This document shows positions 1 through 64,000 of a stretch of DNA of 64,000 bases, in pieces. The notes beneath the pieces are model-generated. The model searched no databases and was not told the origin of the DNA. It saw nothing but the letters and a program-made list of their open reading frames with translations. Where the stretch lies: the NCBI GenBank assembly GCA_965116915.1, contig OZ220739.1, forward strand, positions 630,864 to 694,863, in the 5' to 3' direction. How positions within the stretch are numbered: the first letter of the stretch is position 1; the number at the start of each line of letters is the position of its first letter. Both the position numbers and the translations under genes were made by a program. This stretch comes from Tepidiformaceae bacterium. GTDB lineage: Bacteria; Chloroflexota; Dehalococcoidia; Tepidiformales; Tepidiformaceae.

Positions 1-205
1 TGGTGGCCTGGAGATTGAAGTGCGGCTTCCCGGGAACGCGAATCCCGGGAACTAGCCCAGGGTCCGCCCCACGAAGGCCGTTCAGTCCCTCGCCCGCCGC
101 ATCCCACCTCTTCGATCTGCAGGTCCGGCGGGGATGGAGCCGCGTAGCACTCGATGATGCGGGTGGTGATCTCGTCCAACGACTACGCCTGGTTCTCGCT
201 TACGG

Positions 206-235
206 CATCGAGCACACCCACATCGAGCACACCCA
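206..235. repeat. Perfect 15-bp tandem duplication (CATCGAGCACACCCA x2)
   Basis: Read directly: 206-220 and 221-235 are identical. It lies in a high-GC stretch (1-600) whose coding frame I could not resolve. Confidence 0.9.
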
Positions 236-498
236 CGGCCACCATCGTCTGCTGGGCCGCCGCCACGTCGTGGCTGGGGATGACGAGGTCGCGCTTCTCG
301 CCGGCGGGGTCCTTGACGTGGTCCACCAAACACTGACTGTGCTCAGAACTCGGCCCGACAGAGCCACGTCCGCGGCGTCTCCGCCCGCGTTCGGGCCGTC
401 CACGTCGTAGGGGTGCACCGCGGCCTTCTCGAGGGCCGAGGCGCCGTCGAAGGCGACATGGCCGGTCAGGCCGTCGCGTCGCACCCCGCGCCCCGCTG

Positions 499-565
499 CC
501 TTACGGAGACCTTAAGTGGCCTTCGCTAGCTTCCTCGCATGTCCATGTCTCGGAGCCGTGAGCTC
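499..565 (+). repeat. Direct repeat, copy 1 of 2, bracketing the efflux operon
   Basis: Aligns to 5386-5451 with one 1-nt gap and 9 mismatches over 67 positions (hand count). Both copies contain GCTAGC..TCCTCGCATGTCCATGTC. Copy 1 ends 48 bp upstream of the adaptor start codon. Confidence 0.85.
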
Positions 566-613
566 CGCCGCGCGGGAGGAACCGCCAGATGAGGCTACGA
601 ACGAAGACCGCAA

Positions 614-3376
614 ATGGCCGCGCTGGCCGGTGGCGCCGCCTCCCGATCCGATGAGAGACCACCAATGAGCGAAGTCGACATCGACCTCCTGATCCGCGGC
701 CGTAGCTCGCGCCGCCGGTGGCTGCTCCTCGCGGCCAGCGCCGTCCTTCTTGCTGTCGCGGTCGCCACCTGGTTCCTGCTCCGGCCTGTAGAGACGGACG
801 TCGTTGCCGAACCGCAGCGCAGCGAGGCGGTGATGGGCCAGCTCAGCACGACCGTGGATCTCTCCGGCTCGGCTGAGGCCGAACGCAGCACCACGATCAG
901 CTTCGGCGTCGCCGGCACCGTCGCTACGGTCGAGGTCGAGAGCGGCGATGCCGTGGAAACGGGCGATGTGTTGGCGACCCTGGACAACGCCGATGCGCAG
1001 CGCCGGGTCGCAACGGCCGAGACGCAGTTGCGGCTCGCGGAGTTGCGGCTTGACGCCCTGCTTGCCGATCCGGCCGCCGCGGAGATCGCGTCCGCACGAC
1101 AGTCGATCGAGTCGGCTGAGACCCAGGTGCTGAACGCCGAGCAGGCGCTCAAGCGGCTTTCCGAGCCGCCCGCCGCGAGCGAGCTGGCGAGCGCCGAGCA
1201 GGCGGTGGCGAGCGCCCTCGGGCAGCTATCGAGTGCCGAGGAGGTGCTGGTGCGGCTCTCGGAGCCGCCGAGCGTGAGCGAGCTGGCGAGCGCCGAGCAG
1301 GTGGTGGCGAGCGCCCTCGGGCAGCTATCGAGCGCCGAGGAGGCGCTGGCGCGGCTCTCGGAGCCGCCGGGCGCGAGCGAGCTGGCGAGCGCCGAGCAGG
1401 CGGTGGCGAACGCCCTCGGGCAGCTATCGAGCGCCGAGGAGGCGCGGGCGGCTCTGATCGCGGGTCCCGGCGAGACGGAGATCGCCGCCGCGCGCACGGA
1501 CGTCACGCAGGCACGGGCACAGCTAAGCGGGGCGATCGACAGGGCCGACGACTCCTGGCACGCCCTCGAAGACGCCTTCGACGAGTTCTGCGAGCAGTAC
1601 GACCACCTCAATGATGTCGCCGAGGGCCTATGCACCGCCCCACTGGCGCTTTCCGACGCACAGGTCCGGGAGCTGCGCGACTTGGCCGAGGATCGGAGCA
1701 GCAACTTCCAGCGTTACGCCAGTGCCGTGATCAACGCCAACGTCGCGTTCGTCGCAGACGACGCGACGAGGCAGTCGGCCGTCACGGCGCTCTCCTCGGC
1801 GGAGCAGCGGCTGGCCGACCTGCTCGCCCCTGCCTCAGACGAGGATCGCTACCAGGCCGAGCAGAGCGTGGAGGGGGCGCGTGCGAACCACGCCTCGGCC
1901 GTGGCGCGGCTCGAGGAGCTGCAAGCAGAGCCGAGCGCGGAGGACGTGCGCCAGGCGGAGCTTGCGGTGGAGGCGGCGCGTGCGAGCCACACGGCAGCCG
2001 TGGCTCGACTCGAGGAGCTGCAGGCAGAACCGAGCGCGGCGGACGTGCGCCAGGCGGAGCTTGCGGTGGAGGCCGCGAGGGCGAACCACGTTGCCGCCGC
2101 CGCGCGGTTCGAGGACCTGCGCGCCCCCGCCGACGAGGGCGAGTTCGAGCAGGCGCGCGCCTCCCTCGAGAGTGCGCGCGCGAGCCTCGCCAGCGCGCAG
2201 GCGCGCTACGACGAGCTGAACGCGGGCCCGACCGCGAACGCGATCGCGCAGCAGGAGGAGAACGTACGGCTCTCCGAGATCTCCCTTGAGGAGGCGCGGG
2301 CCGCCCTCGCCGACTTCACGGTGACGGCGCCGTTCCACGGGATCGTCGAGGCCGTGAACGTGCAGCCGGGCGACCGCGTGGCGGCGGGCCTCGCCGCGCT
2401 TACCCTGAGCACCTCGGACCGGATCCTGATCGCGCTCACCGTGACCGAGGCGGACCTGCTGAGCCTGGAGGTCGGCCAGGCCGGGCTTGCCACCTTCGAC
2501 GCCATCGACGATGTCGAGTACCCGGTCCGGATCGCCTCGATCAGCCGCGTGCCGAACGCCGCGCAGGGCGTCGTCACCTACGAAGTGGAAGCGCGCCTCC
2601 TCGCGGGGCCGGAGATCGCCGAGGTTGCCGCCGAGCTCGCCGCGCTCCGCGGAACCGGAGGCGACCTCGCCAGACTCCTCGCGGGGGCCGGCTTCGGAGC
2701 CGGGGCCGCCGAGGGCTCTGGTGGCGGCGGCGCTAGGGAAGGTGGCGCTGCTGGCGGCGACGCACGAGGCGCGGGTGGCCTCGGTGGCGGTGGGCTGCCG
2801 GCCGGCCTCGATCTGCCCGAGGGCGTCACGATCCAGGAGGTGTTGCAAGCGGTGGCTAACGGCGAGCCGCTGCCCGAGGGCGTGACGCTCCCCGAGGATT
2901 TCGAGATTCCCCCGCAGATCCTCGAACGCTTCCCGAACCTCACGTCGAACGCGCTCGAGCAAGGAGCCGAAACGCAGCAGGGAGCCCTCGCAGCGCGCCC
3001 GCTGCCCGCGCCGGGGATGAGCGCGAGCGTCACGGTCCTGAAGGAACTGCGGGAGCAGGCCGTGCTGGTCCCGGTCTCGGCCGTGCGCCAGCTCGATGGC
3101 GCGTGGTTCGTGACGGTCCCCGGCCCGGCAGTCGACGATGCCGGGGAGGGAATGATCGCCTTCCAGCGCGTCACCGTCGAGGTCGGCGAGTCGGACGGGA
3201 CCAACGTCGAGATCCTGAGCGGGATCGAGGCCGGCGCGGTGCTCCTGATCGGCGCCGACAACTCCGGGAGTGCTTTCAGCGCCACGCAGCAGCGACAGCA
3301 GCCCGGCGGTGGCTTCGGCGGCGGCTTCGGCGGTGGCTTCGGCGGCGGCGGTCCTGGCGGTGGAGGTCGACAGTGA
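614..3376 (+). CDS. HlyD/MacA-family periplasmic adaptor (membrane fusion protein), unusually long at 920 aa
   Basis: N-terminal TM segment (WLLLAASAVLLAVAVATWFLL). Split lipoyl-like beta segments (ISFGVAGTVATVEVESGDAVETGDVLATLD ... VTAPFHGIVEAVNVQPGDRV) are separated by a very long Ala/Glu/Gln coiled coil. Gly-rich C-terminal tail (GGGFGGGFGGGFGGGGPGGGG). The stop overlaps the GTG of the next gene (GTGA at 3373-3376). Confidence 0.8.
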   Translation: MAALAGGAASRSDERPPMSEVDIDLLIRGRSSRRRWLLLAASAVLLAVAVATWFLLRPVETDVVAEPQRSEAVMGQLSTTVDLSGSAEAERSTTISFGVAGTVATVEVESGDAVETGDVLATLDNADAQRRVATAETQLRLAELRLDALLADPAAAEIASARQSIESAETQVLNAEQALKRLSEPPAASELASAEQAVASALGQLSSAEEVLVRLSEPPSVSELASAEQVVASALGQLSSAEEALARLSEPPGASELASAEQAVANALGQLSSAEEARAALIAGPGETEIAAARTDVTQARAQLSGAIDRADDSWHALEDAFDEFCEQYDHLNDVAEGLCTAPLALSDAQVRELRDLAEDRSSNFQRYASAVINANVAFVADDATRQSAVTALSSAEQRLADLLAPASDEDRYQAEQSVEGARANHASAVARLEELQAEPSAEDVRQAELAVEAARASHTAAVARLEELQAEPSAADVRQAELAVEAARANHVAAAARFEDLRAPADEGEFEQARASLESARASLASAQARYDELNAGPTANAIAQQEENVRLSEISLEEARAALADFTVTAPFHGIVEAVNVQPGDRVAAGLAALTLSTSDRILIALTVTEADLLSLEVGQAGLATFDAIDDVEYPVRIASISRVPNAAQGVVTYEVEARLLAGPEIAEVAAELAALRGTGGDLARLLAGAGFGAGAAEGSGGGGAREGGAAGGDARGAGGLGGGGLPAGLDLPEGVTIQEVLQAVANGEPLPEGVTLPEDFEIPPQILERFPNLTSNALEQGAETQQGALAARPLPAPGMSASVTVLKELREQAVLVPVSAVRQLDGAWFVTVPGPAVDDAGEGMIAFQRVTVEVGESDGTNVEILSGIEAGAVLLIGADNSGSAFSATQQRQQPGGGFGGGFGGGFGGGGPGGGGRQ
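1157..1453 (+). repeat. In-frame tandem repeat, 3 x 99 bp (33-aa unit LSEPPxxSELASAEQxVAxALGQLSSAEExxxx)
   Basis: Three near-identical consecutive 99-bp units read directly from the sequence. They lie inside the coiled-coil part of the adaptor ORF and keep the frame. Confidence 0.9.
1841..2137 (+). repeat. Second in-frame tandem repeat, 3 x 99 bp (33-aa unit EDVRQAELAVEAARAxHxAAVARLEELQAEPSA)
   Basis: The two central units are nearly identical and the flanking units are more diverged. Same 33-aa periodicity as the first array, inside the same coiled coil. Confidence 0.85.
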
Positions 3377-4080
3377 TCCGTCTGCAAGACGTAACCCGCG
3401 TCTACTCCACCGGCGAGACGGAGGTTCACGCCCTCGCGGGCGTGAACCTCGATATCGGCGGCGGGGAGTTTGTCGCGATCATGGGCCAGTCCGGCTCTGG
3501 CAAGAGCACGCTGATGAACATCATCGGCCTGCTCGACCGCCCGAGCAGCGGCGGCTACGCCTTCGGGGGGCGAGACGTCTCGCAGCTCCCCGAGGATGCA
3601 CGCGCGCGCCTGCGAGGCAGCGCCTTCGGCTTCGTCTTCCAGTCCTACAACCTGCTGCCGCGCATGACCGCCCTCGAGCAGGTCGAGCTGCCGCTGATCT
3701 ACCAAGGCGCCGCCGACCGCAAGCGCCGTGCCGCCGAGTCGCTCGTGCGGGTCGGCCTGCAGGACCGCATCGCGCACCTCCCGACCGAGCTCTCGGGCGG
3801 CGAGCAGCAGCGCGTTGCGATCGCCCGGTCGCTCGTCGTGAACCCGCTCGTGTTGCTCGCCGACGAGCCGACCGGCGCCCTCGATACGGCGACGGAGCAC
3901 GAGCTGATGACGCTGCTAAGCGAGTTGGTGGACCAGCAGGGCCTGACGGTGGTGCTGGTCACGCATGAGGCGGAGGTGGCTGCCTACGCACACCGCACGG
4001 TGCGCATGCGCGACGGGCGGATCGTCGAGGACAGCGGCGCTCCGCTGGTGGCCGCCGCGCCGGACGGGCCCGCGCGGTGA
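3373..4080 (+). CDS. ABC transporter ATP-binding protein, MacB/LolD type
   Basis: Walker [10 protein letters not shown], signature [13 protein letters not shown], Walker [12 protein letters not shown]. The GTG start overlaps the adaptor stop. Its own stop overlaps the next GTG (GTGA at 4077-4080). Confidence 0.92.
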
Positions 4081-5333
4081 GCCCGCTCGACGCCTTTCGC
4101 ATCGCCCTGCGCGCGATCTTCGCGAACCGCCTGCGCAGCGCGCTGACCTCGCTCGGCCTGATCATCGGCGTCAGCTCGGTGATCGTGCTGATTGCCGTCG
4201 GCCAGGGCACGCAGCGAGGCGTCACGGACCAGATCCGCGGGCTCGGCACCGACCTGATCTTCATCGAGTCGAGCGCGGAGGCGACCACCTCGCAGACCGG
4301 AGCGCTCGCCGGCCTCGAGCAGTCCACGCTCGTGCAGGGCGACGCGGCGGCGATCGCCGCAGACGGCATCCCCGGCGTCGTCGCCGTCGCCGCGCGCGTG
4401 GCGGTGGACGCGCAGGCGGTCGCGGGTGCGAACAACGTCGGCGCGCAGATCGTCAGCACCTCGAGCGAATACGCCGAGGTGCGCGACCTGGCAATCCGCT
4501 CGGGCTCCTTCATCACGCCGCTGCACGACGAGGACAGCGCCCTCGTGGCCGTCCTCGGTGCGCGCGTCGCCGATACGCTCTACGAGGGCCTTGACCCGAT
4601 TGGGCAAGAGGTGCGGCTCTCCTTCGTCGGCGGCCGCATCACGCTCGGCTTCGTCGTGATCGGCGTGCTTGAGGAGCAGGGAGGCGCGAGCGAGGCGAAC
4701 GACCAGGTCTTCGTCCCGCTGAGCGGCACGGCGGGCCGCCTGCGCTTCCTCTACACGCCTGCCGGCGACCTGCGCGTCACACAGATCGACGTACAGACGG
4801 CGAGCGGCGCCGACGAGCAGCGCGTCAAGGAGGATGTGACCGAGCTGCTGCTCTTTCTCCACGAGACGCCTGAACCCGACTTCGTGATCCAGAGCCAGGA
4901 CGACCTGATCAACGCCGCCACCGAGGTCAGCAACACGCTCTCGATCCTGCTCGGCAGCATCGCCGGCATCTCGCTGCTCGTCGGCGGGATCGGGGTGATG
5001 AACATCATGCTCGTCTCCGTCACCGAGCGGACGCGCGAGATCGGCATCCGCCGCGCCGTGGGCGCGACGGCGGGCGACATCGTGAAGCAGTTCGTCACCG
5101 AGGCGCTGACGCTTAGCCTCTTCGGCGGCACCGTCGGCATCGCGATCGGCGTCGGCGCCTCGTTCGCCCTCGACGGGCGAGAGTTGGGTGGTCAGGAGAT
5201 GACGACGCTGATCCAGCCGTGGAGCATCGCGATGGCGTTCCTCGTGGCGGCGGGCGTTGGCTTCGCGAGCGGCAGTTACCCCGCCTACCGCGCCACGACC
5301 GTCGACCCGATAGCTGCGCTCCGCAACGAGTAG
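4077..5333 (+). CDS. ABC transporter permease, MacB/FtsX type
   Basis: N-terminal TM (LTSLGLIIGVSSVIVLIAVG), a large extracytoplasmic domain, and a C-terminal FtsX-type TM bundle with GGIGVMNIMLVSVTERTREIGIRRAVGA. Confidence 0.9.
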   Translation: MSPLDAFRIALRAIFANRLRSALTSLGLIIGVSSVIVLIAVGQGTQRGVTDQIRGLGTDLIFIESSAEATTSQTGALAGLEQSTLVQGDAAAIAADGIPGVVAVAARVAVDAQAVAGANNVGAQIVSTSSEYAEVRDLAIRSGSFITPLHDEDSALVAVLGARVADTLYEGLDPIGQEVRLSFVGGRITLGFVVIGVLEEQGGASEANDQVFVPLSGTAGRLRFLYTPAGDLRVTQIDVQTASGADEQRVKEDVTELLLFLHETPEPDFVIQSQDDLINAATEVSNTLSILLGSIAGISLLVGGIGVMNIMLVSVTERTREIGIRRAVGATAGDIVKQFVTEALTLSLFGGTVGIAIGVGASFALDGRELGGQEMTTLIQPWSIAMAFLVAAGVGFASGSYPAYRATTVDPIAALRNE

Positions 5334-5385
5334 CGCGAGGCGCTGGGCAACTCCGGCGCAACATCCCCGGAAGGTCAACAGAGGG

Positions 5386-5451
5386 CCTACGGAGACCATG
5401 CGCGGCCCTCGCTAGCCTCCTCGCATGTCCATGTCCTGGAGCCGCGAGCTC
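5386..5451 (+). repeat. Direct repeat, copy 2 of 2, bracketing the efflux operon
   Basis: See 499-565. Copy 2 begins 53 bp after the permease stop codon. Confidence 0.85.
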
Positions 5452-5722
5452 GTCGCGGCCGACCACGAGGAGCTGGACGAGAGCGACCGCGAGACACTGA
5501 AGAGCGCACGCGGCGCCGCTCGCTGGCATGCGGCTGCCCGAGGGCCACAGCCCGCACGCCGAAGTCGAGGACGGTGGGCGCGTCGTCATCGAGCCCACGG
5601 CTAGAGGCTGAACAACACCTCGAAGGTGGTACTGTCTACCGTCAAGTTAGGCCCGCGTGGCCGCGGTCCCGACCGCGAAGCCCCACCAAGGCCCTCGGTG
5701 GCGAGGAGCGCCGCGAGCTTAT

Positions 5723-5839
5723 CGACTTGCTCCTCGAGGACGCGACCATCGACGGCGAGGGCCGCCTGCCGCTCACGCTCGCCATCCCGGCCGACGGAGA
5801 GTTAGTGCCGATTGCGGAACTGGAGCCGACTACTCGGTC
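5723..5839 (+). repeat. Hybrid att-like junction: module B (5723-5827) plus 12-bp core GACTACTCGGTC (5828-5839), followed by the helicase 3' part
   Basis: Module B aligns to 24304-24405. The core recurs at 13955-13966 (reverse complement), 52694-52705 (reverse complement), 61130-61141 (reverse complement, 1 mismatch) and 24406-24417 (3 mismatches). Confidence 0.75.
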
Positions 5840-6397
5840 TATACGATGCGGCAGGCGTCACGGCGCTCCTGGCGGATAGGCCAGACAGAGCCCGTCCAGG
5901 TCGTCTTCATGGCCTACCGGAACACCCTCCAAGCCGACGCACTGAAGCTCGTGGCGCAGAAGCTCCAGTCCTCGCTCGCCGTCGAAGGCGAGTTGCCAGA
6001 GGGCGGCCTCGCTGCCTACGGCGATGACGGCGACGACCTCATGCTCGCGCTCGCGAGGAAGATCGTCGCGGGCGAGGAGGACGCCGGCTCGGTCGAGTCG
6101 GTCTTCGCCCAGGCCCAGCAGGTCGCGGCGGAGGCCGAGACGCTGCTGGTGGACGAGGAGTGGGCTGCGCCGCAGCCGGTACTCGTCGAGACTGCGGTGG
6201 CCATCGAGAGTGCCGCGGACACCGTGGACTTGGAGCCGCAGCGGTCGCTGTTCTCGTGGGCGGAGTTCCTGACGGACACGCCCGAAGAGCCGCTGCCGTC
6301 TCCGGGTCGCCGACGGCACGAAGCTCCGACGCTCTCGTTGTTCGAGTGGGCGCTCGAACAGGAGCGGGAGGCGGAGCTGGCTAGCGCCGCTGGATAG
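5828..6397 (+). pseudogene. 3' fragment of an SNF2-like helicase (motif VI to stop), detached from any 5' part
   Basis: Translation DYSVYTMRQASRRSWRIGQTEPVQVVFMAYRNTLQADALKLVAQKLQSSLAVEGELPE... is near-identical to the C-terminus of the intact helicase (60581-62830, minus) and to 52145-52705. There are no helicase codons upstream of 5828. Confidence 0.85.
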
Positions 6398-6896
6398 GAT
6401 CAGGAGGGAGGGCGTCGCGTCTGCGGCAGCCCTCCTTTCCGGTCCCACTGTATGCGCCCTCTCGTGCGTTAAGGGGTAGCCGTACCCGATGGCCTGTCGA
6501 CAGCAGCCCGAGCCGCCGAGGCCGCCTGATCTGTGGGCCCAGCTCGGCGAGTGCGCGAACCACGTTGGGATCATCGGGGCGGACTGGTCCGTATTGAAAG
6601 CACGCGGCGGTGCGGGGAACCCGACACCAATTTGAAGGTGGCCCAGTTGGATGTCCCGTCGTCGAGGCGCGATTGGTAGCGGATACTGCGTGAGAGGGTC
6701 GGCCCCCTCGGTGGCGCACTCGTGGACGAGCCGGGAACCCCATGGAGAAGCCACGGAGAGCGGTGAGGCGATTCGCGGCCCCATCGATGCGTGGGAGGCA
6801 GTGATGGGCGTCAAGCTGCTGACGGACGGAGTGCGCGACGAACTGCGTGTCGCTCATCAGGAACAGGTGAAAACCTGGCCTAGGTCTCCCAACTAC

Positions 6897-7658
6897 CTAC
6901 CAAGCGAGCTCCGCGACGACAGGGCCCACCACGCCCGCCACAATCGTCACCGCGATCATGATCGCGTTCGGCCCGAGCACGTCGGGTGGTGCCTGAACAC
7001 CCGCCTGCGTGCGAACGGAGCGGAGGTCGAACTTCCGGGGATGCCAGGCTGCGTTGGCCTCAACCCGTCGCCTCAGCCAGTATCCACCCGCCGTAGCTCC
7101 GAGGTATGCGATCACGACGGCAGCAGCGAGCCAGGGGTAGTCCCCTGCCAGACTAGCGGCCCCAACCCACGCGGCGTACGCACAAACCAGTGCGGCAATG
7201 AACCACCAATCACTGCCGATAATGCCGGTCCATCTCTTGTGTTTCTGCGCCCATGTCATCTGGGAAGCCCGCTGGAAGATGTTCCTGATCCCGATGAGGC
7301 TGTCGTCGTAGTGTTCGGCCCGCCCATCGGAACCGGACACTTGGGCCACCCAGGAACCCTTATCCTCGCTGGTGCTCAGGTTGGCCGAGAACAGCACCCG
7401 CTCGATCGAGTCTGACTCCCAAGCATTCAACTCCAGTGACTCAGGATCCGTGACCCTGTTCCTCTGCATTGCCAGCTCCTGAATCGACTCAGCTTCCAAC
7501 TTCGCAGAGCTGAGCTCGCGCCGACCTCTCAAGGTCCATTCGACATCGATGCCAGACCCCTCGGGGGCGAGCAATTGCTCAAGCTCCTCCAAATCGTCAA
7601 GGAACAGCGTTCCGGTGGGGTGCAGCCACTCCTCGGCAGAGCGATTCAGTCTCGACAA
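6897..7658 (-). CDS. Hypothetical membrane protein (soluble N-terminal half, 3-4 C-terminal TM segments)
   Basis: 253-aa ORF with a TTG start. Hydrophobic segments WWFIAALVCAYAAWVGAASLAG, WLAAAVVIAYLGATAGGYW and AIMIAVTIVAGVVGPVV. Lower GC than the flanks. No family recognised. Confidence 0.5.
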   Translation of the reverse strand: MSRLNRSAEEWLHPTGTLFLDDLEELEQLLAPEGSGIDVEWTLRGRRELSSAKLEAESIQELAMQRNRVTDPESLELNAWESDSIERVLFSANLSTSEDKGSWVAQVSGSDGRAEHYDDSLIGIRNIFQRASQMTWAQKHKRWTGIIGSDWWFIAALVCAYAAWVGAASLAGDYPWLAAAVVIAYLGATAGGYWLRRRVEANAAWHPRKFDLRSVRTQAGVQAPPDVLGPNAIMIAVTIVAGVVGPVVAELAW

Positions 7659-8111
7659 CGGCTGACCTCAATCGATGGGGCGAGACTCCGCTGATATTCC
7701 TATCCGGGTCTCTTGTTCGCGCCAGAGCGGGATGGTAGCAGGGGCGGACACTGCAAGCCCCTCTTCGCTAGAGACATCCTCATCGGGCCGTAGACCTCAG
7801 ACGCTGATGACCATTCCGACCGTCTAGTACCGGATGTGAACAGGCCCTAGCGGCCCGCGCACCAGGGCGTCAAGGCCCACGGGCGCCGATTCCGGTGTCG
7901 CGTGGTTCGGCCTCTAGCGGGCTCAAGAGTGCCGGCAAGTCTCGTAACGCGGCGCATACGCTCGAGACTTGTGAAACGATGGGGGCCGGCCCTAAGTCAA
8001 CGACTCAGACCAATTGCCACCCCGAAGGAGGCGGGCTAGACTCCGCGCCCACTTGTCCCGGCGCGATGTACGCTGTAAGTAGGAGATTGCGCGCAATCCG
8101 GAGGAGGGTTG

Positions 8112-8756
8112 ATGGCAATCACGGTCGTCGACGTACTGAAGGCCAACATGGCCTTCCCAGGCCTTCGCCTTCTCCCGGGGGATGGTGACTTCCAAGCCTT
8201 TAGGGAAGCCATGGAGACCGAGGTCTTTCTGCGTCGAGATGAAGAGCAGGGGCTCAACGTACTCCTGATGAGTCGCGAACGGACAACGCTCCTGCTGACT
8301 GACGATGGCTCCTCAATCGAGCGGCAGCACCTTGTGCGCGATGACTTGGCTTTCCTCGCACATGCCATCTCCACCTGCATCGCGAAGAGTACGCTGGGCG
8401 ACAACCTTCCCGAGGCGTTCGGCTACAACCTTGAGTTCGTGGCCGAGCAGGACTCTGACTCAGCCGCCGGCGAGTACTTAGTCGGCAAGCTCATCAATGG
8501 GGCGATATCAGAAGGGGCACCATGGGAGCTTGGGAGCGGCGGCTTCGTACTCCGGTTTCACGAAGGAGATAGAGTCTGGAACTTCACCATCGAGCCTCGC
8601 TTCAATGAGGTAGCCACATCGCGGATTTTCGTCCACGTGAACCTACATCAAGGTGAACAGCGGCTTCCTGAAAGTGAAGAGATTATCGAGGGCCTGACCC
8701 TCGCGTGGGATCGAACCCACTTGCTCCTCGACACCATTGACCAAGGAGGTCGCTAG
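8112..8756 (+). CDS. Hypothetical protein, first gene of a 4-gene operon
   Basis: ATG at 8112 preceded by GGAGGAGG (8100-8107). The stop TAG shares a base with the next GTG (TAGTG at 8754-8758). No family recognised. Confidence 0.6.
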   Translation: MAITVVDVLKANMAFPGLRLLPGDGDFQAFREAMETEVFLRRDEEQGLNVLLMSRERTTLLLTDDGSSIERQHLVRDDLAFLAHAISTCIAKSTLGDNLPEAFGYNLEFVAEQDSDSAAGEYLVGKLINGAISEGAPWELGSGGFVLRFHEGDRVWNFTIEPRFNEVATSRIFVHVNLHQGEQRLPESEEIIEGLTLAWDRTHLLLDTIDQGGR

Positions 8757-9628
8757 TGGCTCTGCCAAAGTTGAGTAGCAACGACCCAAAGATCAAGCGG
8801 GAGGGGGAGACATACCTCACGCCCGTTCGAGGTGCCAACTACAATTGGGAGCATGCGACACCGGAGACGGTCGGCGTGGTGGACCAGCCTGGCAGTGCAG
8901 CATGGCTGAGTGGCGATGCCTCGTTGCTAAGTGATTCCCAGTCCATCTATGGCTTCGGGCGCACAGAGTCTGATCCTCGAGAGTCTCAGATAATGGCAGA
9001 AGAAGTACATCGGTACTTCAACGCCTTGAGCATGGGCCGCCCTTCTCGAGCACACGACCTCTGGTTGTACTGGGCGGATACTGCACCGATGTTTCTCGGC
9101 GAAGAATCACTCCGGGACGCCGTAACAACGGCCACGCTCAGCAACCTGTGGAGCGCAGTCGCCAGAAACCAGGATGTACTTCTGGAGGCCTTCACTGGCT
9201 ACGGTCGCTTCGAGCATGACTTGGAAACTGCTCACGCCCTGTTCGTCGAAGGGGATGTCCCTGGGCACGAAACAGACGACTCGCGGGAAGAGCTCGTGAA
9301 GCAGTGGCTCCACGAGCTTGACGAGAATGCGCAGGAAAAGGGGATCGCGATCGGCCCTGAAGTACGTGGTGAAGTAGAACGACTTCTTTACGACCTGACG
9401 GAACTCCCAGACGACGCGTCCGTAATCGCCGACGAGGGCGGAGCTGCCGAGATTGAAGTCTTCAGGGTCCCGGACGGTGCGTTTGTTCTGCGATGCGAAC
9501 CGGGGCGGCGAGCACTCTGCGTGGTGTCCGTCGATCGATTCCGTCGGAGGGCCAGGTACCAGAATTCGCGGATGCTGCCCGACGGATTCGTGAACGAAGG
9601 ACTGGCCTCTGTGCTTCAGTACAGCTAA
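8756..9628 (+). CDS. Hypothetical protein (290 aa)
   Basis: GTG start overlapping the upstream stop, with AAGGAGG at 8743-8749. No family recognised. Confidence 0.6.
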   Translation: MALPKLSSNDPKIKREGETYLTPVRGANYNWEHATPETVGVVDQPGSAAWLSGDASLLSDSQSIYGFGRTESDPRESQIMAEEVHRYFNALSMGRPSRAHDLWLYWADTAPMFLGEESLRDAVTTATLSNLWSAVARNQDVLLEAFTGYGRFEHDLETAHALFVEGDVPGHETDDSREELVKQWLHELDENAQEKGIAIGPEVRGEVERLLYDLTELPDDASVIADEGGAAEIEVFRVPDGAFVLRCEPGRRALCVVSVDRFRRRARYQNSRMLPDGFVNEGLASVLQYS

Positions 9629-9647
9629 GGCCGCATCTCTAGTCTGA

Positions 9648-10085
9648 ATGCAGTTTGTGGAGCCCGGAGAAGTCCTTGGCAGGGCATGGTTTTCGAGCAG
9701 GAAGTCCCCATCCGACGTCAGGAAGGACTTTCGAGACGCCTATCGTAGGCACGGCGAGGTATCCGTTGATCGGATGCTTCCGTCGGCTGACCTCATCTAC
9801 CTCCGAGCCCTACATGACCAAGAGGCAGTGGATCGCGCCGGCGTCGAGAGGTTCTACGGTTGGAAGTGCTTCACCTTCGAGGAAGAGGAGTGGGAGGAGG
9901 AAGCCCAAGATGCCTCATGGGAAGTCAGGGCCACTCCGAAGGAACCCATCAACCCATGGCATGCAGACGTTGTTCCTTTCGACGGCGGGGACAGCCTGAC
10001 GGAACTCTGTACCCTTGTCTCACGCGCTGAGTGGCTGGACAGGACCGAGATTCCACACGGGCCCCCTGGATACCCTCCGATATGA
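9648..10085 (+). CDS. Hypothetical acidic protein (145 aa)
   Basis: ATG 20 bp after the previous stop, same strand. Contains a Glu-rich stretch (FEEEEWEEEAQD). No family recognised. Confidence 0.5.
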   Translation: MQFVEPGEVLGRAWFSSRKSPSDVRKDFRDAYRRHGEVSVDRMLPSADLIYLRALHDQEAVDRAGVERFYGWKCFTFEEEEWEEEAQDASWEVRATPKEPINPWHADVVPFDGGDSLTELCTLVSRAEWLDRTEIPHGPPGYPPI

Positions 10086-10522
10086 GTCCCACCTCGGGGT
10101 GTCCATGGCAGGTGACTGCAGGCTGTCGGGTTCCCCTCGGGCAGGGGCGGCTCAATCTCCGTCCAGCCTGACGCCCTGGGTCTTCTGCTCACAGGCAGGT
10201 CCGGGGTCCCTGTGAAGACTCGTCCAGGATTGACTCGGGTGGCAAGGAAGGCCCAACTCACCATCCCGAATCGACACCTCCGCGTCGAACCTCACGCATG
10301 CCCTCTCGCCCGAGCGTACCGTCATGCCGTGTTGGCACCGCCATGGATTGGCGAGGCTGCCATTCGCTACCACGTGAGGCCGCCAAAGCGGGAGGTCCGG
10401 CCGAACCCGCGGCTGCGTCGGCAACGCTTAGCCTGTCTAGATACGAGATGCACGCCGTGTACCATCGATGTAAGGGAGAAAGGGAAGCCTTGTCTGCGGT
10501 GAGAGCTAGTGTTTCGACTGAA

Positions 10523-11233
10523 ATGCCTGGGCAGGAGCGAACGTGTTCCTGCCCCGCCAGCTTTGAGGAGCACGAAAGGGCGTTTATGAATTACTACCTC
10601 TTCGGGGAAAGGACTGCTCCACTATTTCCCGAAGATCAGAGTTCTTTTGGGGACATCGACGTAGCCCACTACTCCTTCATGCTCGACTACTTGTCCACAT
10701 CGGAATTTGTTCTTGAGGAACACCGCCAGTACTTCAAGAAAGAACTTCTGGTTCAGGGGAGAACCGCGCGTAAATCTCGCGAGGATCTTCCGAAAGCTCT
10801 TGAGGCACGTAGGCAAGCCCAACAAGAGCGCTACGCCACGTGTCTTCCGGGAACCCCCTCCCGTTGGATGCCGTATGCCCGTATTCTTGTGACACTACTG
10901 AACGGTACGCACGGTCACGAATTTCTGCGACCCTTTGTTGGCGGACTGACCTGTAGAAAGTGCGGCTCAAGATTCTCCGATACTCACGACCTCGGCGAGG
11001 CGCAGGACCTTGGCGAGGCATACACCGGTAACTCCTGTCGGCGTTGCGGTGCAGTCCCTACCCCCTTCTGGGTCAGTCGAGGCAAGAGAAGGCTAAGCCG
11101 CTGGTATGGGGCAGGAGTTAGGAGCTTGACGTGGTCCTGGACTCAGGTGAGAAAAGAGGTGCCCTGGAGCCTGCTCATGCTCCTACTGGGGGGTGTTGTC
11201 TCTAACCGGATTACTAGCTGGTGGCCCTTCTAG
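10523..11233 (+). CDS. Hypothetical protein with two CxxC pairs and a C-terminal TM anchor
   Basis: The ORF is open from 10298, but the plausible start is ATG 10523 or 10586, where GC drops. CRKCGSRF ... CRRCGAVP suggests a Zn ribbon. Terminal hydrophobic segment WSLLMLLLGGVVSNRITSWW. Confidence 0.45.
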   Translation: MPGQERTCSCPASFEEHERAFMNYYLFGERTAPLFPEDQSSFGDIDVAHYSFMLDYLSTSEFVLEEHRQYFKKELLVQGRTARKSREDLPKALEARRQAQQERYATCLPGTPSRWMPYARILVTLLNGTHGHEFLRPFVGGLTCRKCGSRFSDTHDLGEAQDLGEAYTGNSCRRCGAVPTPFWVSRGKRRLSRWYGAGVRSLTWSWTQVRKEVPWSLLMLLLGGVVSNRITSWWPF

Positions 11234-11317
11234 CCGAACCTCTGCGACAAGGTGCCAACCCCACCGGTCAGGGGGCACCACAGCGGTCCGTGTGGCCCGG
11301 TCTTCCTGGTCCTAGGG

Positions 11318-11560
11318 CTAGTTAGGAGGCCCGGCCTTCCACCTCTCCAGGTGTTCCTTGGCTGTGGTGGGCCAGTGATTCAAGGCTCCTTCCAAGGCCA
11401 ACAGCTCCGCGTAGATTGCGTCGCACGCTTCGGAGGATACCCGTCCGTGCTTGGCACGGTACTCAGCACGTTCCACTGCAGCGATGAGCTCCTGGAAGGA
11501 GCGAGAGAAGAGCTGGTAGGCCGCTTGTATCTCGCTGGCCTCTTCTCGTTCGTCCTTCAA
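11318..11560 (-). CDS. Hypothetical small helical protein (80 aa), last gene of the ParB-like operon
   Basis: TTG start overlapping the upstream stop (TTGA on the minus strand at 11557-11560). No family recognised. Confidence 0.45.
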   Translation of the reverse strand: MKDEREEASEIQAAYQLFSRSFQELIAAVERAEYRAKHGRVSSEACDAIYAELLALEGALNHWPTTAKEHLERWKAGPPN

Positions 11561-12039
11561 GCGGTTTTCCGCAGCTCTAGGATCTTGGGCAGGGCAGCTT
11601 CATACACCGCATCGTTGATGACATCTGAACCGAGGCGTTCCATCTCCTGAAGGAAGATCGCGATACCGCTGGCCTTGATCTCCAGCTTGCGAGCTGCGCT
11701 CGACGTGTCCTGCATGACGGTACGCAACTCCCCGGGACTCATAGCTCGGAGCCGCATGTAGCGGTAGTCTGAACCGGCTCGGTAGCCCTCGTAGAGGCGG
11801 ATACCGTTGGCGTCTTTCACCTTGAGCGCGTCCGCGACGGCCTCCCTGAGGAACTCCATCAAGATGAAATCTCCACCGATGCTGGAGTAGCGACTGTTGA
11901 GATCCGCCCGAAGGCGAGCCAGCGTTCGAACGTTCGTCAACGCGAATACGACTTCGGACACGGTGAAGTAGGGTTCGCTATTCGCGATCTGAGCGATCTT
12001 GTTTCCGATCAACTGGTCGTAATAGCGATTCCGCCTCAT
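11557..12039 (-). CDS. Hypothetical protein (160 aa), translationally coupled to the ParB-like gene
   Basis: ATG overlaps the stop of the upstream gene (ATGA on the minus strand at 12036-12039). No family recognised. Confidence 0.55.
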   Translation of the reverse strand: MRRNRYYDQLIGNKIAQIANSEPYFTVSEVVFALTNVRTLARLRADLNSRYSSIGGDFILMEFLREAVADALKVKDANGIRLYEGYRAGSDYRYMRLRAMSPGELRTVMQDTSSAARKLEIKASGIAIFLQEMERLGSDVINDAVYEAALPKILELRKTA

Positions 12040-13025
12040 GGAACCAACTCCAATCGTTCTTTCTCACCTGTAAGGTGGGCACGCACGTCTTCGAGGAACT
12101 CAATATAGCCGGGAAGCTCCTGGATAAGGCGCTGCGTTCGCAGATCGCCAGCGGTGGAGGCGATGACCTCTGGGCGGAAAAGCCTGAGCCTGGCGAGCTG
12201 CGCCAGGGCGCGGTCGAGAGCCAGCACGGCGTCGTTGGCTTCAAGTTCCTTCACGCGCCGCCCCACAATGTCGGGCGTTACTGCAACGGCCTTCCCTTCG
12301 CTGCTGAAGATGACGGGGTCCGCCTCGCCGGCGCGCAGTCGTTCCTTGTGCTCCTCGGGAACGCGATCGTCCTCAAGGTTGCGAACGGCTTGGCGGGTTG
12401 CATCGCGCCCCCATCCCCTATCTACAGCTGCTTCGGTTAGCGGCTGACGATCATCTTCCTTAGCATTTAGCACCTCTACGATGGATGCGTCAGGGAGCTG
12501 TCGCACCGCTTCCGTGTGGTGGCTCCGACGGTACTCATCGACACGAAGCAGGTTGGTTACCGTGGAGCGGCTGACACCCATCTCCTGGGAGATGCGCTCG
12601 TGCGACCAGTCATCATGTATCTGCTTGAGTCGGCGGATGCCTCTATCTCGTTCGTCCTTCGTGAGTCGCTGACCGTTCCGCGCGTTGGCGGTAGCGGCAA
12701 ACACGGCAGCCTCGTCGTAGGTCCCCTGGTGGATGTTCGCGGGGATCGTGCGACGACCACTCCGGATCGCTGCGGCCAAGCGGTGGAAGCCGTCGGCGAC
12801 GTACAGACCGCCAAGCGTCTCGAACACGTCGATGGGCGGCAATTGATCGAGCACCTCCATGTATTGAAGGATTGTCTCCTCGTCGTTCCCATCCCTGATC
12901 TGGATGGCCGGGTCCATCTCGACCTCTGTAACAGCGATCTCTCTCACTCGAAACGCCTCCCCAAAAGCGCGGGCTATATTACATGATGCCGAGGCCTCCA
13001 TCGGTGCTGCGCAGCCGTGTACCAC
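12036..13025 (-). CDS. ParB/Srx-fold N-terminal domain protein with HTH
   Basis: LPPIDVFETLGGLYVADGFHRLAAAIRSGRRTIPA matches the ParB-like nuclease/NTPase domain pattern. It is followed by the HTH-like ISQEMGVSRSTVTNLLRV. The true start may lie downstream of 13025. Confidence 0.7.
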   Translation of the reverse strand: MVHGCAAPMEASASCNIARAFGEAFRVREIAVTEVEMDPAIQIRDGNDEETILQYMEVLDQLPPIDVFETLGGLYVADGFHRLAAAIRSGRRTIPANIHQGTYDEAAVFAATANARNGQRLTKDERDRGIRRLKQIHDDWSHERISQEMGVSRSTVTNLLRVDEYRRSHHTEAVRQLPDASIVEVLNAKEDDRQPLTEAAVDRGWGRDATRQAVRNLEDDRVPEEHKERLRAGEADPVIFSSEGKAVAVTPDIVGRRVKELEANDAVLALDRALAQLARLRLFRPEVIASTAGDLRTQRLIQELPGYIEFLEDVRAHLTGEKERLELVP

Positions 13026-13331
13026 CCGATGCGTCTTGAGGCCGCTGAGTCGGTTGAGGCCAGCGAAGAGGTCTCCCGCAGCGAGGGTGGGTCGCCGTTC
13101 TCAGCGGACGCATGGGGGTTGGGTACCACTCACTGGAGGCAGCGGGTGTTCGGAGTGGGCAATGGCCGGGGAGAAGCCAGTTCCCGAACACTAAGGAGCG
13201 CTTTCAGGCTGTCGCGCACAGCCGCGGCCAATGAACATCGGTTAGGTGGGCCTCGGCACCGCTGGTACTCTAGCCGCCGGTTTGGTGGGTCATGAACCTC
13301 ACTCAAGAAGGTCCAGTTTGGAGGCTAGGAA

Positions 13332-13817
13332 ATGAACGAGTTCACGCGGAAGGTCATACGGGTAGTCGATCAACTCCAAGTGGGAGCGACGAAGAGCTAC
13401 GAGGAGGTATCGCTGGAAGCTGGCAGCACGTCTGCTGCCGCCCAGAGTGTCGGCGCCGCCATGGAGAGTGCCGTGAATGAGGGTTGGCACGGGCCCTGGT
13501 GGAGAGTCACCGGAAAGGGCGGTGAGATCAAGACGCCACGAGAATGGCACCAGAGGGAGATTCTCGACGCTGAGGCATTGGCTGTAAGCAATGCTGGAGC
13601 GCAACTCGGTGCGAGGAGGTATCGGTTCAAGTTTGCAGATGGCCATGAGGGACCGCGAGAGATACGCGCGGATCGGGTGGAAACGGACTCTGAGGGTCGT
13701 CCCCAGAGTTTCTGGCTAGGGGACGAGATGGTAGGTCAGGTGGACTACTTCGCCGTTAATAGCTGGTGGGTAGAGGGACTTGCCATTGGCAGCCATGAGA
13801 ACAACCCTGTCTCATAA
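13332..13817 (+). CDS. MGMT/alkyltransferase-like (ATL-type) DNA-binding domain protein lacking the acceptor Cys
   Basis: GATKSYEEVSLEAGSTSAAAQSVGAAM...PWWRV follows the Ogt/Ada C-terminal domain pattern (TYGxIA..G.P.AARAVG ... PCHRV), but with Trp at the Cys position as in ATL proteins. RBS GGAGG at 13320-13324. Carries a ~70-aa C-terminal extension. Confidence 0.7.
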   Translation: MNEFTRKVIRVVDQLQVGATKSYEEVSLEAGSTSAAAQSVGAAMESAVNEGWHGPWWRVTGKGGEIKTPREWHQREILDAEALAVSNAGAQLGARRYRFKFADGHEGPREIRADRVETDSEGRPQSFWLGDEMVGQVDYFAVNSWWVEGLAIGSHENNPVS

Positions 13818-13874
13818 GATGTGGCGACGGGCCCCAAGCGTGGATAGGCGCCCGCAACCGGCGCAGCCTTCAAC

Positions 13875-13966
13875 GGAGGGCGCGGTGTGCTGCGACGCGA
13901 GGAGGGGGCAAACTCGCTCCCCAGGTATACCGCAGCGTTCGGTGCGGATTGGAGGACCGAGTAGTC
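13875..13966 (-). repeat. Hybrid att-like junction: helicase codons, core (13955-13966, reverse complement), then module A (13954 down to ~13875)
   Basis: The minus strand reads ...GLDLVEFPTIWWYETDYS then GTCCTCCAATCCGCACCGAACGCTGCGGTATACCTGGGGAGCGAGTTTG. This aligns to module A at 24418-24495. Confidence 0.75.
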
Positions 13967-14160
13967 CGTCTCGTACCACCAGATCGTAGGAACTCCACTA
14001 GGTCGAGTCCCGTCTGCACGAGCCGTGGGTGACGTAGACGAGCACCAGGCGCCCCGCCAGCGGCCTGTAGGCGACGGGGTCGGCCAGCGGCCATCCCTTC
14101 GGATGGAGCCAATCCTCGGCTAGTCGAAGAACGAGGCCAGGGAGAGTCGTCACTCGCAAG
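13955..14160 (-). pseudogene. Internal remnant of an SNF2-like helicase, ending exactly at the core
   Basis: The minus strand reads ...HPKGWPLADPVAYRPLAGRLVLVYVTH-PRLVQTGLDLVEFPTIWWYETDYS. The intact helicase reads YPKERALVDLVAAERLAGRRVLVYATH...(about 55 aa missing)...HPRLVQTGLDLVDFPTIAWYETDYS. One frameshift. Confidence 0.7.
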
Positions 14161-14206
14161 TCACACGTGCTGGTATGTCGAGGGTGACAGTGACGCCACA
14201 TGATCC

Positions 14207-16588
14207 TTAGGCCGGAACGGGCGTCTCGCTCTTGGGCATCCGGTAGCCGACGCGAGGCTGGGTAAAGATGTAGGTCGGATCGCTGGCGTTGTCCCCGAGC
14301 CTCGTGCGCAGTGCGTGGACAACGGTTCGGATTGGCCCGACGTCACCCTCGCCGTCCAGGTCCCAGACCCGCCTGAGGAGTTGCTCGTAGGTGGACACGC
14401 GCCCGGCGTTGGCCGAGAGCTCTGCCAGCGTCCGGTATTCGATGTCCGTCAACGGGACCGGTTGGCCCGCAAGCGTTACCTCCCGCTCCTTGTAGTCGAC
14501 GGTCAGGTCCCCCAGGACATAGGGCGCGGACGGCTGCTGGGCGTCGAGCCTGCGCAGGACGGCCCTGATCCTGGCCACCAGCTCAGTCGGTGAGAAGGGC
14601 TTGACGACGTAGTCGGCAGCCCCCGCGTCGAACGCCCGGGCGACGAGCTGATCCTGGCCGTAGGCTGAGACGAAGATGACCGGGACGTTCGCGGTGCGAC
14701 CGATCTCGCGCATCAACTCGATTCCGTCCGTCCCCGGCAGCATCAGGTCGAGCAGAACCAGACGGGGCTTCTCGTCCTCCACCAGCCGGCGCGCCTCCTC
14801 GGGGTCGGCGGTGAGCAGCGGCTCGAAGCCGGACTTCACGAGCACGTCACGGACGTACCTGAGCGCCTCCGGTTCATCGTCCACCGCGAGGATGCGCACC
14901 GGCGCCTCCTCAGCTCCCGCTCCCGAGGCCCGCCGGCTGAGCCGTGCGGGCACGGCCGGTGTGAAGAAGCCCGCCTCCTCCACCGTGGGGATCGTGAAGA
15001 TAAACCGCGCGCCCAGCCCGGGGCCTTCGCTTTCCGCCCAGATGCGTCCCCCGTGTGCCTCCACGATGCCCTCGCAGATGGCGAGACCGAGCCCCGTGTC
15101 TCCTCCCTGCGCCTCCGCGTCGATGCGGGAGAACTTGCGGAAAAGGTGGGGGAGGCTCTCAGCCGGGATGCCCCGTCCCTGGTCCGCGACGGAACATGCG
15201 ACGTGGACTCCCCTCGGCACGGCCTTCACCTGCAGCGTGGAGGTCTCAGGAGAGTTCCTCGCCGCGTTTGCCAGCAGGTTGCCCAGCACCTGCACGATGC
15301 GCAGCCGGTCCGCCATCACCCAGGGAAGGTCGGGGGGAGTCTCGACCTCGACGTCCTGCCTGCCCCCGCCACTCGTGAAGCCGTCGCGGGCCTCGGCCAG
15401 CAGCAGGGCCACTTCGGTCGGTTCGGGGGTGATTGCCAGGGTTCCCGTCTCGATGCGGGCAACGTCCAGCAGGTCGCTCACCATCACGTGCATGCGGTCG
15501 ATCTGCGCGTCGATGATGCGGAAGAACTGGTGGGACTCGGTGGGGCTCAAAGCGGCTGGAGGATCGAGCAGGGTCGTGACCGAGCCCTTCAGCGTGGCGA
15601 GGGGGGTGCGCAGCTCGTGGCTCACCATTGCCAGGAATTCGGCTCGCAGCCGCTCAAGCTCATCGAGGGCGGTCATGTCCTGCACTGTGATCACCACTGT
15701 CTCGACCTCACCCCCCTCCGCGCGGATGGGCGTGGCGTTCACCAGCGTCGTGACGCTGCGCCCATCCGGCACTGATAACACAACCTCCTCGGCCCGCACC
15801 GTCTCGCCGCTGCTGAGCGCCTGGGTCATGGAGAGGTCGTGCAGCGAGACCTCTCGCCCGTCCGCGCGCCGCGCCGTCAGCACCTCCAGCAGGTCCTGGG
15901 GTGAAGCGCCCGCTTCGTGCAGGCTGCTGACGATCCGCTCCGCCTCGCGGTTGAGCGACACCGGCAGACCAGTCTTCGCGTTGACGACCACCACGCCCAC
16001 GGGCGAGGTGTCGACCAGCGTCTCGAGGTCGGCCCGGGCCTTCTGCTCCTCCCGGTAGCGGCTTGCGTTCGAGATCACCATCGCCGCCTGGGAAGCGAAC
16101 ATCACCAGCGTCGCCTCGTCGTCGTCGCTGAACTCCCTTCCGCCTTCCGGGGCGGCGAGGAAGAAGTGGCCGGCGCGTTCGCCCTGGTGGCGGATGGGCA
16201 TCCCCAGGAACGGGATGACCGAGGCCTCGACGGGCAATTGGGAGTCGGGCAGGCCCAGCGCCTGCAGGTGACCGCGGAAGTCCGCCAGCCGCAGCGGTCC
16301 GGGAACCTCACCCAGGTGCTCGATGAGCCCGGCGTTCTCCGGCAGCCCCCAGAGCCGCTCCTCCTCCTCCGGCGTGAACCCGGAGGAGAGGAACTCTCCG
16401 ATCCCTCCGGCATCATCGAGCACCGTGATCACGCCGTAGCGAGCGCGCGTCAGCGCCGTGGCGGAGTCGAGCACGCCCTGCAGCACCGTGTCGTAGTCCA
16501 GGCTCTCGCTGATCCGCAGGCTGGCCTCGCTCAATGTCGAGAGCCGTTCCCTGAGCGAGGCTACCTGTGCGCTGTCTTCTTGATTCAT
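14207..16588 (-). CDS. Hybrid sensor histidine kinase fused to an OmpR-type response regulator (GAF/PAS - HisKA - HATPase - REC - winged helix)
   Basis: H-box SHELRTPLATLKG. G-boxes DQGRGIP and GLGLAICEGIVEAHGGRIW. REC VRILAVDDEPEAL...LVLLDLMLPGTDG. C-terminal wHTH LTDIEYRTLAELSANAGRVSTYEQLLRRVW...TQPRVGYRM. Confidence 0.9.
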   Translation of the reverse strand: MNQEDSAQVASLRERLSTLSEASLRISESLDYDTVLQGVLDSATALTRARYGVITVLDDAGGIGEFLSSGFTPEEEERLWGLPENAGLIEHLGEVPGPLRLADFRGHLQALGLPDSQLPVEASVIPFLGMPIRHQGERAGHFFLAAPEGGREFSDDDEATLVMFASQAAMVISNASRYREEQKARADLETLVDTSPVGVVVVNAKTGLPVSLNREAERIVSSLHEAGASPQDLLEVLTARRADGREVSLHDLSMTQALSSGETVRAEEVVLSVPDGRSVTTLVNATPIRAEGGEVETVVITVQDMTALDELERLRAEFLAMVSHELRTPLATLKGSVTTLLDPPAALSPTESHQFFRIIDAQIDRMHVMVSDLLDVARIETGTLAITPEPTEVALLLAEARDGFTSGGGRQDVEVETPPDLPWVMADRLRIVQVLGNLLANAARNSPETSTLQVKAVPRGVHVACSVADQGRGIPAESLPHLFRKFSRIDAEAQGGDTGLGLAICEGIVEAHGGRIWAESEGPGLGARFIFTIPTVEEAGFFTPAVPARLSRRASGAGAEEAPVRILAVDDEPEALRYVRDVLVKSGFEPLLTADPEEARRLVEDEKPRLVLLDLMLPGTDGIELMREIGRTANVPVIFVSAYGQDQLVARAFDAGAADYVVKPFSPTELVARIRAVLRRLDAQQPSAPYVLGDLTVDYKEREVTLAGQPVPLTDIEYRTLAELSANAGRVSTYEQLLRRVWDLDGEGDVGPIRTVVHALRTRLGDNASDPTYIFTQPRVGYRMPKSETPVPA

Positions 16589-16910
16589 GTAGTGCTTTCC
16601 GGCGGAGTCTCACGCCTTCACTGGCACCTTCGAAGATGCCCCTGACGCGCCTGCGGTCGGCCGCTGGCGCGCAATGTAATGAAAAACTGACAACATTCAA
16701 TCGAACAGAAGCTTTGTCTGACATATAGCTAATGACGCTCCTCTATTGTTCGGGCGACACAAAGCCAGCCGTAACCGGTGTGTCTCTGGGAGCTGACACG
16801 TCCTTGCCAGAGATGACCGCGTGCAGGTCTTCGAGTGAGGCAGCTGCGCCCTTCCCGGCATGGCTGCACTTCGTGAGAAGCGCCGCGAGACCCCGCGACC
16901 GAGGTGAGGC

Positions 16911-18686
16911 ATGCAGAGATTCGACTTCGGACCACGGCTGCTTGCTATGGCGGTCCTCGTAGCAACGGTCCCGGTGGTCCTCATGTCGTCGGGTGCTTCC
17001 ACCCTGCAGGCAACGGCGCAAAGCGCGACGGTCACGCTGACGACAGCCGCCTCGCCTGTGGGATGCGCTACGACGACGGCGCAAATCAGCAGCGACACGA
17101 GCACGGTCTCGCCCGGGTCCGAGTGGACGTTCCCGAAGAGCTCCTACGTCACGGCGAGGGCGACTGTGGCGGAAGGCTGCACCTTCAGCCACTGGTACCT
17201 GGACTTTGGGGGCGGGGTCACCTACGACTTCCGCGAGAACCCGGCCAGATTCCAGATTAGCGAGGACATGAAGGCGACGGCCTACCTCACCGTCCCCGAG
17301 GTCTGTACGCAAACCACGTTGGGACAAGCGCCTGCTCAAGTCCCCGACCTGGCGAAGGACTGCAACATCCTCATGGCCGCGAAGGACGCGCTGCGGGGCA
17401 CGGGCACGCTCAACTGGAGCGCGGATACCGCGATCACGGGCTGGGACGGCGTCACCGTCTCGGGCACACCGTCGCGCGTGACGGGACTCGCGCTGAGGCT
17501 GCGCGGCCTCACGGGCAGCGTGCCCGCGAAGCTCGGTGCACTCAGCGCGCTGGGCAGTCTCGACCTCTCCTGGAACAAGTTGACAGGGAGCATTCCCGCC
17601 ACGCTGGGTCACCTCGGCGAGCTCAGCAGCCTCTCCCTCTCGCGCACCTCGCTGGGCGGGAGCATCCCGCCCGAGCTGGGGGATCTGGCGAAACTGGAGC
17701 AGTTGACCCTCAGCCAGAGTTTCCTCGGCGGCGCCATCCCGGCGGAGCTCGGAAAGCTCACCAACCTCGAGGGCCTCTATCTCTACCAGAACCGGTTGAC
17801 GGGCAGCATCCCGCTGGAGCTAGCGGAGCTGTCGAACTTGGAGCGGCTCTACCTCGGCGAGAACACGTTCACGGGCTGCCTGCCGCGCGCTCTGCGCCTA
17901 GTGGCGAACAACGACCTCGCGGCGCTCGGGCTGGAGAGCTGTGCGCTTCCGTCCGTCAGCCTCACCTACGACACCTACGACCTCACGGGTGAGGTGATTC
18001 AGCCGGGCAGCCATGCACTTCTGGTCGACGACACCAGCGCCGCCACAGATTGGCATGAACTCACGAACACAGCAGCCATCGTCGTAAACGTCTCCGACAG
18101 TGGTGGGGCTTCGCGCGCAGCGTTCTACAACAGCATTGAAGTGGGTGACGTCGTCGAGTGGTACCCCGTCGGCTACGAGGACTGCTGGATGCGATACAGG
18201 GTCACGGCAATTCTTCTGGACCCTCCCGGGGAACGTGCCCGCAAGCGCCTTGCAGTTGAGTGGCTCTACCTCGCCCACCTCACGTGCGTCGACGACGTGC
18301 TCACCGACGAGTTAGAGGTGGAACTGCGTTGGAGTCCCCCTGCAGCCCGCCCTGATCCTGACGGTGGCCCTGCGATCATGCTGTACGAACAGCCCGTCCC
18401 GGGTGGGGCGAGATACCGTGTTGCCCCACATTCCCCACTCGAGATTGATGTTCCTGCGGGCATGACCTTGGTCCGTTACACGGGTTGGGTCCTCGGTGGT
18501 CGGGGTTACACCGTCGGGCTTGAAGATGTAGCGACTGGTTCCTACCTCGTCCTCGACGCAAACACTGGCGAGGAGTTGAGACGTCGGATCGAGAGTAGCG
18601 AGGGTGACTCGCGGGATGTGGGGGCGCTCTTTGACGCAATCGTCGCATCAGCGCGGGTTGTGCCGCCAGCAAGGGAGGGCCAGTAG
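16911..18686 (+). CDS. Secreted leucine-rich-repeat protein (plant-type 24-residue LRRs) with an unknown C-terminal domain
   Basis: Signal-peptide-like N-terminus (LLAMAVLVATVPVVLMSSGAS). At least five consecutive LxxLxxLxLxxNxLTGSIPxxLG units between about 17480 and 17890. RBS GAGGTGAGG upstream. Confidence 0.85.
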   Translation: MQRFDFGPRLLAMAVLVATVPVVLMSSGASTLQATAQSATVTLTTAASPVGCATTTAQISSDTSTVSPGSEWTFPKSSYVTARATVAEGCTFSHWYLDFGGGVTYDFRENPARFQISEDMKATAYLTVPEVCTQTTLGQAPAQVPDLAKDCNILMAAKDALRGTGTLNWSADTAITGWDGVTVSGTPSRVTGLALRLRGLTGSVPAKLGALSALGSLDLSWNKLTGSIPATLGHLGELSSLSLSRTSLGGSIPPELGDLAKLEQLTLSQSFLGGAIPAELGKLTNLEGLYLYQNRLTGSIPLELAELSNLERLYLGENTFTGCLPRALRLVANNDLAALGLESCALPSVSLTYDTYDLTGEVIQPGSHALLVDDTSAATDWHELTNTAAIVVNVSDSGGASRAAFYNSIEVGDVVEWYPVGYEDCWMRYRVTAILLDPPGERARKRLAVEWLYLAHLTCVDDVLTDELEVELRWSPPAARPDPDGGPAIMLYEQPVPGGARYRVAPHSPLEIDVPAGMTLVRYTGWVLGGRGYTVGLEDVATGSYLVLDANTGEELRRRIESSEGDSRDVGALFDAIVASARVVPPAREGQ

Positions 18687-18748
18687 AGGGCATGGCGCAG
18701 GCCCCGGATGTCGTGAGGCTCACGGAAGTCCTTCCCTAAAGGACCTCC

Positions 18749-19090
18749 ATGAGCTCTCGGCACTCCAGGATGACGAGGCGGAGGGCCTCTCCCCGCCTTC
18801 CGCGCGGCGGCTCGATCGTGATCGCCGGACGTGCTGTGCCGCCCGGGACCGGCGCCCTCCCGGAAGACTTCCCCGCACGCCTCGACCGCTTGAAGCAAGT
18901 CAGCGGCCTCACGTGGGAGGCCTTCGCGGAGGCCCTCGGGGTGCAGTGCAAGCAGGTGCTGCGATGGCGGAATGGGACTGAACCCAGGGGTGGCGCCTAC
19001 CACGCACTCGTACGACTGGTGCCCTGGATACCCGATGGTCTCGATATCCTCATGGGCGAGGACTTCCTGGCGCCGCACATGGAGGTCTGA
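18749..19090 (+). CDS. Possible XRE-like HTH protein (start uncertain)
   Basis: The segment LKQVSGLTWEAFAEALGVQCKQVLRWRNG resembles a helix-turn-helix. The N-terminal third of the ORF is Arg/Pro-rich and may not be translated. Confidence 0.35.
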   Translation: MSSRHSRMTRRRASPRLPRGGSIVIAGRAVPPGTGALPEDFPARLDRLKQVSGLTWEAFAEALGVQCKQVLRWRNGTEPRGGAYHALVRLVPWIPDGLDILMGEDFLAPHMEV

Positions 19091-19959
19091 TCCCGATGCC
19101 ACGGCGACGCACCGCGTGCCGCCCGACCACTTTGGGCAGGCACCGGAGCAATGTAGGCAGGGCTTCTGTCAGAAGTGGGCCGACCAACCCGGTTGGCGAG
19201 AGCTCACAACTCCCAACCCTCTGCGCTGGCGCAAGAGCGTAGTGCAGCCCAAACCAAAACACCGGCCGTCCCTGCAGGGCTTCCCGGCCCCTTCGAAACT
19301 CCGCCACCTACCGACAGCCAACTTCCTCACATACCCCCCAGGAACGCGGGCGTGTAGTCCCCTACAGGGGATTACACCCGACTCTCGGCGCAGGAAGACT
19401 CTCTACGTCGACACCCGATAGCAGTGCGGCTGTGGCCCTGGCGGCCGCCTGTAATCGCTCGGGACGAGGAGACGACATGGACGACAGCGATGCCCTCGAC
19501 GTGAGTGAGCTTGACACTGACCCCTCCACCACGAAGCCGAACGACCATGTGCAAGCGGGCAGCGACGTGACCCTCAGGGTCGAGTGGCGGACCGGTCCGC
19601 GCACACGGGCGTGGGATGAACTGTGGCGTCGACTCCTCGCTAGAGTCCGCGAAAGAGCCACGGCGGATGGAGGTCCCGACGAAGGCGAGTTGCCTCCCGG
19701 AGCGCCGCCCTCACCGGACAACCCAAGCTCGTAGAGGGCTTTCTGGCAGGTGGGTGTGCTCACGAGCGGCTTCCTGTTGGCTCCGTGTCTAAGCTTGAGC
19801 GAGGTCAGCGGAGGTCTTTGGCGCTCCGGGAATGCGCAGGAGCCGCATCAACCCAACCAAATGCGACCGAACCGTAGCCTGGCCAACCGAGTCGGGATGG
19901 CCGTCTCGATGCTGTGGTTTGCCGTCGCAGCTAGCCAAGACACCGAGTGGATAGGACGC

Positions 19960-20181
19960 ATGGCTGACTGGACCCTTCGGGAAGCCAAGACCCGCTCCAG
20001 CGCCTTGGTCGACGCCGCCCTCGTGGGCAACCCCCAGTGGGTCACGCGGCGGGGCCAACCTGCCGTCGTCGTGCTGGCCGTGGATGACTACGAGCGCCTT
20101 CGACGGATCGAGAAGGCGGGTGCGCCCACACTGAGAGAGTTGCTCCTCGAGATTCCCCGGGACGGGGGCGAGTTCGAGTGA
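19960..20181 (+). CDS. Phd/YefM-family type II antitoxin (orphan)
   Basis: MADWTLREAKTRSSALVDAALVGNPQWVTRRGQPAVVVLAVDDYERL matches the Phd/YefM N-terminal pattern. Only a 20-codon ORF follows the GTGA overlap at 20178-20181. No toxin gene is present. Confidence 0.75.
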   Translation: MADWTLREAKTRSSALVDAALVGNPQWVTRRGQPAVVVLAVDDYERLRRIEKAGAPTLRELLLEIPRDGGEFE

Positions 20182-20545
20182 CTCTCCTTGCCTCGCCGCT
20201 CGGAGGACTTCTGACGTCTCCCTCGTCAGCAAGGGACTAGCTCGTCGTCTCCGCCCGCAACACTGGGAGCCTCCTCCCGTCGCCCTGGCGGCATGAGGAG
20301 CTCGAAGCAAGTTGTGTCTGCTGCCACCCCTCGGTGCGGTGAGGGCAGACCACTTCATTCGTGAAGTCCCTTGCCGGGGGCTGCGCCCACCAGCCCGAGC
20401 CACGACACTACCCGCCTAGAACTGCAAGGGTGCGCTGGATCGGCTGTTTCCTGTCGCGCACTACACGGCGAGTGACCACCATGGACCGCACACCTAGGGC
20501 CGGAGTCTGGCGATGGTCGCGCCGTGACCCAGCGCTGGAGGGTCG

Positions 20546-21946
20546 ATGATGAAGGCGATTATCTACACCCGCGTCTCGACGGGCGAGGAGGAACCGGACG
20601 GGACATCCCTCGACCGGCAGGAGCGAGCGTGTCTCGAGTACGCGGTCGAGCAGCACTGGGAGATTGTCCGCTGCATCCGGGATAAGGGTAGCGGAGACCT
20701 GCTCGAGCGCGAGGGTCTCGCCGAGCTGCGTGACGCGCTCCGGCAGGGTACGGCCGACGTGGTCGTTGCGCACGCAGTCGATCGCCTGTCGCGAAGCCAG
20801 AGCCACCTGGGCATCCTGTACGACGAGGTTCATTCAGCAGGCGTAGCGCTGGCCTTCGTGACCGAGCGATTCGAAGACACCGCAGTGGGGAGCTTCATCC
20901 TCGCCGCGCGGGCGTTCGTCGCCGAGGTCGGTCGCGAACAGACCGCGGATCGCTCCATGCGCGGGAAGGAAGCGCGCGCCCGCAGCGGCCGTCTCCCCCA
21001 GGGATCCGGCCGCGGCTGCTACGGCTACACCTACAACCCTGACACAGGACGCCGCGAGGTTGAGCCACGCCAGGCCGGCGTTGTCCGCCGGATCTTCGGG
21101 CGCTACGCCGAGGTTCGCAGCTTGTCGACCATCTCCAGTGAGCTGAACGACGAGGGCATCCCGGCGTTCTCCGGGGGCCGCTGGTACCCGATCACGGTAC
21201 GGCGCCTGCTCCTCAACGAGGCCTACATCGGCCGCACGGTGTACCGCCGGACAAAGCGGGTCGGGGTGGGCGCAGGTCAAGCGGGCAGGGGAACTCGCGT
21301 CATGGAGCGCCCCGAGGAAGAACGAATAGAGATTCCCGGGGCTACGCCAGCGATCATCGGCCACGAGCTCTGGGAGCGGGTCCAGAGGATCCTGGAGGAC
21401 CCCGAGCGAACAAGCCGACGTTCCCCTCAAGAGCGGCACTACCCGCTTCGTGGTCGGCTGCGCTGCGGCCTGTGCGACAGCGCGATGGTAGGGCAGACCC
21501 TCACCTCGAAAGGCAAGAGCTACCCGTACTACCGCTGCCGCCATGCGTACACGAAGGACCGGTCGCGCCGCTGCGCAGCGCGGTACATCCCGGCCGACGG
21601 GCTCGAGGACCAGGTCTGGGCGGAGCTGTGCAAGGTGCTCGCCGCGCCCGAGGTCGTCCTGCGCGAGTTGCAGCGGCCTCGCGGTGCCGACGTCCACACT
21701 GAAGAGCGCGACCGTCTCACGTCCGAGGTTGCCTCGCTGGGCGAGGCCAGCGAGCGCCTCCGTCGGACCTGCGTGGCCGTCGCTGGGTGCTTGGACAGCG
21801 GAAGGCAGGAGGAGTTCGAACTCGTGCTCGAGGCAATTCAACTGAGCGTGGCGGCAACTCGCGAGAAGGTCACAGTTGAGGGTGTGGTGCCCTTAGAACC
21901 TTGCAAATCTGCTCAAGAAGGGTTTATCACCACTGAACAAACATAG
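20546..21946 (+). CDS. Large serine recombinase (phage-integrase/transposase type)
   Basis: Catalytic N-terminus AIIYTRVSTGEEE. Resolvase core VVVAHAVDRLSRS. Recombinase domain ITVRRLLLNEAYIGRTVYRR. Zn-ribbon RLRCGLCDSAM...YYRCRH. C-terminal coiled coil. Confidence 0.9.
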   Translation: MMKAIIYTRVSTGEEEPDGTSLDRQERACLEYAVEQHWEIVRCIRDKGSGDLLEREGLAELRDALRQGTADVVVAHAVDRLSRSQSHLGILYDEVHSAGVALAFVTERFEDTAVGSFILAARAFVAEVGREQTADRSMRGKEARARSGRLPQGSGRGCYGYTYNPDTGRREVEPRQAGVVRRIFGRYAEVRSLSTISSELNDEGIPAFSGGRWYPITVRRLLLNEAYIGRTVYRRTKRVGVGAGQAGRGTRVMERPEEERIEIPGATPAIIGHELWERVQRILEDPERTSRRSPQERHYPLRGRLRCGLCDSAMVGQTLTSKGKSYPYYRCRHAYTKDRSRRCAARYIPADGLEDQVWAELCKVLAAPEVVLRELQRPRGADVHTEERDRLTSEVASLGEASERLRRTCVAVAGCLDSGRQEEFELVLEAIQLSVAATREKVTVEGVVPLEPCKSAQEGFITTEQT

Positions 21947-22108
21947 GGATGGACGTTCAGCAATCACAAACTTGAGGAAGAATTGGTTTATTTCCGGCGG
22001 AAAATCTCGCTAAACCTTTCCCTCTCCCGGTAGTCAGGGTGTGGCAAGGGAGAATATGCGTTCTATACCCGTCCGCGCCCCTGAGGCCGACAGTGCGGGA
22101 CGCATCGG

Positions 22109-22320
22109 CCCGGAACACGCGTCGCCGGAGTGGTTCGGTTGTCGACCTGCTCTAGCACGCGGAGCAGGCGGCGGCCGATCGCGATGACCTAACGACAGCC
22201 CTCGCCAGTGCGGTGAGGGCTGGCCGGTTTGACACCGAGCGGCTGCGCTCCATGGTGAGGGAATACGGATCCTTGGACACGCAAGCGCAAGTGGCGTCGG
22301 CGCGCGGTGCCTCGCACGCG
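22109..22320 (+). pseudogene. 3' fragment of an AbiEi-like antitoxin gene (paralogue of 30240-30818)
   Basis: DNA aligns to 30602-30815 at roughly 85-90% identity by eye (PEWFVVDLLQHAEQAAADRDDLTTALASAVR.GRFDTERLRSM.REYGSLDTQA). Contains in-frame stops. Homology starts abruptly at CCCGGAACAC. Confidence 0.75.
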
Positions 22321-22462
22321 GAGATCCAACTGAGGCTGCGGCTCAGTCCAACTGCTTTCGCGTGAGAAAAAGTCTGGCAGTAAGATGGCCCAGTCCTGCT
22401 TTTGCGACAGAATTTCTAGTGAGCGTGGCGACCTTGCTCACACGAGGGGATCTGGAACACCC

Positions 22463-23293
22463 ATGACTGCGGATGTCAGGCCCAGGCGCTCCCCCGTCGG
22501 AATCGACTTGGTCCGCCGGCTCTCCTATGAGGGCGACCGCATCTTCACGACGGACCGCGCTCGGGAGCTGGCTCCGCTCGTGGGCCTGAAGGACTCCTAC
22601 GTCTGCGAGGCGCTGCAACGCCTCGGGCGCGATGGCTGGGTTGTCCCGCTGCGGCGGGGGCTCTACGCGATGTCCTCCACGGTGCCGGGCAGCACCATCG
22701 TCCACGAGTTCGAGGTCGCGATGGCCCTGGTCCACCCCGCCGCCATCTCCCACTGGTCGGCGCTGCACTTCCATGGCCTGACCGAGCAGGCGCCGCGAGC
22801 CGTCTTCGTCCTGACCACAACGGAATCCTCCGTGCCGCGCACGCGCGGGGAGGGAGCTGAGGAGGGCAGCGGCTGGCCCGTGGTTGGGGACACCGCCTAC
22901 CGGTTCATCCAGGTACAACCGGAGCGCTTCTTCGGCGGGGAGCGCGTCTGGGTCGGCGATGCCCGTGTGGCCGTCACCGACCGCGAGCGCACGCTGCTGG
23001 ACGGACTCTCGATGCCCCGACACTGTGGCGGCTTCGCCGAGGTCCTTCATGCGTTCGACGTCGCACTGCCCGACCTCGACATCCACCGCATCACCAGCTA
23101 CGCCCTGCAGCTCGACGCCGCGACGGCTAAGCGTCTGGGGTGGGTGCTGGAGCGGCTCGGGGTTGAGTCGCCCGCGCTGGCCGAGTTGCCCATCAAGGGC
23201 TACCGCAAGCTCGATCCCTCGGGGCCGAATAACGGACCCCACAACGGTCGCTGGATGGTTCGCGAGAACTTGCCAGGGCTGGTCGCCACGTGA
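22463..23293 (+). CDS. AbiEi-family type IV antitoxin / transcriptional regulator
   Basis: N-terminal wHTH-like YVCEALQRLGRDGWVVPLRRGLYA. AbiEi core ISHWSALHFHGLTEQAP and VAVTDRERTLLDGL. The stop overlaps the GTG of a truncated AbiEii gene (GTGA at 23290-23293). Confidence 0.75.
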   Translation: MTADVRPRRSPVGIDLVRRLSYEGDRIFTTDRARELAPLVGLKDSYVCEALQRLGRDGWVVPLRRGLYAMSSTVPGSTIVHEFEVAMALVHPAAISHWSALHFHGLTEQAPRAVFVLTTTESSVPRTRGEGAEEGSGWPVVGDTAYRFIQVQPERFFGGERVWVGDARVAVTDRERTLLDGLSMPRHCGGFAEVLHAFDVALPDLDIHRITSYALQLDAATAKRLGWVLERLGVESPALAELPIKGYRKLDPSGPNNGPHNGRWMVRENLPGLVAT

Positions 23294-23470
23294 GTCCGCT
23301 TCGGACGCGCATCGAGGAGGCACGCCGGCAACGCTGCGTGCAGTGGGATGTGCTCGAGCGGGCCTACATGCTGTCCTGAATCTTCCCAGGCGTGGGTCAG
23401 GTCCCGGTGCTCCGCAACACCCCTAGCCTTCAAGGGGTGGCACGGCGCTCAACCCCCGCACCTCGACTCC
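23290..23470 (+). pseudogene. N-terminal remnant of an AbiEii-type nucleotidyltransferase toxin
   Basis: VSPLRTRIEEARRQRCVQWDVLERAYMLS then a stop. After a frame change, GVGQVPVLRNT..FKG resembles the AbiEii N-terminus (LEKDY.LSW.L.GI....L...LVFKGGTAL). No nucleotidyltransferase core follows. Confidence 0.6.
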
Positions 23471-23473
23471 CTT

Positions 23474-23513
23474 CGGAAATGTCGGTACTTATGGACACCC
23501 ACCGACATTTCCG
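23474..23513. promoter_or_regulatory. Perfect 13-bp inverted repeat (CGGAAATGTCGGT N14 ACCGACATTTCCG), candidate AbiEi operator
   Basis: Read directly. It ends 13 bp upstream of the AbiEi_4-type gene start at 23527. AbiEi antitoxins are known to autoregulate through inverted repeats in their promoters. Confidence 0.55.
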
Positions 23514-23526
23514 GAATCATTGAACC

Positions 23527-24129
23527 ATGAGCAGGACAGGCACCGATGGGATACTCGAGTTCGTGCGCGGCGCCGGGCTGGTCCGTCCTCGTGACCTTGA
23601 GGCAGCAGGCGTGCCGGGGGGCTACCTATCGCAACTGGCGCACCGGGGTCTCCTGGAGCGTGTCGGACGCGGCCTTTACGCCGTGCCGGGTGCTGCACCT
23701 AGCGAGCACCGTTCGCTGGCTGAAGTCTCCAAGCGGACCCCCCGAGGAGCGATCTGCCTGCTCTCAGCGCTTCGCTTCCACGGACTGACCAGCCAGACGC
23801 CCCCCGACGTCTGGCTGGCGATTGGCCCAAGAGATCGGGCACCGAGAGAAGACGGAGTTCGCCTGCGGATCGTGCGCGTTTCGGGCGAGGCGCGTAACGC
23901 TGGCATCGAGGCTCATGTCGTCGAGGGCGTACCCGTCCGTATCTATGGCGTGGCGAAGACCGTCGCGGACTGCTTCAAGTTCAGGAACAAGATCGGCGTC
24001 GACATCGCTGTCGAGGCTCTGCGCGACTGCCTCGAACAGCGCCGCTGCGCGACCGACGAACTCGCCGAACACGCTCGTATTTGCCGCGTCTCGCGCGTCA
24101 TGCGTCCCTATATGGAGGCTCTGGCGTGA
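23527..24129 (+). CDS. AbiEi_4-type type IV antitoxin
   Basis: RPRDLEAAGVPGGYLSQLAHRGLLERVGRGLYA, ICLLSALRFHGLTSQTP and RIYGVAKTVADCFKFRNKIGVDIAVEAL. The stop overlaps a GTG (GTGA at 24126-24129), but only 13 codons follow. Confidence 0.8.
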   Translation: MSRTGTDGILEFVRGAGLVRPRDLEAAGVPGGYLSQLAHRGLLERVGRGLYAVPGAAPSEHRSLAEVSKRTPRGAICLLSALRFHGLTSQTPPDVWLAIGPRDRAPREDGVRLRIVRVSGEARNAGIEAHVVEGVPVRIYGVAKTVADCFKFRNKIGVDIAVEALRDCLEQRRCATDELAEHARICRVSRVMRPYMEALA

Positions 24130-24303
24130 AAATCAGGCGTTCCCGGAACGGTGTTACGGCGGTGTAATCGGGCCGTCATCGCGCCGTACCTCATGGGAGC
24201 CAACAGGAGGGGGCAGGCGCACCGGGTGGACCAGCTGGTTCCGAGAACCACTAACCTGGCGACCTAGATGACGACGCGCTTGCCGCCCTCGGTTCTGTGT
24301 GCA

Positions 24304-24495
24304 CGACTTGCTCCTCGAGGACGCGGCGATCGACGCCGAGAACCGCGTGACGCTCACGTTCATCCCGGCCGACCGAGAGTTAGTGCCGATTGCGGAACTA
24401 GAGCCGAGTTATCGGTCCTCCAATCCGCATCAAACGCTGCGGTATTCCTGGGGAGTGAGTTTGTCCTCTCCCCGCGTCGAAGCACGCCGAACGCG
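24304..24495 (+). repeat. Uninterrupted module B - core - module A site (attP-like or tandem-junction-like)
   Basis: 24304-24405 aligns to 5723-5827 (module B). 24406-24417 is the core variant GAGTTATCGGTC. 24418-24495 aligns to the reverse complement of 13875-13954 (module A). Confidence 0.75.
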
Positions 24496-24742
24496 TCGGG
24501 GCGGGCCGGGCGGGGCGTCCCTTGTACCGGAGGGGGCCACGCGCGGCGCCCTCGACTCCTAGCGCCTGAGCGCCTCGGGTGAGTGCCGGGGTCGCTGGCG
24601 ATCCCGAGTCAGGTGACGCCGCGGCACAGTCATGGGCGGAGGTGAAATCGATTGTGGCGACGACATCATGCCTACGGCAATTCACGTGGCCAATTGGGGA
24701 GGAACAGCCAGGAGCGACACGGCTGCCGAGCAGTTTTGGCTA

Positions 24743-25090
24743 CTAGGGGGTCTGCCCCCTGAGCTCTTTCACCTCGGCCTCAAGGGCCTCTATGCGCTCT
24801 ACGAGGACCGCCACGTCATGGAGCTCGCTAAACTTCAAATCAAGGGCCAGTGCCGTTGCCAGGTCATCAACGAATAGGTCATTGCCTTCTTCTGGCTCGA
24901 CGAGTGCCGTGGTAAGAGCCCAGCCGTATCTCTCTACCAACCCGCTACGTCCTGGGGCCAACCCGTGGGTCACCTGCCGCGCGGCAAGAATAGTCTTGAG
25001 TTCTTCTGGGGTGAATCGCCGCCGCAGGGACTGCGCAAATTCCTTACCCTGCTCTATATGGCCCGCCCAATCTGTTTCCATAGCCGCCAT
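24743..25090 (-). CDS. Hypothetical protein (115 aa) with a C-terminal coiled coil
   Basis: ATG-initiated ORF in a lower-GC block. No family recognised. Confidence 0.4.
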   Translation of the reverse strand: MAAMETDWAGHIEQGKEFAQSLRRRFTPEELKTILAARQVTHGLAPGRSGLVERYGWALTTALVEPEEGNDLFVDDLATALALDLKFSELHDVAVLVERIEALEAEVKELRGQTP

Positions 25091-25319
25091 CCTACTCTAC
25101 TAGTGGACATCCCTTAGGCCGCGAGGAGGTCGGTGCAGGCAGGCGCTTCCCGACCATGCCGTCAGGGCTGATGCCGATACGCTCGGTGATTTCGGCGTTC
25201 GCGCCGCCCAGGCGCAACTCGCCGAGGACGCGCTGCTCGGCAGGGGCGACGAGGTCGTGGTCAAACCGGGCGTGGCCTCGGCCTCGTCGCGTCGTGAGGG
25301 CAGCCGCTGCGGACGAGTC

Positions 25320-25460
25320 TTGAGGAGCACGACCGGCAACGCGTGCAGTGGGACCGTGCTCGAGCGTGACTACCTACCATCCCGGATCCTCACAGGCGTG
25401 GGCCAGGCCCCGGTTCCCACGGTGCTCCGCATGGAATGCAGGTTCTCCGAACTTAGACAG
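25320..25460 (+). pseudogene. Second AbiEii N-terminal remnant
   Basis: DNA aligns to 23313-23430 (GAGGAG.CACG.CCGGCAACGC.GTGCAGTGGGA...GTGCTCGAGCG). Translation VLERDYLPSRILTGVGQAPVP. Broken by stops or frame changes. Confidence 0.55.
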
Positions 25461-25482
25461 GTCCGATAGACTAGATGCAGAG

Positions 25483-25719
25483 ATGCCAACGGTGCTGAGG
25501 GAAGGGCCATATCGCTTTTTCTTCTATGCGAGCGACGGGGAGGAACCACCTCATGTCCACGTTGAGCGTGACCATCAGATTGCGAAATTCTGGCTGCAGC
25601 CCGTAAGGCTTCAGCGCAGCGGAGGGTTTCGACCACCCGAGATACGTCGGATCCAGAGAGCAGTCGTGGAGAACGAGGCGCTGTTCATGGAGGAATGGAA
25701 TGAGCGTTTTGACACTTGA
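25483..25719 (+). CDS. DUF4160-family protein
   Basis: MPTVLREGPYRFFFYASDGEEPPHVHVERD... matches the DUF4160 pattern (..F.FY..E...PHFHV). Overlaps the next gene by 20 nt. Confidence 0.75.
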   Translation: MPTVLREGPYRFFFYASDGEEPPHVHVERDHQIAKFWLQPVRLQRSGGFRPPEIRRIQRAVVENEALFMEEWNERFDT

Positions 25720-26773
25720 GATGATGGTCCCGGTAGCTGAAGGGGTTGAGGTTTCGGACGATGCGTTGACCGCCGAACTTACTGATGGTCGGACAATCTC
25801 CGTGCCGCTCGATTGGTACCCGCGGCTCACCCACGCCATGCGGGAAGAGCGCGACAATTGGCGTCTTATCGGCGGAGGTGAAGGCATTCACTGGCCCGAT
25901 CTGGACGAAGACATCAGCGTTGAGGGCCTCATTGCAGGCCGTCCGTCGGCTGAGAGCCAGACGTCCTTCCAGCGCTGGGTCGACGCCAGGCGGGCTCGCC
26001 GGCCAGTGGCGGAAGTACCACCCCTTGCCTTCCAAAGAGCGGGAGGGCCCGCTGCGGTAGGGAGTTTGGCAGAGAGCTTGCGCATGGCTGCCGAGATGGC
26101 GCGGGAGGCCGCAATGACCCTGGCCGAGTTCGCGGAAGAGGAGCCCGACTTCGCCAGCGACGAAGTCGTGGCAAGACATGATGAAGCGCTGACGACACTG
26201 GCCGCCGCCTACTCTTTCACGACACATAGCGGACTCGGCTTGGTCGCTGGGCAGTTGCTGGCAGCGACGCTGCCAGCTTTCTCGATGGGGTACTGGGAAA
26301 ACGCCAAGGACTTGGCTCGCGTGGGCGCCGCCTATGCAGAAGTCGAACTCGCCCATCGAGACAAGGGCGGAGAAATGTACGGCTATACCAAAGTCGAGAA
26401 TCCAGTCGCTGCACTCGGGCCCATTGGCTGGAGTGCGCCTGACATCGCCGAAACTGACCTCTCCAGCCTTGCAGCGAACGCCCAAGACATCGCTGACACT
26501 GCACACCAACAGTGGATGCTGACCAAGGATGCTCCCATCTCGGACCTTCCCGAGGAGCCTGAGTGCGAGGAGATGCTGCAGCAGTTGGCAGATGCCTGTT
26601 GGGGACTCAGCGTGGCAGGCGACTTCATGTTTGCTGAGTCTCCACCACTCGGTGTGCTCTTGGAAGCGACGCTGATGAGCGTTGCACGACGATCCTGGTC
26701 TACGGCGTATGCATTTGCGAGTGCCACAGCTCTGTTGGCGGAGCATCAACTCCACGACTTGGATACCACATAG
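25700..26773 (+). CDS. DUF2442-domain protein with a ~260-aa C-terminal extension
   Basis: The N-terminal ~95 aa (LTDGRTISVPLDWYPRLTHAMREERDNWRLIGGGEGIHWPDLDEDISVEGL) match DUF2442. The remainder is Ala/Glu-rich helical with no recognised family. Confidence 0.7.
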   Translation: MSVLTLEMMVPVAEGVEVSDDALTAELTDGRTISVPLDWYPRLTHAMREERDNWRLIGGGEGIHWPDLDEDISVEGLIAGRPSAESQTSFQRWVDARRARRPVAEVPPLAFQRAGGPAAVGSLAESLRMAAEMAREAAMTLAEFAEEEPDFASDEVVARHDEALTTLAAAYSFTTHSGLGLVAGQLLAATLPAFSMGYWENAKDLARVGAAYAEVELAHRDKGGEMYGYTKVENPVAALGPIGWSAPDIAETDLSSLAANAQDIADTAHQQWMLTKDAPISDLPEEPECEEMLQQLADACWGLSVAGDFMFAESPPLGVLLEATLMSVARRSWSTAYAFASATALLAEHQLHDLDTT

Positions 26774-27006
26774 GCCCTCCACTGGCCCATGTGGCTCATG
26801 CCCAACGCCTGACTTCCCGCCATGGCTTCCATCCGCATCCCCTTGAGAATCGGGTGTGCAGCAGTTCCGCGTTCATCCCTCACTCGCTGCAACCATGAGG
26901 CCCGAGGGCTTGAGGCACCGCCTCGCCACGTAATCCGTCCCTAGGACCCGGTGCCGCTGCGTTTGCCCGCAGCCACCCTCGCGAGTTCAGCGCCGTGAGC
27001 GCCTGT

Positions 27007-29513
27007 TCAACGCCTCAATTCCCGCAACGTTTCCATCCGCAGGTTGTCTAGACACCGAGGGTACAGGAGTCCACGTTCCTCCAGCATTGCTTGAAGCGCA
27101 GTTCCCACGTCGTGAGGAACCGCTTGCCGTGCGACATCCTCTAGGGCTGCTACCAGCTCTTTCCCGAGGCCTTCAAAGCTCCCCAACTCCACGACTTTGA
27201 TGTCAGGCCCCGGATTCGCCGATTTCGAGGCTGGCAGCGTCGGACCAACGAAGACGGGGTGGATCGCGGTTGCCGGATAGCGTTCCTTCACCCACTGCAC
27301 GTGGTCTCTTAGTTGCCCAATGTCTTCCTTCCGGTACTTCCCCGTTTGCCCCTTATCTGTCTTGACTTCCATGCAAAGGACTGTGTCATCGCACAGCCAC
27401 AGTACGTCAGGCCCGGTGCCGAATTCCTTGTCAGGTCTGCTGGCTTCTATCCCTAAGTACTGGCCTAGGGCTCTAATGGCCTCCTCTGTTTGGGACGTTG
27501 AGTAGCCTTCACCTAAGGCACAGAGGTCCTGTGTAATGTTCTTTGGCAGTCCGACATCGGCCGGCTGTGGAAAGCCGATCCTCATCTGGCTTTCAACATT
27601 CTGCGCTTGTTGACCGATGCCGCGCTGCTGACCCTTGGACGGGCGCACTCTCGGAACGTTGGGTTGATTGCCCTGGGCCTTTGCATAGCACTCAGCCGCG
27701 TGCTCGTCATCGCCACACATCTCAAGGGCGAATCCCAGCCACAGGGACAGCCAAGCCCCTGTGGCGTGGCTGACGTCGAATCCGTCATTCAGACTTCCCC
27801 GCAGGACGCGAACTGCCTCTTTCATAGTTGCGGTTCCACAACGCTTCTCCGAACTTCGCTTCAGCACTTGCCACTCGGGTGAGTTTCTTGAGGTCAGTGC
27901 GCTCGTGTGGCGTGCCCCTAGCTCCCTCCCTCATGTTCTCGGCGTAGAACTCGACCCAATTCGCCTCCCTGTCCAGGCAAGCTGCCAAGCCTCCTGCAAG
28001 TTCGCCCTCACTCTCCATCTGCCTAGAGAGGTTCTCGCCCACCTCTAGTTGCCGTCGCAGGAAGTCGGGCAACATGGCACGATTCCGAGGTAAGCTGAGC
28101 CACTCAACTAGTCGGTCGCCGGTGACCACTACGACACCATAGTCACTGGTTCCTCGAAATATCCGCCCGAAACTCTGCACAACTCTTGAGGCTACAGTTG
28201 CTTCGGAAGCTCTTTTGCATGTTTAGCCTCTCCCACTGGAATCTTTCCAGTGGGTCAGTTCCTGTAGGAAGACCATCGATCACAACAACACGGCAGGTAT
28301 CCCCGGGAAAATCAATGCCATCATAGCGTGCCACCAATAGGAGATTCTCTGGGCCGTCATCCTCTTTGAATGCTTGAATGCTTTCTGCTGCAACTTCTCT
28401 ATCGGGTGGAGAAGTCACTGCTTCCCATTTCATGCTCATTTCATAGCTTGGTGTTAGGATTAGTGTCTTCGCATTTTGGGTGATTGCTATCGCCGAAGAA
28501 ACGTCGTCAGACACTTCTGGTGACAGAGAGGGAATTAATACCAGTCTCTCACACTCCCCTACCGTAGTCGACGGACTAATGGTGTAGCTGGGTTCTCGGC
28601 CAAACGCTCGCACGAAAGCATCTGGTGCTCTCAGCGTAGCCGACAAATAGATGCGCCGTACGTCCGAACGGAAGTACGGCAACTGAGATAATGGGACATT
28701 GTTTGGGGTCAGAGTAATTTCCCGCGGTGAAATCAGCAAGCAGCAAGTATCTTCATGATCCTGTAGATATCCCCAAGCAAAGAGAGTCTCCGTGTGTTGG
28801 GACAGTTCGGCCGAAAGCAGAATCTGCCGAAGACGTGCGAGTTGCCGCCGTATTTCAAAGGGTGGTACTAAGAAAAGATTTTCCGCATCACCACGCGTAG
28901 TTGAAGTATAACTTGTTCCAAGGCCAACGGCGTCGTGATATTCGTAAAACACTTCGCAAATACTGGCATATAGGTCGGGAAAAAGGTTCCGGGAAATTTG
29001 CAGGGAAAATTGGTCGCGAAGGATGGCCTGTGCTGTGTGGGCGTCATCGAAGATGACGGCCGCGATGTCATCGGAACGGAAACGAGTCCTACTGTTGAAG
29101 AGCGCGTGATATGTCGTGACACAAGGAGCTTGGGCTTGAGCGTACAGGCGGTCGGAGGAAAACTCGCCGCGTATGTAGGTTGTGACGGGCAAGCCATAGC
29201 CTGCGGCCTTTTCGGCTGTTTGTTCAACGAGTTGAATGGAGCTGCAGGCATAGACGACTTGGCGATGGGTTTCGTTGACGAGAGATTGGGCCATGAGGAG
29301 GCCGAGGAGGGTCTTTCCTGCACCCGTGTTCAAGACTACGGCGACATCCTTCTCAGCCCGGTTCTCGTGCCACTCCCGGAGTGCGTCGCCTTGCACCAAC
29401 CACAGGTCGTTTATTGCGGCGTCGGAAACGGAGGACGCTTGGAAGAGGGCGATCGGGTCGACGGGGGAGGGCTGGTGGTGCTGTGGCGTGACCTTGGAAA
29501 AGTCAAAGGGCAT
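27007..29513 (-). pseudogene. DinG/Rad3-like DEAD/DEAH helicase fused to a C-terminal PD-(D/E)xK-like domain, broken by two frameshifts
   Basis: Three consecutive minus-strand ORFs (29513-28143, 28180-27785, 27867-27007) make one protein. Walker A LNTGAGKT, VIFDDAHT, motif VI-like QSFGRIFRGTSDYGVVVVTGDR, then DVLWLCDDTVLCMEVKTDK. Frame changes lie near 28150-28180 and 27790-27860. Confidence 0.65.
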
Positions 29514-29862
29514 GTTGTGCTCCCTGGCTGCATGGCGTCGGCCACGGAGCATAGGGGTACTCGGAGGCCCGCAGGGTGCCGGCATGCCTAGGTGATGGGG
29601 CCTGGGGATGGTTGTCGTGGGAGGGCAGCCGCGAGTCGCAGGAGCCTGGTGCGTGGCCGGCCCGCAGCCCTTCACATGGAGAACTCATGGCGGGTGCGCC
29701 GGAACGCCTTTGGAGCTGGTCCATGAAGCGACCACGAGGCCTTCTCACGAAGATTCTGGTCGAGGCCATCGGCTACCTCTTCACGCCCGGGGGGTATCCC
29801 TGCGAATTGCAGGGAGTGGATTCGATCCGCGCTGTGTAAGCCTATCGATCGACACTAGTCTA

Positions 29863-30140
29863 TCGCGCTGGGTGGGATTGCCCGACAAGCGAGGGAACTC
29901 GGAGCCACCACAAAGGCAGCTGGCCTGGCTTGAGCCAGAAGTCGAAGTCACGGTCCGGATTCAAGCGCAGGATGGGCTTCCCGAGGAAGCTCTCAAGTTC
30001 GACCAAGAACTATAGACCTCGTGCAGTTCCTTGCCTGTGTCGGTGAAGAAGTACTCGATGTCTAGATCCGGGTGCTGCTCGCGCATATAGACAGCGAGCG
30101 CGGCGCTGTCGCGCCCTCTCTTCGGCCGGATACCACGTCC
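29863..30140 (-). pseudogene. N-terminal remnant of a PAPS-reductase-family protein
   Basis: The minus strand reads GRDSAALAVYMREQHPDLDIEYFFTDTGKELHEVY, then after a frameshift FLVELESFLGKPILRLNPDRDFDFWL. This resembles the SGGKDS ... DTG.E.PET pattern. The P-loop is degenerate and the ORF is truncated. Confidence 0.4.
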
Positions 30141-30239
30141 ACTAGTGCAGCGCCTTAGAACCCTTCACCACAGGGAGATAGCGTTGGGTTGGGCCGGACA
30201 CGCTAGGACAATGTATGCTTTTTCCGGGAGATTACTGAC

Positions 30240-30818
30240 ATGTCGACCAACACTATGGTGCTCGAGCCTGGCCACGTCTACCGCACACGTGACCTCTCGC
30301 AATGGACCGCCAACCCCTCGCGGTTGGCCCGCCGGCTCGTGGATCGAGGGCAATTCAAGCCGCTCGCGCAGGGGCTGTTCGTTCACCCCAGGCAGAGCCG
30401 TTTTGGTGCCGTGCCCCCGGCTGATGAAGAAGTCATGCGTGCCTTCCTCGGTGGCCCGTTCGTTCTCACGGGACCGGAGCGTTGGAATGCGCTTGGTCTT
30501 GGCACCTCGGCGGCATTTGCCACTCAATTGGTCTACAACACCAAGCGTTCCGGGGAGTTCACTTTCGGGGGCCGTCGCTTCCTGCTACGGAGGGTGGCGT
30601 TCCCGGAACACCCCTCGCCGGAGTGGTTCGTCGTCGACCTGCTCCAACACGCGGAGCAGGCGGCCGCCGATCGTGACGATCTGACGACAGCTCTCGCCAG
30701 CGCGGTGAGGGATGGCCGGTTCGACACCGAGCGACTGCGCTCCATGGCGAGGGAATACGGATCCCTCGACACGCAGGCGCGAGTGGCGTCGGTTCTCGGC
30801 GCCTCGCAAGCGGCGTAG
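30240..30818 (+). CDS. AbiEi-like antitoxin (partner of the following AbiEii)
   Basis: 192-aa ORF ending 6 bp before the AbiEii-type gene. Its 3' third is duplicated as a pseudogene at 22109-22320. The family call rests mainly on position. Confidence 0.6.
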   Translation: MSTNTMVLEPGHVYRTRDLSQWTANPSRLARRLVDRGQFKPLAQGLFVHPRQSRFGAVPPADEEVMRAFLGGPFVLTGPERWNALGLGTSAAFATQLVYNTKRSGEFTFGGRRFLLRRVAFPEHPSPEWFVVDLLQHAEQAAADRDDLTTALASAVRDGRFDTERLRSMAREYGSLDTQARVASVLGASQAA

Positions 30819-30824
30819 CGGTCA

Positions 30825-31601
30825 ATGCCCTTCGTCCACGAAGATCGCGACTTCAACGAGCTGCTCAGCATCGTCGCCGAACGGCAGGGTCTTGCCATCG
30901 CGGCCGTTGAGAAGGACTACTGGGTCACGCACGTTCTCTGGGCCACCCTCGCTCAAGGATTCGACGTCTGGTTCACGGGCGGCACGTCGCTCTCCAAGGG
31001 CTTCGGTCTCATCAATCGCTTCTCTGAAGACCTCGATCTGAAGATAGAGCCTGGCAGCGCCACGGCCCTGCCAGGGGTGAGCGATTGGACGCGCGAGAGC
31101 CGCCGGGCGACTCAGCAGCGCCAGGCCTACTTCGAGGCCCTGTCGACGCTCCTGCGCGTGCCGGGTGCGGAGACTCACCTGACCGTTCCCGATACCGAGA
31201 GGCATTGGAGGGGGGCCAACCTGGAAGTGCACTATCAGGGGAGGCACCTCGAAGCTCTCGGTGTCCTAAGACCGTTCGTGTTGCTGGAGGTGGGGAGCGC
31301 GCGCGTTACGCCTTCCCTCGAGCGCGATTGCACCTCCTTCATCCACGACTATCTGGATGAAGAAGGCGAACTAGACAACTACGAGGACAATCGGCCCTGC
31401 TCCGTCCGCTGCCTTCACCCACTCGTGACCCTCATCGAGAAGCTAGACAGCTTGCACCGCCGAGCGCGACAGGCCGGCCGCGCCCCGGCTACCTTCGTCC
31501 GCCACTACGAAGACGCAGCCCATATCATCGCGGCGACGGCGGAACTACCGGCGCTTGAAGGCTACAGCGATGTGTCACCAAGCATCTCAAGCGGTGGGTA
31601 G
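30825..31601 (+). CDS. AbiEii/AbiGii-family nucleotidyltransferase toxin
   Basis: AVEKDYWVTHVLWATL...WFTGGTSLSKGFGLINRFSEDLDLKIEPG matches the DUF1814/AbiEii N-terminal and NTase motifs. Confidence 0.8.
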   Translation: MPFVHEDRDFNELLSIVAERQGLAIAAVEKDYWVTHVLWATLAQGFDVWFTGGTSLSKGFGLINRFSEDLDLKIEPGSATALPGVSDWTRESRRATQQRQAYFEALSTLLRVPGAETHLTVPDTERHWRGANLEVHYQGRHLEALGVLRPFVLLEVGSARVTPSLERDCTSFIHDYLDEEGELDNYEDNRPCSVRCLHPLVTLIEKLDSLHRRARQAGRAPATFVRHYEDAAHIIAATAELPALEGYSDVSPSISSGG

Positions 31602-32537
31602 ATCTGTACTTCCCGAAGAGCGTCAAGGTCTTCGAAGGACTTGAGCCGCACACGAATGACAGGATGCTGCTTACATATGGTCGGCTACTTGGAAGGATGA
31701 AGCTCAACACACACTTCGTCGTAGTGTGGGATTGCGACGCGGCTAGTAAGGAGAAGGAGCTTCGAGGCCAGCTCCCTCGTGGCGCTAGGGTTACGCCGTT
31801 CGCGTTTCCGAAGAGGGGGGAGCGCGGGATCCCTGACCACGGAATCGAGAATAGCTACGATGAAGAGATCCTGAAGCCGTTTTCCAACACGGTGATGGAT
31901 CCCGAAGGAACTGTAGTACGTCGTGAGGTCCCCAACGATCGTAAGACCGAGTTTGCCAACCACGTCCTGAGAGAGGGGACACATCGTTACTTTGCGATCG
32001 TCAGCGGGATCCTGGAAGCACCCGACTGACGCCCGGCTGACTCAGGACTCCCGGTTCAAGATACGCAGGTTTGCGTTGGGCCGTTCGCTTCAGCGTGGCG
32101 TCCGTTGCTCTGTGGGTCGTGCTCTTGGCATTGCGCGGGACTAACCCACACCCCCCAACGCTCGACGCTAGTGCGCGGGGTCATCGACTTGGCCGGCTAT
32201 CCCCTTGGCCTGCGTCTGAGGTGGCTCAATCTCCCGAAGCCAACAGTCTTCCCAAGGGCGCCCCAGCCAGGAGCTAACCCGACAACACCCGCGTTGGTCT
32301 TGAGCTTCGTGCTCTCCTTCGGCGATTACCACCCGAGAAGGCGAGTGCGCCTAGCCTGCATCTCGAACAGGGTGGCCTGCTCGGCTGGTCTCGCCCCTCA
32401 GCGCTGCCGTGCCAACCGGAGCCTCCTAGGCACGACCCTGACAGCGCTGTCCTACAGGGCACCCTGCTAGGCGGCGAGGAGACCGGACAGGCTCGGTCCA
32501 GCCTCGGACGGGTGGGAGAGCACTTCTGAACCCAGCG

Positions 32538-35500
32538 TTACTGGTGGCCTTCCGATACAGCGATGTGCAGCAGTACTGCTGGAACTAGCCAACTGCTCGT
32601 CACGGGGTCTCGGGAGAGGCGAGCCTCCACTGCCGACGCCAACATCCGAGGCACCGGCCTGCCTTGACGCCCACTCTGGAGCACCTCGATCACGCTTCCG
32701 AGAATCAGGCCCACCTTGTCTGGCGCTCGCCGCGCCAGCTCCACCATCAACTCAGCTGCCACGGAGACAGCGGATTCGTCGGAGCACTCCGGTCCCTCAA
32801 GGGTCTCGACCATTGCCCTTGTCCCGTCGGTTGTAACGTAACCGTTCGCCTCTAGGCGCCCTAGTATGGTGGCCGCGTCGACACGCACGAACCGGTAGTT
32901 CAGCAGCACAAGGCTTTCGATCTGCGCGAAGTAGTCCTGGGCGGTGATGACACCGGCGCGACGCAACTCGCTAAGCACTGCCTGCGTGTTCACCACCTCG
33001 ACACCTAGGTGGCGAGCGACACTCGCAAGTCCGAGGTCGTCCGAAACAAGAACGAGCTTTGCTGAGGTCTCCGGTTCTCCTGCGTAGACCGCGCCAGCAC
33101 CGGCCCAAGACAACATCTCGACAAGGTTCTCAGCATCGCTCTCATCCAACAGGCGATACGAAGGAAGCCGCTCCAACGACTCGGCGAAACTGAGCACTGA
33201 GCGGACGAAGTCCCGCTGCTGCTCCCACTCCTCGTTCGTCATTTCTGTCAACGCGTAACGGCCGTCGGCATCCTTGCCGAGGTAGCCGGAGGGAGCTGGC
33301 CCTAACACTGTGTTGTAGTAGGCCTCTTGGATCTCTTCGATCACGAGTTGGGGTACCGCGACATGCGAGAAGCGGTCCTGTATGACGGCCGCAAGGCCCA
33401 ACCTATGAGCCGTGAGCAGCGCGAGCGGGTCAAGGATGATCCCATCAGCTTCGAGCAGCGATTCACTCGCGGTGCTCGCCTCCTCGTCTGTGCCAGCACT
33501 ACAGCGAATGGGGATAGACCGACTCTCTGTACAAGCGCGCCAGCCTTCAAGCGCCGATCGTCCGAGTAAGGAGCAGAAGGATGCGAAGGGTAGTCGCCCC
33601 TCGCGGTACATGCGCTCTGCCTCGCTGGCGAATTGGTCGCGTTGTTCGATGGTCGTAAGGACTTTGGCCAGCCCCTCGTCGCCCCCAGTCACGCGCGAGA
33701 GCCCCTTGTGGTCCGGGAAACGGGTCGAAAACTCCTCGTGGATCTCTTGAAACGCGCGGGTGAACTTGCTTTGGATAGCGACGACGTCGTACGAGAGGTC
33801 TTCCAAGTCCTGTCGCAACACGATGCTATCTCCAACACGCGCTCCCATGAGCCGAGTGGCGAGAGGGTGAGCCGGTTTCAGCTCATTGGCGGTGCGGGGA
33901 GTCTCCTCATCTTCAAGGAGCAGGTACCAATGTTCCTTCAGTTCGTCCTTCAGCAGCACAGCACAACCAGCGCTGACGGCTTCGGGGTCGGGGCCACTGG
34001 CTTCGCACGCTAGGAAGAGCCCTAGATATCCGAGGTGGGCCTCCGGAGCATCTGGGCCGCACCGGTACACGAGGAGCGCGGTGTCAAGCGCTCCTCCTTC
34101 GCCTAGGAGCAGCTGCAGTTGTGCCAGCCTCAAGAGGGACATGGGATCCGCACAGAGTTCAGGAATAGGAATCTCCCGGATCGTCTCACAGGCGAGTTCG
34201 GGCATGCCCCCTCTGAATTGGGCGGCTGCCAGCGAGACTTGATCGACTGCCGTGCTATCGACGTGGGAGCAGAGTTCTTTCAGGCGCTCAATCGCTGCTA
34301 GCGTGTCGCCGGCTCGCTCCAGGATCCTGGCTTCTGCCTCGATTACCAGTCGCGGCAAGTGAGGCTGTGCCTTGCGTATCTCCCTTGCCCAAGCAAGGGC
34401 GTCTCGCAGTCGCTGGCTGTTGACTAGACAAATCAGGAGCTCGCCCGCCGCAGGATGCGAGGGAGCATCGTTGACGACTTCAGCTAGAAGGTCCGCGGCC
34501 TCTGCAAAGCGTCCGTTCCTCTGGTATAGGGCCGCCAAGCGTGTCGAGACTTCCCGGCGGTCACGTTCGTTACCTTGCTTCCTCGCCTCCAGGAGTAGGC
34601 GCTCGGCCTCCTCTTGACTTCCGTTAAGGTCCGAGTGTGCCGCCGCAAGCGTTAGTAGTCGGGCATTGTTCGGGCGGTCCGCTAGCGCAGCTTCAATCGC
34701 AGGCCCTACCGAGTCCTCCCCCCCAGAATTGGCTTCGGCTCTGTTGAGAAGGATAGCTCGGTAGACATCTTCCCACTCAGGTTCTGCAAGGGAGAAAGAC
34801 CCCTTCAGCAGGTTGACGGCTGCTATCGGGTCTCCCGAGTCGATGCACGCCCCTGCAAGCGGGCCCAGAACATCCTCTCCTCGGTCCTCTAGGCTCGACT
34901 CCAAAGCGAGGCGGGCCTCAGCTGGCTCCCCTTTGTCAAGAAGCAGCAAACCCTTCATGAAGTTGGCGTCAGGGTGGGAAGGGGACTCGCTCAGGACCCT
35001 GTTCAGCTCAGCCATAGCTTCAGTCGGCAACCCTAGGAGACTGTGGGTGTTCGCTAGCGCAACGAGGGCGTCGTGCTTTTGTGTCCTCAATTGGGTTGAG
35101 TCCAGGCGTTCCGCAGCGCGCAGAAGCGCAGTCTCCGCGGACCTTAGCTGCGCGAACGAGGCTTCCGTAATGGTGCCCGTCAACTGAAGCCCCGCCTGCG
35201 CCTGCTTAAGCAGGCACTGGCCCAGGGTAAGGTGAACACCGGCATCCTCCGGGTTGGCCGCAGCTAGAGTGCGGCAGAGGGCAACTGCCTCTGGAAAGCG
35301 AGACTGGCGCAGCCGAATAGTCGCGAGGGTGATTCCGCAGTTTCGGTCACCCCAGAGCCACGGTTCGGTGGAGATGAGGGTTTCCAGATCGTCAGTCCGC
35401 TCTGCCTCCCATAGCTCGTCTAGCAGCACGGCTGTGGCTTGCGAGTTCTCCGCGACGGCTTCCCGAGCTTGAACTGCCAACTCTATCGCCCGCTCGGAGT

Positions 35501-36374
35501 CCTTCCGAATACGGGCGGCAATGGCCGCATTGGCAATCCCCTTCGGGTTGTCCGGCTGAATTCTGTGAGCGTGCTCAAGGTGGCCGGCGGCGGTGAGGGT
35601 ATCCTCGGCTGCCAGCAAGGCAGCTCCGAGATTTGTGAAGATGCGGAATCGGAGCTCCTTCGGTAGCTCGTCCGCCTGCTCCGTCAGTTGCTCAAGGTCC
35701 TCGCGAGCTGTGTCTGCGAGACCTCGGTTGATGAGGTCTCTTGCGAAGTCGATCTTCTTGACGATCTCGTTGTGCCGGGGGTCGGCGAAGCTCCCCGGCT
35801 CTGTCGGCTCAGCTAACAGGCCAGCCGTCTCAATTGAAGACTGCAACCGTGCAAACTTGTCCTCTAGCTCTGTCCCGAGAGAGTCGAACTGAGAGGCAAT
35901 TTCGCTCTTGGCGTCGGCGTGAAGTGTCTCGAGGCGGTTCGCCAGTGCAGGAAGCGCCTCATCGCCCCGGAAGAGAAGGGCCAGCATCTCCGCAAAGATC
36001 GCCACCACAAGCTGCGCGGCAACTTGTGCCTCTTCCCGTTCAGGACCCTGATAGAAGCCGCCTTCTTCAACGAATGAGCGGATGACCTCATCTTGCTCAA
36101 TGTCACGCTCGCCGGCATGCAGGCGCTCAAACAACCGCCTGAAGCCGTCACTCTGCGTCCACTGCTCGAGGGCCACCTCGGCTCCCTCGGCTTCAGGGAA
36201 TCGCCCGGCTATCGTCCTGATGGAGCGAGCTATCCCCTCTTCTTCTTTGGTGAGGAACGCGCGAAGGCCGTCGGTCGCAAAGTTGGCAGCGATGGCGGTG
36301 CCGAGTTGAGCCAACAGGGGTATCACTTCGGGCTGAACCAAATTGGGCTCCATATAGTGATCGTCCCTTAGCAT
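32538..36374 (-). CDS. Large TPR-repeat protein with a PIN-like C-terminal domain (1278 aa)
   Basis: Helical N-terminal ~200 aa, then many TPR-like Ala/Leu-rich repeats. The C-terminal region (about 32950-33450) carries PIN-type acidic positions: GIILDPLAL, VPQLVIEEI, KLVLVSDDLGLASVARHLGVEVV. An alternative start is ATG 36353. Confidence 0.7.
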   Translation of the reverse strand: MLRDDHYMEPNLVQPEVIPLLAQLGTAIAANFATDGLRAFLTKEEEGIARSIRTIAGRFPEAEGAEVALEQWTQSDGFRRLFERLHAGERDIEQDEVIRSFVEEGGFYQGPEREEAQVAAQLVVAIFAEMLALLFRGDEALPALANRLETLHADAKSEIASQFDSLGTELEDKFARLQSSIETAGLLAEPTEPGSFADPRHNEIVKKIDFARDLINRGLADTAREDLEQLTEQADELPKELRFRIFTNLGAALLAAEDTLTAAGHLEHAHRIQPDNPKGIANAAIAARIRKDSERAIELAVQAREAVAENSQATAVLLDELWEAERTDDLETLISTEPWLWGDRNCGITLATIRLRQSRFPEAVALCRTLAAANPEDAGVHLTLGQCLLKQAQAGLQLTGTITEASFAQLRSAETALLRAAERLDSTQLRTQKHDALVALANTHSLLGLPTEAMAELNRVLSESPSHPDANFMKGLLLLDKGEPAEARLALESSLEDRGEDVLGPLAGACIDSGDPIAAVNLLKGSFSLAEPEWEDVYRAILLNRAEANSGGEDSVGPAIEAALADRPNNARLLTLAAAHSDLNGSQEEAERLLLEARKQGNERDRREVSTRLAALYQRNGRFAEAADLLAEVVNDAPSHPAAGELLICLVNSQRLRDALAWAREIRKAQPHLPRLVIEAEARILERAGDTLAAIERLKELCSHVDSTAVDQVSLAAAQFRGGMPELACETIREIPIPELCADPMSLLRLAQLQLLLGEGGALDTALLVYRCGPDAPEAHLGYLGLFLACEASGPDPEAVSAGCAVLLKDELKEHWYLLLEDEETPRTANELKPAHPLATRLMGARVGDSIVLRQDLEDLSYDVVAIQSKFTRAFQEIHEEFSTRFPDHKGLSRVTGGDEGLAKVLTTIEQRDQFASEAERMYREGRLPFASFCSLLGRSALEGWRACTESRSIPIRCSAGTDEEASTASESLLEADGIILDPLALLTAHRLGLAAVIQDRFSHVAVPQLVIEEIQEAYYNTVLGPAPSGYLGKDADGRYALTEMTNEEWEQQRDFVRSVLSFAESLERLPSYRLLDESDAENLVEMLSWAGAGAVYAGEPETSAKLVLVSDDLGLASVARHLGVEVVNTQAVLSELRRAGVITAQDYFAQIESLVLLNYRFVRVDAATILGRLEANGYVTTDGTRAMVETLEGPECSDESAVSVAAELMVELARRAPDKVGLILGSVIEVLQSGRQGRPVPRMLASAVEARLSRDPVTSSWLVPAVLLHIAVSEGHQ

Positions 36375-36445
36375 TTTACGCGTTCCCGCTCTGTTGAGGC
36401 TCTGCTGGGGTGAAACCCAGGGCAGAGAGGGAGTCCTCGCGAGGA

Positions 36446-36480
36446 GGGGGAGACCGTCGCTCGACAGGACGATCTCCCCC
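36446..36480. terminator. GC-rich hairpin (13-bp stem with 1 mismatch, 9-nt loop)
   Basis: GGGGGAGACCGTC gctcgacag GACGATCTCCCCC, read directly. It sits just after the stop of the helicase-tail remnant. There is no U-tract, so its function is uncertain. Confidence 0.35.
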
Positions 36481-36491
36481 TGGGCACCCAG

Positions 36492-36579
36492 TCAGTTACC
36501 TCCGGCAGCCGGCTGTGCCCCCCGTTCTCGTTCCAGCGCCCACTCGAAGAGCTGGACCGTCGGGGCTTCGCCGCGGCAG
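36492..36579 (-). pseudogene. Extreme 3' tail of the SNF2-like helicase (last ~29 codons only)
   Basis: The minus strand reads RCRGEAPTVQLFEWALERERGAQPAAGGN-stop. The intact helicase ends RRDEAPTLSLFEWALEREQEGALAA-stop, and the other copies end EAPTLSLFEWA.... Confidence 0.65.
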
Positions 36580-36659
36580 CGGCCATGAGTGGCAACCGCA
36601 GCTGGGAGCCCACGCGGGTACAGAAGCGTGGGGCTGGCCCTAGACCTCGCTGTCAATAC

Positions 36660-36788
36660 GGTTGGGACACCCCCTGGTGGAGAGTCATCAGGGCGGATGG
36701 GACGCTCGGCACTCCTCCTGAGTGGCACCAGCGCGAGCTGCTGAACCTTGAGGGGCATGACTTTCCAATGCGTCCGCACGAGCACTAG
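36660..36788 (+). pseudogene. C-terminal fragment of an ATL/MGMT-like gene (paralogue of 13332-13817)
   Basis: GWDTPWWRVIRADGTLGTPPEWHQRELLNLEG compares to GWHGPWWRVTGKGGEIKTPREWHQREILDAEA in the full gene. The N-terminal DNA-binding part is missing. Confidence 0.6.
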
Positions 36789-36921
36789 AGGCCGCTCTGA
36801 CCCCCCCTCGAGTGGTTGTGTTGCGTTCGCCGCCGGTACGAGGCGGTCGCGGATCGCTCAGGCCTGTATTTCCCGCCTCATCGGCTGGGCTTCCACGAGG
36901 AGCCGAATGGCTGCATCGTTA

Positions 36922-39900
36922 TCACCAAGCACGAAGGCGATCAGGCTCAAACACCAACTCGGGAACCACGACCTCCCATGTCTCAACGCGCAGCCCCTCT
37001 TGGTGTTCCAGAGCAGTCAGCGCTCGCTCCCAAGTGACTATTGCTAGCACCGTGGCGTCGACACAGCGCATTCCTTGTGGCGGTTCGAACCCCTGGGCAA
37101 GCTGCCCCACGACCGTTCCCCGGCTGTCCAGCAGCGTCCAGCGCCCCTCCTGAGGCCGTACTTCAAGCTGGTCGCCTGATACCAGAGCACCGATTGCTTT
37201 GTGGATCCTGTGGTTGGGCGATCGGTATCCCGCGAAGCTGATAAACACGTCACGCAGGCTCACCCGGACGTATCGCCGGGCGAGCTCCGAAACCCGTAGC
37301 GAGGTCGCCGACGCTCCTTCCCGCTGGAGCACCGCTGGCAGATCGCGAAGAGGCTCTTGGAGAGGTTGGGCGCTAGCGAGCCGCATCAGGCTCAAGGTGT
37401 GCCGCGCCCTGGTCATCGCGACGTAGTAGAGGCGGCGTGGGGCGTCGGGGTCTTCACCTTGGCCTACGCGGTGCCAGCCACCGTCGAGCACGATCGCATG
37501 GTCGAACTCCAATCCCTTTGCTCGGTGGGCGGTCAGGAGCAGCAGGCCGTATTGCCGGCGTCGTGCCTCCCTGCTCCACTCGGCAAGCCACTCGATTGCG
37601 TGGTCGCGGGGCGTTTCCACGCCCCCGGTCTCCAACTCGTACTCCTCAATGGCCTCTCGCAGGAACGTGTTCCACGGGGTGTCCGGCTGCCCTGCCAGCC
37701 GAGCCTCAATTTCCGCCGTAGCAACCACCCCGGAGCCCCGTTCTCGCAGCCAGTTGATCAGCGCCTGAGTCTCCCGCAGCCGCCAGACGGACGAGATCTC
37801 CTCATGCGCCAGTTGGGAGGGGATGCCCTCGAGTTCGCAGAGGGTGCGTACAGGGTCCAGGAAGCTCCACTCGCGGGCGATGACGGCGCAACGGGACCAG
37901 TCCCAGTCCGGGTCGAGCGACGCCAGCCGTTGCAGCTCCGTGACGGCGGATCGCGCCTGTGAGAGCGGGGTGTCGCCCGCCGTGAGTATCTGGACCCGCC
38001 CCTGGGTTACAGGGTCACGACGCTCCCAGGTGCCGCCGGCATCTGCGTCGCGCCGAGCACGATCGACGCCGAGCGGGTGCCCGGCCTTCATGCGCTCCCG
38101 CGCCGGTGCGATCACGGCGTTCGCCGCCTCGACGATGTGCTTCGTCGAGCGGTAGTTTCCCGTGAGGTAGGACAGTCGAGCGTCGTAGTCCGCTTCGAAG
38201 CGACGGATGAACTCCACTGAGGCGCCAGCGAATGCATAGATGTTCTGGTCGTCGTCCCCGACTGCCAGCAGGGTCAACTTGCTGTCGGCGTCGTTCAGGG
38301 TCTTGCCGGCGAGGGCGGAGATGAGCTCGTACTGGGCTGGTGCTAGATCCTGGTACTCGTCGATGAGCACCCAGCGGAACCCAGCAAGAAGACGGCCCCG
38401 GACATCGTCCGCTTCCTCCGGCGGCAGGCCGTCGCCCCGCAATAGTGCGATCGCCTGCCTAAGGACTTCGTCGAAGTCCTCCGTGTCCGGCTGACCGGCA
38501 CGTCCTGCGTAGCTCGCTCCCAGCAGCCGCATGGCGAGCGCGTGGCAAGTCATGACCGTCACACCACGGGCGTCTGCGCCCACAAGCTCGACGAGCCGGC
38601 GACGTATCTCGACCGCGGCGTGACGGTTGTAGGTCAGGGCGATGATGCTGCGCGGGTTCTCACGTCGGACACGGAGCAGGAAGGCGATGCGGTGGACAAT
38701 CACACGGGTCTTTCCGGACCCCGGTCCGGCCAACACCAGCACATTGGTTTGTTCTCGCTCGTCGGCCACGATGGCGCGCTGGTCGGGGTTCTTCAGGTCC
38801 GCGACGACGGCTTGCCACGACTCCGCCGTCGTTTGTCGGCCCAATTCAGCGTCCCGGTTGGGCAACCACCGGTGCAGGAAGTCGGCCTCTGGCAGGCTGA
38901 AGTAGTCCATTGCTAGTTGCAGCGCGCCCGTCATCGAGCGCAAGCCTTGCTCGGCGTACTCCGCCATCACATGGATCTGGCGGACCTGCTCGTCGTAGTG
39001 GATTCTGAGGGATGCGAAGTCGGTGGGGCTGAAACTGCGCCGGCGGTCACTGTCGATGCGGACTGTCATCGCGGGACGGAAGACGGTCAGACCTCGGTTC
39101 AGTTGAATCACCTGCTGCTCGTGCAGCCACAGGAGCGCCCGCTCCATCAACTTGTCCGGGGTGCGCGCCCTGGCCCGGATCAAGAGGTCTTCCTGCAGGG
39201 CTCCAACCAACTTTCCAAGCGTGGTCTCGGTGAGCAGGTCGACGCCCTGGACACCGGGGGGCAACGTGCCGAGCAGGTGGTCAAGCAGCCGAGCAGCTGC
39301 GGCGCGGCGAAGCTCCGCAGTGCGCTCAAGGTCACTCCACTTTCGTCGCAGCGTGACCTGGACGGTTTCGCGGTCGCGACGGCGCAGGCTGAGACTTCCC
39401 CCCACCCCCGCTTCGTCACGCCCATCGGCCGCGATACTGCGCATGTGCTCCCACAGCAGCTCCTGCAGCACACCTTCATGTCCTTCGGCCTTGAGGCGGG
39501 CTGTCGCGTGCCGCAGGTGGAGCGGTGATGTGTCTCCTGGATCCAGATCGGGAGCCGCCTCACGCAGGAGGCCAATCAACGCGACCTCACGTGTCATTGC
39601 CGCTTGCAGGCGGTTTCGGGACGAGTTGGCCACGCCCGCGTGGACGAATGCTGTGATCGCCGTGTCGTTGCTGGCGATACCGAGATCGGCGAGGTCGTGG
39701 AGCGCCGCCCGCACATCGGCGGGACTCAACCCGACGGCCGACATGAGCTCGTCCGTGGAGAGACCCTGGTCGGAGGGTGCCTCGAATAGGATCTCCACGA
39801 CTTTGAGCAGCTTCTCTTGGTATGCCGCTGTGATCTGCGAACGGGCCAGTCGGGTCCGCGCGTCTTCGACCGAACTCACGCGCAGGGATGAAGGAAACAC

Positions 39901-42045
39901 CCGAACCTGGTTCTCTTCCCGCGAGACCAGCATGGCGTCCTCGAGCCAAGCGACCGCGGTACGAACCCGCGTGTCGTCGGTCGCTGAGTCCCGCTCGAAC
40001 TCCTTCTCCTCGTCCTCAAGGAGAATCTCCCCAGGCGTGGCTACGACCTCACCGTCGAGTCTGTGCCTGCGGTCCAGGCTGCGGAGGGCTCGCAGGACCG
40101 CCTGAATCTCGTGTCGCTGCAGCCGCGAGCGCGCTGCCAGGCCGAACTGCCGCTCCACGTCCTTGGCCGTGTAGAGAAGGATGCAGCGGGCGGCCTTTTG
40201 GTCCCGTCCCGCCCGTCCCGCCTCCTGCAGGTAGTTCTCCAGCGACCCTGGAATGTCGGCGTGGATCACGACGCGAACATCGGGCTTGTCGATGCCCATG
40301 CCAAACGCGCTGGTGGCGGCGATGACCTTCAGTTCCCCGCCAATGAACCCCTCCTGGACACTTCGCTTGGTGTCGGGGAGGAGTCCAGCGTGAAAGTGGT
40401 CGGCGGACAGGCCCTTGTCACGCAGGAAGGCCGCCATCTGTTCAGTGCGCGCGCGGGTCGAGCAGTACACGATGGCGCCGCCCCCGGTGTCCTCCGTCAA
40501 CTCCGCTTCTAGCAGCTGGTGCACGCTGGCGAACTTCTGGTCGTCGCTGGTCTCGACCACGACGAACTCCAGATTCGTCCGTTGAGAGCCGGCGTCGAAC
40601 ACCTGCAGCTCGATGCCGAGGCTGTCCTGGAAGTACTTCACGATGTCGGTGGTCACGTCGGGCTTCGCGGTTGCCGTCAGACACCAGACAGGCGGAGGAG
40701 CGGCGTCCCCGGCCCGCTCGCGGATGAAGCGGCCGATGTACCGGTAGTCGGGGCGGAAGTCGTGTCCCCACTGCGAGAGGCAATGCGCCTCGTCCACCAC
40801 CCACGCGCCAACTTCGCGCTGTTCCAGCGCCCTGCGGACGGAGACACTTCGAAGCTGCTCAGGCGAGATCAGGAGGATGCCGGCGTCCCCGAGGCGAACG
40901 CGGTCAAGCGCGTCGCCTCGTTCGGGCATCGATAGCATCCCGTTGACGGTCACGCCTGCGCTGATTCCCCGCCTCTCCAGCCCTGCAACCTGATCCGCCA
41001 TGAGGGCCACCAGCGGTGAAATCACGACAGTGAGCGCACCCGTCTTCGCGTATCGCGACAACGCTGGCACCTGGTAGCACAGCGACTTCCCGGCACCGGT
41101 CGGCAGAATGGCGAGGAGGTTTCCTCCGGCCATGGCGGCCTCGACGACCTGCTTCTGGACGGGTTGCCCGTCATCGTCGGCAGGTTCGGCTCGAAAGTCG
41201 TCGAAGCCGAACCACCGCTTCAGCTCCTTGCGGGCGTCGTGCCTCTCCCGGCACCACTCGCATCCCGGCTCGATGCAGGCGCGGTCGCGGAGGCGCTCCA
41301 CGAGCCGGTCCGCTTCGGGGAACTGGTGGCGGACCCACGGGGGCATCACCGAGTTACCCTCCGCCACCGAGAGCCATGCGAGAGTGTAGGCCAGAGGCCA
41401 TGCATGCACTTGGGCATCGGCCAGTGCACCCCGCGAAGCCGGGGAGCACGCGCGCCCTTCGAGGCAGGCGAGTGTGGCGGCCCTTCCCTCTTCCTCGTTC
41501 GGACGGCTCGCACCGCGCACCCGCGAGAAGGCGAGATCGAAGCCCGCCATCCCCTCGTCAAGGGTGGTCAGCCAGTGCCAAGCGGTCAGCAACTGGGGAC
41601 TGGCGCGACGGAGCGCTTCGTACTGGTCGGCGAAGAGTTCAAGCGCCAGGAGGGAGTCTAGGTGAGGGTCGTTCAGGCGGCCGCGCTTGAGTCCGCCTTC
41701 CTGGTAGTGCTTGACCAGGTGGTGGTAGGGATTCGCGGGGTGAGCCAGCGGACTCAAACGGAGGGTGTCGATGACGGGCAGCCCGAGGAGGCGGAGGTCG
41801 GGATGCGCGGCGCGAAGGTGGGGAAGGTCGAACGCGATGATGTTGTGACCGAGCAGGGCGTCCACGCCGGCTCCGAGTTCATCAAGAGCGGAGAGCGCCT
41901 CGGGCAACGTCTGCGATGTCCCTGGGAGTGTTACCGGCGTATCGGCGTCAGTGCGCACTCCGCCCAGCGCGTAGATGCCTCCATCCCCCGGACTTACCTC
42001 GAGGTCCACGGAGAGGCAGCGGATGAGGAGGGGGGTGTAGTCCAT
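36922..42045 (-). CDS. Triple-fusion protein: DEDD (DnaQ-like) 3'-5' exonuclease + RecQ helicase + UvrD/Rep-type helicase (1707 aa)
   Basis: Exo motifs SVDLEV, GHNIIAFDLPHL, PHLDSLLALELF (about 41480-42045). RecQ: ILPTGAGKSLCYQVPAL, VVDEAHCLSQWGHDFRPDY, ATSAFGMGIDKPDVRVVIH, QEAGRAGRD (about 39900-41200). UvrD: VLAGPGSGKT, LIDEYQDL, VGDDDQNIYAF, GNYRST, HRAKGLEFD, YVAMTRAR (about 37400-38800). Confidence 0.9.
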   Translation of the reverse strand: MDYTPLLIRCLSVDLEVSPGDGGIYALGGVRTDADTPVTLPGTSQTLPEALSALDELGAGVDALLGHNIIAFDLPHLRAAHPDLRLLGLPVIDTLRLSPLAHPANPYHHLVKHYQEGGLKRGRLNDPHLDSLLALELFADQYEALRRASPQLLTAWHWLTTLDEGMAGFDLAFSRVRGASRPNEEEGRAATLACLEGRACSPASRGALADAQVHAWPLAYTLAWLSVAEGNSVMPPWVRHQFPEADRLVERLRDRACIEPGCEWCRERHDARKELKRWFGFDDFRAEPADDDGQPVQKQVVEAAMAGGNLLAILPTGAGKSLCYQVPALSRYAKTGALTVVISPLVALMADQVAGLERRGISAGVTVNGMLSMPERGDALDRVRLGDAGILLISPEQLRSVSVRRALEQREVGAWVVDEAHCLSQWGHDFRPDYRYIGRFIRERAGDAAPPPVWCLTATAKPDVTTDIVKYFQDSLGIELQVFDAGSQRTNLEFVVVETSDDQKFASVHQLLEAELTEDTGGGAIVYCSTRARTEQMAAFLRDKGLSADHFHAGLLPDTKRSVQEGFIGGELKVIAATSAFGMGIDKPDVRVVIHADIPGSLENYLQEAGRAGRDQKAARCILLYTAKDVERQFGLAARSRLQRHEIQAVLRALRSLDRRHRLDGEVVATPGEILLEDEEKEFERDSATDDTRVRTAVAWLEDAMLVSREENQVRVFPSSLRVSSVEDARTRLARSQITAAYQEKLLKVVEILFEAPSDQGLSTDELMSAVGLSPADVRAALHDLADLGIASNDTAITAFVHAGVANSSRNRLQAAMTREVALIGLLREAAPDLDPGDTSPLHLRHATARLKAEGHEGVLQELLWEHMRSIAADGRDEAGVGGSLSLRRRDRETVQVTLRRKWSDLERTAELRRAAAARLLDHLLGTLPPGVQGVDLLTETTLGKLVGALQEDLLIRARARTPDKLMERALLWLHEQQVIQLNRGLTVFRPAMTVRIDSDRRRSFSPTDFASLRIHYDEQVRQIHVMAEYAEQGLRSMTGALQLAMDYFSLPEADFLHRWLPNRDAELGRQTTAESWQAVVADLKNPDQRAIVADEREQTNVLVLAGPGSGKTRVIVHRIAFLLRVRRENPRSIIALTYNRHAAVEIRRRLVELVGADARGVTVMTCHALAMRLLGASYAGRAGQPDTEDFDEVLRQAIALLRGDGLPPEEADDVRGRLLAGFRWVLIDEYQDLAPAQYELISALAGKTLNDADSKLTLLAVGDDDQNIYAFAGASVEFIRRFEADYDARLSYLTGNYRSTKHIVEAANAVIAPARERMKAGHPLGVDRARRDADAGGTWERRDPVTQGRVQILTAGDTPLSQARSAVTELQRLASLDPDWDWSRCAVIAREWSFLDPVRTLCELEGIPSQLAHEEISSVWRLRETQALINWLRERGSGVVATAEIEARLAGQPDTPWNTFLREAIEEYELETGGVETPRDHAIEWLAEWSREARRRQYGLLLLTAHRAKGLEFDHAIVLDGGWHRVGQGEDPDAPRRLYYVAMTRARHTLSLMRLASAQPLQEPLRDLPAVLQREGASATSLRVSELARRYVRVSLRDVFISFAGYRSPNHRIHKAIGALVSGDQLEVRPQEGRWTLLDSRGTVVGQLAQGFEPPQGMRCVDATVLAIVTWERALTALEHQEGLRVETWEVVVPELVFEPDRLRAW

Positions 42046-42293
42046 GAGCGATGATGAAATTCAAGGGGGTGTACGCCCACTTCGGGATGGTACTTCAGAA
42101 GGTAGGCTTCAAAGAGGGGGCGATTATGGCACGTGCGAGCGGGTTGGGCGGCTGTGTTCCGCGAGACTGCGCGACGCCCATTCCTGCCAATGCTGCCTGC
42201 CTGTACGGAGGAGCACCCATGGGCATGGAACGCCAGAAGGTGGTAGGCGGCGGGTAGGGGGAAGAGTGAGACGGCTCACCACAGCTTGATGGT

Positions 42294-43070
42294 TTAGTCA
42301 GACCGCGGGGCGGCTGTTGCAGCGACAGCCGCTTTGTGGGCGGCCTCGATTCTAGTGAGCGCCGAGCTCACTAGCGCCAGCACTGCCTCCGTCTCTTCCG
42401 GGTTTGGCGGTACGTCGTTGTGGGCAACGGGATTGCGGCTCAACGCGTAGAGGCCCTTGAAGAGATGCAGGTAACCTTCGCGCTCATGCGCATCCAGGAA
42501 CTGTGTGGTGACGGATCCTCCGCCGAAGAGTCGGCCTGCGAGGCTGTCGCCGTCTGTACCGGCCGGGAGGTTGAACATCTCTACCATGCGAGTCTTGAAG
42601 ATGGCCCACGCCTCCCTAACTGCGGCGTTCAGTTGACCGTTGGAGACATGAGGCTCCAGGCGGGAGTTGAGAGCTTGGTCGGAGGGCGAGTTTACGTTGT
42701 ACCACTCCTCAAACATGCCCAGAGCCTTGGGCATGTCGATGCTCACGATGTCGACTGGGTCATGTGCACAGCTCCCGGGAGCGCTCACCTGAAGGTAGTG
42801 GTTGATGAACCACAGGTGTCGCTCCAAGTGTGTGTGCTGTTCCACTTGGCTCTTGACCTCAGGGGGCAGCGCTGACTTGAACTCGTCGACGGCTCCCCGC
42901 AGCAGAATCGTCTGGTTGGTGAGGCCCGGCAAGTGGGCAGCAAAGACGCTACGAGCATCTGCGGCGACTTGCTGGTCACCGACACACTTAGACAGCGCCA
43001 CCGCGAGCCTGGTGGCCTCAGCCGACGCAGCCATTGCGAGGCTATAAACATGAGCCCGGTAAGTGAGCAT
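42294..43070 (-). CDS. TIGR02391/Hypoth_Ymh-like protein
   Basis: The C-terminal half (AVREAWAIFKTRMVEM...YLHLFKGLYALSRNPVAHNDVPPNPEETEAVLALVSSALTRIE) matches the conserved ...RNP.AH... core of that family. Same strand as the giant helicase, 249 bp upstream of it. Confidence 0.6.
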   Translation of the reverse strand: MLTYRAHVYSLAMAASAEATRLAVALSKCVGDQQVAADARSVFAAHLPGLTNQTILLRGAVDEFKSALPPEVKSQVEQHTHLERHLWFINHYLQVSAPGSCAHDPVDIVSIDMPKALGMFEEWYNVNSPSDQALNSRLEPHVSNGQLNAAVREAWAIFKTRMVEMFNLPAGTDGDSLAGRLFGGGSVTTQFLDAHEREGYLHLFKGLYALSRNPVAHNDVPPNPEETEAVLALVSSALTRIEAAHKAAVAATAAPRSD

Positions 43071-43460
43071 GGGCGATCGATTTTCTCACCCTGAACCCAT
43101 TCCGTCTCGCGTTTCCGACCGTGCACCATAACGTCGAGTCGGCCAGTACTCCCCCAACTCGAGAGGCACAGCGCCGCGCAGCACACCGGATGCGGGAGTG
43201 GACCGAGTGCTGATGAGGGGCCTGCCGCGCGGAGTCCGGGTGGCGGGAGGCCGCTACCCGAGGGCTGGTGTGGCCGCCCCTGGCCCACGGGCACCTAGTG
43301 GGACGAAGAGCATGCCCTGGCTGCGGCCTTGCCCAAAGATGCGTGTGGAGCGCGTCAACCGTCTGAGTAGATGGCTAGCACGACAGCAATGCGGGGCAGA
43401 ATGCAGGACAAGCTGCCTTCCCGGTACACTGCGGCTACAGTCAGAGCCTCCACAAACTGA

Positions 43461-43655
43461 GTGCATATGGCAACGTCACCGGAACTGGGTGAGAGTGAAC
43501 TCGAGAAAGTTCGGGATCTCTTAGATCGCGCGACTGGGGAGGAGCCCGGCGCCCCCGAGTCCCCGCCAGCTGACCGCACATTGACCCTCTTGTCGAAGCG
43601 GGACGACTTGCGGACCCTGGTCGGGCGGATGATAGCCGATGCGCTTCTCGATTGA
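43461..43655 (+). CDS. Small hypothetical ORF (62-64 aa) leading the SMC-SIR2 operon
   Basis: GTG 43461 or ATG 43467. Its 3' end overlaps the ATPase ATG (43639) by 17 nt. Short and acidic, so its coding status is uncertain. Confidence 0.35.
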   Translation: MHMATSPELGESELEKVRDLLDRATGEEPGAPESPPADRTLTLLSKRDDLRTLVGRMIADALLD

Positions 43656-45990
43656 CGCGGAGACTAGTGGCGGCCTGAGGGTCATTCCCACCATCCCGAA
43701 TATAGATAGATGTTGGCTGGAGGGCAGGAACGGCATCGGCAAGACCGTTGCCGTGCGACTCCTCGAACTTGTCGCCGGAAGGCAGCCTTTTCGGAGCGAC
43801 GGAGATGCTTGGGCTGCGCTGAAGGAGAATCTCGGCCCGACGACCGTCGTCATTAGTGAATTCCCTTCCACAGCCGAGATAGAGTCCATCCGTATTGAAC
43901 TCACACCCGACGAGTGGCCAGCTGACCCTGTCCCCCTGACGGCCGATCTGGGCCCAGTCTTCATAGATGGGAAGCAGCGCGACCACCACGCTCTACGCGA
44001 GTACTTTGACCTAGTGCGGATCGGAGGTGACGAAACTGTTGTCTCACAGCTAAGCAATCTAATTGGCGACGACTATGCCCTTGCGGCGCGCTCCAGAAGG
44101 TCGCTGGAGGACCTAGCTAGAGACGCAGGGTCAGTCCTAAACCCACTGATCATTGACATTGACCGGCTCTCCGAACCCGAGTTTGTGGCTGCTGACGAGG
44201 CTGTCCGAATCACCACAGAGGAGCTGGCCAGCGTTGACACCAAAGTCGAGAAGGCCTCAGAGCGGCAACTCGATCTTGAAGAGTTGATCAGGTTATCTGA
44301 TCTGCGGCAGCAGCAGGTGCGGCTTGGACCGGAGATTCGAGCATCACTCGATGCGGCCAAGTCGAGAGTGCGGGAGCTTACCGAAGCGAAGGAAGCGCTG
44401 ATGGAGCAGCTTCGGGCGTTAGTGCCAAGGCGCGCCGCCTTGCAGCAGCTCCAGCGCGATCTGGAGGAGCTGCAGAGGCGGCGGGACGGGCGCCGTAATC
44501 GGGCCGCGCGCTCCCACTCGACCGCTCAACAAGCCATGCAGGAAGCCGGTGTCGCAATCGACACCGTGGACTCGGTGTACCAACAGGCGCTCGATAAGCG
44601 AACCGAACTGCGCGGCGATCGCGCTGCCTTAGCCTCCCTTCCGGACGTACTTAAGCTGATCAACGATGCGCGATCACCCCTCGCTGATGTCGAGGGGTCA
44701 AGCCTTGACGACGAGGTTCTTGCAGTTATCGACAGCAGCGCACGGATGACAACCTCGGACCTGCGCGCCGGGCTCGATGCGCGAAGTGACGAATTGAAGC
44801 GAGATGTCTCATACGATCAGCTGGCGAAGATCGATGAGGATATCGCCAGGTCAACATCCCACATCAAACAGCTTTCGAATGTTCGCTCACTGATCCTAGA
44901 CGCGGACCGAAAAGCAACCCTCCTGCTTGAAGTCGAACGTGAGATCGAAGCAAAGGACGACCAGATTCGAGACTCGTCAGGAGACGAGTATTCCGAGGTG
45001 TCCGAGCGGCTCCATGTGGTGGAGTCGCAGATTGCCGAGGAGATCAAGCGTGAGGCTGAATTCCGAGTACATCTTGACTTGCTCAATCGAAGTGGAGGCG
45101 CATCTGCCTTGGACAGCAAGGTGGCGGACCTGGAGCAACGCCTGGACATCGCGGCCTCCGGGGCCAAGGATGCTCTTGGCGTTACCGTAGCGCTTCGTCA
45201 AGACCTAGCCGCTGAACAGCAACGTCTCCGCTACGAGCTCTCGTCCAAGAAGACACTACACCGTGACTTAGAGGACCAGCTCGTCCGGGCCCTTCAACTC
45301 ATCGCGCGGGGCGCCGACTACCAATGGCTCAGGGAGAGTGTGCCAGCTGGCACCATCCCACCAGTCAAGGCAGACCGCAGGGACGCGCTTCGACGGCTGG
45401 TGCGCCTGGCGGACGCGGCCCGACGCGTGCAGTCGGACGTTGACGCTTCGCTCAATCAAGTCGCCGCTGTCGAGGCGGCTCTAGACGCAATCAAACACTC
45501 GATAGCCACACACGCCGACCCAAGCCGGAATCGCTATGCCGAGAGCCTAATTGAGTGGTACCAGGGACAGATGGCGGACTACCTCTCCAACGAAGACATC
45601 CGTGAGGCCATATTCGATGGAGGCGAATTCCAGCAATTCGACCTCGTGAATGGGTTCGTGTCCTGGCGCACGAAGACGGGTGAGCAGAGGCGACGACCGA
45701 TCGAAGCGTTCTCGAGTGGGGAGCGAGCGTTTGCATACATGCTGGCTGCGATCCTGAGCCATGGTAGGTCCACGGCGCAGTACCGCGTATTCGTCCTCGA
45801 TGAGTTCGGTGCGTTCGTTGAGCAGAGCAGGAGAAGCCGTCTCTGGCACTTCCTCGACCAGCGGCTCCTGAAGGAAGGTCTGGCAGCTCAAGTCGTCGTG
45901 ATTTTGCCTTCGCAGGCGAGTCTGCCTGGAGCCTTCGACGGTGAACTGTTCGAGGCCGAAGACTACATTGCCAGGGACGCCGGGCCGTGA
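43639..45990 (+). CDS. SMC/Rad50-like ABC ATPase with a long coiled-coil insertion (783 aa)
   Basis: Walker A EGRNGIGKT at the N-terminus, ~450 aa of heptad-rich coiled coil, then signature-like FSSGERAF and Walker B YRVFVLDEFG at the C-terminus. The stop overlaps the next GTG (GTGA at 45987-45990). Confidence 0.8.
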   Translation: MRFSIDAETSGGLRVIPTIPNIDRCWLEGRNGIGKTVAVRLLELVAGRQPFRSDGDAWAALKENLGPTTVVISEFPSTAEIESIRIELTPDEWPADPVPLTADLGPVFIDGKQRDHHALREYFDLVRIGGDETVVSQLSNLIGDDYALAARSRRSLEDLARDAGSVLNPLIIDIDRLSEPEFVAADEAVRITTEELASVDTKVEKASERQLDLEELIRLSDLRQQQVRLGPEIRASLDAAKSRVRELTEAKEALMEQLRALVPRRAALQQLQRDLEELQRRRDGRRNRAARSHSTAQQAMQEAGVAIDTVDSVYQQALDKRTELRGDRAALASLPDVLKLINDARSPLADVEGSSLDDEVLAVIDSSARMTTSDLRAGLDARSDELKRDVSYDQLAKIDEDIARSTSHIKQLSNVRSLILDADRKATLLLEVEREIEAKDDQIRDSSGDEYSEVSERLHVVESQIAEEIKREAEFRVHLDLLNRSGGASALDSKVADLEQRLDIAASGAKDALGVTVALRQDLAAEQQRLRYELSSKKTLHRDLEDQLVRALQLIARGADYQWLRESVPAGTIPPVKADRRDALRRLVRLADAARRVQSDVDASLNQVAAVEAALDAIKHSIATHADPSRNRYAESLIEWYQGQMADYLSNEDIREAIFDGGEFQQFDLVNGFVSWRTKTGEQRRRPIEAFSSGERAFAYMLAAILSHGRSTAQYRVFVLDEFGAFVEQSRRSRLWHFLDQRLLKEGLAAQVVVILPSQASLPGAFDGELFEAEDYIARDAGP

Positions 45991-46952
45991 GCGAGGTACG
46001 TGCTCCGTCGGACATCTTCGGCGTGCCGTTCGTCCTCCGGAGACAGGATGCTGAGCAACTCGTCGACAGTCTTGGCCAGCTTTGGATCACCCAAACGGGT
46101 GAGCCGATGACCGGTCTCGACGAGGATCTCAAGCTCCTGTTCTCCAAGCTCTTTAATCCCAAGACAACTGGCGCTCGGCTCCGCGATGTCCTGAATTCTT
46201 TGCCGCCAGCGCCGATGGTCCGTTCTCGCTTCCTGAATCCTCCGCTGATTATCGAAGCCGGCCCGTCCACACTCGTGACCCCTGAGGGTCGGGCCGTATA
46301 CGACCTGCTAGGTAACTTGCTGCAGGAGTCGGACGAGGATCCGATCGGCCTCGATCCAATCGATGCATTTGCCTTGGTGAGCCTGACTCACCAACGTTAC
46401 CGGGAAGTAGGAGTGAAGCGGCTCGAGGACGCGGTCGGGCTCCTGGGGGGACGGGCGGAGGGGCTTCGGCTACCATCGATTGCACTCCTGCTGTTCCTTC
46501 TGGTGAACGGATCAACGTCTACAGCAACGGCCATCCGCAGACCGAGCGACAGTGATGAACTGAGCCGACTGGATGACGCCGTCGCGAAGGCCATTTCGGC
46601 ATTTGCCGACACTCTCAGTTCACGTGCGCGCGATCCGAGTCACTTCTCGCTTTACTCCGGATACGCGGTAACCGAAGCGCGGCGACGCCTCGGTCAGACT
46701 ATGGGTCCGACTCCCGACCAAATCTACGTGGATGACAGGCACCGGGACGCCGTGATTGAGCGCGTTGCCAGCGAGCTCCGGCGTAGTCAGCGCTCGCCTG
46801 AAACCCGGAACGTCATGGCTGCATTCGACAACCTCGTTTCAGCCTACCGAGAGGAGAGGCCGACCCTCGCATCGCTGGGTGTCACGCACGAGAGCCGTGT
46901 AGAAACAGCAAGACTCCGCGAGCAGTTGGAGCGCGCACTTGGAGACCCGTGA
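45987..46952 (+). CDS. Hypothetical protein (321 aa), middle gene of the SMC-SIR2 operon
   Basis: Translationally coupled on both sides (GTGA overlap upstream, 14-nt overlap downstream). No family recognised. Confidence 0.65.
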   Translation: MSEVRAPSDIFGVPFVLRRQDAEQLVDSLGQLWITQTGEPMTGLDEDLKLLFSKLFNPKTTGARLRDVLNSLPPAPMVRSRFLNPPLIIEAGPSTLVTPEGRAVYDLLGNLLQESDEDPIGLDPIDAFALVSLTHQRYREVGVKRLEDAVGLLGGRAEGLRLPSIALLLFLLVNGSTSTATAIRRPSDSDELSRLDDAVAKAISAFADTLSSRARDPSHFSLYSGYAVTEARRRLGQTMGPTPDQIYVDDRHRDAVIERVASELRRSQRSPETRNVMAAFDNLVSAYREERPTLASLGVTHESRVETARLREQLERALGDP

Positions 46953-48495
46953 TGTGCTGTGCCTGCTATCCGAGCTGCTAGGGGATCCGGAGGAGGACGA
47001 TCGCAACACATCCGTTGTGCCCGTTGTGATCGATGACTTCGCCGGACATGGCGATCTCGTGCGGGCCGCTGCGCACGCTGTCGGGGCTTCGCTAATCGTC
47101 GCCTCGGATGTCGTAGATGGGGTCCGTGGAAGACGCGATCACACGCTGAAGGCCCGCATCGAGGAGTACCTACGGGTTCCGCGTTCGGGGGGCGAAGACT
47201 CTCGAGTCTCCATCCTGGCGGACCAAGGCATCGTGCATGCGAGGATCGACGACCAGACCGAACTCGCGAGCAGATCCGAGAGAGAGGTTGCTGGGCTAGC
47301 TTCAGCTCTGTTCTCAGAAGAACTGCAGACGAGCAGCCTTGCGTTCATTGTCTACAACGAGACCGTACTGGACGACGAGTGGGCCGAAGCCATCTGGCGC
47401 CTCTTCGGCAGCATCGATGGGACGCGGTTCCGGGCGGTCAAGCGCTTCATCTTGCTCATTGAGCGATCTGGCGAGCACACGCCGGATCACCATCTTGACT
47501 CCGAGCCTACCGTCCAGTTCTTCGTTCGGTCGTCGGGACTGACGCGCCGGAAGCCGTGGCTCGTAGACCTTGCCGAAGTCCGCTACATAGCGGAGCAGGC
47601 TGCCAGCAATGGCCTCGTCCTGTTCCTCGGGGCCGGTTTCTCGAGTTCGTCGGGGCTTCCGCTCGGCAACACACTTCGCGACGATGCGCTGCGAGCATTC
47701 CTAGCTATGCCAGAGGCAGGGTTCGACGAGCTCGCTTCGGCGTTCTTCGAGTACCTCCGGGCCAACAGACGTCTGCTCGAGGTCGAGCATCAGATGCCAT
47801 CCGACGAGTTCAACAGCCAGCTCACGCTTGAGCGGGTCCTCCGCGAAGAGATCTGGAGGAGCGGTGCCGACGATAGTCCGACACTGCGTGGTTTCGAGAA
47901 CATGAACGACATTGCTTTGAAGAACAGAGGTCCCGCCGTCGCTGGCCTGCACAACGTCTTGAGGCTCATTCCCAGGACTGTCGTGATCACTGTGAACTTC
48001 GACACCCTCGTAGAGGCTGAGGACGGCGATGTGCACACGATGGTCACAGAGCAAGAGTTCAGGGACGGCCGGGACTACCTGGATACGTACCTCGGCGAAC
48101 CCGACAATCCCGTCCCCGTCTTGAAGCTCCATGGTTCAATTCGGTCGAGAGAGACGATCATTGCCACGGTCGACCAGACCGCTCAGGGTCTATCCACAGA
48201 GAAGGAAGACTGCATTCGTGCCGTCCTCGAGACCAACCGCAAGGTGCCATGGGTCTACGTCGGATACAGCATGCGCGACCCGGATCTTTGGGGCATTCTC
48301 GAATCCCGGCTCGTCGCTGATCGTGCCGACGAATACTGGGTTAGCCCATTCGAGGATCCGAACGCTTTCGAGTGGTCCGGGTTGCACCGGCAGTTTGGTC
48401 AAGATGGGCGGACGTTCTGGCAGAGATGCATCACGCTGACTGCCGATAGGTTCTTCGAGCAGCTCCTAGCTGCCTGGGCTGCACAGCACGACTAG
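46939..48495 (+). CDS. SIR2-family (SIR2_2-type) protein with a ~210-aa unknown N-terminal domain
   Basis: GLVLFLGAGFSSSSGLPLGNTL, VITVNFDTLVE and VLKLHGSIRS follow the defence-type SIR2 pattern (GAG.S...G.P ... N.D ... KLHGS). TTG start at 46939; alternatives lie nearby. Confidence 0.8.
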   Translation: METRDVLCLLSELLGDPEEDDRNTSVVPVVIDDFAGHGDLVRAAAHAVGASLIVASDVVDGVRGRRDHTLKARIEEYLRVPRSGGEDSRVSILADQGIVHARIDDQTELASRSEREVAGLASALFSEELQTSSLAFIVYNETVLDDEWAEAIWRLFGSIDGTRFRAVKRFILLIERSGEHTPDHHLDSEPTVQFFVRSSGLTRRKPWLVDLAEVRYIAEQAASNGLVLFLGAGFSSSSGLPLGNTLRDDALRAFLAMPEAGFDELASAFFEYLRANRRLLEVEHQMPSDEFNSQLTLERVLREEIWRSGADDSPTLRGFENMNDIALKNRGPAVAGLHNVLRLIPRTVVITVNFDTLVEAEDGDVHTMVTEQEFRDGRDYLDTYLGEPDNPVPVLKLHGSIRSRETIIATVDQTAQGLSTEKEDCIRAVLETNRKVPWVYVGYSMRDPDLWGILESRLVADRADEYWVSPFEDPNAFEWSGLHRQFGQDGRTFWQRCITLTADRFFEQLLAAWAAQHD

Positions 48496-49812
48496 CCGCT
48501 CGCTCAAGGCATGCTGGTGCCGAACACCATTATTGACCCACCTGGCACCGCGATGCCGGATAGTACTCACGTTCACGGGCCGCAAGCCGAGCTCTTGAGC
48601 AAGCTGCGCCAGCAGCCCAGGCGTGTCGATGTACACGCCGTAAGGCGCACTGTCACCAACTACGAGGGCGATCCGTGCGCCGGGCCGTACGCATTTGCGC
48701 ATGTTCACGAGCACGCGGCTCATACCTTCAAAGTATGGCCCGATCACCCGATCGTACTCCTTGCCTCGGGGCCGCCGCCTGCGTTCCGCCTCTAAGCGAC
48801 TGCTGAGAGATTCGAGGACCGATCCAGTGTGCGGTGCTATGGCAGCCACGCGCGCCATCGACTCAGAGGCCGCAGCACTGCGGGCCTGCTGAGTCGATGC
48901 CGTGAGCATCCCGGCTCTAACCCGCTCAACCATCTCGGACCAAGTGCGAGCTACCCCCCAAAAGTAGAGCTCAAGCCGGGTTGCATCAGCGTAGTCGAAG
49001 TTATTGAGGTAAGGGGGCGATGTCACGACTGCGTCGGCGGGTTCATCTCCGAGGACCCGAACCCAGTCCCCGAGTCGTCGAGCATCCCCGCGCAGCACAA
49101 TTGACCCTGACTCACGGGACGACTCGCGAAGGTCGGCCGCCATCCACTCCGCCCTTCGCAGAAACGCTCGCACCGGCTGGGCGATCCGTGGCTTCCTTCG
49201 GACCGCGGGGCGCTGGTAGGGCCAACGAACCTGGACGCTTGCGCAGTCCCGCAGAGCACCTAGCAGGGACCATTTGAGATACCGAGTTGTCGCTCTACGG
49301 GGATGCGCCTTCAATTGGTCCCGGATGCTGACCAGTTCGCGCAGGGAGTCCTCGTCGAAGCTGCGAGCCACCAGATCCGTCTCGCGCGAGATGTCCGCCT
49401 CAAGAATGTCGCAAGCAACGCGCTGCGCGTCGTCAACGATGCGCTCCGGCTTCGCGAAGGCCTGAGTCTTGAGCTGTGCCAACTCGGCAATCTCCGGGTG
49501 CACCTCGATACCGGCGTACCGGTATCCCTGCTCAGCCCCAGCTCTCCAGCCAGTTGCAGCGCCGACAAACGGATCAATGAGTAGATCACCGGGTCGTGCG
49601 GCCACAGCCTGTAGCGCAGCCCCGAGGGCTGTCGGCGAGAACCCTGCGGGATACCGAAACCAGCGATCGAAGGGCACCTGCCGCGGACCGTTGGAAGCTC
49701 CACCACTGCTTTTAAAATTCACCGCGGCGCTCCTAGTCCCGCCACGGCGAATAATATGGGATGCTCCGCGTTTCCTCCAGTCTGCAGCAAGAACCCCTGC
49801 ACCGTCCGTCAA
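48466..49812 (-). CDS. DNA methyltransferase (N6-adenine or N4-cytosine; motif I before motif IV)
   Basis: AdoMet motif LLIDPFVGAATGW and catalytic VVTSPPYLNNFDY. The 3' end overlaps the SIR2 gene 3' end by 30 bp (convergent). The start is uncertain (TTG 49812 or GTG 49722). Confidence 0.75.
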   Translation of the reverse strand: MTDGAGVLAADWRKRGASHIIRRGGTRSAAVNFKSSGGASNGPRQVPFDRWFRYPAGFSPTALGAALQAVAARPGDLLIDPFVGAATGWRAGAEQGYRYAGIEVHPEIAELAQLKTQAFAKPERIVDDAQRVACDILEADISRETDLVARSFDEDSLRELVSIRDQLKAHPRRATTRYLKWSLLGALRDCASVQVRWPYQRPAVRRKPRIAQPVRAFLRRAEWMAADLRESSRESGSIVLRGDARRLGDWVRVLGDEPADAVVTSPPYLNNFDYADATRLELYFWGVARTWSEMVERVRAGMLTASTQQARSAAASESMARVAAIAPHTGSVLESLSSRLEAERRRRPRGKEYDRVIGPYFEGMSRVLVNMRKCVRPGARIALVVGDSAPYGVYIDTPGLLAQLAQELGLRPVNVSTIRHRGARWVNNGVRHQHALSERLVVLCSPGS

Positions 49813-50055
49813 CTGAGACCGGGGGGGATCTAGGTTCTCTTGCTAATCGATCGGCCTAGGCACGGCAGCAAGTGCCCGACGGAGGAGGCGTGCTGGCACC
49901 CATGCAGCTGTGTTGCCTCCTCGAGGGGCGCCCTGCCCTAGCCGGATCGATCAAGACCCTCGCGCGCGTTGTTACCCAGTCCAAGCCAGGTCGCGCATCC
50001 ACACGCGGCTGTTACCCTGAGATGCGTTCCCTACTACTAACCAAGGGGGTCGAAC

Positions 50056-50439
50056 ATGTCATCTCGCCGACCGACAAAGCAGGGCGGGGAAGAGAGAGGG
50101 CAAGAGGCCGACTACGACGCTTGGTTGGAGGAGGCCGATGCGCGCAGCGCTCAGCTTGAGAGCGTTGTCACGGTACTTCATGCCGAGTTGGACAAACTTG
50201 CCCGCAAGTCGCCGACCGGGCAGGTGAGCGATCTGATGGTTCAGCGAGTCAACAAGGCCATTCGCGAGTCACACGCCCTCATGGACCGGGAAGGCGACGA
50301 CTTTCTCCAAGAGGTGACTGAGTTCATCGCGGCCGGCGACAACCCTGAGAACCGAGACGTGCTTCTTGTCCTCGCGGAGCTGAAAGCTGCCTTGTCGCGT
50401 TTTCGTTCCGGGCACAGAGCCGACTGGCTTCGGCACTAA
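50056..50439 (+). CDS. Hypothetical helical protein (127 aa)
   Basis: ATG preceded by AAGGGGG. Ends 1 nt before the next gene start. No family recognised. Confidence 0.55.
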   Translation: MSSRRPTKQGGEERGQEADYDAWLEEADARSAQLESVVTVLHAELDKLARKSPTGQVSDLMVQRVNKAIRESHALMDREGDDFLQEVTEFIAAGDNPENRDVLLVLAELKAALSRFRSGHRADWLRH

Positions 50440-50440
50440 C

Positions 50441-51883
50441 TTGGCTCTACTGAACCAAGACTTCGGGCTTCCTTTTGGCCAAATTGAGGTCGATTTTGTA
50501 GTTCCCGATCTCACTCAGGACTTGCCTCTCTGCATTGATCCTTTTCTGCTTTACCGTAGCCAAGATCCGGAGTTACGCAATCTTCACCAGCAAGTCATTA
50601 GCGTCTTTAATCACGGCATAGAACTCTTCAAGTTGGGCAAAACTCAGGACCTTGCTAGGCTAGTCCAGTTTCCGGAGGTTGATGAGATCGGCTTTGGCTA
50701 CTCTGAAGGGGCTATTCGTGGACGAGGTCTAGGCCAGACCATGAACGGTATCTTGGTCGAGCTTCTAGGAAGCGTTGGGGAGATATTTGATCGAGGGATT
50801 CGACATATCGAAGAGCTTCAGTTGCTTTCGGTTCGCATAGGGCCAGACCTTGTGAGCGACACGGTAGCCAACTTGATGAAGGATTTTCTTGTCCAATACA
50901 CACAAAGGCAATCCGAGCTGCACGGCATACCAGTCAGTTCGGGCGTGCCGGTAAATCACTTCTTTGACTTCGATAGTTTCGAGTGGTCAGACGGATACTT
51001 CGATCTGCCACGAAACCCCAACTCCGGGCTGCCGGTGCTCTTGGTACCCCGGCGTGTCGTCCGCCTACTTCCCTGGATAAACTATGCTGACTACCAACGG
51101 AATGAATTCCGCGAGTTCCTAAAGCCCAAGGCACCGCCGTCGCAGCGACGGCGACTGGAACCCGTGGGTGAACCGCTAGATCTTTCCTCCCGCGCAGGCA
51201 AGGCGACAACGTACAAGCCAGAGGTAGTCCGAATTACGCGTCGCAATCTTGAACTTGTCGACAAGTATGTTGAGCGTAAGGAGCGCGAGAGCGCAGGCGC
51301 CGAACCGACACTGCCTCCCGGTCGGTCCGAGACTGCCGCCGTAAGAGAGGAGGGGAACCGCCTGCTCGAGGAGCTTAGGCAGTTACCGCCGGGTCGGGAA
51401 GCTGCCACTGACTACCAGCAACACGTGCTCCGAATTCTGACGTTTGTCTTTGGGCCAGAGTTGACCGACGGGAGGCTTGAGGAGGCGACCGTGCACGGCA
51501 CGGAGCGCCGAGACATCATTTTCACAAACGAGTCGACCAAGTCGTTCTGGATGTATGTACGACAGCATCACGGATCCATTTTGCAAATGTTCGAATGTAA
51601 GAACACCAAAGGCCTGAATACGGCGGACCTGAATCAGACAGCAACCTACTTGGGCGCTCGATTGGGGACGCTTGGAATTGTTGTTACCCGGACAGCACCG
51701 GCAAAGAGTGTCTTGCTAAAGGCCTACTCGATTCATAACGACTCAGCGGGAGAAAGCCGAAAGACAATTCTCATCCTTTCAGACGATGATCTCGGCAGCC
51801 TAGTGCTGGCACGCCAACGGGGAGAGCCGCCGTCGAGGGTCGTTCAGAAGGTATACCGGGACTTCAAGCTCAGTTGCCAATAG
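50441..51883 (+). CDS. Hypothetical protein with a C-terminal PD-(D/E)xK nuclease-like motif (480 aa)
   Basis: TERRDIIFTNESTKSFWMYVRQHHGSILQMFECKNTKG gives a D ... E-x-K arrangement. TTG start. Divergent from the methyltransferase gene. Confidence 0.6.
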   Translation: MALLNQDFGLPFGQIEVDFVVPDLTQDLPLCIDPFLLYRSQDPELRNLHQQVISVFNHGIELFKLGKTQDLARLVQFPEVDEIGFGYSEGAIRGRGLGQTMNGILVELLGSVGEIFDRGIRHIEELQLLSVRIGPDLVSDTVANLMKDFLVQYTQRQSELHGIPVSSGVPVNHFFDFDSFEWSDGYFDLPRNPNSGLPVLLVPRRVVRLLPWINYADYQRNEFREFLKPKAPPSQRRRLEPVGEPLDLSSRAGKATTYKPEVVRITRRNLELVDKYVERKERESAGAEPTLPPGRSETAAVREEGNRLLEELRQLPPGREAATDYQQHVLRILTFVFGPELTDGRLEEATVHGTERRDIIFTNESTKSFWMYVRQHHGSILQMFECKNTKGLNTADLNQTATYLGARLGTLGIVVTRTAPAKSVLLKAYSIHNDSAGESRKTILILSDDDLGSLVLARQRGEPPSRVVQKVYRDFKLSCQ

Positions 51884-52144
51884 CTCTGCTCACTTGCAGT
51901 GGCTGCACCAAGTGCCGCAGGAGCCCGCCCTGCCGCTGAACAGCCGAAGGTGGAGGCGGGCCGACAGACGGCGTAGCCACCCGCTTCTTGGCAGGGTTTC
52001 TGGAACGCCAACGTAGGGGTAGAGATGTGGCGTTGCCTTGTGCACGACATCGCCAGGGGGCGCAAGTTAACGCACGAGAGGGCGCATACAGGCGCCTGAA
52101 GGGGGGCCACCACTTGGTGTGGTAGCCCCCCGTATCCGCCTTGG

Positions 52145-52942
52145 TCAACCTGCGCCGGCCAGCACTCCCTCGCGCTCGCGGTCCCGCGCCCACTCGAAGA
52201 GCGACAGCGTGGGAGCCTCACCGCGCCGCCCGCGCGGTGGCTCCTCCGGCTCCCCGGCCATGAACTCCGCCCACGAGAACAGCGACCGTTGCAGCCCCGG
52301 GGCTTCGTCGTCCACGATGGCCGCGACTGTCACCGTGGGCTCCGCCACCGGCGCCGGCTCGGGCGTACGCCAGCCCTCGTCGACCAGCAGCGCCTCGGCC
52401 TCGGCCGCTACCTGCTGGGCCTGAGCGAAGACCGACTCGACCGAGCCGGCGTCCTCCTCGCCCACGACGATCTTCCTGGCGAGGGCGAGCATGAGGTCGT
52501 CGCCGTTGTCCCCGTAGGCGGCGAGACCGTCCTCGGGCAACTCACCCTCGACGGCGAGCGACGACTGCAGCTTCTGCGCCACCAGCTTGAGGGCGTCCGC
52601 CTGCAGGGTGTTCCGGTATGCCATGAAGACGACCTGGACGGGCTCGGTCTGGCCGATGCGCCAGGAGCGCCGTGACGCCTGCCTCATCGTGTAGACCGAG
52701 TAGTCGGTCTTCGCCCATACGATAGTTAGGAACTCCACCAGGTCCACCCCGTTCTGCATCAACGGCGCCCTGCGAACCGCTCTCCAAGCTGCTGCTCCGA
52801 TGTTGCCTGCGTCGACGGCGGCTCCGATCTCACGCGCCTGCCCTTCCGGGCCTTGAACGCAGAGGATCAGCGCTGCCTCGTCTCCGCAGGGGCCGACCCC
52901 CAAAGGTGACGCAGCGCCCCATAGCCGACTCGGACGCTCCAC
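52145..52942 (-). pseudogene. 3' portion of an SNF2-like helicase (third copy), with no 5' half
   Basis: Downstream of the core (52694-52705) the translation DYSVYTMRQASRRSWRIGQTEPVQVVFMAYRNTLQADALKLVAQKLQ... is near-identical to the intact gene. Upstream of the core it is only loosely helicase-like (PLMQNGVDLVEFLTIVWAKT versus PRLVQTGLDLVDFPTIAWYET). The shared motif CTGTATGCGCCCTCTCGTGCGTTAA follows the stop, as it does after 6397. Confidence 0.8.
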
Positions 52943-53142
52943 ACGTCGACAACGTCGGGGTACCGCGACCGGAGATCACTGGCAGCCGCAAGCAGATCCT
53001 CTGCGACAGCCCAGCCGCCGCTGTTGACGTCGATGGCGACGTAATCGCCGTCGTGGTCGACCTCGACCTGAGCGCGAATGTAGCGCTCGTAGATCGCTTC
53101 TCCCAGACGGGCTGTCTCTTCGGTGGGTCGGCGCACGGCCAT
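52867..53142 (-). CDS. Small hypothetical protein (91 aa)
   Basis: ATG at 53142 within the longer ORF 52867-53430. The sequence MAVRRPTEETARLGEAIYERYIRAQVEVDHDGDYVAIDVNSGGWAVAEDLL... looks like a compact conserved small protein. Its 3' end overlaps the helicase-like ORF in another frame. Confidence 0.45.
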   Translation of the reverse strand: MAVRRPTEETARLGEAIYERYIRAQVEVDHDGDYVAIDVNSGGWAVAEDLLAAASDLRSRYPDVVDVWSVRVGYGALRHLWGSAPAETRQR

Positions 53143-53611
53143 GGCAACTCTCCCCTGACGAGGATAGCGCCCCCGGCAATCCCATCCAGCGCTGGTGTGA
53201 CGTATAGCTCCGTCATCTCGAGTCTCCAGGCAGGTGCTTCGAGCAGGACGACAGCTCCTGCACCGGGGACGCCGGCCGCTCCGCTCCGACACCAGCCCCA
53301 CCGTGGCCGTGTCGCAGCAACACAAGGACTGTCGGCCCCGAGGTGATGGCGGCCGCGCGCCTTCCTGGCCGGCGAACGAGTTGCCATCCTTGAGGCCGTG
53401 GCTCCGCTGGTCCGGTCTCTCGTCTTGCACGCGCTCCCAGCCCCTGGGCGTGGCTCGATTGGAGTCAAGCGGTCCTGGACGGCGCGTTCGGCAGTCGCTG
53501 GCTGGGGGCGGTCTTTGTAGCCGGCGAGATCGACGGTCCCCCGGTAGGCAAGACCCCCCCCGAAATCTTGGAAAACGTCCTATTGAGGAATTTTACTCAG
53601 TAGGGAGTATC

Positions 53612-54877
53612 ATGGTCCTGATGAACGCATTCCAACGCTCAGGCGTTGACACCCTGGCCGAACGTCTCGACGAACCCCCGAGACGGCTGATCGCCGTGTT
53701 CGGACCTCGCCAGACCGGCAAGACCACGATGGTTCGTCAGGCGCTGAGCCGGATTAATCGGCCGAGTCTGTATCTGGCTGTCGATGAACCGGAGTCCCGT
53801 TCTCCCCGCATCAGCGAGAGTGAGCCTTCGGGAGACACCGCGCCAATCGGTCAAGAGCGTGATGGGGCTTGGTTGGCCGGCATCTGGGAGGACGCTCGGC
53901 GGCGGGCGGAGCAGTCCCCCCAGGGCCTCGTGCTCGTGTTCGACGAGATCCAGAAGGTCCCCAACTGGTCCGACACCGTCAAGGGGCTGTGGGACGCCGA
54001 CCGCGCTCAGGGCTGCCCGCTTCATGTTGTCGTCCTCGGTTCCGCGCCGCTTCAGATCCAGTCGGGGTTGAGCGAGAGCCTCGCCGGCCGCTTTGAGTCG
54101 ATACGCGTCACGCACTGGTCGTTCCCTGAGATGTCCACGGCGTTCAACTTCACGCTCGACGAGTTCATCTTCTTCGGCGGCTACCCGGGGGCGGCAAGCC
54201 TCATCGCGGATGAAGAGCGCTGGCGGGACTACATCCTGTACGGGCTGGTTGAGCCGCACCTCGAACGCGACCTCCTCGCCATGACCCGGGTCGACAAGCC
54301 GGCACTGCTCAAGAACCTCTTTGAGCTGGGGGCCTCCTACTCCGGGCAGATCCTCTCGTACACCAAGATGACAGGGCAGCTTCAGGATGCCGGCAACACG
54401 ACGACGCTCGCGCACTACCTCGACCTCCTCTCCACGGCCGGCCTGCTCACGGGGTTGGAGAAGCACTCTGGCAGCGCACAGCGGCGCAGGCGGTCCAGTC
54501 CCAAGCTCAACGTGCTCAACACGGCCCTGATGACCGCTACCTCCGGCTACTCCTTCGCGGAGGCCAGGGCCGACCGCACCTTCTGGGGGAGACTGGTGGA
54601 GAGCACGGTCGGCGCCCACCTGGTCAATACCGCTCGCCCGGGGCTGGATGTCGGTTACTGGCGAGACGGTTCCGACGAGGTCGACTTCGTGCTGGGGCGC
54701 GCGGGCCGCGTGCGCGCGGTCGAGGTCAAGAGTGGCGACCGTCGCCCGAACGACCGTGCCCTGAGGGAGTTCGAGGGCAAGTTTCGGGCGCCGCCATCGC
54801 TCGTGGTTGGTGAGAACGCGATACCGCTCAACGAGTTCCTCTCCGCTCCCGCCTGGGATTGGTTCGAACAGCCATGA
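53612..54877 (+). CDS. AAA ATPase of the AAA_14/DUF4143 type
   Basis: Walker A FGPRQTGKTT, Walker B LVLVFDEIQKVPNW, and a C-terminal DUF4143-like region (VGAHLVN...GYWRDGSDEVDFVL...AVEVKSG). ATG at 53612 preceded by GGGAG. Confidence 0.8.
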   Translation: MVLMNAFQRSGVDTLAERLDEPPRRLIAVFGPRQTGKTTMVRQALSRINRPSLYLAVDEPESRSPRISESEPSGDTAPIGQERDGAWLAGIWEDARRRAEQSPQGLVLVFDEIQKVPNWSDTVKGLWDADRAQGCPLHVVVLGSAPLQIQSGLSESLAGRFESIRVTHWSFPEMSTAFNFTLDEFIFFGGYPGAASLIADEERWRDYILYGLVEPHLERDLLAMTRVDKPALLKNLFELGASYSGQILSYTKMTGQLQDAGNTTTLAHYLDLLSTAGLLTGLEKHSGSAQRRRRSSPKLNVLNTALMTATSGYSFAEARADRTFWGRLVESTVGAHLVNTARPGLDVGYWRDGSDEVDFVLGRAGRVRAVEVKSGDRRPNDRALREFEGKFRAPPSLVVGENAIPLNEFLSAPAWDWFEQP

Positions 54878-57800
54878 CGCACATCGTCGCGCGCACCTGC
54901 ACGGAGCTATCTCCGAACAGGGAGCGTCACGCTCCCGAGCCACAGCCCCAACCGCTGAGCGCCTACCGGGCCGAACCGGCGTATGTCCTGTTGGGCGACC
55001 CAGGTCTGGGAAAGACCACTGCCCTTCAAGGCGAATACGAGGCGATGGGAGAGTCCGCCTGCTTCATCACTGCCCGCAACTTCCTGACCCTCGATCCCGA
55101 CAGCCATCCGGAGTGGCGGGAGAAGACGCTCTTCATTGACGGCCTCGACGAGGTGCGTACGGGCTCCGCCGACGTGCGAACGCCCCTCGACGCCATCCGC
55201 GGCCGCCTGGACAGCCTTCGATGCCAATCCTTCCGGCTGTCCTGCCGGGAAGCCGACTGGTTGGGCGACAACGACCGGCGGGCACTGGAACTGGTGGCTC
55301 CAGGGCGCAGGGTCACGACCCTGCGGCTCGATCCCCTCACCGGCTCCGAAGTGAAGCAGATCCTCGCCGGCCACGAGAAGATCGACGACCCCCAGGCCTT
55401 CATCGACGAAGCGGAGAGCCGCGGCATTGACAGCCTCCTCGCCAATCCGCAGACCCTCAATCTGCTGGCCGATGTGGTGGGCGGGAAGGGAACGTGGCCC
55501 GAGAGCCGCCTCGAGACCTTCGAACTGGCATGTGGTGAAATGGTTAGGGAGCACAACGAGGAGCACTCGTTCGGGACTCAGCCACCGCCCCGGGACGAGC
55601 TGCTGGACGCCGCCGGCTACCTGTGCGCCGCTCAACTCGTGACGGGCGCCGCCGGGTTCTCCCTCGGCCCCGCAGAGGCCTCCGCTGACTGCATTCCCCT
55701 CAACGACTGTGACTACCCTGCTCCGGACGCCCTGCAGCATGCGCTGGCCACACGGCTGTTCAAGGCGGGCGAGGAGAGGCACTTCCTTCCGGTGCACCGC
55801 CATGTGGCGGAGTTCCTGGGTGCGCGTTACCTCGCCCAACGCATCGCCGGAGGCCTGTCGGCGCGACGCGTGCTGGCCCTGATCAGCGGTGCCGACGGGG
55901 TGGTGGTGACCGAGATGCGAGGGCTCTCGGGCTGGCTGGCGGCGCAGTGCGGCGACGCCCGGAGCCTCCTCATCGATCGGGACCCGGTAGGGGCCGCGCT
56001 GTACGGCGACATCCATGGCTTTTCGACCGAGGAGAAGGGCGCCCTCTTGAGGGCGCTTGGCCGGCGCGAGGTGCTCGGTCCCCTCTGGCGGGAGGTCGCC
56101 TCGTTCGAGATGGGAACCACCTTCGGTGCCCTCTCCTCTCCGGACATGGCGCCGGCGATCGACGCCATCCTGTCCGACCCGTCCCGCGATAGCGACCATG
56201 AAGGGCTCGTCCGGTTCTTGCTGATCCTGCTGTTGCAGGGCTCCCCTGACGCCAGGCTGGCTCCACGCCTGCTCTCCGTGGCACGGGACGAGAGCTGGCC
56301 GCCTCGAGTGAACTCCTTCGCCCTCGATGCGTTCCTCCGCGTCGCGAGCGGCGGCGCCGACCACACCGCCGAACTCAGGGGCCTGTTGGATGCGGTTCAC
56401 GACGGCGCTGTCCCGGACCCGGACCACGAGATGAGGGGCGCACTGCTGAGCCACCTCTATCCGGGGGAGGTCTCCGCGTCCAGCGTCTGGGACCACCTGA
56501 TTGAACGCGGCACCAGCCATTTGGTCGGACACTACTGGTCGTTCTGGAACCAGCACCTCCTGGGTCGGTCGTCAGACCGGGACGTGGGTGACCTTCTCGA
56601 CAGTCTCTACCAGCATCGATCCGACGTGGTCCCCGCCCTGGAGTCTCACCACTGGGAGTCCCTTCCCCTGGACCTGCTGGCTCGGGGACTGGAAGCCCAG
56701 GGGGACAGCGTCCCGCTACCGCGCCTCTCCAACTGGCTACGTGCAGCGGCACCGCCGCTCCGGTGGAGCTTCGGCCCCGACAACGAGTCCCAGCGCCGGG
56801 TCCGTGGCTGGCTGGAGCGGCGCCCCGAGATCCAGAAGGCCGTGCTCATGGAGGGGCTGAAGCGGTGCCCCGACGGCGATCGCTACCACCACGAGTCCTA
56901 CGAGGCCTGGGGCGCGCTTCACGGGAGCTCGCTGCCACCTGACTTCGGGCTGTGGTGCCTGAACCGGGCCGTCGACCTTGCGCCTGTGCACGCCAGGGCA
57001 GCGGAGGATCTCCTCTTGAGGGCGTTTCAAGCCTGGAGGGAGAAGCGCGACGACGAGGGCCTGTCCCTTCCTGTCCTGACGGACGGTGTGCGTGGGCATG
57101 CGCCACTGGAGGCGAGGCTGGCGGCCCTCGTCGAGGGCATGGTGTCCTCCGAAGCGGAGGCGGTGCGCGACAGGACTGAGCAGGACGAGGCAAGGGACGA
57201 ACAGGCACGCGAACGCGAGGAGGACATCGCCTACGTACGCTCCCATGCCGAGGCCCTTCGCGAGAACCGAGCCCCCCTGTGGGTCGTCGGCGAACTGGGC
57301 AGGGCGTACTTTCTCTTCCCACGCGGCCCGGCGACGCATGCTTCTCCCGTAGCGGCCCTCTCGGCATTTCTGGGTGACGACCCAACCCTGGTCGAAGCGG
57401 CCTTGGCCGGCCTGCGAGAGACCTTGTGGCGGAACGACGTGCCGGACGCTGACGAGGTCGTCCGGCTCAAGGAGACGTCCATGCGTCACCGCCTTGACTT
57501 CGCGGTTCTCGCCGGCCTGGACATCCTCCATCGGGACGATCCCACCCGGCTCGAGGACATCACCCAGGATCAGATCGAGACGGCTCTGGCGTTCTACTAC
57601 TGCACACCGGCGGGGTTTGCGGCCACCCCGGCGTGGATCGAGGAGTGGACGGAACGCGTTCCCGACGTGGTGGCGGACGTAGCAGCCCGATGCACGCTCT
57701 CCGCAATCCGGCGCGGCGATGGCTACTCTCCGGCCCTTGAGACCATCAGGCGCCTTGGCGGCCACCCATCCCTGAGGCATGCCACCGCTCTCAGGCTCCT

Positions 57801-58962
57801 TGAAGGGGTGCCGGCCGGAGCGGGCCTGAAGGCGCTGGACACCCTTGACAGTCTGCTCTGGGTCGCTCTCGCCGATCCCGACCGGTCGGCCCTTCTCGAC
57901 CTCGTCGGCGCGAAGCTCTCCCTCAAGAGCATGGGGGTGTCTCAGCGAGTGCGCTGGCTGGCTGCAGGCGCTATCGCCGCCCCGGAAGCCTATGCCGCGG
58001 AGTTGAAGACCTTTGTCGGTGAGGGCCAGCGACGCGTCCGGGCACTGGCGGCCTTCTTCGACTCCCGTGACGCCATGGAGCCCCTGCCGTTCCCGAGCGA
58101 GGAGCGGTGCGCCCCGGTCCTTGAGGCCCTCATCTCTCTCATGGGCCGCTCGTTCGCACGAGACGAGCCCCTCGGGTCTGGCGTCGTGACCATCGAGATG
58201 ACGACCGCTGGACACATCAGGCGCCTCATCCAGCAACTGGCCTCGCTCCCCGGAGACGACGCCCTGCAGGCGTTGGACTCACTCGTTGCCGACGCCGGGC
58301 TCGTCCACTGGCTCGATCACCTCGAGCAGGCGCGCGACGACCAGCGAGTCGTTCACCGGGATGCAGCCTACGGCCACCCGGACCTTGGTCAGTTCAACCG
58401 TGCCTTGAAGGAAGGGGAGCCGGCCAACGTCGGTGACCTTGCCGCACTGCTCCACGACCGACTGACCGCGGTGGCGTCAGGCCTTCGTGCCACCAACACG
58501 GATGACTGGCGGCAGTACTGGAATGAAGACCCGCAAGGTCGACCAGAGAAGCCCAAGCATGAGGAGTCCTGCAGGGACGCACTCCTTTCCCAACTGCGCA
58601 GGACACTCCCGGACGGTGTGGATGCACAGCGCGAGGGGCAGCACTCGGGCGACAAGCAGTCCGACATCCGCGTCTCCTTTGAGGGGTTTAGCGTGCCGGT
58701 AGAGATCAAGAGGGACACGCACCCTAAACTCTGGAGCGCCATCAGGAATCAGCTGATCCAGCAGTACACGCGCGACATCGAAACGGGTGGGTACGGCATC
58801 TACCTGGTGTTCTGGTTCGGTGAGGGGAGCGTGCAATCTCCGCCGACCGGAACGCGCCCGACAAGTCCCCAGGAGTTGCAGGAGCGCCTGGAAGCGACGT
58901 TGACGGAGGACGAAGCCCGCAAGATTGAAGTGTTCGTGGTTGACGTCAGCCGGGTGACCTAG
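54874..58962 (+). CDS. STAND/NACHT-like NTPase with helical repeats and a C-terminal PD-(D/E)xK-like domain (1362 aa)
   Basis: ATG 54874 overlaps the upstream TGA (ATGA). Walker A LLGDPGLGKTT and Walker B TLFIDGLDEV. About 900 aa of Leu/Ala-rich helical repeats. The C-terminus has SDIRVSFEGFSVPVEIKRD (about 58660-58720). Confidence 0.8.
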   Translation: MTHIVARTCTELSPNRERHAPEPQPQPLSAYRAEPAYVLLGDPGLGKTTALQGEYEAMGESACFITARNFLTLDPDSHPEWREKTLFIDGLDEVRTGSADVRTPLDAIRGRLDSLRCQSFRLSCREADWLGDNDRRALELVAPGRRVTTLRLDPLTGSEVKQILAGHEKIDDPQAFIDEAESRGIDSLLANPQTLNLLADVVGGKGTWPESRLETFELACGEMVREHNEEHSFGTQPPPRDELLDAAGYLCAAQLVTGAAGFSLGPAEASADCIPLNDCDYPAPDALQHALATRLFKAGEERHFLPVHRHVAEFLGARYLAQRIAGGLSARRVLALISGADGVVVTEMRGLSGWLAAQCGDARSLLIDRDPVGAALYGDIHGFSTEEKGALLRALGRREVLGPLWREVASFEMGTTFGALSSPDMAPAIDAILSDPSRDSDHEGLVRFLLILLLQGSPDARLAPRLLSVARDESWPPRVNSFALDAFLRVASGGADHTAELRGLLDAVHDGAVPDPDHEMRGALLSHLYPGEVSASSVWDHLIERGTSHLVGHYWSFWNQHLLGRSSDRDVGDLLDSLYQHRSDVVPALESHHWESLPLDLLARGLEAQGDSVPLPRLSNWLRAAAPPLRWSFGPDNESQRRVRGWLERRPEIQKAVLMEGLKRCPDGDRYHHESYEAWGALHGSSLPPDFGLWCLNRAVDLAPVHARAAEDLLLRAFQAWREKRDDEGLSLPVLTDGVRGHAPLEARLAALVEGMVSSEAEAVRDRTEQDEARDEQAREREEDIAYVRSHAEALRENRAPLWVVGELGRAYFLFPRGPATHASPVAALSAFLGDDPTLVEAALAGLRETLWRNDVPDADEVVRLKETSMRHRLDFAVLAGLDILHRDDPTRLEDITQDQIETALAFYYCTPAGFAATPAWIEEWTERVPDVVADVAARCTLSAIRRGDGYSPALETIRRLGGHPSLRHATALRLLEGVPAGAGLKALDTLDSLLWVALADPDRSALLDLVGAKLSLKSMGVSQRVRWLAAGAIAAPEAYAAELKTFVGEGQRRVRALAAFFDSRDAMEPLPFPSEERCAPVLEALISLMGRSFARDEPLGSGVVTIEMTTAGHIRRLIQQLASLPGDDALQALDSLVADAGLVHWLDHLEQARDDQRVVHRDAAYGHPDLGQFNRALKEGEPANVGDLAALLHDRLTAVASGLRATNTDDWRQYWNEDPQGRPEKPKHEESCRDALLSQLRRTLPDGVDAQREGQHSGDKQSDIRVSFEGFSVPVEIKRDTHPKLWSAIRNQLIQQYTRDIETGGYGIYLVFWFGEGSVQSPPTGTRPTSPQELQERLEATLTEDEARKIEVFVVDVSRVT

Positions 58963-59501
58963 AGCGATCGAGGGGTAGGGTCCGGTGGCTGATGCCCGCA
59001 GTCGGGCTGACAGGAGGAGCGGACGATCGAGCAAGGCGCAGCGTCCCTTGATGAGGTCGGGAGGAAACTGCAGGCCCTCGGGCCTGCCGATGTACGCCTG
59101 CTGGTGCACCGAGATGCTGATGAACTCTCCCTGGTCACGGTTGTCCTCAGCGCGGGCCTGGACACCGCCGGCCTGGCCGACAAGACCTACGACTGCGGCG
59201 AGGTCGCGCGGCCCGTCGACGATCCACTTTGGGGTGCTCCGTGTCGTCGCCCAGCTTGCGGCGGAGCCTACTGACGATCGTGCGCATGGGGCGGGTGTCG
59301 CCGTCGCTCCTATCGCCCCAGACGCGCTTCAGCAGGTGCTGGTGTCCGCATCCGCCCGGCGTCGGCCGGGTAGTGGAGTCCTACCCACGCCGTGTGCGCT
59401 TAGCGTCATTCTGCGGCAGGCGGGGCCGTGTCTGCGCGGTCACTGCTATGGGTGACCCACCCGAACGGCGGGGTACTGCGCTCACACGCCCGGCTATGGT
59501 G

Positions 59502-59708
59502 CTACCCCACTTCTTGTTCGGCGAGTTGATGCTCCACCCAGGTCGACAGTCGCCGCCACTCCGCGATGCTCATCCTCATGGAGCGCTGATAGTCGGCGCC
59601 GGGGTAGTGCGTGTTGCTGCGGCTCAAGAGGTAGATCAGAATCTCTTGACGATCGACCTTCACGCGGAGATCCCAAACCGGAATCGCCTTCGCCGTCAGT
59701 TCGGCCAT
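59502..59708 (-). CDS. Hypothetical small protein (68 aa)
   Basis: ATG at 59708 within ORF 59502-59993. No family recognised. Confidence 0.35.
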   Translation of the reverse strand: MAELTAKAIPVWDLRVKVDRQEILIYLLSRSNTHYPGADYQRSMRMSIAEWRRLSTWVEHQLAEQEVG

Positions 59709-59956
59709 GCTCACCCCCGCCGGAGCTCGCGTTGGCCTCACGCCGTCGCACCTCCGGTTTAAGTCGTTCTTCGGGTGGCATCCTATCACTCCATTGCGGC
59801 CCCATCGGCTCCCAGCAACCCCGCCCGGGATCCCTCTCGGTCGGGTCGCGTCCCCCTGGGCATGCGGAAGCCGACGCAGGGCGATAAAATGCGCGAGCGG
59901 GGCCGCCGGTGTGCGCCGCATCTGGCTTGAGAGCTTGCAGAGCCGGAGTCGTGACC

Positions 59957-60181
59957 ATGACCGACCTTCTACAGCAGGCCTTCGACAGGGCATCGGAGTT
60001 GCCGCGAGGCGAGCAGGATGCGTTCGCCCGGTTCCTACTGGCCGAGCTGGATGCGGAGCAGCGCTGGGACGAACTGCTCGACCGCCCCGAGTCGCAGGAC
60101 ATGCTGGAGCGGATGGCGGACGAAGCGATCGGGGCTCACCGGGCGGGGCGGACGGAGCCTCTGAATCTGAGCCAATTGTAG
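59957..60181 (+). CDS. Type II antitoxin (partner of a RelE/ParE-superfamily toxin)
   Basis: MTDLLQQAFDRASELPRGEQDAFARFLLAELDAEQRWDELL is typical of short helical addiction-module antitoxins. It lies directly upstream of the toxin remnant. Confidence 0.6.
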   Translation: MTDLLQQAFDRASELPRGEQDAFARFLLAELDAEQRWDELLDRPESQDMLERMADEAIGAHRAGRTEPLNLSQL

Positions 60182-60183
60182 GG

Positions 60184-60452
60184 GTGCGTTCCTACACGGT
60201 GGCGAGCTTCTGGCGCGCCTATCGCCAACTCCCGGACGCCGTGAAGCAGCAGGCGTGCGACGCGTACCGGTCTTCCTGATGAACCCGCAACATCCGGGCC
60301 TCAACTTCAAGCGCGTGGGAAGACGACGACCGGTGTATTCGGTGCGCGTGAGCAGGAACCATCGGGCACTGGGCATTCTCGAGGACGGCGATATCGTCTG
60401 GTTCTGGATTGGCCCACACGACGAGTACGACCGGTTGCTGAGGCGCGCATGA
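60184..60452 (+). pseudogene. RelE/ParE-superfamily toxin interrupted by a frameshift
   Basis: Frame 1 reads VRSYTVASFWRAYRQLPDAVKQQACDAYRSS-stop (60184-60279). Frame 2 continues FLMNPQHPGLNFKRVGRRRPVYSVRVSRNHRALGILEDGDIVWFWIGPHDEYDRLL (to 60452). Together they form one typical toxin. Confidence 0.7.
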
Positions 60453-60580
60453 CGCCTTACCGGCGTAAGCATCGCGCCGCACGAGAGGCGCACGGCCCGG
60501 ACAGCAAGAAAGGCTCCACACAGGGACGGGAGCCGGGGACACCGCCGTAACCGGCGATGCCCCCGCGTCCGTCCCGCCTG

Positions 60581-62830
60581 TCAGGCGGCCAGCGCCCCCT
60601 CCTGTTCCCGCTCAAGCGCCCACTCGAAGAGGGAGAGCGTGGGAGCCTCGTCGCGGCGCTTGCGCCTCGGCGGCTCCTCCGGCTCCCCGGCCAGGAACTC
60701 AGCCCACGAGAACAGCGACCGCTGAGGCTCCGAGTCCACGGCCTCCGCGACGGCCTCGGCGGCCACCGTGGCACTGGCACCTACCGGCTCTGGCTCCGGC
60801 GCGTGCCAGCCCTCATCGACCAGCAGTGCCTCGGCCTCCGCCGCAACCTGCTGAGCCTGGGCGAAGACCGACTCCACCGAGCCGGCATCCTCCTCGCCCG
60901 CGACGATCTTCCTCGCCAGCGCAAGCATGAGGTCGTCGCCCTCGTCCCCGTAGGCGGCGAGGCCGTCCTCCGGAAGCTCGCCCTCGACGGCCAGCGAGGA
61001 CTGCAGCTTCTGCGCCACGAGCTTGAGGGCGTCCGCCTGCAGGGTGTTCCGGTAGGCCATGAAGACGACCTGGACGGGCTCGCTCTGGCCGATGCGCCAG
61101 GAGCGCCGCGATGCCTGCCGCATGGTGTAGACGGAGTAGTCCGTCTCGTACCAGGCAATCGTAGGGAAGTCCACGAGGTCGAGGCCTGTCTGCACCAACC
61201 GCGGGTGGCAGACGAGCACGTCGACGCCCTCCTCAACGCGCTTCGCCACCCACGCCTCGCGGCGCTCGGGCGGAACGGCGTCGGCCTTCATCACCGCGAC
61301 GTTGAAGCCGTGGCGGGAGAGGAACTCCTCCATGCGCCCCGTGATGTCGCGCGTGCCCGTGTGGGTGGCGTAGACGAGCACCCGCCGCCCCGCCAGCCGC
61401 TCGGCGGCGACGAGGTCGACGAGCGCCCGCTCCTTCGGGTAGAGCCGCTCCTCGGAGAGGGGCGGCACCTGCACGAGCAGCTCCTCGCTCTCCGGGTCGA
61501 AGACCGTCTCGCCCCGGGTGCAGCCGTCCGGGTAGGCGAGGAGCGTCTGCAGATAGGTGGCCAGCAGGCGCTTCGAGCCCTTCGCGAGAAGGTCCGTCAG
61601 CGCCGCCCTGAGCGTCCGGAAGAGCTCGTCGTAGGCGCTCCGCTGGGAGAAGCCGGTGCCGTCCGCTTCCGTCTCCATGTCGGAGAGGAGCACGCGCTCC
61701 TCGTAGGGCGGGAGCCCGGCAGCGACGTCCGAGAGCCTGAGGAAGACGGAGTTGCCGATGAGGTGGAAGAGGGCGGCGGGGGCGAGCCCCGGGCGCTCGC
61801 GGATGACCTTGCGGTACTTCCGCCTGCGGCTCGTGCGGCCGTCCTCGAGGGACTCGCCGTCGTCGCGCCCGATGGTGTGCTCGACGAAGCCGTAGCGCTC
61901 GATCCAGCGGCTCTCCTCCCCGCGCCCGAACTCACCCCGGATCTCCGGGCTGAACCGGTAGAGGAGGTGGAAGAGCGTCGAGGAGTAGCCCCCCATGAGC
62001 GTGCCGCTCAGGCTGAGGGACTTGCCGCAGGCGTCGGCGAGGATGCCGGCGGCGATGCCCTGGGCGGAACCCCTTCCTTTGTATTCATGGGCCTCGTCCC
62101 CGATCAGCAGGTCGAAGAAGCCCCGCAGGTGGTGCTTCACGTAGTCGCTGAGCGGGTAGCGCTTCGGCCCCGAAGGGTCCGCCTTCCAGAGGGTGGAGCC
62201 GCACTCGTCACAGGTGCGCTTCCTGCGGGCGAGGTCCTTCTGCGTGAGGGGCAGCCCGTCCTTGTCGACGATCGGCTCGAAGCAGTTCGGGCAGCAGGGC
62301 ACCCGGAACGGTTCGAGGGTTTCCTCGTTGCGGACGAGCCTGCCGTCGGCCGTCGCCCAGCGCTCAACCACCGCCGGTAGCCAGCGGTAGGAGAGCTTCG
62401 CGCGTTCCCTGGACATGACCGCGAAGAGCGGCCCTGGCCCGTGCGAGAGGCGCAGCTTCTCGAGGTCGGTGATGGAGGCGACGACGGCGGCGCGGGCGTC
62501 GGGCACCGTCTCCTCCACCTCCCGCTTCCACTTGCGGGTGAGGTGGGGCGGGCAGAGGACGAGGATGCGGCGGAAGCCGGCCAGGTGGGCGGCGGAGGCC
62601 GCGATGAACGTCTTGCCCGTGCCCATCTCCCCGACGACGGTGGTGCCGCGGTGTTCCTCGAGGGAGAGGGCGGCGCCGCGGATGGCGTCGGCCTGCGCCC
62701 CCAGGGGCGTGCGCAGCAGGTGCGGCAGGGGCTTCCCGCAGTCGGAGGGCCGGTAGCGGGGTGGGTAGGACTCCACCACCCGTTCGGCGATGGCGTCGCG
62801 GTAGGTGTCGATGAATTCAGCCAGGTCCAT
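60581..62830 (-). CDS. SNF2-like helicase with a Zn-ribbon insert (750 aa, intact)
   Basis: ATG 62830 preceded by GGAGAAGGAG. Walker A GEMGTGKT, LIGDEAHEYKG, CCPNC...CDEC insert, motif VI QASRRSWRIGQ. The ORF upstream of 62830 is Arg/Gly/Pro-rich and was not called. Confidence 0.88.
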   Translation of the reverse strand: MDLAEFIDTYRDAIAERVVESYPPRYRPSDCGKPLPHLLRTPLGAQADAIRGAALSLEEHRGTTVVGEMGTGKTFIAASAAHLAGFRRILVLCPPHLTRKWKREVEETVPDARAAVVASITDLEKLRLSHGPGPLFAVMSRERAKLSYRWLPAVVERWATADGRLVRNEETLEPFRVPCCPNCFEPIVDKDGLPLTQKDLARRKRTCDECGSTLWKADPSGPKRYPLSDYVKHHLRGFFDLLIGDEAHEYKGRGSAQGIAAGILADACGKSLSLSGTLMGGYSSTLFHLLYRFSPEIRGEFGRGEESRWIERYGFVEHTIGRDDGESLEDGRTSRRRKYRKVIRERPGLAPAALFHLIGNSVFLRLSDVAAGLPPYEERVLLSDMETEADGTGFSQRSAYDELFRTLRAALTDLLAKGSKRLLATYLQTLLAYPDGCTRGETVFDPESEELLVQVPPLSEERLYPKERALVDLVAAERLAGRRVLVYATHTGTRDITGRMEEFLSRHGFNVAVMKADAVPPERREAWVAKRVEEGVDVLVCHPRLVQTGLDLVDFPTIAWYETDYSVYTMRQASRRSWRIGQSEPVQVVFMAYRNTLQADALKLVAQKLQSSLAVEGELPEDGLAAYGDEGDDLMLALARKIVAGEEDAGSVESVFAQAQQVAAEAEALLVDEGWHAPEPEPVGASATVAAEAVAEAVDSEPQRSLFSWAEFLAGEPEEPPRRKRRDEAPTLSLFEWALEREQEGALAA

Positions 62831-63036
62831 GGTGTGTCTCCTTCTCCTGTGAGGGACGACACCACGACCTGGACGCACTGAGCCCCCAGCAGCAGCCGGG
62901 GACAAGTGCGCGCAGGCTGCTGGAGGCGTCCCCGGTGAGGTCGTTGGTGCGAGGTTGCCGGTTGCTTGGCGGACCTCGTATTTCCGGATCGGCGTCGACC
63001 CGTCGGGAGCCGCCAACTGAAGGCGGCTCGAAGAAA

Positions 63037-64000
63037 TCAGGCGGCGATGTCGGTGACCTGGCCGGTGTCCAGGTCGAGGGCGACGACGGTGGTGAGGAGA
63101 CGCTCGCGAAAAGTCTCCTTCGTGGGTGTGGTCTCGACGAGGTGCATCTCTTTCGAGGTGCGCCCCTTGACGAGGATGCGGCTGTCTCCGGCCTCCAGCT
63201 GGAGGTTGTCGAGGAAGCCCGCCGCCACGAGCATGGCCAGGTGGCCGCGCCGCAGCGGCATGAGCGGTCGCGTGCGCTGGTCCTGGGCGGGCCAGAGCAG
63301 GTCGGTGACGGCCGTGCTCGCCCAGAGCCCCGAGCGCCTCGCCTCGTCCGCCGCCGCCACCGGGTCGACGGTGCGGGTCGCGAAGAGCACGTCCCCCGCG
63401 GGCGTGGCCGAGGCCAGGTAGAGGGGGTAGCGCCGGGGAGCGAGCTCGGGAGCCTCTCCCGCCGCCCACCCGTGGATGCGCTCCTCGGCATGGGCGTCGA
63501 GGAAGATTTCACCCTTGCGGTAGCCCATCAGGACGACCTGGTCGTAGGCCTCGCGCTCCGGCTCGGGGAAGGCCCAGCAGTCGAGGCGCGCGAAGTGGGA
63601 GGCGAGGTACCTCGCCGACACCGCCAGCCGCTGCCGGGGCACGACGAGGACGAGCAGGCCGTCCTCCGCCAGGTAGCGGGTGCAGTGGGTGAGGAAGCTG
63701 TGCTCGACGCGCTTCTCCTCGCCCGAGTCCCAGTCATAAGGAGGGTTGAGGTAGAGGAGCCCGAAGGCGCCGTTGGCGATCGAGGTGGCGAAGAGGTCCG
63801 TCCCGAGCACGTGGTCGAGGCGGCTCTTCGCCATCTCGGCGCGCTCGGTGTGCAGTTCCACCCCGTACGTCTCCACGTCGGCCGCGTGTGGCTTCCTGAG
63901 GGCGGCCGCCAGCCGCACGAGGGCATCGCCCTCGCCGCAGCAAGGGTCGAGAACGCGGAGCGTTTCGTCCTTGCGGGCGTAGCCCGCGGGCGGCTGGATC
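63037..64000 (-). CDS. DNA methyltransferase (NPPY type), 5' end beyond the window
   Basis: GLLYLNPPYDW catalytic motif. The frame stays open to the window edge (..CCGEGDALVRLAAAL..). Lies 207 bp upstream of the helicase on the same strand. Confidence 0.8.
   Translation of the reverse strand, partial: IQPPAGYARKDETLRVLDPCCGEGDALVRLAAALRKPHAADVETYGVELHTERAEMAKSRLDHVLGTDLFATSIANGAFGLLYLNPPYDWDSGEEKRVEHSFLTHCTRYLAEDGLLVLVVPRQRLAVSARYLASHFARLDCWAFPEPEREAYDQVVLMGYRKGEIFLDAHAEERIHGWAAGEAPELAPRRYPLYLASATPAGDVLFATRTVDPVAAADEARRSGLWASTAVTDLLWPAQDQRTRPLMPLRRGHLAMLVAAGFLDNLQLEAGDSRILVKGRTSKEMHLVETTPTKETFRERLLTTVVALDLDTGQVTDIAA

Follow-up and report, generated by a model that had tools for sequence, protein, structure and literature searches.

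A small ORF, an SMC/Rad50-like ATPase, a 321-aa protein and a SIR2 protein are encoded in close succession within the window (the whole 64,000-nt stretch of DNA analysed here), and the question that they raise is whether they form a divergent or permuted Lamassu system or a distinct SMC-SIR2 system. The initial annotation had proposed either of these and described a four-gene system. Our analysis favours the second option and adds a fifth conserved component, a DNA methyltransferase which had been overlooked. We put at roughly 0.5 the probability that these five genes constitute an undescribed anti-phage or anti-plasmid system, in which methylation would serve as the self mark and the SMC-like ATPase would control an NAD+-destroying SIR2 protein. 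The components are the methyltransferase, a small acidic protein, the SMC/Rad50-like ATPase, an orphan-fold 321-aa protein and an effector joining a pseudo-P-loop domain to SIR2:

43467..43655, + strand: small acidic protein gene (62 aa from ATG 43467; GTG 43461 is a possible start giving 64 aa)
43639..45990, + strand: SMC/Rad50-class ABC ATPase gene (783 aa, ORF scan)
~aa 1-150 of the ATPase, + strand: N-terminal head, with Walker A inside
43723-43746, + strand: ATPase Walker A GRNGIGKT (aa 29-36)
44641-44823, + strand: conserved coiled-coil apex (~aa 335-395, mid coiled coil)
~aa 620-783 of the ATPase, + strand: C-terminal head
45709-45723, + strand: ATPase signature FSSGE (aa 691-695)
45796-45810, + strand: ATPase Walker B LDEFG (aa 720-724)
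45987..46952, + strand: 321-aa accessory protein gene (ORF scan)
46939..48495, + strand: SIR2 protein gene (518 aa, ORF scan)
46939..47583, + strand: effector N-terminal domain (aa 1-215), predicted P-loop/ABC-head-like alpha/beta fold (AlphaFold2)
47596..48495, + strand: SIR2 (SIR2_2) domain (~aa 220-518, Pfam PF13289)
47629-47643, + strand: SIR2 motif GAGFS (aa 231-235)
47989-48003, + strand: SIR2 motif TVNFD with catalytic Asn353 (aa 351-355)
48124-48138, + strand: SIR2 motif KLHGS with catalytic His398 (aa 396-400)
48466..49812, - strand: DNA methyltransferase type A gene (maximal ORF 448 aa)
49549-49575, - strand: methyltransferase AdoMet-binding motif DPFVGAATG
49009-49020, - strand: methyltransferase motif IV SPPY

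Gene calls, gene order and genomic context

An ORF scan of positions 43461-48495 found the same four co-directional plus-strand ORFs that had been read as one operon, with overlaps of 17 nt (small gene stop and ATPase start), 4 nt (GTGA, ATPase stop and start of the 321-aa gene) and 14 nt. An independent gene caller began the small gene at ATG 43467 (62 aa) and the SIR2 gene at GTG 46954 (513 aa). The earlier statement that all three junctions overlap thus holds for the ORF scan, but under the GTG 46954 start the third becomes a 1-nt gap. The longer form of the SIR2 protein is favoured by homologues with an N-terminal MxTxxVLxLL.

We compared the cassette with 39 related loci from Chloroflexota, Actinomycetota and Acidobacteriota. 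The order of ATPase, 321-aa protein and SIR2 protein was kept in every related locus with enough flanking sequence, and extended to SIR2 relatives at ~26% identity and to distant ATPase homologues at 26-28% identity. ORF clustering recovered the SIR2 protein in 39, the ATPase in 38 and the 321-aa protein in 38 of the 39 loci; besides these and two methyltransferase families (types A and B), it identified no other conserved family, and the remaining clusters were shadow ORFs. Neither a second effector, nuclease or phosphatase nor an Mre11- or SbcD-type nuclease partner was conserved in these loci by the same clustering. The arrangement of the cassette genes is far beyond chance.

The window cassette lies inside a dense low-GC defence island, and its neighbours include AbiE, TPR-GreAB-C-PIN, a RecQ/UvrD-type fusion helicase, PDC-S28 and PDC-M36. 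Relatives of the cassette are found beside BREX genes or on integrative elements. One related locus (L019) is decayed, with its ATPase, 321-aa gene, SIR2 gene and methyltransferase all fragmented together.

Features of the five proteins

The 783-aa ATPase had been described as having split ABC heads around a coiled coil, and the Walker A, signature and Walker B motifs bear this out. Nine residues (G29, N31, G34, K35, S692, G694, D721, E722 and P757) are invariant in 28 homologues, and the ~470 aa separating the head halves matched only myosin and other coiled-coil proteins. Its SMC/Rad50-like character was also upheld, since the C-terminal head profile matched SMC6 best (E 3.5e-6) and also Rad50 (4.5e-3). 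Pfam AAA_21 scored 26.2 bits, slightly below its cutoff, and PADLOC gave a weak AriA match on the C-terminal head of the window protein. The ATPase contains only one Cys and lacks CxxC, and thus has no zinc hook. No histidine was found among the conserved C-terminal head positions of the 28 homologues; a classical H-loop may therefore be missing and ATP turnover unusual.

The 321-aa protein had 84 homologues, none of them named, and its family falls into 317 clusters (50% identity) in a set of 1.84 billion representatives, with the best 150 of the 317 mostly ~310-350 aa and some shorter fragments. A PDB sequence search returned no match, and none of 53 family members matched any PADLOC model. 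Its AlphaFold2 model (pLDDT 90.8) is mostly helical, and Foldseek found no matching structure in the PDB (best E 0.59, library to April 2026) or among the viral structures of BFVD (best E 0.18), which gives no support to the suggestion that the protein is kleisin-like. By these searches it is a system-specific accessory protein with a confidently predicted fold without known relatives.

The C-terminal part of the last plus-strand protein was annotated as a defence-type SIR2 domain, and this proved correct: Pfam PF13289 (SIR2_2) matched at E 1.3e-12 (48.4 bits, cutoff 24.5), and the catalytic Asn353 and His398 are intact. All three motifs are invariant across 38 homologues (residues G231, A232, G233, S235, T351, N353, D355, K396, H398 and G399) and align with GAGLS, TTNYD and KMHG of ThsA. 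By profile, the nearest solved structures were the pAgo-associated Sir2, the KomC NADase and ThsA, and the nearest PADLOC profiles were Aga_SIR2 (33/38 proteins) and ThsA (21/38).

The ~210-aa domain preceding SIR2 is indeed present, but it need no longer be called unknown. Its AlphaFold2 model (pLDDT 92.7, pTM 0.89) was matched by Foldseek to the cohesin SMC head 6qpq (E 7e-4, probability 1.0), retron PtuA 9nnh (E 9.6e-4), EttA and ABC-transporter nucleotide-binding domains, a weak likeness with TM-scores of 0.3-0.48. It has no Walker A, as the loop that separates strand 25-31 from helix 34-47 has the sequence IDDFAGHGD rather than GxxxxGK[ST]. H185 and R204 are nearly invariant in the homologue alignment. 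We propose that this domain, which the model portrays as a degenerate P-loop/ABC-head-like fold, may have a docking or regulatory role.

The extra leader ORF is a real gene. An ORF of 50-67 aa overlapping the ATPase start is present in nearly all loci, its product is acidic (pI 4.1-5.1) in 27 of the 29 candidates, its sequence clusters cross phyla, and the gene was called independently on other contigs (59-81 aa). Against the closest relative, dN/dS was 0.27 for the small gene, 0.22 for the ATPase gene and 0.18 for the 321-aa gene; against three relatives the small gene gave 0.27, 0.16 and 0.49. The protein had no match in Pfam, PADLOC or NCBIfam.

In the window, the methyltransferase gene is convergent with the SIR2 gene, their 3' ends overlapping by 30 nt, and was called as 418 aa from GTG 49722. 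The protein matched PADLOC MTase_II over its full length (E 2.1e-48) and Pfam N6_N4_Mtase. A methyltransferase, either a type A orthologue or a member of a second family, type B, adjoins the cassette in 35 of the 39 loci; in the ORF clustering, type A was found in the window and 24 loci and type B in 12 loci. Three placements were seen: convergent with SIR2 (3' overlap of 3-32 nt), directly upstream of the small gene and, in one case, co-directional and overlapping SIR2 by 22 nt. SPPY or SPPF occurs in each intact cassette-adjoining copy of both types, and the AdoMet motif is N-terminal in type A and C-terminal in type B. The SPPY motif suggests N4-cytosine methylation but is no proof of m4C. 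Type B loci form an approximately coherent clade in the 321-aa protein tree, and methyltransferase type tracks that tree. This linkage, with two types following the cassette tree, argues for a functional requirement and not chance adjacency. That two unrelated families serve one cassette fits a methyltransferase acting in trans better than one acting as a structural subunit.

The most likely mechanism, as we infer it, couples a restriction-modification- or BREX-like epigenetic discrimination to NAD+ depletion by SIR2, with the methylation dependence suggested by gene linkage. The methyltransferase would mark the host genome as self. DNA would be bound or scanned by a putative complex in which the 321-aa and small acidic subunits accompany a dimer of the ATPase and its long coiled coils, and DNA without the methyl mark would trigger this complex. 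An ATP-dependent rearrangement would then release or oligomerise the SIR2 effector, whose pseudo-ATPase N-terminal domain would probably anchor it to the complex, and the SIR2 domain would hydrolyse NAD+, leading to growth arrest of the infected cell and an abortive outcome. Several points count against this five-gene reading, among them the possible lack of an H-loop and the weak likeness of the effector N-terminal domain to ABC heads. The two methyltransferase families pose a difficulty for a sensor reading one motif, and killing by NAD+ depletion upon any unmethylated DNA is an unusual pairing; the methylation-based systems known to us degrade or block the invader. No recognisable DNA sequence-reading domain was found in the components besides the methyltransferase.

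Alternative explanations

A rather unlikely alternative is a highly divergent Lamassu-type system, in which the ATPase would release Sir2 on sensing DNA ends or replication intermediates of phages, the methyltransferase being an unrelated or accessory neighbour. A toxic effector encoded with an SMC-family ATPase and one or two small partner proteins follows Lamassu logic, and Lamassu effectors vary, Sir2 among them (PMC12663957). LmuB was also the most frequent PADLOC match in the ATPase family (20/28 members, best E 1.5e-10), spanning Walker A to the signature in two members. These matches, however, reached at most 36 bits and lay mostly within the coiled coil; searches with heads only gave LmuB in 5/28 N-terminal and 1/28 C-terminal heads and favoured AriA and mad3 instead. 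The window ATPase was missed by all LmuB models at E <= 0.1, the LmuC models matched 0/53 members of the 321-aa family, and LmuA matched 1/38 SIR2 proteins, weakly (E 0.0046). The 321-aa model has no matching PDB chain, gene order and effector domain order are both reversed, the effector is constant across 39 loci, and the methyltransferase has been kept despite several rearrangements and a single change of family. With no LmuC match among the PADLOC models, almost none for LmuA and an LmuB likeness mostly in the coiled coil, Lamassu membership is not supported, leaving a distinct SMC-SIR2 system as the better of the two initial proposals.

SIR2-fold enzymes can catalyse both ADP-ribosyl transfer and NAD+ hydrolysis. 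It is about as improbable as the Lamassu alternative that the cassette is methylation-linked but its SIR2 domain does not deplete NAD+ in bulk, acting instead by ADP-ribosylation of DNA or protein or by a BREX-like replication block with the ATPase, or that the whole is an addiction module stabilising the island by post-segregational killing. The methyltransferase linkage resembles that of restriction-modification, BREX and MADS, where mad5 could not be deleted singly, and relatives reside on mobile elements or beside BREX genes; yet the nearest characterised SIR2 relatives (ThsA, pAgo-associated Sir2 and KomC) are NAD+-depleting defence effectors, and no second effector, nuclease or phosphatase accompanies this one. 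Very improbable is a role outside immunity, as a housekeeping or element-encoded DNA maintenance or partitioning module built on the SMC-like ATPase. Most SMC/Rad50 ATPases serve in chromosome maintenance or repair, and SMC6 and Rad50 are closest to the C-terminal head, but the patchy, rare distribution (the 317 clusters above), the low-GC defence island, the defence-type SIR2_2 effector with its methyltransferase partner and the lack of a conserved Mre11- or SbcD-type partner speak against it.

Comparison with known systems

Lamassu and the cassette both encode a split-head, coiled-coil SMC/Rad50-family ATPase with small accessory proteins and combine it with a toxic effector, which in Lamassu can be Sir2, and both occur in defence islands. 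The short LmuB likewise lacks a zinc hook (PMC12663957). The Lamassu order is effector, LmuC, LmuB (PMC12663957), whereas the cassette runs from small gene through ATPase and accessory to effector, a reversal recognised at the outset and seen across the related loci. LmuA carries its effector domain N-terminally and its complex-binding domain C-terminally (PMC12663957), whereas SIR2 is C-terminal here, behind the pseudo-P-loop domain. Lamassu effectors vary and SIR2 is the sole effector in our 39 loci; the cassette further differs in its small acidic protein, its linked methyltransferase, its lack of LmuA/LmuC homology and an LmuB likeness that is generic or due to the coiled coil.

Other ATPase-containing systems resemble single parts. 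PARIS AriA was the best PADLOC match of isolated ATPase C-terminal heads (15/28 members), and the effector N-terminal domain weakly resembles the head of Septu/retron PtuA. PARIS, however, pairs its ATPase with the AriB (TOPRIM) nuclease, and Septu and retrons with PtuB or an HNH nuclease, whereas the cassette has a SIR2 effector, the ~470-aa coiled coil and a methyltransferase. ThsA (Thoeris), the SPARSA Sir2, KomC (Kongming) and DSR share the SIR2_2 motifs GAGxS, TxNxD and KxHG, and the domain finds its closest matches, by profile and in the PDB, among defence SIR2 NADases. They rely on other sensors or regulators, and the cassette has no SLOG, APAZ/pAgo or HerA partner; its SIR2 domain follows a unique N-terminal domain and has an SMC-like ATPase and a methyltransferase as partners.

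We found no published description of a methylase-linked SMC-SIR2 system in PADLOC v2 (2023), Pfam, NCBIfam and open-access papers, a survey that could miss a newer named system. Close parallels are BREX, MADS (which discriminates self from non-self by methylation) and Type I/III restriction-modification, in all of which a DNA methyltransferase is co-inherited with an ATPase-containing effector module. BREX genes stand beside some cassette relatives, but its core genes PglZ, BrxC and BrxL are not conserved in the cassette by ORF clustering, nor is any of the eight MADS genes, with weak generic matches to mad3 and mad2 only. In contrast to these methylation-based systems, the cassette combines its methyltransferase with a putative SIR2 NADase effector in place of a nuclease, and with an SMC-like ATPase rather than a helicase or AAA+ protein.

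Gene layout, conservation, and genomic setting of the cassette

An ORF scan of the window recovered the four overlapping genes that the initial annotation had read as one operon, with junction overlaps of 17, 4 (GTGA), and 14 nt. A fifth gene, encoding a methyltransferase, is convergent with the SIR2 gene and overlaps its 3′ end by 30 nt. The coordinates below are those of the ORF scan.

43461-43655, plus strand: small acidic gene
43639-45990, plus strand: SMC/Rad50-class ATPase gene (783 aa)
45987-46952, plus strand: gene for the 321-aa protein
46939-48495, plus strand: SIR2 gene (518 aa)
48466-49812, minus strand: methyltransferase gene (type A)

In an independent assembly of this sequence, a gene caller set three starts differently from the ORF scan: ATG 43467 for the small gene (62 aa), GTG 46954 for the SIR2 gene (513 aa, with a 1-nt gap replacing the 14-nt overlap), and GTG 49722 for the methyltransferase (418 aa). 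The longer form of the SIR2 protein is favored because its homologues start with MxTxxVLxLL.

SIR2 homologues of ~520 aa were numerous, and those of Micromonospora, of a metagenome-assembled Chloroflexota genome, and of a JGI metagenome were flanked by genes in the same arrangement. When each species was represented by a single genome, the scan gave 31 loci spanning Dehalococcoidia, Acidimicrobiia, many Actinomycetota, Acidobacteriota, and Thermoanaerobaculia. The order of ATPase, 321-aa protein, and SIR2 protein was kept in every locus with enough flanking sequence, and the most distant ATPase homologues (26-28% identity) shared this layout, down to a gene of 59-81 aa, called independently, that overlaps the start of the ATPase. 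When every ORF of 100 aa or longer in the loci was clustered without supervision, only five families proved to be conserved, namely the SIR2 protein, the ATPase, the 321-aa protein, and two types of methyltransferase (A and B). SIR2 was the sole effector seen across loci. Two of the related loci are decayed copies: L019 (CAVWOZ010000036.1) has its ATPase, 321-aa gene, SIR2, and methyltransferase in fragments, and in L035 (CAVPYM010000015.1) the ATPase and SIR2 are in fragments and the methyltransferase was not detected. This decay is in keeping with the components having been lost together. The system is present in cultured actinomycetes (Micromonospora, Microbispora, Modestobacter, and Blastococcus) and is therefore open to experimental testing. 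Cultured hosts include Micromonospora sp. NPDC005599 (L001; JBEXCT010000001.1, 504052-521638), Microbispora sp. CA-102843 (L013), Modestobacter sp. SSW1-42 (L024), and Blastococcus saxobsidens 67B17 (L032).

The unit had initially been taken to consist of four genes, and the methyltransferase was overlooked. The system is larger: searches with the window protein and with the methyltransferases upstream of other cassettes placed a methyltransferase against the cassette in 35 of the 39 loci. Three of the remaining four are contigs cut at the cassette (L002, L027, and L030), and the fourth is the decayed copy L035. The window protein matched PADLOC MTase_II (E 2.1e-48 at full length) and Pfam N6_N4_Mtase. 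Type A enzymes (~430 aa) serve the window and 24 loci, and type B enzymes (~335 aa) serve 12 loci. Placement is variable yet always abuts the cassette, with the methyltransferase convergent with SIR2 in some loci (overlaps of 3-32 nt), immediately ahead of the small gene, in either orientation, in others, and co-directional with a 22-nt overlap of SIR2 in one. Motif IV reads SPPY or SPPF in every intact cassette-abutting copy of both types and Asp/Asn-Pro-Pro-Tyr in none, whereas DPPY is found in an unrelated methyltransferase that lies on a mobile element at a distance of 3.7 kb. The AdoMet-binding motif is N-terminal in type A and C-terminal in type B, and the order of the motifs is opposite, with SPPY following the AdoMet-binding motif in type A and preceding it in type B (L012:2339-3370). 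Neighbor joining on the 321-aa protein brought the type B loci together in an almost coherent clade, and the methyltransferase was therefore co-inherited with the cassette and replaced about once. That a methyltransferase has been kept despite several rearrangements and one analogous replacement argues for functional coupling to the cassette.

The cassette lies inside a low-GC island of ~45 kb (window 7000-52000; GC ~0.50-0.66 vs. 0.68-0.73 in the flanks) that holds many other defense genes, and its neighbors are as follows.

28143-29675, minus strand: PDC-S28 helicase (E 4.6e-164)
30825-31601, plus strand: AbiEii toxin, preceded by a 192-aa ORF (30240-30818)
32538-36374, minus strand: 1278-aa protein with TPR, GreA/GreB C-terminal, and PIN domains (Pfam PIN-TPR-GreABC)
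36922-42045, minus strand: 1707-aa fusion helicase, RecQ/DpdF-like DEAD-box (PADLOC DpdF, E 1e-118) plus UvrD/GajB-like helicase
42294-43070, minus strand: Hypoth_Ymh protein, between the fusion helicase and the cassette
50056-51883, plus strand: defense-type PDC-M36B/A gene pair

The fusion helicase is encoded opposite to the cassette and directly upstream of it; ~260 of its N-terminal residues have no assigned domain, and the 1278-aa protein had no PADLOC match. A search of the window for tRNA genes found none, and a promoter and terminator scan returned no promoter-like site and one terminator-like site, which is below the shuffle expectation. BREX-type genes neighbor the system in unrelated hosts: PglZ and BrxL lie immediately beside it in one related locus (L039, 1-4161), and a PLD-SNF2 protein with an MmeI-type methyltransferase does so in another (L003, 1-3566). 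Other relatives are on elements with an integrase, relaxase, ArdC, or IS110.

Components of the system

All of the motifs quoted in the initial annotation were found again in the window proteins, and those of the ATPase and the SIR2 protein are at the following positions.

ATPase, aa 29-36: Walker A, GRNGIGKT
ATPase, aa 691-695: signature, FSSGE
ATPase, aa 720-724: Walker B, LDEFG
SIR2 protein, aa 231-235: GAGFS
SIR2 protein, aa 351-355: TVNFD
SIR2 protein, aa 396-400: KLHGS

The ATPase has the layout of the SMC/Rad50 class, with Walker A in the N-head, the signature and Walker B in the C-head, and a long coiled coil between them. Residues G29, N31, G34, and K35 of Walker A, S692 and G694 of the signature, D721 and E722 of Walker B, and also P757 were invariant in an alignment of 28 homologues. 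The full-length profile gave only coiled-coil noise such as myosin against the PDB, and the search was redone with head-only profiles, whose only matches were to SMC6, Rad50, RecF, and ABC ATPases of a generic kind; none of the matched chains was named LmuB. Among solved structures the C-head profile was closest to SMC6 (3.5e-6) and Rad50 (4.5e-3), the N-head profile matched P-loops only, and coiled-coil proteins were the sole matches for the middle. The window ATPase has no zinc hook (one Cys, no CxxC); in place of a hinge, the 28 homologues share a conserved apex of ~60 aa (~aa 335-395, consensus ...GLG...) midway along the coiled coil. The same alignment contained no conserved histidine in the C-head, its switch region included. 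At aa 755-758 (ILPS, window 45901-45912), P757 is the sole invariant residue where the H-loop is expected after Walker B.

The C-terminal domain of the SIR2 protein (aa ~220-518) is by its sequence a bona fide SIR2_2 domain with the catalytic Asn and His, and NADase function is predicted. It scored 48.4 bits against SIR2_2 (PF13289; cutoff 24.5) and was closest to pAgo-associated Sir2, KomC, and ThsA. Residues G231-S235, N353, and H398 were invariant in 38 sequences and aligned to GAGLS, TTNYD, and KMHG of ThsA, which bears out the earlier reading of a defense-type SIR2 domain; the catalytic residues are Asn353 and His398. The N-terminal 215 aa were modeled as an alpha/beta domain (pLDDT 92.7), with SMC heads, PtuA, EttA, and ABC-transporter nucleotide-binding domains as best matches (E 7e-4 to 1e-2, TM-scores 0.3-0.48). 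The sequence IDDFAGHGD occupies the P-loop position. This domain is probably a degenerate, non-catalytic P-loop/ABC-head-like fold, a lead drawn from weak structural similarity.

The 321-aa protein had 84 homologues, none of them named, and only 317 clusters were found when 1.84 billion representatives were searched exhaustively by profile; the best 150 of these were mostly ~310-350 aa, shorter fragments aside. Judged from these searches, the family is small and sharply bounded. No homologue was found in plasmid or phage collections. Searched with Foldseek against PDB entries up to April 2026, the AlphaFold2 model (pLDDT 90.8) had no match at E <= 0.001 (best E 0.59, TM-scores < 0.25 throughout), and hence none to an Mre11/SbcD or kleisin partner, and no relative among the BFVD viral models; the sequence had no match among PDB sequences. 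With a confident model and no match in these collections, identity as a kleisin, KITE, LmuC, or SbcD C-terminal domain is unsupported.

The small ORF is fast-evolving at the sequence level, with 73, 47, and 35% identity to three relatives vs. 83, 57, and 49% for the ATPase in the same three. An iterative HMM search seeded with close homologues did not extend the family, which was judged instead by all-against-all comparison, dN/dS, and charge. The dN/dS ratio of 0.27 (0.22 and 0.18 for the neighbors) indicates purifying selection, the product is acidic in 27 of 29 candidates, and the sequence clusters span phyla. On these three grounds we treat the small ORF as a real gene. PADLOC v2, Pfam, and NCBIfam, the model sets covered, contain no model for either the 321-aa protein or the small acidic protein.

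A possible mechanism and its alternatives

The system comprises five co-inherited genes, with intact active-site motifs in the ATPase and SIR2 protein, in a defense-island context. It may act by methylation-gated NAD+ depletion with an SMC-like machine as the intermediary, a mechanism to which we assign a probability of roughly 0.4. By analogy with restriction-modification, BREX, and MADS, the last of which is described as using methylation as a self mark, the methyltransferase would mark host DNA. The ATPase dimer, together with the 321-aa and acidic subunits, would engage DNA and be triggered where the mark is missing. By analogy with Lamassu, where an SMC-like sensor frees the effector (PMC12663957), the SIR2 effector, tethered via its putative pseudo-ATPase domain, would then be released or oligomerized, and by analogy with ThsA and SPARSA it would deplete NAD+. 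The signal would pass through an SMC-like complex in which two of the proteins have no known relatives and the effector is docked through a pseudo-ABC-head domain; tentatively, this would be a hybrid of sensing of the restriction-modification or BREX type and an abortive-infection output.

The pairing of epigenetic discrimination with an abortive output would be unusual and is one weak point of this mechanism; the other is that no sequence-reading module was identified besides the methyltransferase. As an alternative, the trigger could be Lamassu-like, with the methyltransferase as an accessory. The SIR2 domain belongs to the same family as the defense NADases; its chemistry could alternatively be something other than NAD+ hydrolysis, and the cassette as a whole could have an addiction role.

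If methylation-gated NAD+ depletion is true, the system joins epigenetic self-marking and NAD+-depletion suicide, two defense principles usually kept separate, and one would have to ask how methylation state could be read by an SMC-like machine. It would also be a second SMC-plus-Sir2 architecture, apparently not Lamassu, that bears on the recruitment of SMC/Rad50 ATPases into immunity. The cassette supplies two new families, a 321-aa orphan fold and a small acidic subunit, and a probable case of an effector that carries a degenerate ABC-head domain.

Comparison with known defense systems

The initial annotation had offered two readings, a Lamassu system in a permuted layout and a distinct SMC-SIR2 system. 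The latter is favored; the former appears not to hold, and Lamassu membership was rejected after the window proteins and all members of their families had been scanned with PADLOC, at full length and with heads only. LmuA profiles matched one of 38 SIR2 proteins (E 0.0046), PADLOC models including LmuC matched none of 53 members of the 321-aa family, and the window ATPase had no LmuB match at E <= 0.1. Similarity to LmuB appeared generic: 20 of the 28 family ATPases matched PDLC03859 at no more than 36 bits, mostly in the coiled coil, and with the heads alone the matches fell to 5/28 N-heads and 1/28 C-heads. The Lamassu order is effector, LmuC, and LmuB with interchangeable effectors, whereas in the present loci the small gene comes first, followed by the ATPase, 321-aa gene, and SIR2, and the effector is constant. 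In LmuA the effector domain is N-terminal, and LmuB and LmuC are bound by the C-terminal domain (PMC12663957); in contrast, SIR2 is C-terminal here, behind the P-loop/ABC-head-like domain. The obligatory methyltransferase further sets the system apart.

PARIS was considered for its AriA matches and ruled out, given the absence of an AriB/TOPRIM gene and an ATPase coiled coil of ~470 aa. MADS was also ruled out: mad3 matched 10 of 28 C-heads (best E 1.8e-4) and mad2 matched at E 2.1e-4, both weak and generic, and none of the genes of its eight-gene operon is conserved in the cassette. Neither the BREX genes (PglZ, BrxC, BrxL, and PglX) nor the mad1-mad8 core genes are conserved in the loci. Full-text searches of the open-access literature returned only reviews and no description of a system combining SMC, SIR2, and a methyltransferase. 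The methyltransferase principle is common to BREX, MADS, and the system described here, and with Lamassu it would, by analogy, share the working of an SMC-based effector-release system.

Follow-up and report, generated by a model that had tools for sequence, protein, structure and literature searches.

Defence genes stacked in layers, probably by serial accretion at a recombination site within a helicase gene of a Tepidiformaceae mobile element

The window, which here means the whole stretch of 64,000 nucleotides that was analysed, carries part of an integrated conjugative-type element in a Tepidiformaceae (Dehalococcoidia) genome. The DNA-processing module of this element comprises 11.5 kb and encodes a primase, a Rad52-like annealing protein, an SSB, a DUF6094 methyltransferase and, as its last gene, a helicase with ResIII and Helicase_C domains (Pfam). 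The genome (G000) holds two copies of the module, ~90% identical to each other. In tblastn searches the helicase returned its own gene at 100%, and orthologues with 85-94% identity were found in 15 of the 24 other genomes of the genus that were searched. The DNA directly behind the hairpin tail of the helicase gene is the variable cargo region of the element; matches to the tail adjoin helicase ends in many genomes, and in an alignment of 28 gene ends the end of the tail (GTGTCCGG) is the point where homology with other loci ceases. The features of the locus are as follows.

63037..64000, minus strand: DUF6094 DNA methyltransferase gene (Pfam PF19587, E = 1.6e-22), the helicase's partner, truncated by the end of the window
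60584..62830, minus strand: intact SNF2-like helicase gene, 749 aa from MDLAEF..., last gene of the DNA-processing module
61130..61141, minus strand: attachment-site core, helicase codons 564-567 (GACTACTCCGTC), from a four-site alignment and an attL/attR pair in genome G018
60497..60583, minus strand: end of the intact gene, with the stop codon and a B-type tail in which a G+C hairpin of 13 bp precedes the conserved end
59207..60496, no strand: patch with weak coding signal and no family match, with a 140-nt multi-copy repeat (59231-59368) and the segment 59319-59882
53574..59207, plus strand: defence cassette, a DUF4143 AAA ATPase (53612-54877; PADLOC PDC-S01) and a NACHT protein (54859-58962; EruA-like)
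53331..53501, no strand: patch T, with 78% identity to DNA that follows the intact helicase of G014 at a distance of 0.7 kb
52776..53142, minus strand: S pair, a small 91-codon gene (53142-52867) and the stump of an aspartic protease gene (clan AA, DTGF) with an internal deletion
52706..52762, minus strand: Z arm (h5*), 57 nt or 19 codons, helicase-derived and decayed (LMQNGVDLVEFLTIVWAKT versus LVQTGLDLVDFPTIAWYET)
52145..52705, minus strand: well preserved helicase 3' end, read as old and displaced, with the core GACTACTCGGTC (52705-52694), residues 564-749 and the stop codon
52062..52144, minus strand: A-type tail of this remnant, a hairpin and then ...TCGTGCGTTAAC, with cargo layer 2 next to it
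36440..36577, minus strand: second, shorter helicase remnant, the last ~25 codons, stop and hairpin (tblastn residues 726-749)
24300..24587, plus strand: attP-type site X|rcY with the variant core GAGTTATCGGTC
20546..21946, plus strand: large serine recombinase gene (Pfam Resolvase, Recombinase and Zn_ribbon_recom), not the cognate of the helicase core
13882..14123, minus strand: attL-type scar in which helicase residues 458-567 meet arm rcY at the core (13955)
5690..6475, plus strand: attR-type scar in which the X arm, the C-terminal end of a serine recombinase coding sequence, meets helicase residues 564-749 and tail at the core (5828)

As evidenced by alignment and tblastn, two copies of the helicase 3' region form a direct repeat around a block of ~8.4 kb, as an earlier note on this DNA had described. 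The remnant (52157-52762, minus strand) has a size of ~0.6 kb, lies 8.4 kb behind the intact gene and copies about residues 545-749 of its product; in tblastn, 52762-52157 matches residues 545-748 of 749 aa with 82% identity, and the local alignment of both copies spans 52072-52767 versus 60504-61203. The identity of ~90% that had been estimated by eye downstream of the core applies to 52347-52646 against 60783-61082 (90%), but not to 52156-52338 against 60586-60771, where it is 77-78%. This split is nothing special, as all 39 of 39 other intact alleles behave alike towards the gene of the window, with 87-92% over the first 360 nt after the core and 65-80% thereafter. Both stop codons are followed by ~85 nt of related sequence, again as first described, with a strong G+C hairpin in each copy and different stem sequences (predicted folds of -48.1 kcal/mol, z = -4.0, behind the remnant and -56.9 kcal/mol, z = -3.5, behind the intact gene).

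Judged by its matches in relatives, the block between the copies is a composite patchwork and not the single 8.4-kb element that had been proposed. Segment 59319-59882 has an 89% identical counterpart close to a helicase remnant in G022. The AAA-NACHT cassette (NCBIfam NF058535, 904 bits, below the cutoff of 1000; PADLOC E = 4e-160; Pfam support) recurs at 74-88% identity in G014, G043, G005, G015 and G042 with boundaries that coincide with the operon ends, and by this distribution it is independently mobile; in G014, patch T lies on its opposite side. In relatives the S pair usually stands next to the helicase tail, downstream of it (aligned with G005, G015, G008 and G018), the complete protease of G008 matching TIGR03698 with E = 2.3e-13, while in the window a frame check finds the protease stump fused in frame to the remnant. 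Of the gene content formerly listed for the interval, the AAA-STAND pair reappears as the AAA-NACHT cassette, the small gene turned out to be a pair with the protease stump, and the presumed TA remnant found no support, no ORF in 58985-60580 having any family match. Family searches found no recombinase domain in any ORF of the interval 52763-60583, so that the absence of an integrase was correctly noted.

In this genome all four site types sharing one core could be aligned, H5|H3, X|H3, H5|rcY and X|rcY, with eight sites in total. They represent attB, attR, attL and attP with a short common core and swapped arms, and on the strength of this alignment the core is a true serine-recombinase attachment site, situated at helicase codon 564, the start of motif VI. 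A canonical insertion of 24 kb is found in G018, where attL (...GAGACG GA GTTACCGGTT...) and attR (...GGAGCC GA CTACAGCGTC...) stand 24 kb apart in direct orientation, and where the X-type element contains a recombinase ORF of 534 aa with the N-terminus AIYARVSDKSQ that runs into the X arm and ends 6 codons past the crossover. Because G018 offers a canonical element with a full recombinase gene, and from the arm swap in G018, L115 and L075, we infer that the crossover occurs at the first GA of codon 564. In the window, the attR-type scar at 5690..6475 is followed by DNA whose orthologue in G014 lies behind the intact helicase. The large serine recombinase of the window is just 29% identical to the one of G018 that reads into the X arm, and tblastn with the G018 protein yielded no cognate in G000, only paralogues of 27-30% identity and three C-terminal stumps at X arms. 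As the cognate recombinase is absent from the genome, the layer may now be immobile, or mobilisable only in cis. The suggestion of a recombinase acting in trans fares poorly here, in that the only enzyme shown to use the core is the large serine recombinase whose cognate gene the genome lacks.

The remnant at 52.7 kb consists of two parts that differ in preservation. Its 186 post-core codons resemble a working gene, with a strong codon-position GC signal, no stop and a change in only 1 of 117 conserved residues, while 4 of 14-15 conserved residues are changed in the Z arm. This freshness step is significant (1/117 versus 4/14, Fisher p = 4e-4), and more so when pooled over four such remnants (7/468 versus 17/55, p = 4e-13). 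The Z arm (52762-52706) is 65% identical to the intact gene and at best 73% identical to any of 79 intact alleles, unlike the intact alleles themselves, every one of which has a partner of at least 86% over the 57-nt pre-core stretch. Since the post-core part is of working-gene quality and the pre-core arm is old, the copy is read as a displaced old 3' end and not as a decayed duplicate, which the sequence comparison supports and which upholds the displacement proposed in the earlier note. The similarity step that the note had put exactly at the core is real as a drop, but helicase-derived sequence continues for another 19 codons upstream, and similarity falls in a steep gradient rather than a clean step, from 95% for 0 to +66 through 82% for -33 to 0 to ~64% beyond. 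In G021 similarity drops at ~33 nt on the upstream side of the core.

The unit of S pair and Z arm occurs also in G008 and L091; it is joined to helicase H3 in G000 and G008 and to unrelated DNA in L091, with a switch point at most 3 nt from the GA. By this comparison Z meets H3 at the GA crossover or no more than a few bases from it. The H3 comes from a helicase allele that worked until recently. The partner attL, H5 joined to the other arm of the Z element, was not found in any searched locus, and for this reason Z may be a truncated piece of helicase rather than an attP arm. A simple deletion has to be weighed at this point, in which the second of two tandem methylase-helicase modules was removed up to helicase codon 545 and the end of the remaining fragment fell near the core by chance. 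The genome does contain the module twice, integrative elements commonly form tandem arrays, and the 5' limits of fragments in relatives are scattered over residues 481-726. Equal freshness on both sides of the core is however what a deletion predicts, at odds with the step described above; the 5' limit lies 55-66 nt ahead of the core in each of five fragments from different genomes, three of which have unrelated DNA upstream, and the Z arm with the S pair adjoins non-helicase DNA in L091, so that we hold this history, the rival case that the earlier note itself had named, to be distinctly unlikely.

Gene conversion could mimic the step in another way, if an old truncated copy had been kept fresh from the intact copies while its last 57 nt, at the edge of homology, escaped and decayed. 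The gradient of similarity would be expected from this, preservation is good in nearly all remnants, whatever the genome, with changes at 1-4 of 117 conserved residues, the 3' part of the remnant is a patchwork of sites of two allele lineages, A and B, and the element encodes a Rad52-like annealing protein. We nevertheless regard the idea as very doubtful, as X|H3 scars that lack any upstream homology are equally fresh, and the remnant differs from both intact copies of the genome at 93-96 of ~566 positions with no identical run longer than 35 nt, so that no recent conversion from either copy was seen.

The intact gene belongs to lineage A across the core and switches to B at ~+410 to +452 nt after it in seven of nine three-sequence tests, or at +155 to +305 in the remaining two triplets, its last ~150 nt and tail being of the different, B-type lineage, where these calls rest on few reference alleles of a mosaic gene family in which the remnant is itself a patchwork of A and B sites. 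The B-type tail co-occurs with patch 59319-59882 in G022 too, and because the B lineage accompanies the adjacent patch there as well, a new gene end came together with new cargo. A replacement end had been postulated before, and in this respect it persists; the switch in the intact gene, however, lies ~410-450 nt past the core and not at it.

This position bears on the complete model of the earlier note, by which a recombinase in trans placed one integrase-less element, made up of cargo, Z arm and a helicase 3' end with tail, at the core, so that the gene received a new end and the old one was pushed 8.4 kb downstream. An intact gene that is A-like across the core and changes lineage only far beyond it does not agree with such an insertion, nor do the composite block, with the AAA-NACHT cassette placed differently relative to patch T in G014, and the many layer junctions in relatives that lie away from the core. 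The model does account for the freshness step at or near the core and for an interval without recombinase, the second G000 copy is the nearest allele for both the H5 of the intact gene and the H3 of the remnant, and the same layout of intact gene, integrase-less cargo and remnant starting at or just before the core is found in G021, G008 and L091; circles of the required form could arise by looping out between two H3 repeats. Serine integrases pair attP with attB, or attL with attR given a directionality factor, and the attR-like Z|H3 would not be expected to pair with attB. No tyrosine integrase tied to the helicase core was seen in any locus, and overall we judge the model rather unlikely.

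Within the window, the intact gene, the 52.7-kb remnant and the 36.5-kb remnant form an array in direct orientation. The last of these (73-78% in blastn) marks the limit between layer 2 (52061-36578) and layer 3, and the 8.4 kb are the youngest of at least three stacked cargo layers, a patchwork without recombinase. Comparison of all helicase-derived segments added pieces at 5828-6385 (plus strand), 14123-13955 and 36577-36504 (both minus strand). Among 80 related loci, 15 have extra helicase 3' ends, all downstream and all in direct orientation, and the repeated layering that had been envisaged thus recurs in relatives. Their breakpoints do not all coincide with the core; many of the fragments begin either at residues 562-565 or 55-66 nt ahead of it, others at residues 573-726. 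The comparison with relatives yielded no empty site or uninterrupted locus, layer 2 being missing from the other 27 genomes of the genus, and pattern scans of metagenomes gave no match for a layer excised or moved as a unit; the only other contigs found in either case belong to the same strain. The layered stacking of the defence genes is best put down to a process of a known kind, namely serial accretion with a recombination site as its target, rather than to a new kind of self-contained insert. It seems far-fetched that the fresh helicase 3' ends are more than scars, being kept as silent cassettes, and the array a programmed switching and storage system for the establishment module of the conjugative element; if true, recombination at the core or across the highly conserved 360-nt stretch after it would exchange both the defence cargo next to the helicase and the hypervariable C-terminal tail of this protein, which has two SLF-W-A motifs.

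The explanation that we prefer, at a probability of about one half, is an attR-type scar in a stack of at least three cargo layers, with an intact gene re-formed by homologous recombination. Codon 564 of the helicase serves as attachment site for large-serine-recombinase elements, and the 52.7-kb copy would be the attR-type scar, in which an old helicase-like Z arm, travelling with the pair of small gene and aspartic protease, was joined to H3. The 8.4-kb layer is made up of the tail with B-lineage patch, the AAA-NACHT cassette, patch T and the S pair. Homologous recombination with a sibling module probably restored the intact gene, through tandem collapse or a Campbell-type crossover, possibly driven by RecA or by the element's own Rad52-like protein, and this exchange would have left the foreign terminal ~150 nt and tail on the gene. 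The insert between direct copies and the lineage switch inside the common segment would fit a Campbell-type layout, but the freshness step at the core is not predicted by a distal crossover. The layer also does not behave as a 3'-end-restoring element of the tRNA/tmRNA type, as the junction of resident and replacement sequence is not at the crossover and it has no integrase of its own.

The closest parallel is found in the same bacterial class, in the ssrA-specific genomic islands of Dehalococcoides, several of which follow one another in tandem behind a single target gene, with a direct repeat of its 3' end at the boundary of each island and a CcrB-like large serine recombinase for integration, and some of which have no integration module and were read as cis-mobilisable elements added by accretion (McMurdie et al. 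2011, PMC3146451). Tandem stacking, repeats of the target's 3' end and layers without integration module are shared with the present locus. The islands however use a chromosomal tmRNA gene with a 20-bp repeat, in place of a helicase gene inside another mobile element with a repeat of 0.6 kb plus tail; they restore their target, whereas the canonical insertion in G018 splits the helicase gene. Here, moreover, the recombinase is of a different family and missing from the genome, and several layer junctions are away from the crossover.

In accretion of ICEs and CIMEs, tandem arrays that contain internal att sites result from site-specific integration beside a resident element, and loss of recombination modules leaves integrase-less blocks between att sites (CIMEs). 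ICESt1, ICESt3 and CIMEs at fda in Streptococcus thermophilus are an example that has been reviewed (PMC5704250). Both the arrays with internal att sites and the integrase-less blocks resemble the window, but ICESt1 and ICESt3 rely on tyrosine integrases, with att cores that are short and identical and lie in the 3' end of a chromosomal gene, and excision of CIMEs was demonstrated by experiment, whereas the layers here are described from sequence. Hybrids between tandem SXT/R391 ICEs reportedly form through an element-encoded lambda-Red-like system, as described by Garriss, Waldor and Burrus in 2009. Common to both cases are element-encoded single-strand annealing functions and an exchange between siblings that shuffles cargo at hotspots beside conserved backbone genes; SXT has Bet and Exo where this element has an SSB and a Rad52-like gene with a presumed role, and SXT hybrids are not known to leave duplicated gene ends, which are present here. 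In Bacillus subtilis, SPbeta in spsM and skin in sigK are serine-integrase insertions in protein-coding genes that are excised in development to restore the gene. They too are large serine recombinase elements that split a coding gene at a short core, with the gene halves in attL and attR. SPbeta and skin are single elements, while here one core serves several element families that differ in their left arms, and the arrays, unlike SPbeta and skin, retain an intact gene upstream of the displaced ends.

The right end of the window holds an SNF2-like helicase gene, and further pieces of this gene are found along the window besides its displaced 3' end at 52705-52145 (minus strand), here called the remnant:

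63037-64000, minus strand: DUF6094 methyltransferase, truncated by the window edge
62830-60584, minus strand: SNF2-like helicase of 749 aa, at the right end of the window, paired with the methyltransferase
36577-36504, minus strand: last 25 helicase codons, with stop codon and hairpin
14123-13955, minus strand: helicase residues 458-567
5828-6385, plus strand: helicase residues 564-749

In the source genome (G000), a single contig of 3.08 Mb with 68.5% G+C, the methyltransferase and helicase genes form the end of an 11.5-kb module that occurs twice at about 90% identity (genome 691449-702956 and 1642833-1655134). Other products of the module include a CHC2/Toprim primase, a Rad52-like annealing protein and an SSB; the module is a putative part of a conjugative-type element. 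Two copies of an 8.8-kb block with large ORFs (563, 735 and 825 aa), 87% identical (genome 708295-717062 and 1690761-1699611), lie near both helicase modules in differing relative orientation, and the block is likely another piece of the helicase-bearing element. A second island at 1.63-1.66 Mb contains the same sorts of helicase pieces. When eight G000 sites were aligned, they gave the classical four types about one core, GACTACTCGGTC, at helicase codon 564, with H5 and H3 denoting the gene parts before and after this core and X and rcY other arms joined to it:

H5/H3: intact helicase genes
X/H3: window 5828; genome 1626398
H5/rcY: window 13955; genome 1641312
X/rcY: window 24410

In G018, a genome of the same genus, the helicase gene is split by a canonical insertion, with 24 kb between directly oriented attL (33231) and attR (57376) sites. 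A complete gene for a large serine recombinase of 534 aa reads into the X arm there and stops six codons past the exchange point, so that integration replaces the last residues of the protein by helicase-derived sequence. Judged from a comparison of the arms, the crossover is probably the GA that opens codon 564. An attP within the recombinase's own 3' coding end is seen in G018 (locus L138, G018:C1:53001-60000, 2655-4400) and in G015 (locus L139). The cognate recombinase was not found in G000, where the best matches are paralogues of 27-30% identity and three C-terminal stumps at X arms; the recombinase encoded in the window (20546-21946) shares only 29% identity with that of G018. Two assignments were dropped: a long ORF across the G018 attR was taken for a recombinase but is a frame artefact of high G+C, and the X arm, at first taken for a protease C-terminus, is now read as a recombinase C-terminus. 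Note that a conserved sequence of about 60 nt, GGCTGAACAACACCTCGAAGGTGGTACTGYCTACCGTCAAGT, follows the protease stop codon (window 5511-5650; locus L115, 11850-11910; locus L102) and adjoins X-type as well as Y-type arms.

The earlier note had proposed that an element lacking an integrase inserted at the core, brought a new helicase 3' end and pushed the old one away. As evidenced by repeat search, local alignment and tblastn, the repeated 3' region on which this rests is real: 52347-52646 and 60783-61082 are 90% identical between two flanking blocks at 77-78%, the local alignment of the remnant to the intact gene spans 52072 to 52767, and helicase residues 545-748 match 52762-52157. Both copies are followed by a related tail of about 85 nt, in which folding revealed a strong G+C hairpin before a short conserved end, past which all homology between loci ceases. 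The stem sequence differs between the two copies, and a consensus terminator scan of the tails gave no match because no T-run follows the hairpins. The division of identity after the core into 90% and 77% is not peculiar to this pair, as all 39 other intact alleles are 87-92% identical to the window gene in the first 360 nt after the core and 65-80% beyond.

Upstream of the core the remnant carries a helicase-derived arm of 57 nt, or 19 codons (52762-52706, the Z arm). Its identity is 65% with the intact gene and no higher than 73% with any of 79 intact alleles, each of which has a partner of at least 86% over the same stretch. If a residue counts as conserved when 90% or more of 40 intact alleles have it, the remnant differs at 4 of 14-15 such residues on the upstream side of the core and at 1 of 117 on the downstream side (Fisher's exact p = 4e-4). 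The claimed step exactly at the core therefore holds insofar as the state does change at the core or very near it, but the nucleotide profile (95%, 82%, about 64%) is a steep gradient more than a clean step. Three other remnants with upstream arms of 35-66 nt show the same contrast, which pools to 17/55 against 7/468 (p = 4e-13); counts of frameshifting indels were disregarded as alignment noise in the variable linker. This pooled contrast, together with the 5' limit 55-66 nt upstream of the core that five remnants in different genomes have in common, argues against two complete tandem elements reduced by simple deletion, the history that the earlier note had named as its refutation.

Directly upstream of the remnant lies a gene pair, here the S pair, which is the usual first neighbour past the helicase tail in G005, G015, G008 and G018:

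53142-52867: small gene of 91 codons
between the small gene and the remnant: stump of an aspartic protease gene (clan AA, DTGF), fused to the remnant in the same reading frame

The remnant is read neither as an X/H3 scar nor as a plainly truncated gene. The same unit is found in two further places. In G008, Z directly follows the stop codon of the protease gene and runs on into helicase H3; in locus L091 the S pair and Z are 86% identical over 521 nt, and Z then runs into unrelated DNA. In both, the sequence switches at most 3 nt from the GA, with differing partners, which suggests that Z acts as an arm able to take various partners at the crossover. The remnant is thus best read, from its sequence, as an attR-type hybrid Z/H3. 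Z may be an attP arm, but its partner in L091 has no counterpart elsewhere among the fetched loci or in the genus; metagenome scans gave no match to Z, and no partner attL of the Z element was found. The H3 part must have come from a gene that was working until recently. The two present intact copies in G000 are ruled out as having refreshed it, since it differs from each at 93-96 of about 566 positions, with no identical run longer than 35 nt. Nor are the remnants a spreading lineage of their own, as fragments form no separate clade in a tree built from the first 360 nt downstream of the core.

The 8.4 kb between the two helicase ends, which had been taken for one element, is a patchwork (B, like A below, denotes a helicase allele lineage):

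60583-60497, helicase sense: B-type tail
60496-59207: patch without family match; 59319-59882 also present in G022, close to a helicase remnant of B type
53574-59207, strand opposite to the helicase: cassette of AAA (DUF4143, PADLOC PDC-S01) and NACHT (EruA-like) genes
53501-53331: patch T
S pair: last part of the block in helicase sense, next to the remnant

The NACHT protein (54859-58962) reaches 904 bits with the NCBIfam model antiphage_EruA, whose cutoff is 1000, and for the AAA protein the match to the PADLOC candidate PDC-S01 has E = 4e-160. The cassette recurs in five other genomes at 74-88% identity with boundaries at the operon ends, that is in six genomes of the genus in differing contexts; in G014 it also lies past an intact helicase, on the opposite side of T and without a remnant. 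None of the block's ORFs contains a recombinase domain, in line with the absence of an integrase already remarked on, whereas the supposed toxin-antitoxin remnant is unsupported, the patch at 60496-59207 having no family matches. A 140-nt sequence at 59231-59368 has many copies across the genus, in G000 also beside hybrid histidine kinase paralogues (genome 746458-746597 and 749983-750122). The helicase end at 36.5 kb forms a third boundary and makes this an island of at least three layers, in keeping with the layering first proposed. None of the 27 other genomes of the genus contains layer 2 (43400-52150), no uninterrupted locus or empty site was found in relatives, and an exact-protein look-up returned two contigs only, of the same strain and layout.

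How the intact gene was re-formed can be approached through its allele types. Through the first 1.7 kb from its 5' end and over the core it is nearest to A-type alleles (the second G000 copy, G017, G014), while its last 150 nt or so and the tail are of B type, as in G018, G008 and G011, so that the new gene end arrived with adjoining DNA. Strict A/B informative sites exist only outside -682 to +454, hence three-sequence tests were used. All nine draw on a mosaic gene family; they place the best A-to-B breakpoint at +410 to +452 in seven cases, at +155 to +305 in two and at the core in none. The exchange point therefore appears to map inside the shared 3' segment, as expected of homologous recombination. 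For the proposal of a single element that inserted at the core with its own replacement end, the arrival of the B-type end with its neighbouring DNA is retained, but the breakpoint is never at the core. We consider that proposal unlikely; it keeps some weight because it predicts exactly the step in freshness, and its incoming end could have been A-like up to +410. By the usual behaviour of serine integrases, an attR-like Z/H3 site should not recombine with attB, and for this reason we favour a two-stage scheme. Site-specific recombination at the core would first have made Z/H3; homologous exchange with a sibling module, by tandem collapse or a Campbell-type crossover and possibly driven by RecA or the element's Rad52-like protein, would then have made the gene whole again and supplied its B-type end together with the cargo.

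The helicase is present in 15 of 24 other same-genus genomes searched, often in several copies with many fragments, and its bearers are labelled as Tepidiformaceae or Dehalococcoidia MAGs. Extra 3' fragments occur in 15 of 80 loci taken with 10-kb flanks, in every case downstream of the intact gene and directly oriented, and H3 fragments are about twice as numerous as H5 fragments. Layering past the helicase is thus a family trait. Fragment 5' limits spread across residues 481-726, with clusters at and just before the core, and not all junctions were made at the core. No integrase is contained in the gene-fragment cargo of three annotated arrays (G021, G008, L091). In L091 this cargo is a Uma2-family endonuclease gene, and an IS110-family transposase (15400-16866) lies between remnant and S pair.

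Among described systems, the ssrA-specific genomic islands of Dehalococcoides come closest. They form a tandem array downstream of the tmRNA gene, a 20-bp repeat of that gene's 3' end delimits every island, and integration is by a CcrB-like serine recombinase; some without an integration module were read as accreted cis-mobilisable elements (PMC3146451). Here, in contrast, the target is a protein-coding gene within another mobile element and is split by canonical insertion, the displaced end measures 0.6 kb rather than 20 bp, the core is common to several element families with differing left arms, and homologous exchange seems to be involved. No new kind of mobile element is revealed, but the logic of tandem ssrA islands is extended to such a target: one codon of a backbone helicase is a common landing site for several recombinase-borne elements, and the region past the gene grows layer by layer, each marked by a displaced gene end. 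These ends, fresh or decayed, are natural time stamps that could order acquisitions in defence islands, and element-encoded annealing proteins are possible drivers of cargo exchange. The locus shows the build-up of defence genes on a conjugative-type element of poorly known Chloroflexota.

Within the helicase gene itself, the C-terminal tail (window 60584-60800) has in all alleles the conserved motifs RSLFSWAEF and PTLSLFEWA with hypervariable linkers between them. A second recurrent interruption site, with an insert of about 2.4 kb, lies at residues 250-256 in several copies:

G011:C1, 2337615-2338382 with 2340773-2342281
G011:C1, 1266575-1267342 with 1262691-1264184
G018:C1, 2507581-2508348 with 2510736-2512238

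An otherwise complete helicase gene in locus L031 (G011:C1:1727001-1746000, near 12915) has lost about 33 nt immediately 5' of the core, joining CTGGTGG to AGTTACAGC; the attachment site is thereby deprived of its left half, and this copy could be a scar or an allele able to escape integration.

Follow-up and report, generated by a model that had tools for sequence, protein, structure and literature searches.

Characterized bacterial immune receptors of the Avs/NLR-like type are usually described as one protein responsible for both sensing and killing. Among the closest described systems, Erebus, Hypnos and bNACHT64 together make up the Avs10 family, which senses the phage major capsid protein; antiphage activity has been shown by experiment for Erebus, Hypnos and Avs10 proteins (PMC12803255). 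By the usual description, STAND proteins place the effector at the N-terminus and the sensor at the C-terminus, and they are normally autoinhibited by themselves (PMC12803255). A second relevant family is PDC-S01, in which an ATPase is joined to a PD-(D/E)xK domain, with about 39,000 instances detected in bacteria and archaea (PMC12988326). It was set up and tallied as a candidate of one gene (PMC12988326), because such genes occur embedded in other defense systems, and reportedly ranks fourth in frequency among the defense candidates of prokaryotes. Tested on its own, one PDC-S01 representative did not protect against T4, T5 or T7 (PMC12881386).

The locus described here joins members of both families. 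It lies in a window of 64,000 nucleotides (the whole stretch of DNA analyzed) from a Tepidiformaceae bacterium and comprises two genes on the + strand. Gene 1 (53612..54877, ATG 53612 to TGA 54877) encodes a 421-residue AAA_14 + DUF4143 ATPase of the PADLOC candidate class PDC-S01, and gene 2 (54874..58962, ATG 54874 to TAG 58962) encodes a 1362-residue Erebus-like (EruA-like) NACHT STAND protein. The stop codon of the first and the start codon of the second share the 4 nt ATGA (54874..54877, +, junction agccATGAcg), an arrangement of translational coupling. Reading of the sequence confirmed both open reading frames and their overlap where an earlier note had placed them, as well as the four motifs that it quoted from the gene 2 translation (GDPGLGKTT, LFIDGLDEV, SDIRVSF and VPVEIKRD). 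Most gene 1 homologs align from a second in-frame ATG at 53621, so the gene could start at 53612 or at 53621. The intergenic leader upstream (53470..53611, +) contains a Shine-Dalgarno-like GGGAG motif at 53604-53608, read from the sequence; a scan of 52900-60600 for consensus promoters and terminators gave no match, in this leader or elsewhere. At 66% GC, long open reading frames are frequent on all strands, and operons often have 4-nt overlaps, so neither the length of a frame nor a single overlap is remarkable by itself. What goes beyond chance is the number and length of gene 2 homologs and the retention of the overlap junction across phyla.

The protein encoded by gene 1 contains two domains. 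The P-loop ATPase domain (53681..54133, +, residues 24-174) matches Pfam AAA_14 (9.9e-23, 81 bits, cut-off 27) and carries Walker A GPRQTGKTT and Walker B LVLVFDEIQ, and the region that follows (54263..54736, +, residues 218-375) matches DUF4143 (1.2e-25, 90.5 bits, cut-off 28.1) and has a PD-(D/E)xK-like end, E356-x-D358 ... E371-x-K373. The AAA (DUF4143-type) assignment first made from the sequence letters therefore holds. Against PADLOC, residues 7-418 align with positions 2-394 of the 395 in PDLC04791 (4e-160, 530.8 bits), and six further PDC-S01 models are matched as well. Both the Walker residues (K37/T38 and D111/E112) and the nuclease-like residues E356, D358, E371 and K373 are conserved among 82 paired homologs and 72 solitary ones. 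Eight residues (V12, P23, G125, R131, P215, R268, Y313 and A320) set the paired ATPases apart from their solitary relatives, with the ATPase and nuclease motifs retained in both groups. A PDB sequence search with gene 1 returned P-loop matches only, and one with the profile of its nuclease-like region returned no match.

Gene 2 begins with a NACHT NTPase module (54979..55863, +, about residues 36-330), delimited by an AlphaFold2 model, Foldseek and motif conservation. Its Walker A (GDPGLGKTT, residues 41-49, 54994-55020) and Walker B (LFIDGLDEV, residues 86-94, 55129-55155) fit the GxxxxGK[ST] and hhhhDGLDE patterns of the NACHT clade of STAND NTPases, the Walker B including a second acidic residue; K47, D89, D92 and E93 are invariant in all 85 sequences compared. 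The model of residues 1-480 (pLDDT 81, pTM 0.81) shows the nucleotide-binding, helical and winged-helix domains of the fold common to NLRs, and its best Foldseek match is NLRC4 (4kxf, E = 1.7e-9), with NLRP3, NLRP9, NAIP5 and Avs4 also found. The NACHT/STAND call of the earlier note is borne out by these matches. The middle region (55864..58548, +, about residues 331-1225) is the presumed helical sensor. It is helical at both modeled ends (up to residue 480 and from residue 1120 on) and is the most variable part of the protein, with a mean pairwise identity of 33-40% over residues 481-1120 vs. 63% in the nucleotide-binding domain and 60% in the nuclease core. Such variability is what would be expected of a sensor.

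The C-terminus of gene 2 (58549..58959, +, residues 1226-1362) is predicted to adopt a PD-(D/E)xK nuclease-like fold with E1230, D1264, E1277, K1279, Q1293 and Y1298. The AlphaFold2 model (pLDDT 78 overall, 84-92 in the core) has an alpha-beta-beta-beta-alpha-beta topology, with helices at 1230-1244 and 1286-1298 and strands at 1250-1253, 1265-1269, 1272-1280 and 1308-1314 (model numbering + 1119). An aspartate stands at the start of beta2 and a (D/E)xK motif on beta3 of this model, as in the PD-(D/E)xK core, and D1264 and E1277-x-K1279 are kept in 84 of 85 relatives. The Foldseek PDB matches listed are mostly PD-(D/E)xK nucleases, including Can2, Nt.BspD6I, PspGI and McrC, and Hjc (2wiz) is matched with a probability of 0.99 and an rmsd of 3.9 over 90 columns. 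The best E-value is 5.8e-3, none of the matches listed reaching E<=1e-3, so that the structural support is consistent in kind and statistically modest. A nuclease fold in the last residues had been set beforehand as a test of the first reading of this locus, and the modeled core and the predominance of nucleases among the matches listed support it. The layout, which had been called inverted, is indeed NACHT first and nuclease-like domain last, but it is not new, because solitary EruA proteins have it too and it characterizes the Erebus family as a whole. The idea that the nuclease-like domains of the two proteins are heterodimer-forming paralogs was dropped: hhalign detects no relationship between them (probability 0.4%).

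By sequence, gene 2 is an EruA-like member of the already described Erebus (EruA)/Avs10 family. Residues 26-1359 align in a single stretch with positions 16-1318 of the 1318 in NCBIfam NF058535 (antiphage_EruA), and the architecture is collinear with this profile over its full length. The score of 904.1 bits is below the curated equivalog cut-off (1000 bits, whole protein), and all paired relatives tested fall at 849-930 bits; a bona fide EruA from the Bradyrhizobium plasmid pCW1_1, about 30% identical to gene 2, scores 1189.6 bits. More than 4500 homologs are found at E<=1e-5, and the 120 matches listed are mostly full length, at about 1350 residues. Searches of gene 2 against Pfam, its NACHT model included, and PADLOC gave no match at E<=1. 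With the gene 2 profile, a PDB sequence search returned only ribosome-recycling-factor coiled coils over residues 737-819, a likeness judged compositional. E. coli genomes searched for PGAP-annotated EruA gave no match, and a literature search did not find EruA, HyoA or EruB as gene names for the defense system. Because the EruA cut-off misses the paired clade and PADLOC v2 detects gene 1 only, current tools would report the locus as a lone PDC-S01.

The association of the two genes is widespread. In 76 of 80 loci with a gene 2 relative, sampled at 40-73% identity from more than 10 phyla, a gene 1 homolog lies directly upstream on the same strand, its end falling exactly on the start of the EruA-like gene. 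The junction is a 4-nt NTGA overlap in 70 of these 76 loci; in a further 3 the genes overlap by 1 nt. The co-occurrence and the two-component reading that the earlier note had drawn from the strict coupling are both supported by these counts. Rather than standing alone as PDC-S01 is defined to do, the ATPase gene overlaps a downstream EruA-like gene here and in the 76 related loci. The two proteins also diverge together (Mantel r 0.85, none of 999 permutations reaching this value), and in two genomes with two copies of the pair each copy has a separate ATPase. Set against the solitary EruA-like proteins of proteobacteria, the paired forms group as a single clade. In gene 2 itself, features specific to the paired forms are limited to 6 scattered positions; an N-terminal RTCTE motif was considered as a mark of pairing and rejected, partner-less relatives having it too. 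The pairing of an EruA-like gene with a DUF4143 ATPase appears to be undescribed so far. The locus is read as a two-component form of a defense known with a single gene, as in the solitary EruA-like loci examined on proteobacterial plasmids, with the ATPase as a putative partner.

We consider it probable, with moderate confidence, that the locus is a two-gene antiphage module composed of an Erebus/Avs10-type immune receptor and its cognate ATPase-nuclease partner. Both proteins are made together, being encoded on the same mRNA with a conserved 4-nt overlap. By analogy with Avs10, the sensor would recognize a conserved structural protein of the phage, with the HK97-fold major capsid protein as the likeliest candidate. 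Trigger binding would lift autoinhibition and allow the NACHT modules to oligomerize with ATP, and the clustered C-terminal nuclease domains might then degrade DNA and abort the infection. Since all paired relatives tested score below the EruA cut-off, to assume a capsid trigger here is to extrapolate across a variable sensor. The products of genes 1 and 2 may form a complex, in which the ATPase could be an ATP-driven, DNA-engaging co-effector or a gatekeeper of the receptor. Several observations count against this reading: each gene works, or at least persists, alone, the lone PDC-S01 representative was negative in the phage assays cited above, gene 2 itself falls short of the EruA cut-off, the Foldseek E-values for the nuclease fold are weak, and the two nuclease-like domains show no relationship to each other.

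A narrower version of the two-gene module can be put forward only tentatively. In it, the receptor would have the DUF4143 ATPase as an obligate subunit, in a hetero-complex with the NACHT protein, and the ATPase would either gate activation or, after the phage protein has been sensed, drive ATP-dependent destruction of DNA. If true, bacteria would have their first two-component Avs/NLR-type receptor, and PDC-S01 its first function. A defined and conserved partner gives the DUF4143 ATPases (PDC-S01) a concrete route to experimental function.

The two genes might instead be independent defense genes that travel together, PDC-S01 being self-sufficient or selfish, the overlap a matter of compact operon packing and the proteins non-interacting. 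The single-gene definition of PDC-S01 and its occurrence within other defense systems speak for this explanation, as does the distribution of solitary forms. Gene 1 relatives at 46-55% identity are mostly solitary, and close relatives stand alone in most metagenome loci as well as in Coxiella, Thermus and Bacteroides plasmids. EruA-like proteins are likewise solitary elsewhere, on plasmids in the case of three such proteins and of the single bona fide EruA examined, and one nested subclade has lost the ATPase partner while its genes and catalytic motifs remain intact. Even so, we regard independent travel as unlikely: chance embedding would not keep an exact 4-nt overlap at such divergence and across so many phyla, and it leaves unexplained the co-divergence, the paired-specific ATPase residues and the private ATPase of each paralog. 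Downstream of the solitary gene 1 relatives there is no consistent alternative partner. An overlapping 828-residue open reading frame in one locus (L093) was considered for this role and looks like a high-GC artefact; the genes that follow other solitary relatives include those for a membrane protein and a secreted glycosidase-like protein.

Less probable still is an arrangement like that of toxin-antitoxin systems, in which the upstream ATPase, made first and in excess, keeps the nuclease-bearing STAND protein inactive until infection. Many toxin-antitoxin operons have the regulator first and the killer second, and the gene order and 4-nt overlap seen here agree with this. The ATPase has also diverged less than the receptor (mean p-distance 0.36 vs. 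0.55). Indirect evidence, however, speaks against it: the solitary EruA-like proteins and the partner-less subclade are intact and keep their catalytic motifs with no guard of this kind, and STAND proteins are normally autoinhibited by themselves (PMC12803255). Moreover, the ATPase retains a nuclease-type motif that a pure inhibitor would not need.

The neighborhood is that of a defense island, with SIR2, AAA_21, a type II methyltransferase, PDC-M36A and DpdF/GajB-like helicases nearby. That the pair is not primarily antiviral, but rides in an integrative element as cargo for maintenance, addiction or DNA processing, is very improbable. In its favor, the cassette sits between divergent copies of a helicase gene's 3' end, a serine recombinase is encoded at 20546-21946 and partner-less relatives adjoin resolvases and transposases. 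The experimentally shown antiphage activity of Erebus, Hypnos and Avs10, the abundance of neighboring defense genes and a scan of viral contigs with the gene 2 alignment that found no relatives all argue against it, and since defense systems typically ride mobile elements, such carriage is no alternative to defense.

Set against known systems, the two-gene module is closest to Erebus. Gene 2 and EruA share the same Walker A, the DGLDE Walker B, the C-terminal E...D...ExK...Q...Y motif and the order of NACHT module, helical region and nuclease-like domain. They differ in the sub-cut-off score and low identity given above and in that the proteobacterial plasmid EruA-like genes examined are solitary, whereas the clade of gene 2 has an overlapping upstream ATPase gene. 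Gene 1 agrees with PDC-S01 in domain make-up and in its full-length PDLC04791 match, but unlike that single-gene candidate it opens a conserved operon of two genes. With Avs1-4 (AVAST) the locus has in common a STAND NTPase and, as predicted here, a large helical sensor for a conserved phage protein and a nuclease-type effector, and the NTPase module matches Avs4 (PDB 8dgf) at a Foldseek E of 1.5e-5; unlike in Avs1-4, the nuclease-like domain is C-terminal, only about 35 residues precede the NTPase and a second gene is present. McrBC also couples a P-loop ATPase gene to a protein bearing a PD-(D/E)xK nuclease, and McrC (6ut6_G) is among the listed Foldseek matches of the gene 2 C-terminal domain. 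The likeness is only an analogy for the way in which a partner ATPase could serve a nuclease, with no sequence relationship, and in contrast to McrBC each of the two proteins here combines an NTPase with a nuclease-like motif. Residues 1-480 find their best structural matches in animal NLRs (NLRC4, NLRP3, NLRP9 and NAIP5, E 1.7e-9 to 1e-4, TM about 0.5), which share the NBD-HD-WHD arrangement of the NACHT module at a sequence identity of only 9-14%; gene 2 has no LRR, CARD or PYD, and the helical sensor and nuclease-like domain stand in their place. Animal NLRs recruit accessory machinery, and a coupled ATPase-nuclease partner kept across more than 10 phyla suggests that bacterial receptors can do the same.

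The cassette consists of two overlapping genes: gene 1 (53612-54877, +), which runs from ATG to TGA, encodes 421 aa and has a further in-frame ATG at 53621, and gene 2 (54874-58962, +), which runs from ATG to TAG and encodes 1362 aa. The junction reads agccATGAcg, confirming the 4-nt ATGA overlap reported in the earlier note. Because the GC content around the pair is 65-68%, long spurious ORFs are plentiful on other strands; homology of the predicted products shows that both are real genes. The product of gene 1 contains the Pfam domains AAA_14 (residues 24-174, 9.9e-23) and DUF4143 (residues 218-375, 1.2e-25). It matches the PADLOC model for PDC-S01 (PDLC04791, 4e-160) over its full length, and no named family in NCBIfam. 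PDC-S01 is a single-gene "phage defence candidate" from a guilt-by-embedding approach (bioRxiv 10.1101/2024.01.29.577857), described as a PD-(D/E)xK domain fused to an ATPase and ranking fourth among the most common prokaryotic defence candidates (PMC12988326). A single representative, assayed alone, did not protect against T4, T5 or T7 (PMC12881386). Both the Walker A (K37/T38) and Walker B (D111/E112) residues of gene 1 and its nuclease-type residues (E356, D358, E371, K373) are kept in essentially all relatives examined.

Gene 2 receives no family from Pfam or PADLOC. In NCBIfam, NF058535 ("NACHT domain-containing antiphage protein EruA") aligns positions 16-1318 of its 1318 with residues 26-1359, scoring 904 bits, below the cut-off of 1000 bits; the HyoA model is a weaker match (171 bits). 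EruA and HyoA are presumably, judging from the names, the Erebus and Hypnos genes of van den Berg et al. (2024). Erebus, Hypnos and bNACHT64 have been united as Avs10 (Lee et al., 2026, PMC12803255), and the mechanism of Erebus is "currently unclear" according to another 2026 paper. The family of gene 2 exceeds 4500 proteins at E ≤ 1e-5, with a length of about 1350 aa in most of the 120 matches listed.

The P-loop motifs noticed at first reading lie at residues 41-49 (GDPGLGKTT) and 86-94 (LFIDGLDEV). Residues 1-480 were modelled with AlphaFold2 (alignment of 13 sequences; pLDDT 81, pTM 0.81). The model matches NLRC4 (E 1.7e-9, TM ~0.5), NLRP9, NAIP5 and the NACHT domain of NLRP3, and also Avs4 from bacteria. 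These matches and the DGLDE form of the Walker B identify gene 2 as a genuine NACHT STAND, as had been proposed. The C-terminal motif SDIRVSF...VPVEIKRD is likewise present (D1264, E1277, K1279), and residues 1120-1362 are modelled (pLDDT 78 overall, 84-92 in the core) with an alpha-beta-beta-beta-alpha-beta core, in which the first helix bears E1230, beta2 has D1264 at its start and beta3 carries E1277-x-K1279. Among the Foldseek PDB matches listed, PD-(D/E)xK nucleases dominate: Hjc resolvases (probability up to 0.99), Can2, Nt.BspD6I, PspGI, McrC, Bax1 and Mus81. Since the best E-value among them is 5.8e-3, the assignment, which agrees with the nuclease-like C-terminus originally suspected, rests on the topology, on where the motif lies and on the uniformity of the matches rather than on a strong score. 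The earlier note regarded the layout as inverted; the NTPase does come first and the nuclease last, but this is a trait of the whole Erebus family, because the nuclease motif is kept in 84 of 85 relatives, solitary EruA-like proteins included. Residues 481-1120 are the most variable (mean pairwise identity 33-40%; the NBD has 63% and the nuclease core 60%), as would be expected of a sensor.

Relatives of gene 2 were searched in one genome per species, and the closest 80 of 545 confirmed relatives (loci L001-L080, 40-73% identity) were compared. These loci belong to members of Dehalococcoidia, Latescibacterota, Acidobacteriota, Acidimicrobiia, Gemmatimonadota, Rhodothermales, Opitutales, Nitrospinota, Tectimicrobiota and Gammaproteobacteria. 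In 76 of these 80 loci the gene directly upstream on the same strand is a gene-1 homolog (52-86% identity), so the co-occurrence of the two genes is borne out; the junction is an ATGA or GTGA overlap in 70 of the 76 and TGATG in three. The two proteins have correlated distance matrices (r 0.85; 0 of 999 permutations as high), a co-divergence that fits co-transfer and shared vertical descent alike. The ATPase is better conserved than the receptor (mean p-distance 0.36 vs 0.55), and in the two genomes that contain the pair twice, every copy comes with an ATPase of its own. In a neighbour-joining tree rooted with solitary proteobacterial homologs, the paired gene-2 proteins group as one clade, and nested within it is a single subclade made up of the four partner-less loci (L043, L047, L052, L061), which points to one secondary loss of the ATPase; their EruA-like genes are intact, with motifs conserved. 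In the two of these that were scanned, L043 and L047, genes of mobile elements and of defence lie nearby, encoding a resolvase, a DDE transposase, a Replic_Relax protein and an OLD-family AAA_21/TOPRIM nuclease. In L028 the gene-1 homolog (4758-5998), which contains an early stop and is split between two tblastn segments, is probably a frameshifted pseudogene upstream of an intact EruA-like gene; this may be ongoing partner loss. The tree mixes phyla (gammaproteobacterial L006, for example, lies within a Dehalococcoidia clade), and many MAG names among the loci suggest sponge symbionts (Poriferisocius, Entotheonella, APA_/RHO_/IRC_ bins). The pair thus seems to have spread horizontally within one habitat, as read from MAG names.

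Both families also exist as free-standing genes. In metagenomes, 59 loci encode gene-1 relatives (46-64% identity) and extend 600 nt or more downstream of them; only five of these have an EruA-like gene there, and the rest show no consistent downstream neighbour; L091, another metagenome locus, is a sixth case, with an EruA-like gene at most 582 nt downstream. The partners found in this way diverge down to 30-37% identity. Solitary gene-1 relatives occur in Coxiella, Thermus and Bacteroides plasmids, and the EruA-like genes that were inspected, on plasmids of Bradyrhizobium, Vibrio, Pantoea and Ralstonia, have no ATPase partner. The Bradyrhizobium protein exceeds the EruA cut-off (1190 bits), and the paired proteins tested all fall within 849-930 bits. 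Eight ATPase positions tell paired from solitary forms. In one large, horizontally spread clade the two have become locked together as a translationally coupled operon.

The locus very probably encodes an Erebus/Avs10-type antiphage module. By analogy with the family, the helical sensor of gene 2 would bind a conserved phage structural protein, probably a capsid protein; the NACHT modules would then oligomerise, and the clustered C-terminal nuclease domains would destroy DNA. The genomic comparisons suggest that the ATPase, made together with the receptor, is probably bound to it and may serve as a gate or as a DNA-engaging co-effector driven by ATP. That the two proteins function together is likely; a role of the partner within a complex, as gate or co-effector and not as an inhibitor or an independent system, is put forward tentatively. 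The leading rival is two independent systems travelling together. It draws on the free-standing occurrence of each component, which tempers the two-component reading of the earlier note, and has against it the 4-nt overlap kept in 70 of the 76 paired loci, the co-divergence, the eight ATPase positions and the separate ATPase of every copy. A second rival makes the ATPase a guard of toxin-antitoxin-like type; against it, solitary and partner-less EruA-like genes stay intact with no such guard.

The pair is located in a defence island. A 1707-aa fusion (36922-42045, -) of a RecQ-like DEAD/Helicase_C module and a UvrD-type helicase, with strong PADLOC matches to DpdF, PsyrT and GajB models, adjoins a Hypoth_Ymh (AbiD/F-like) gene (42294-43070). 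Three overlapping consecutive genes (43639-48495, +) encode an AAA_21/AriA-like ATPase (783 aa), a 321-aa protein with no family match and a SIR2_2 protein (518 aa), and could be a three-gene defence system without a whole-system PADLOC match. A PDC-M36A candidate defence protein (50441-51883, +; 1.7e-70) stands beside a type II DNA methyltransferase (48466-49812, -), and a 1278-aa TPR-repeat protein with a PIN-TPR-GreABC domain (32538-36374, -) is a component of a predicted TPR-GreAB-C-PIN conflict system. An SNF2-like helicase gene (60581-63469, -) is accompanied by a DUF6094 methyltransferase. A truncated, diverged duplicate of its 3' end forms the left copy of a direct repeat (52156-52646 and 60586-61082; 77-90% identity, ~8.43 kb spacing), and the ~8.4 kb between the copies holds the cassette, an arrangement pointing to insertion or recombination between two related elements. 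A large serine recombinase (20546-21946, +; Resolvase, Recombinase and Zn_ribbon_recom) and a GC content of 0.54-0.68 across ~20-60 kb, vs ~0.70 at both ends of the window, raise the possibility that the island is an integrated element. GC is lowest in the window at 27000-30000 (0.54-0.56), a stretch that contains a 510-aa ResIII/DEAD helicase (28143-29675, -) and is likely a separate recent acquisition. The last rival, that the pair is cargo of a mobile element, has the bracketing repeat and the recombinase in its favour and the abundance of defence genes around the pair against it.

Receptor and ATPase each belong to an already known family. No description of their conserved coupling was found in the literature, and current annotation tools would leave it unreported. 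Unlike the solitary Erebus EruA of the Bradyrhizobium plasmid, the receptor described here is preceded by an overlapping ATPase gene and scores 904 rather than 1190 bits. In contrast to PDC-S01, a single-gene candidate, the ATPase belongs to a two-gene operon.
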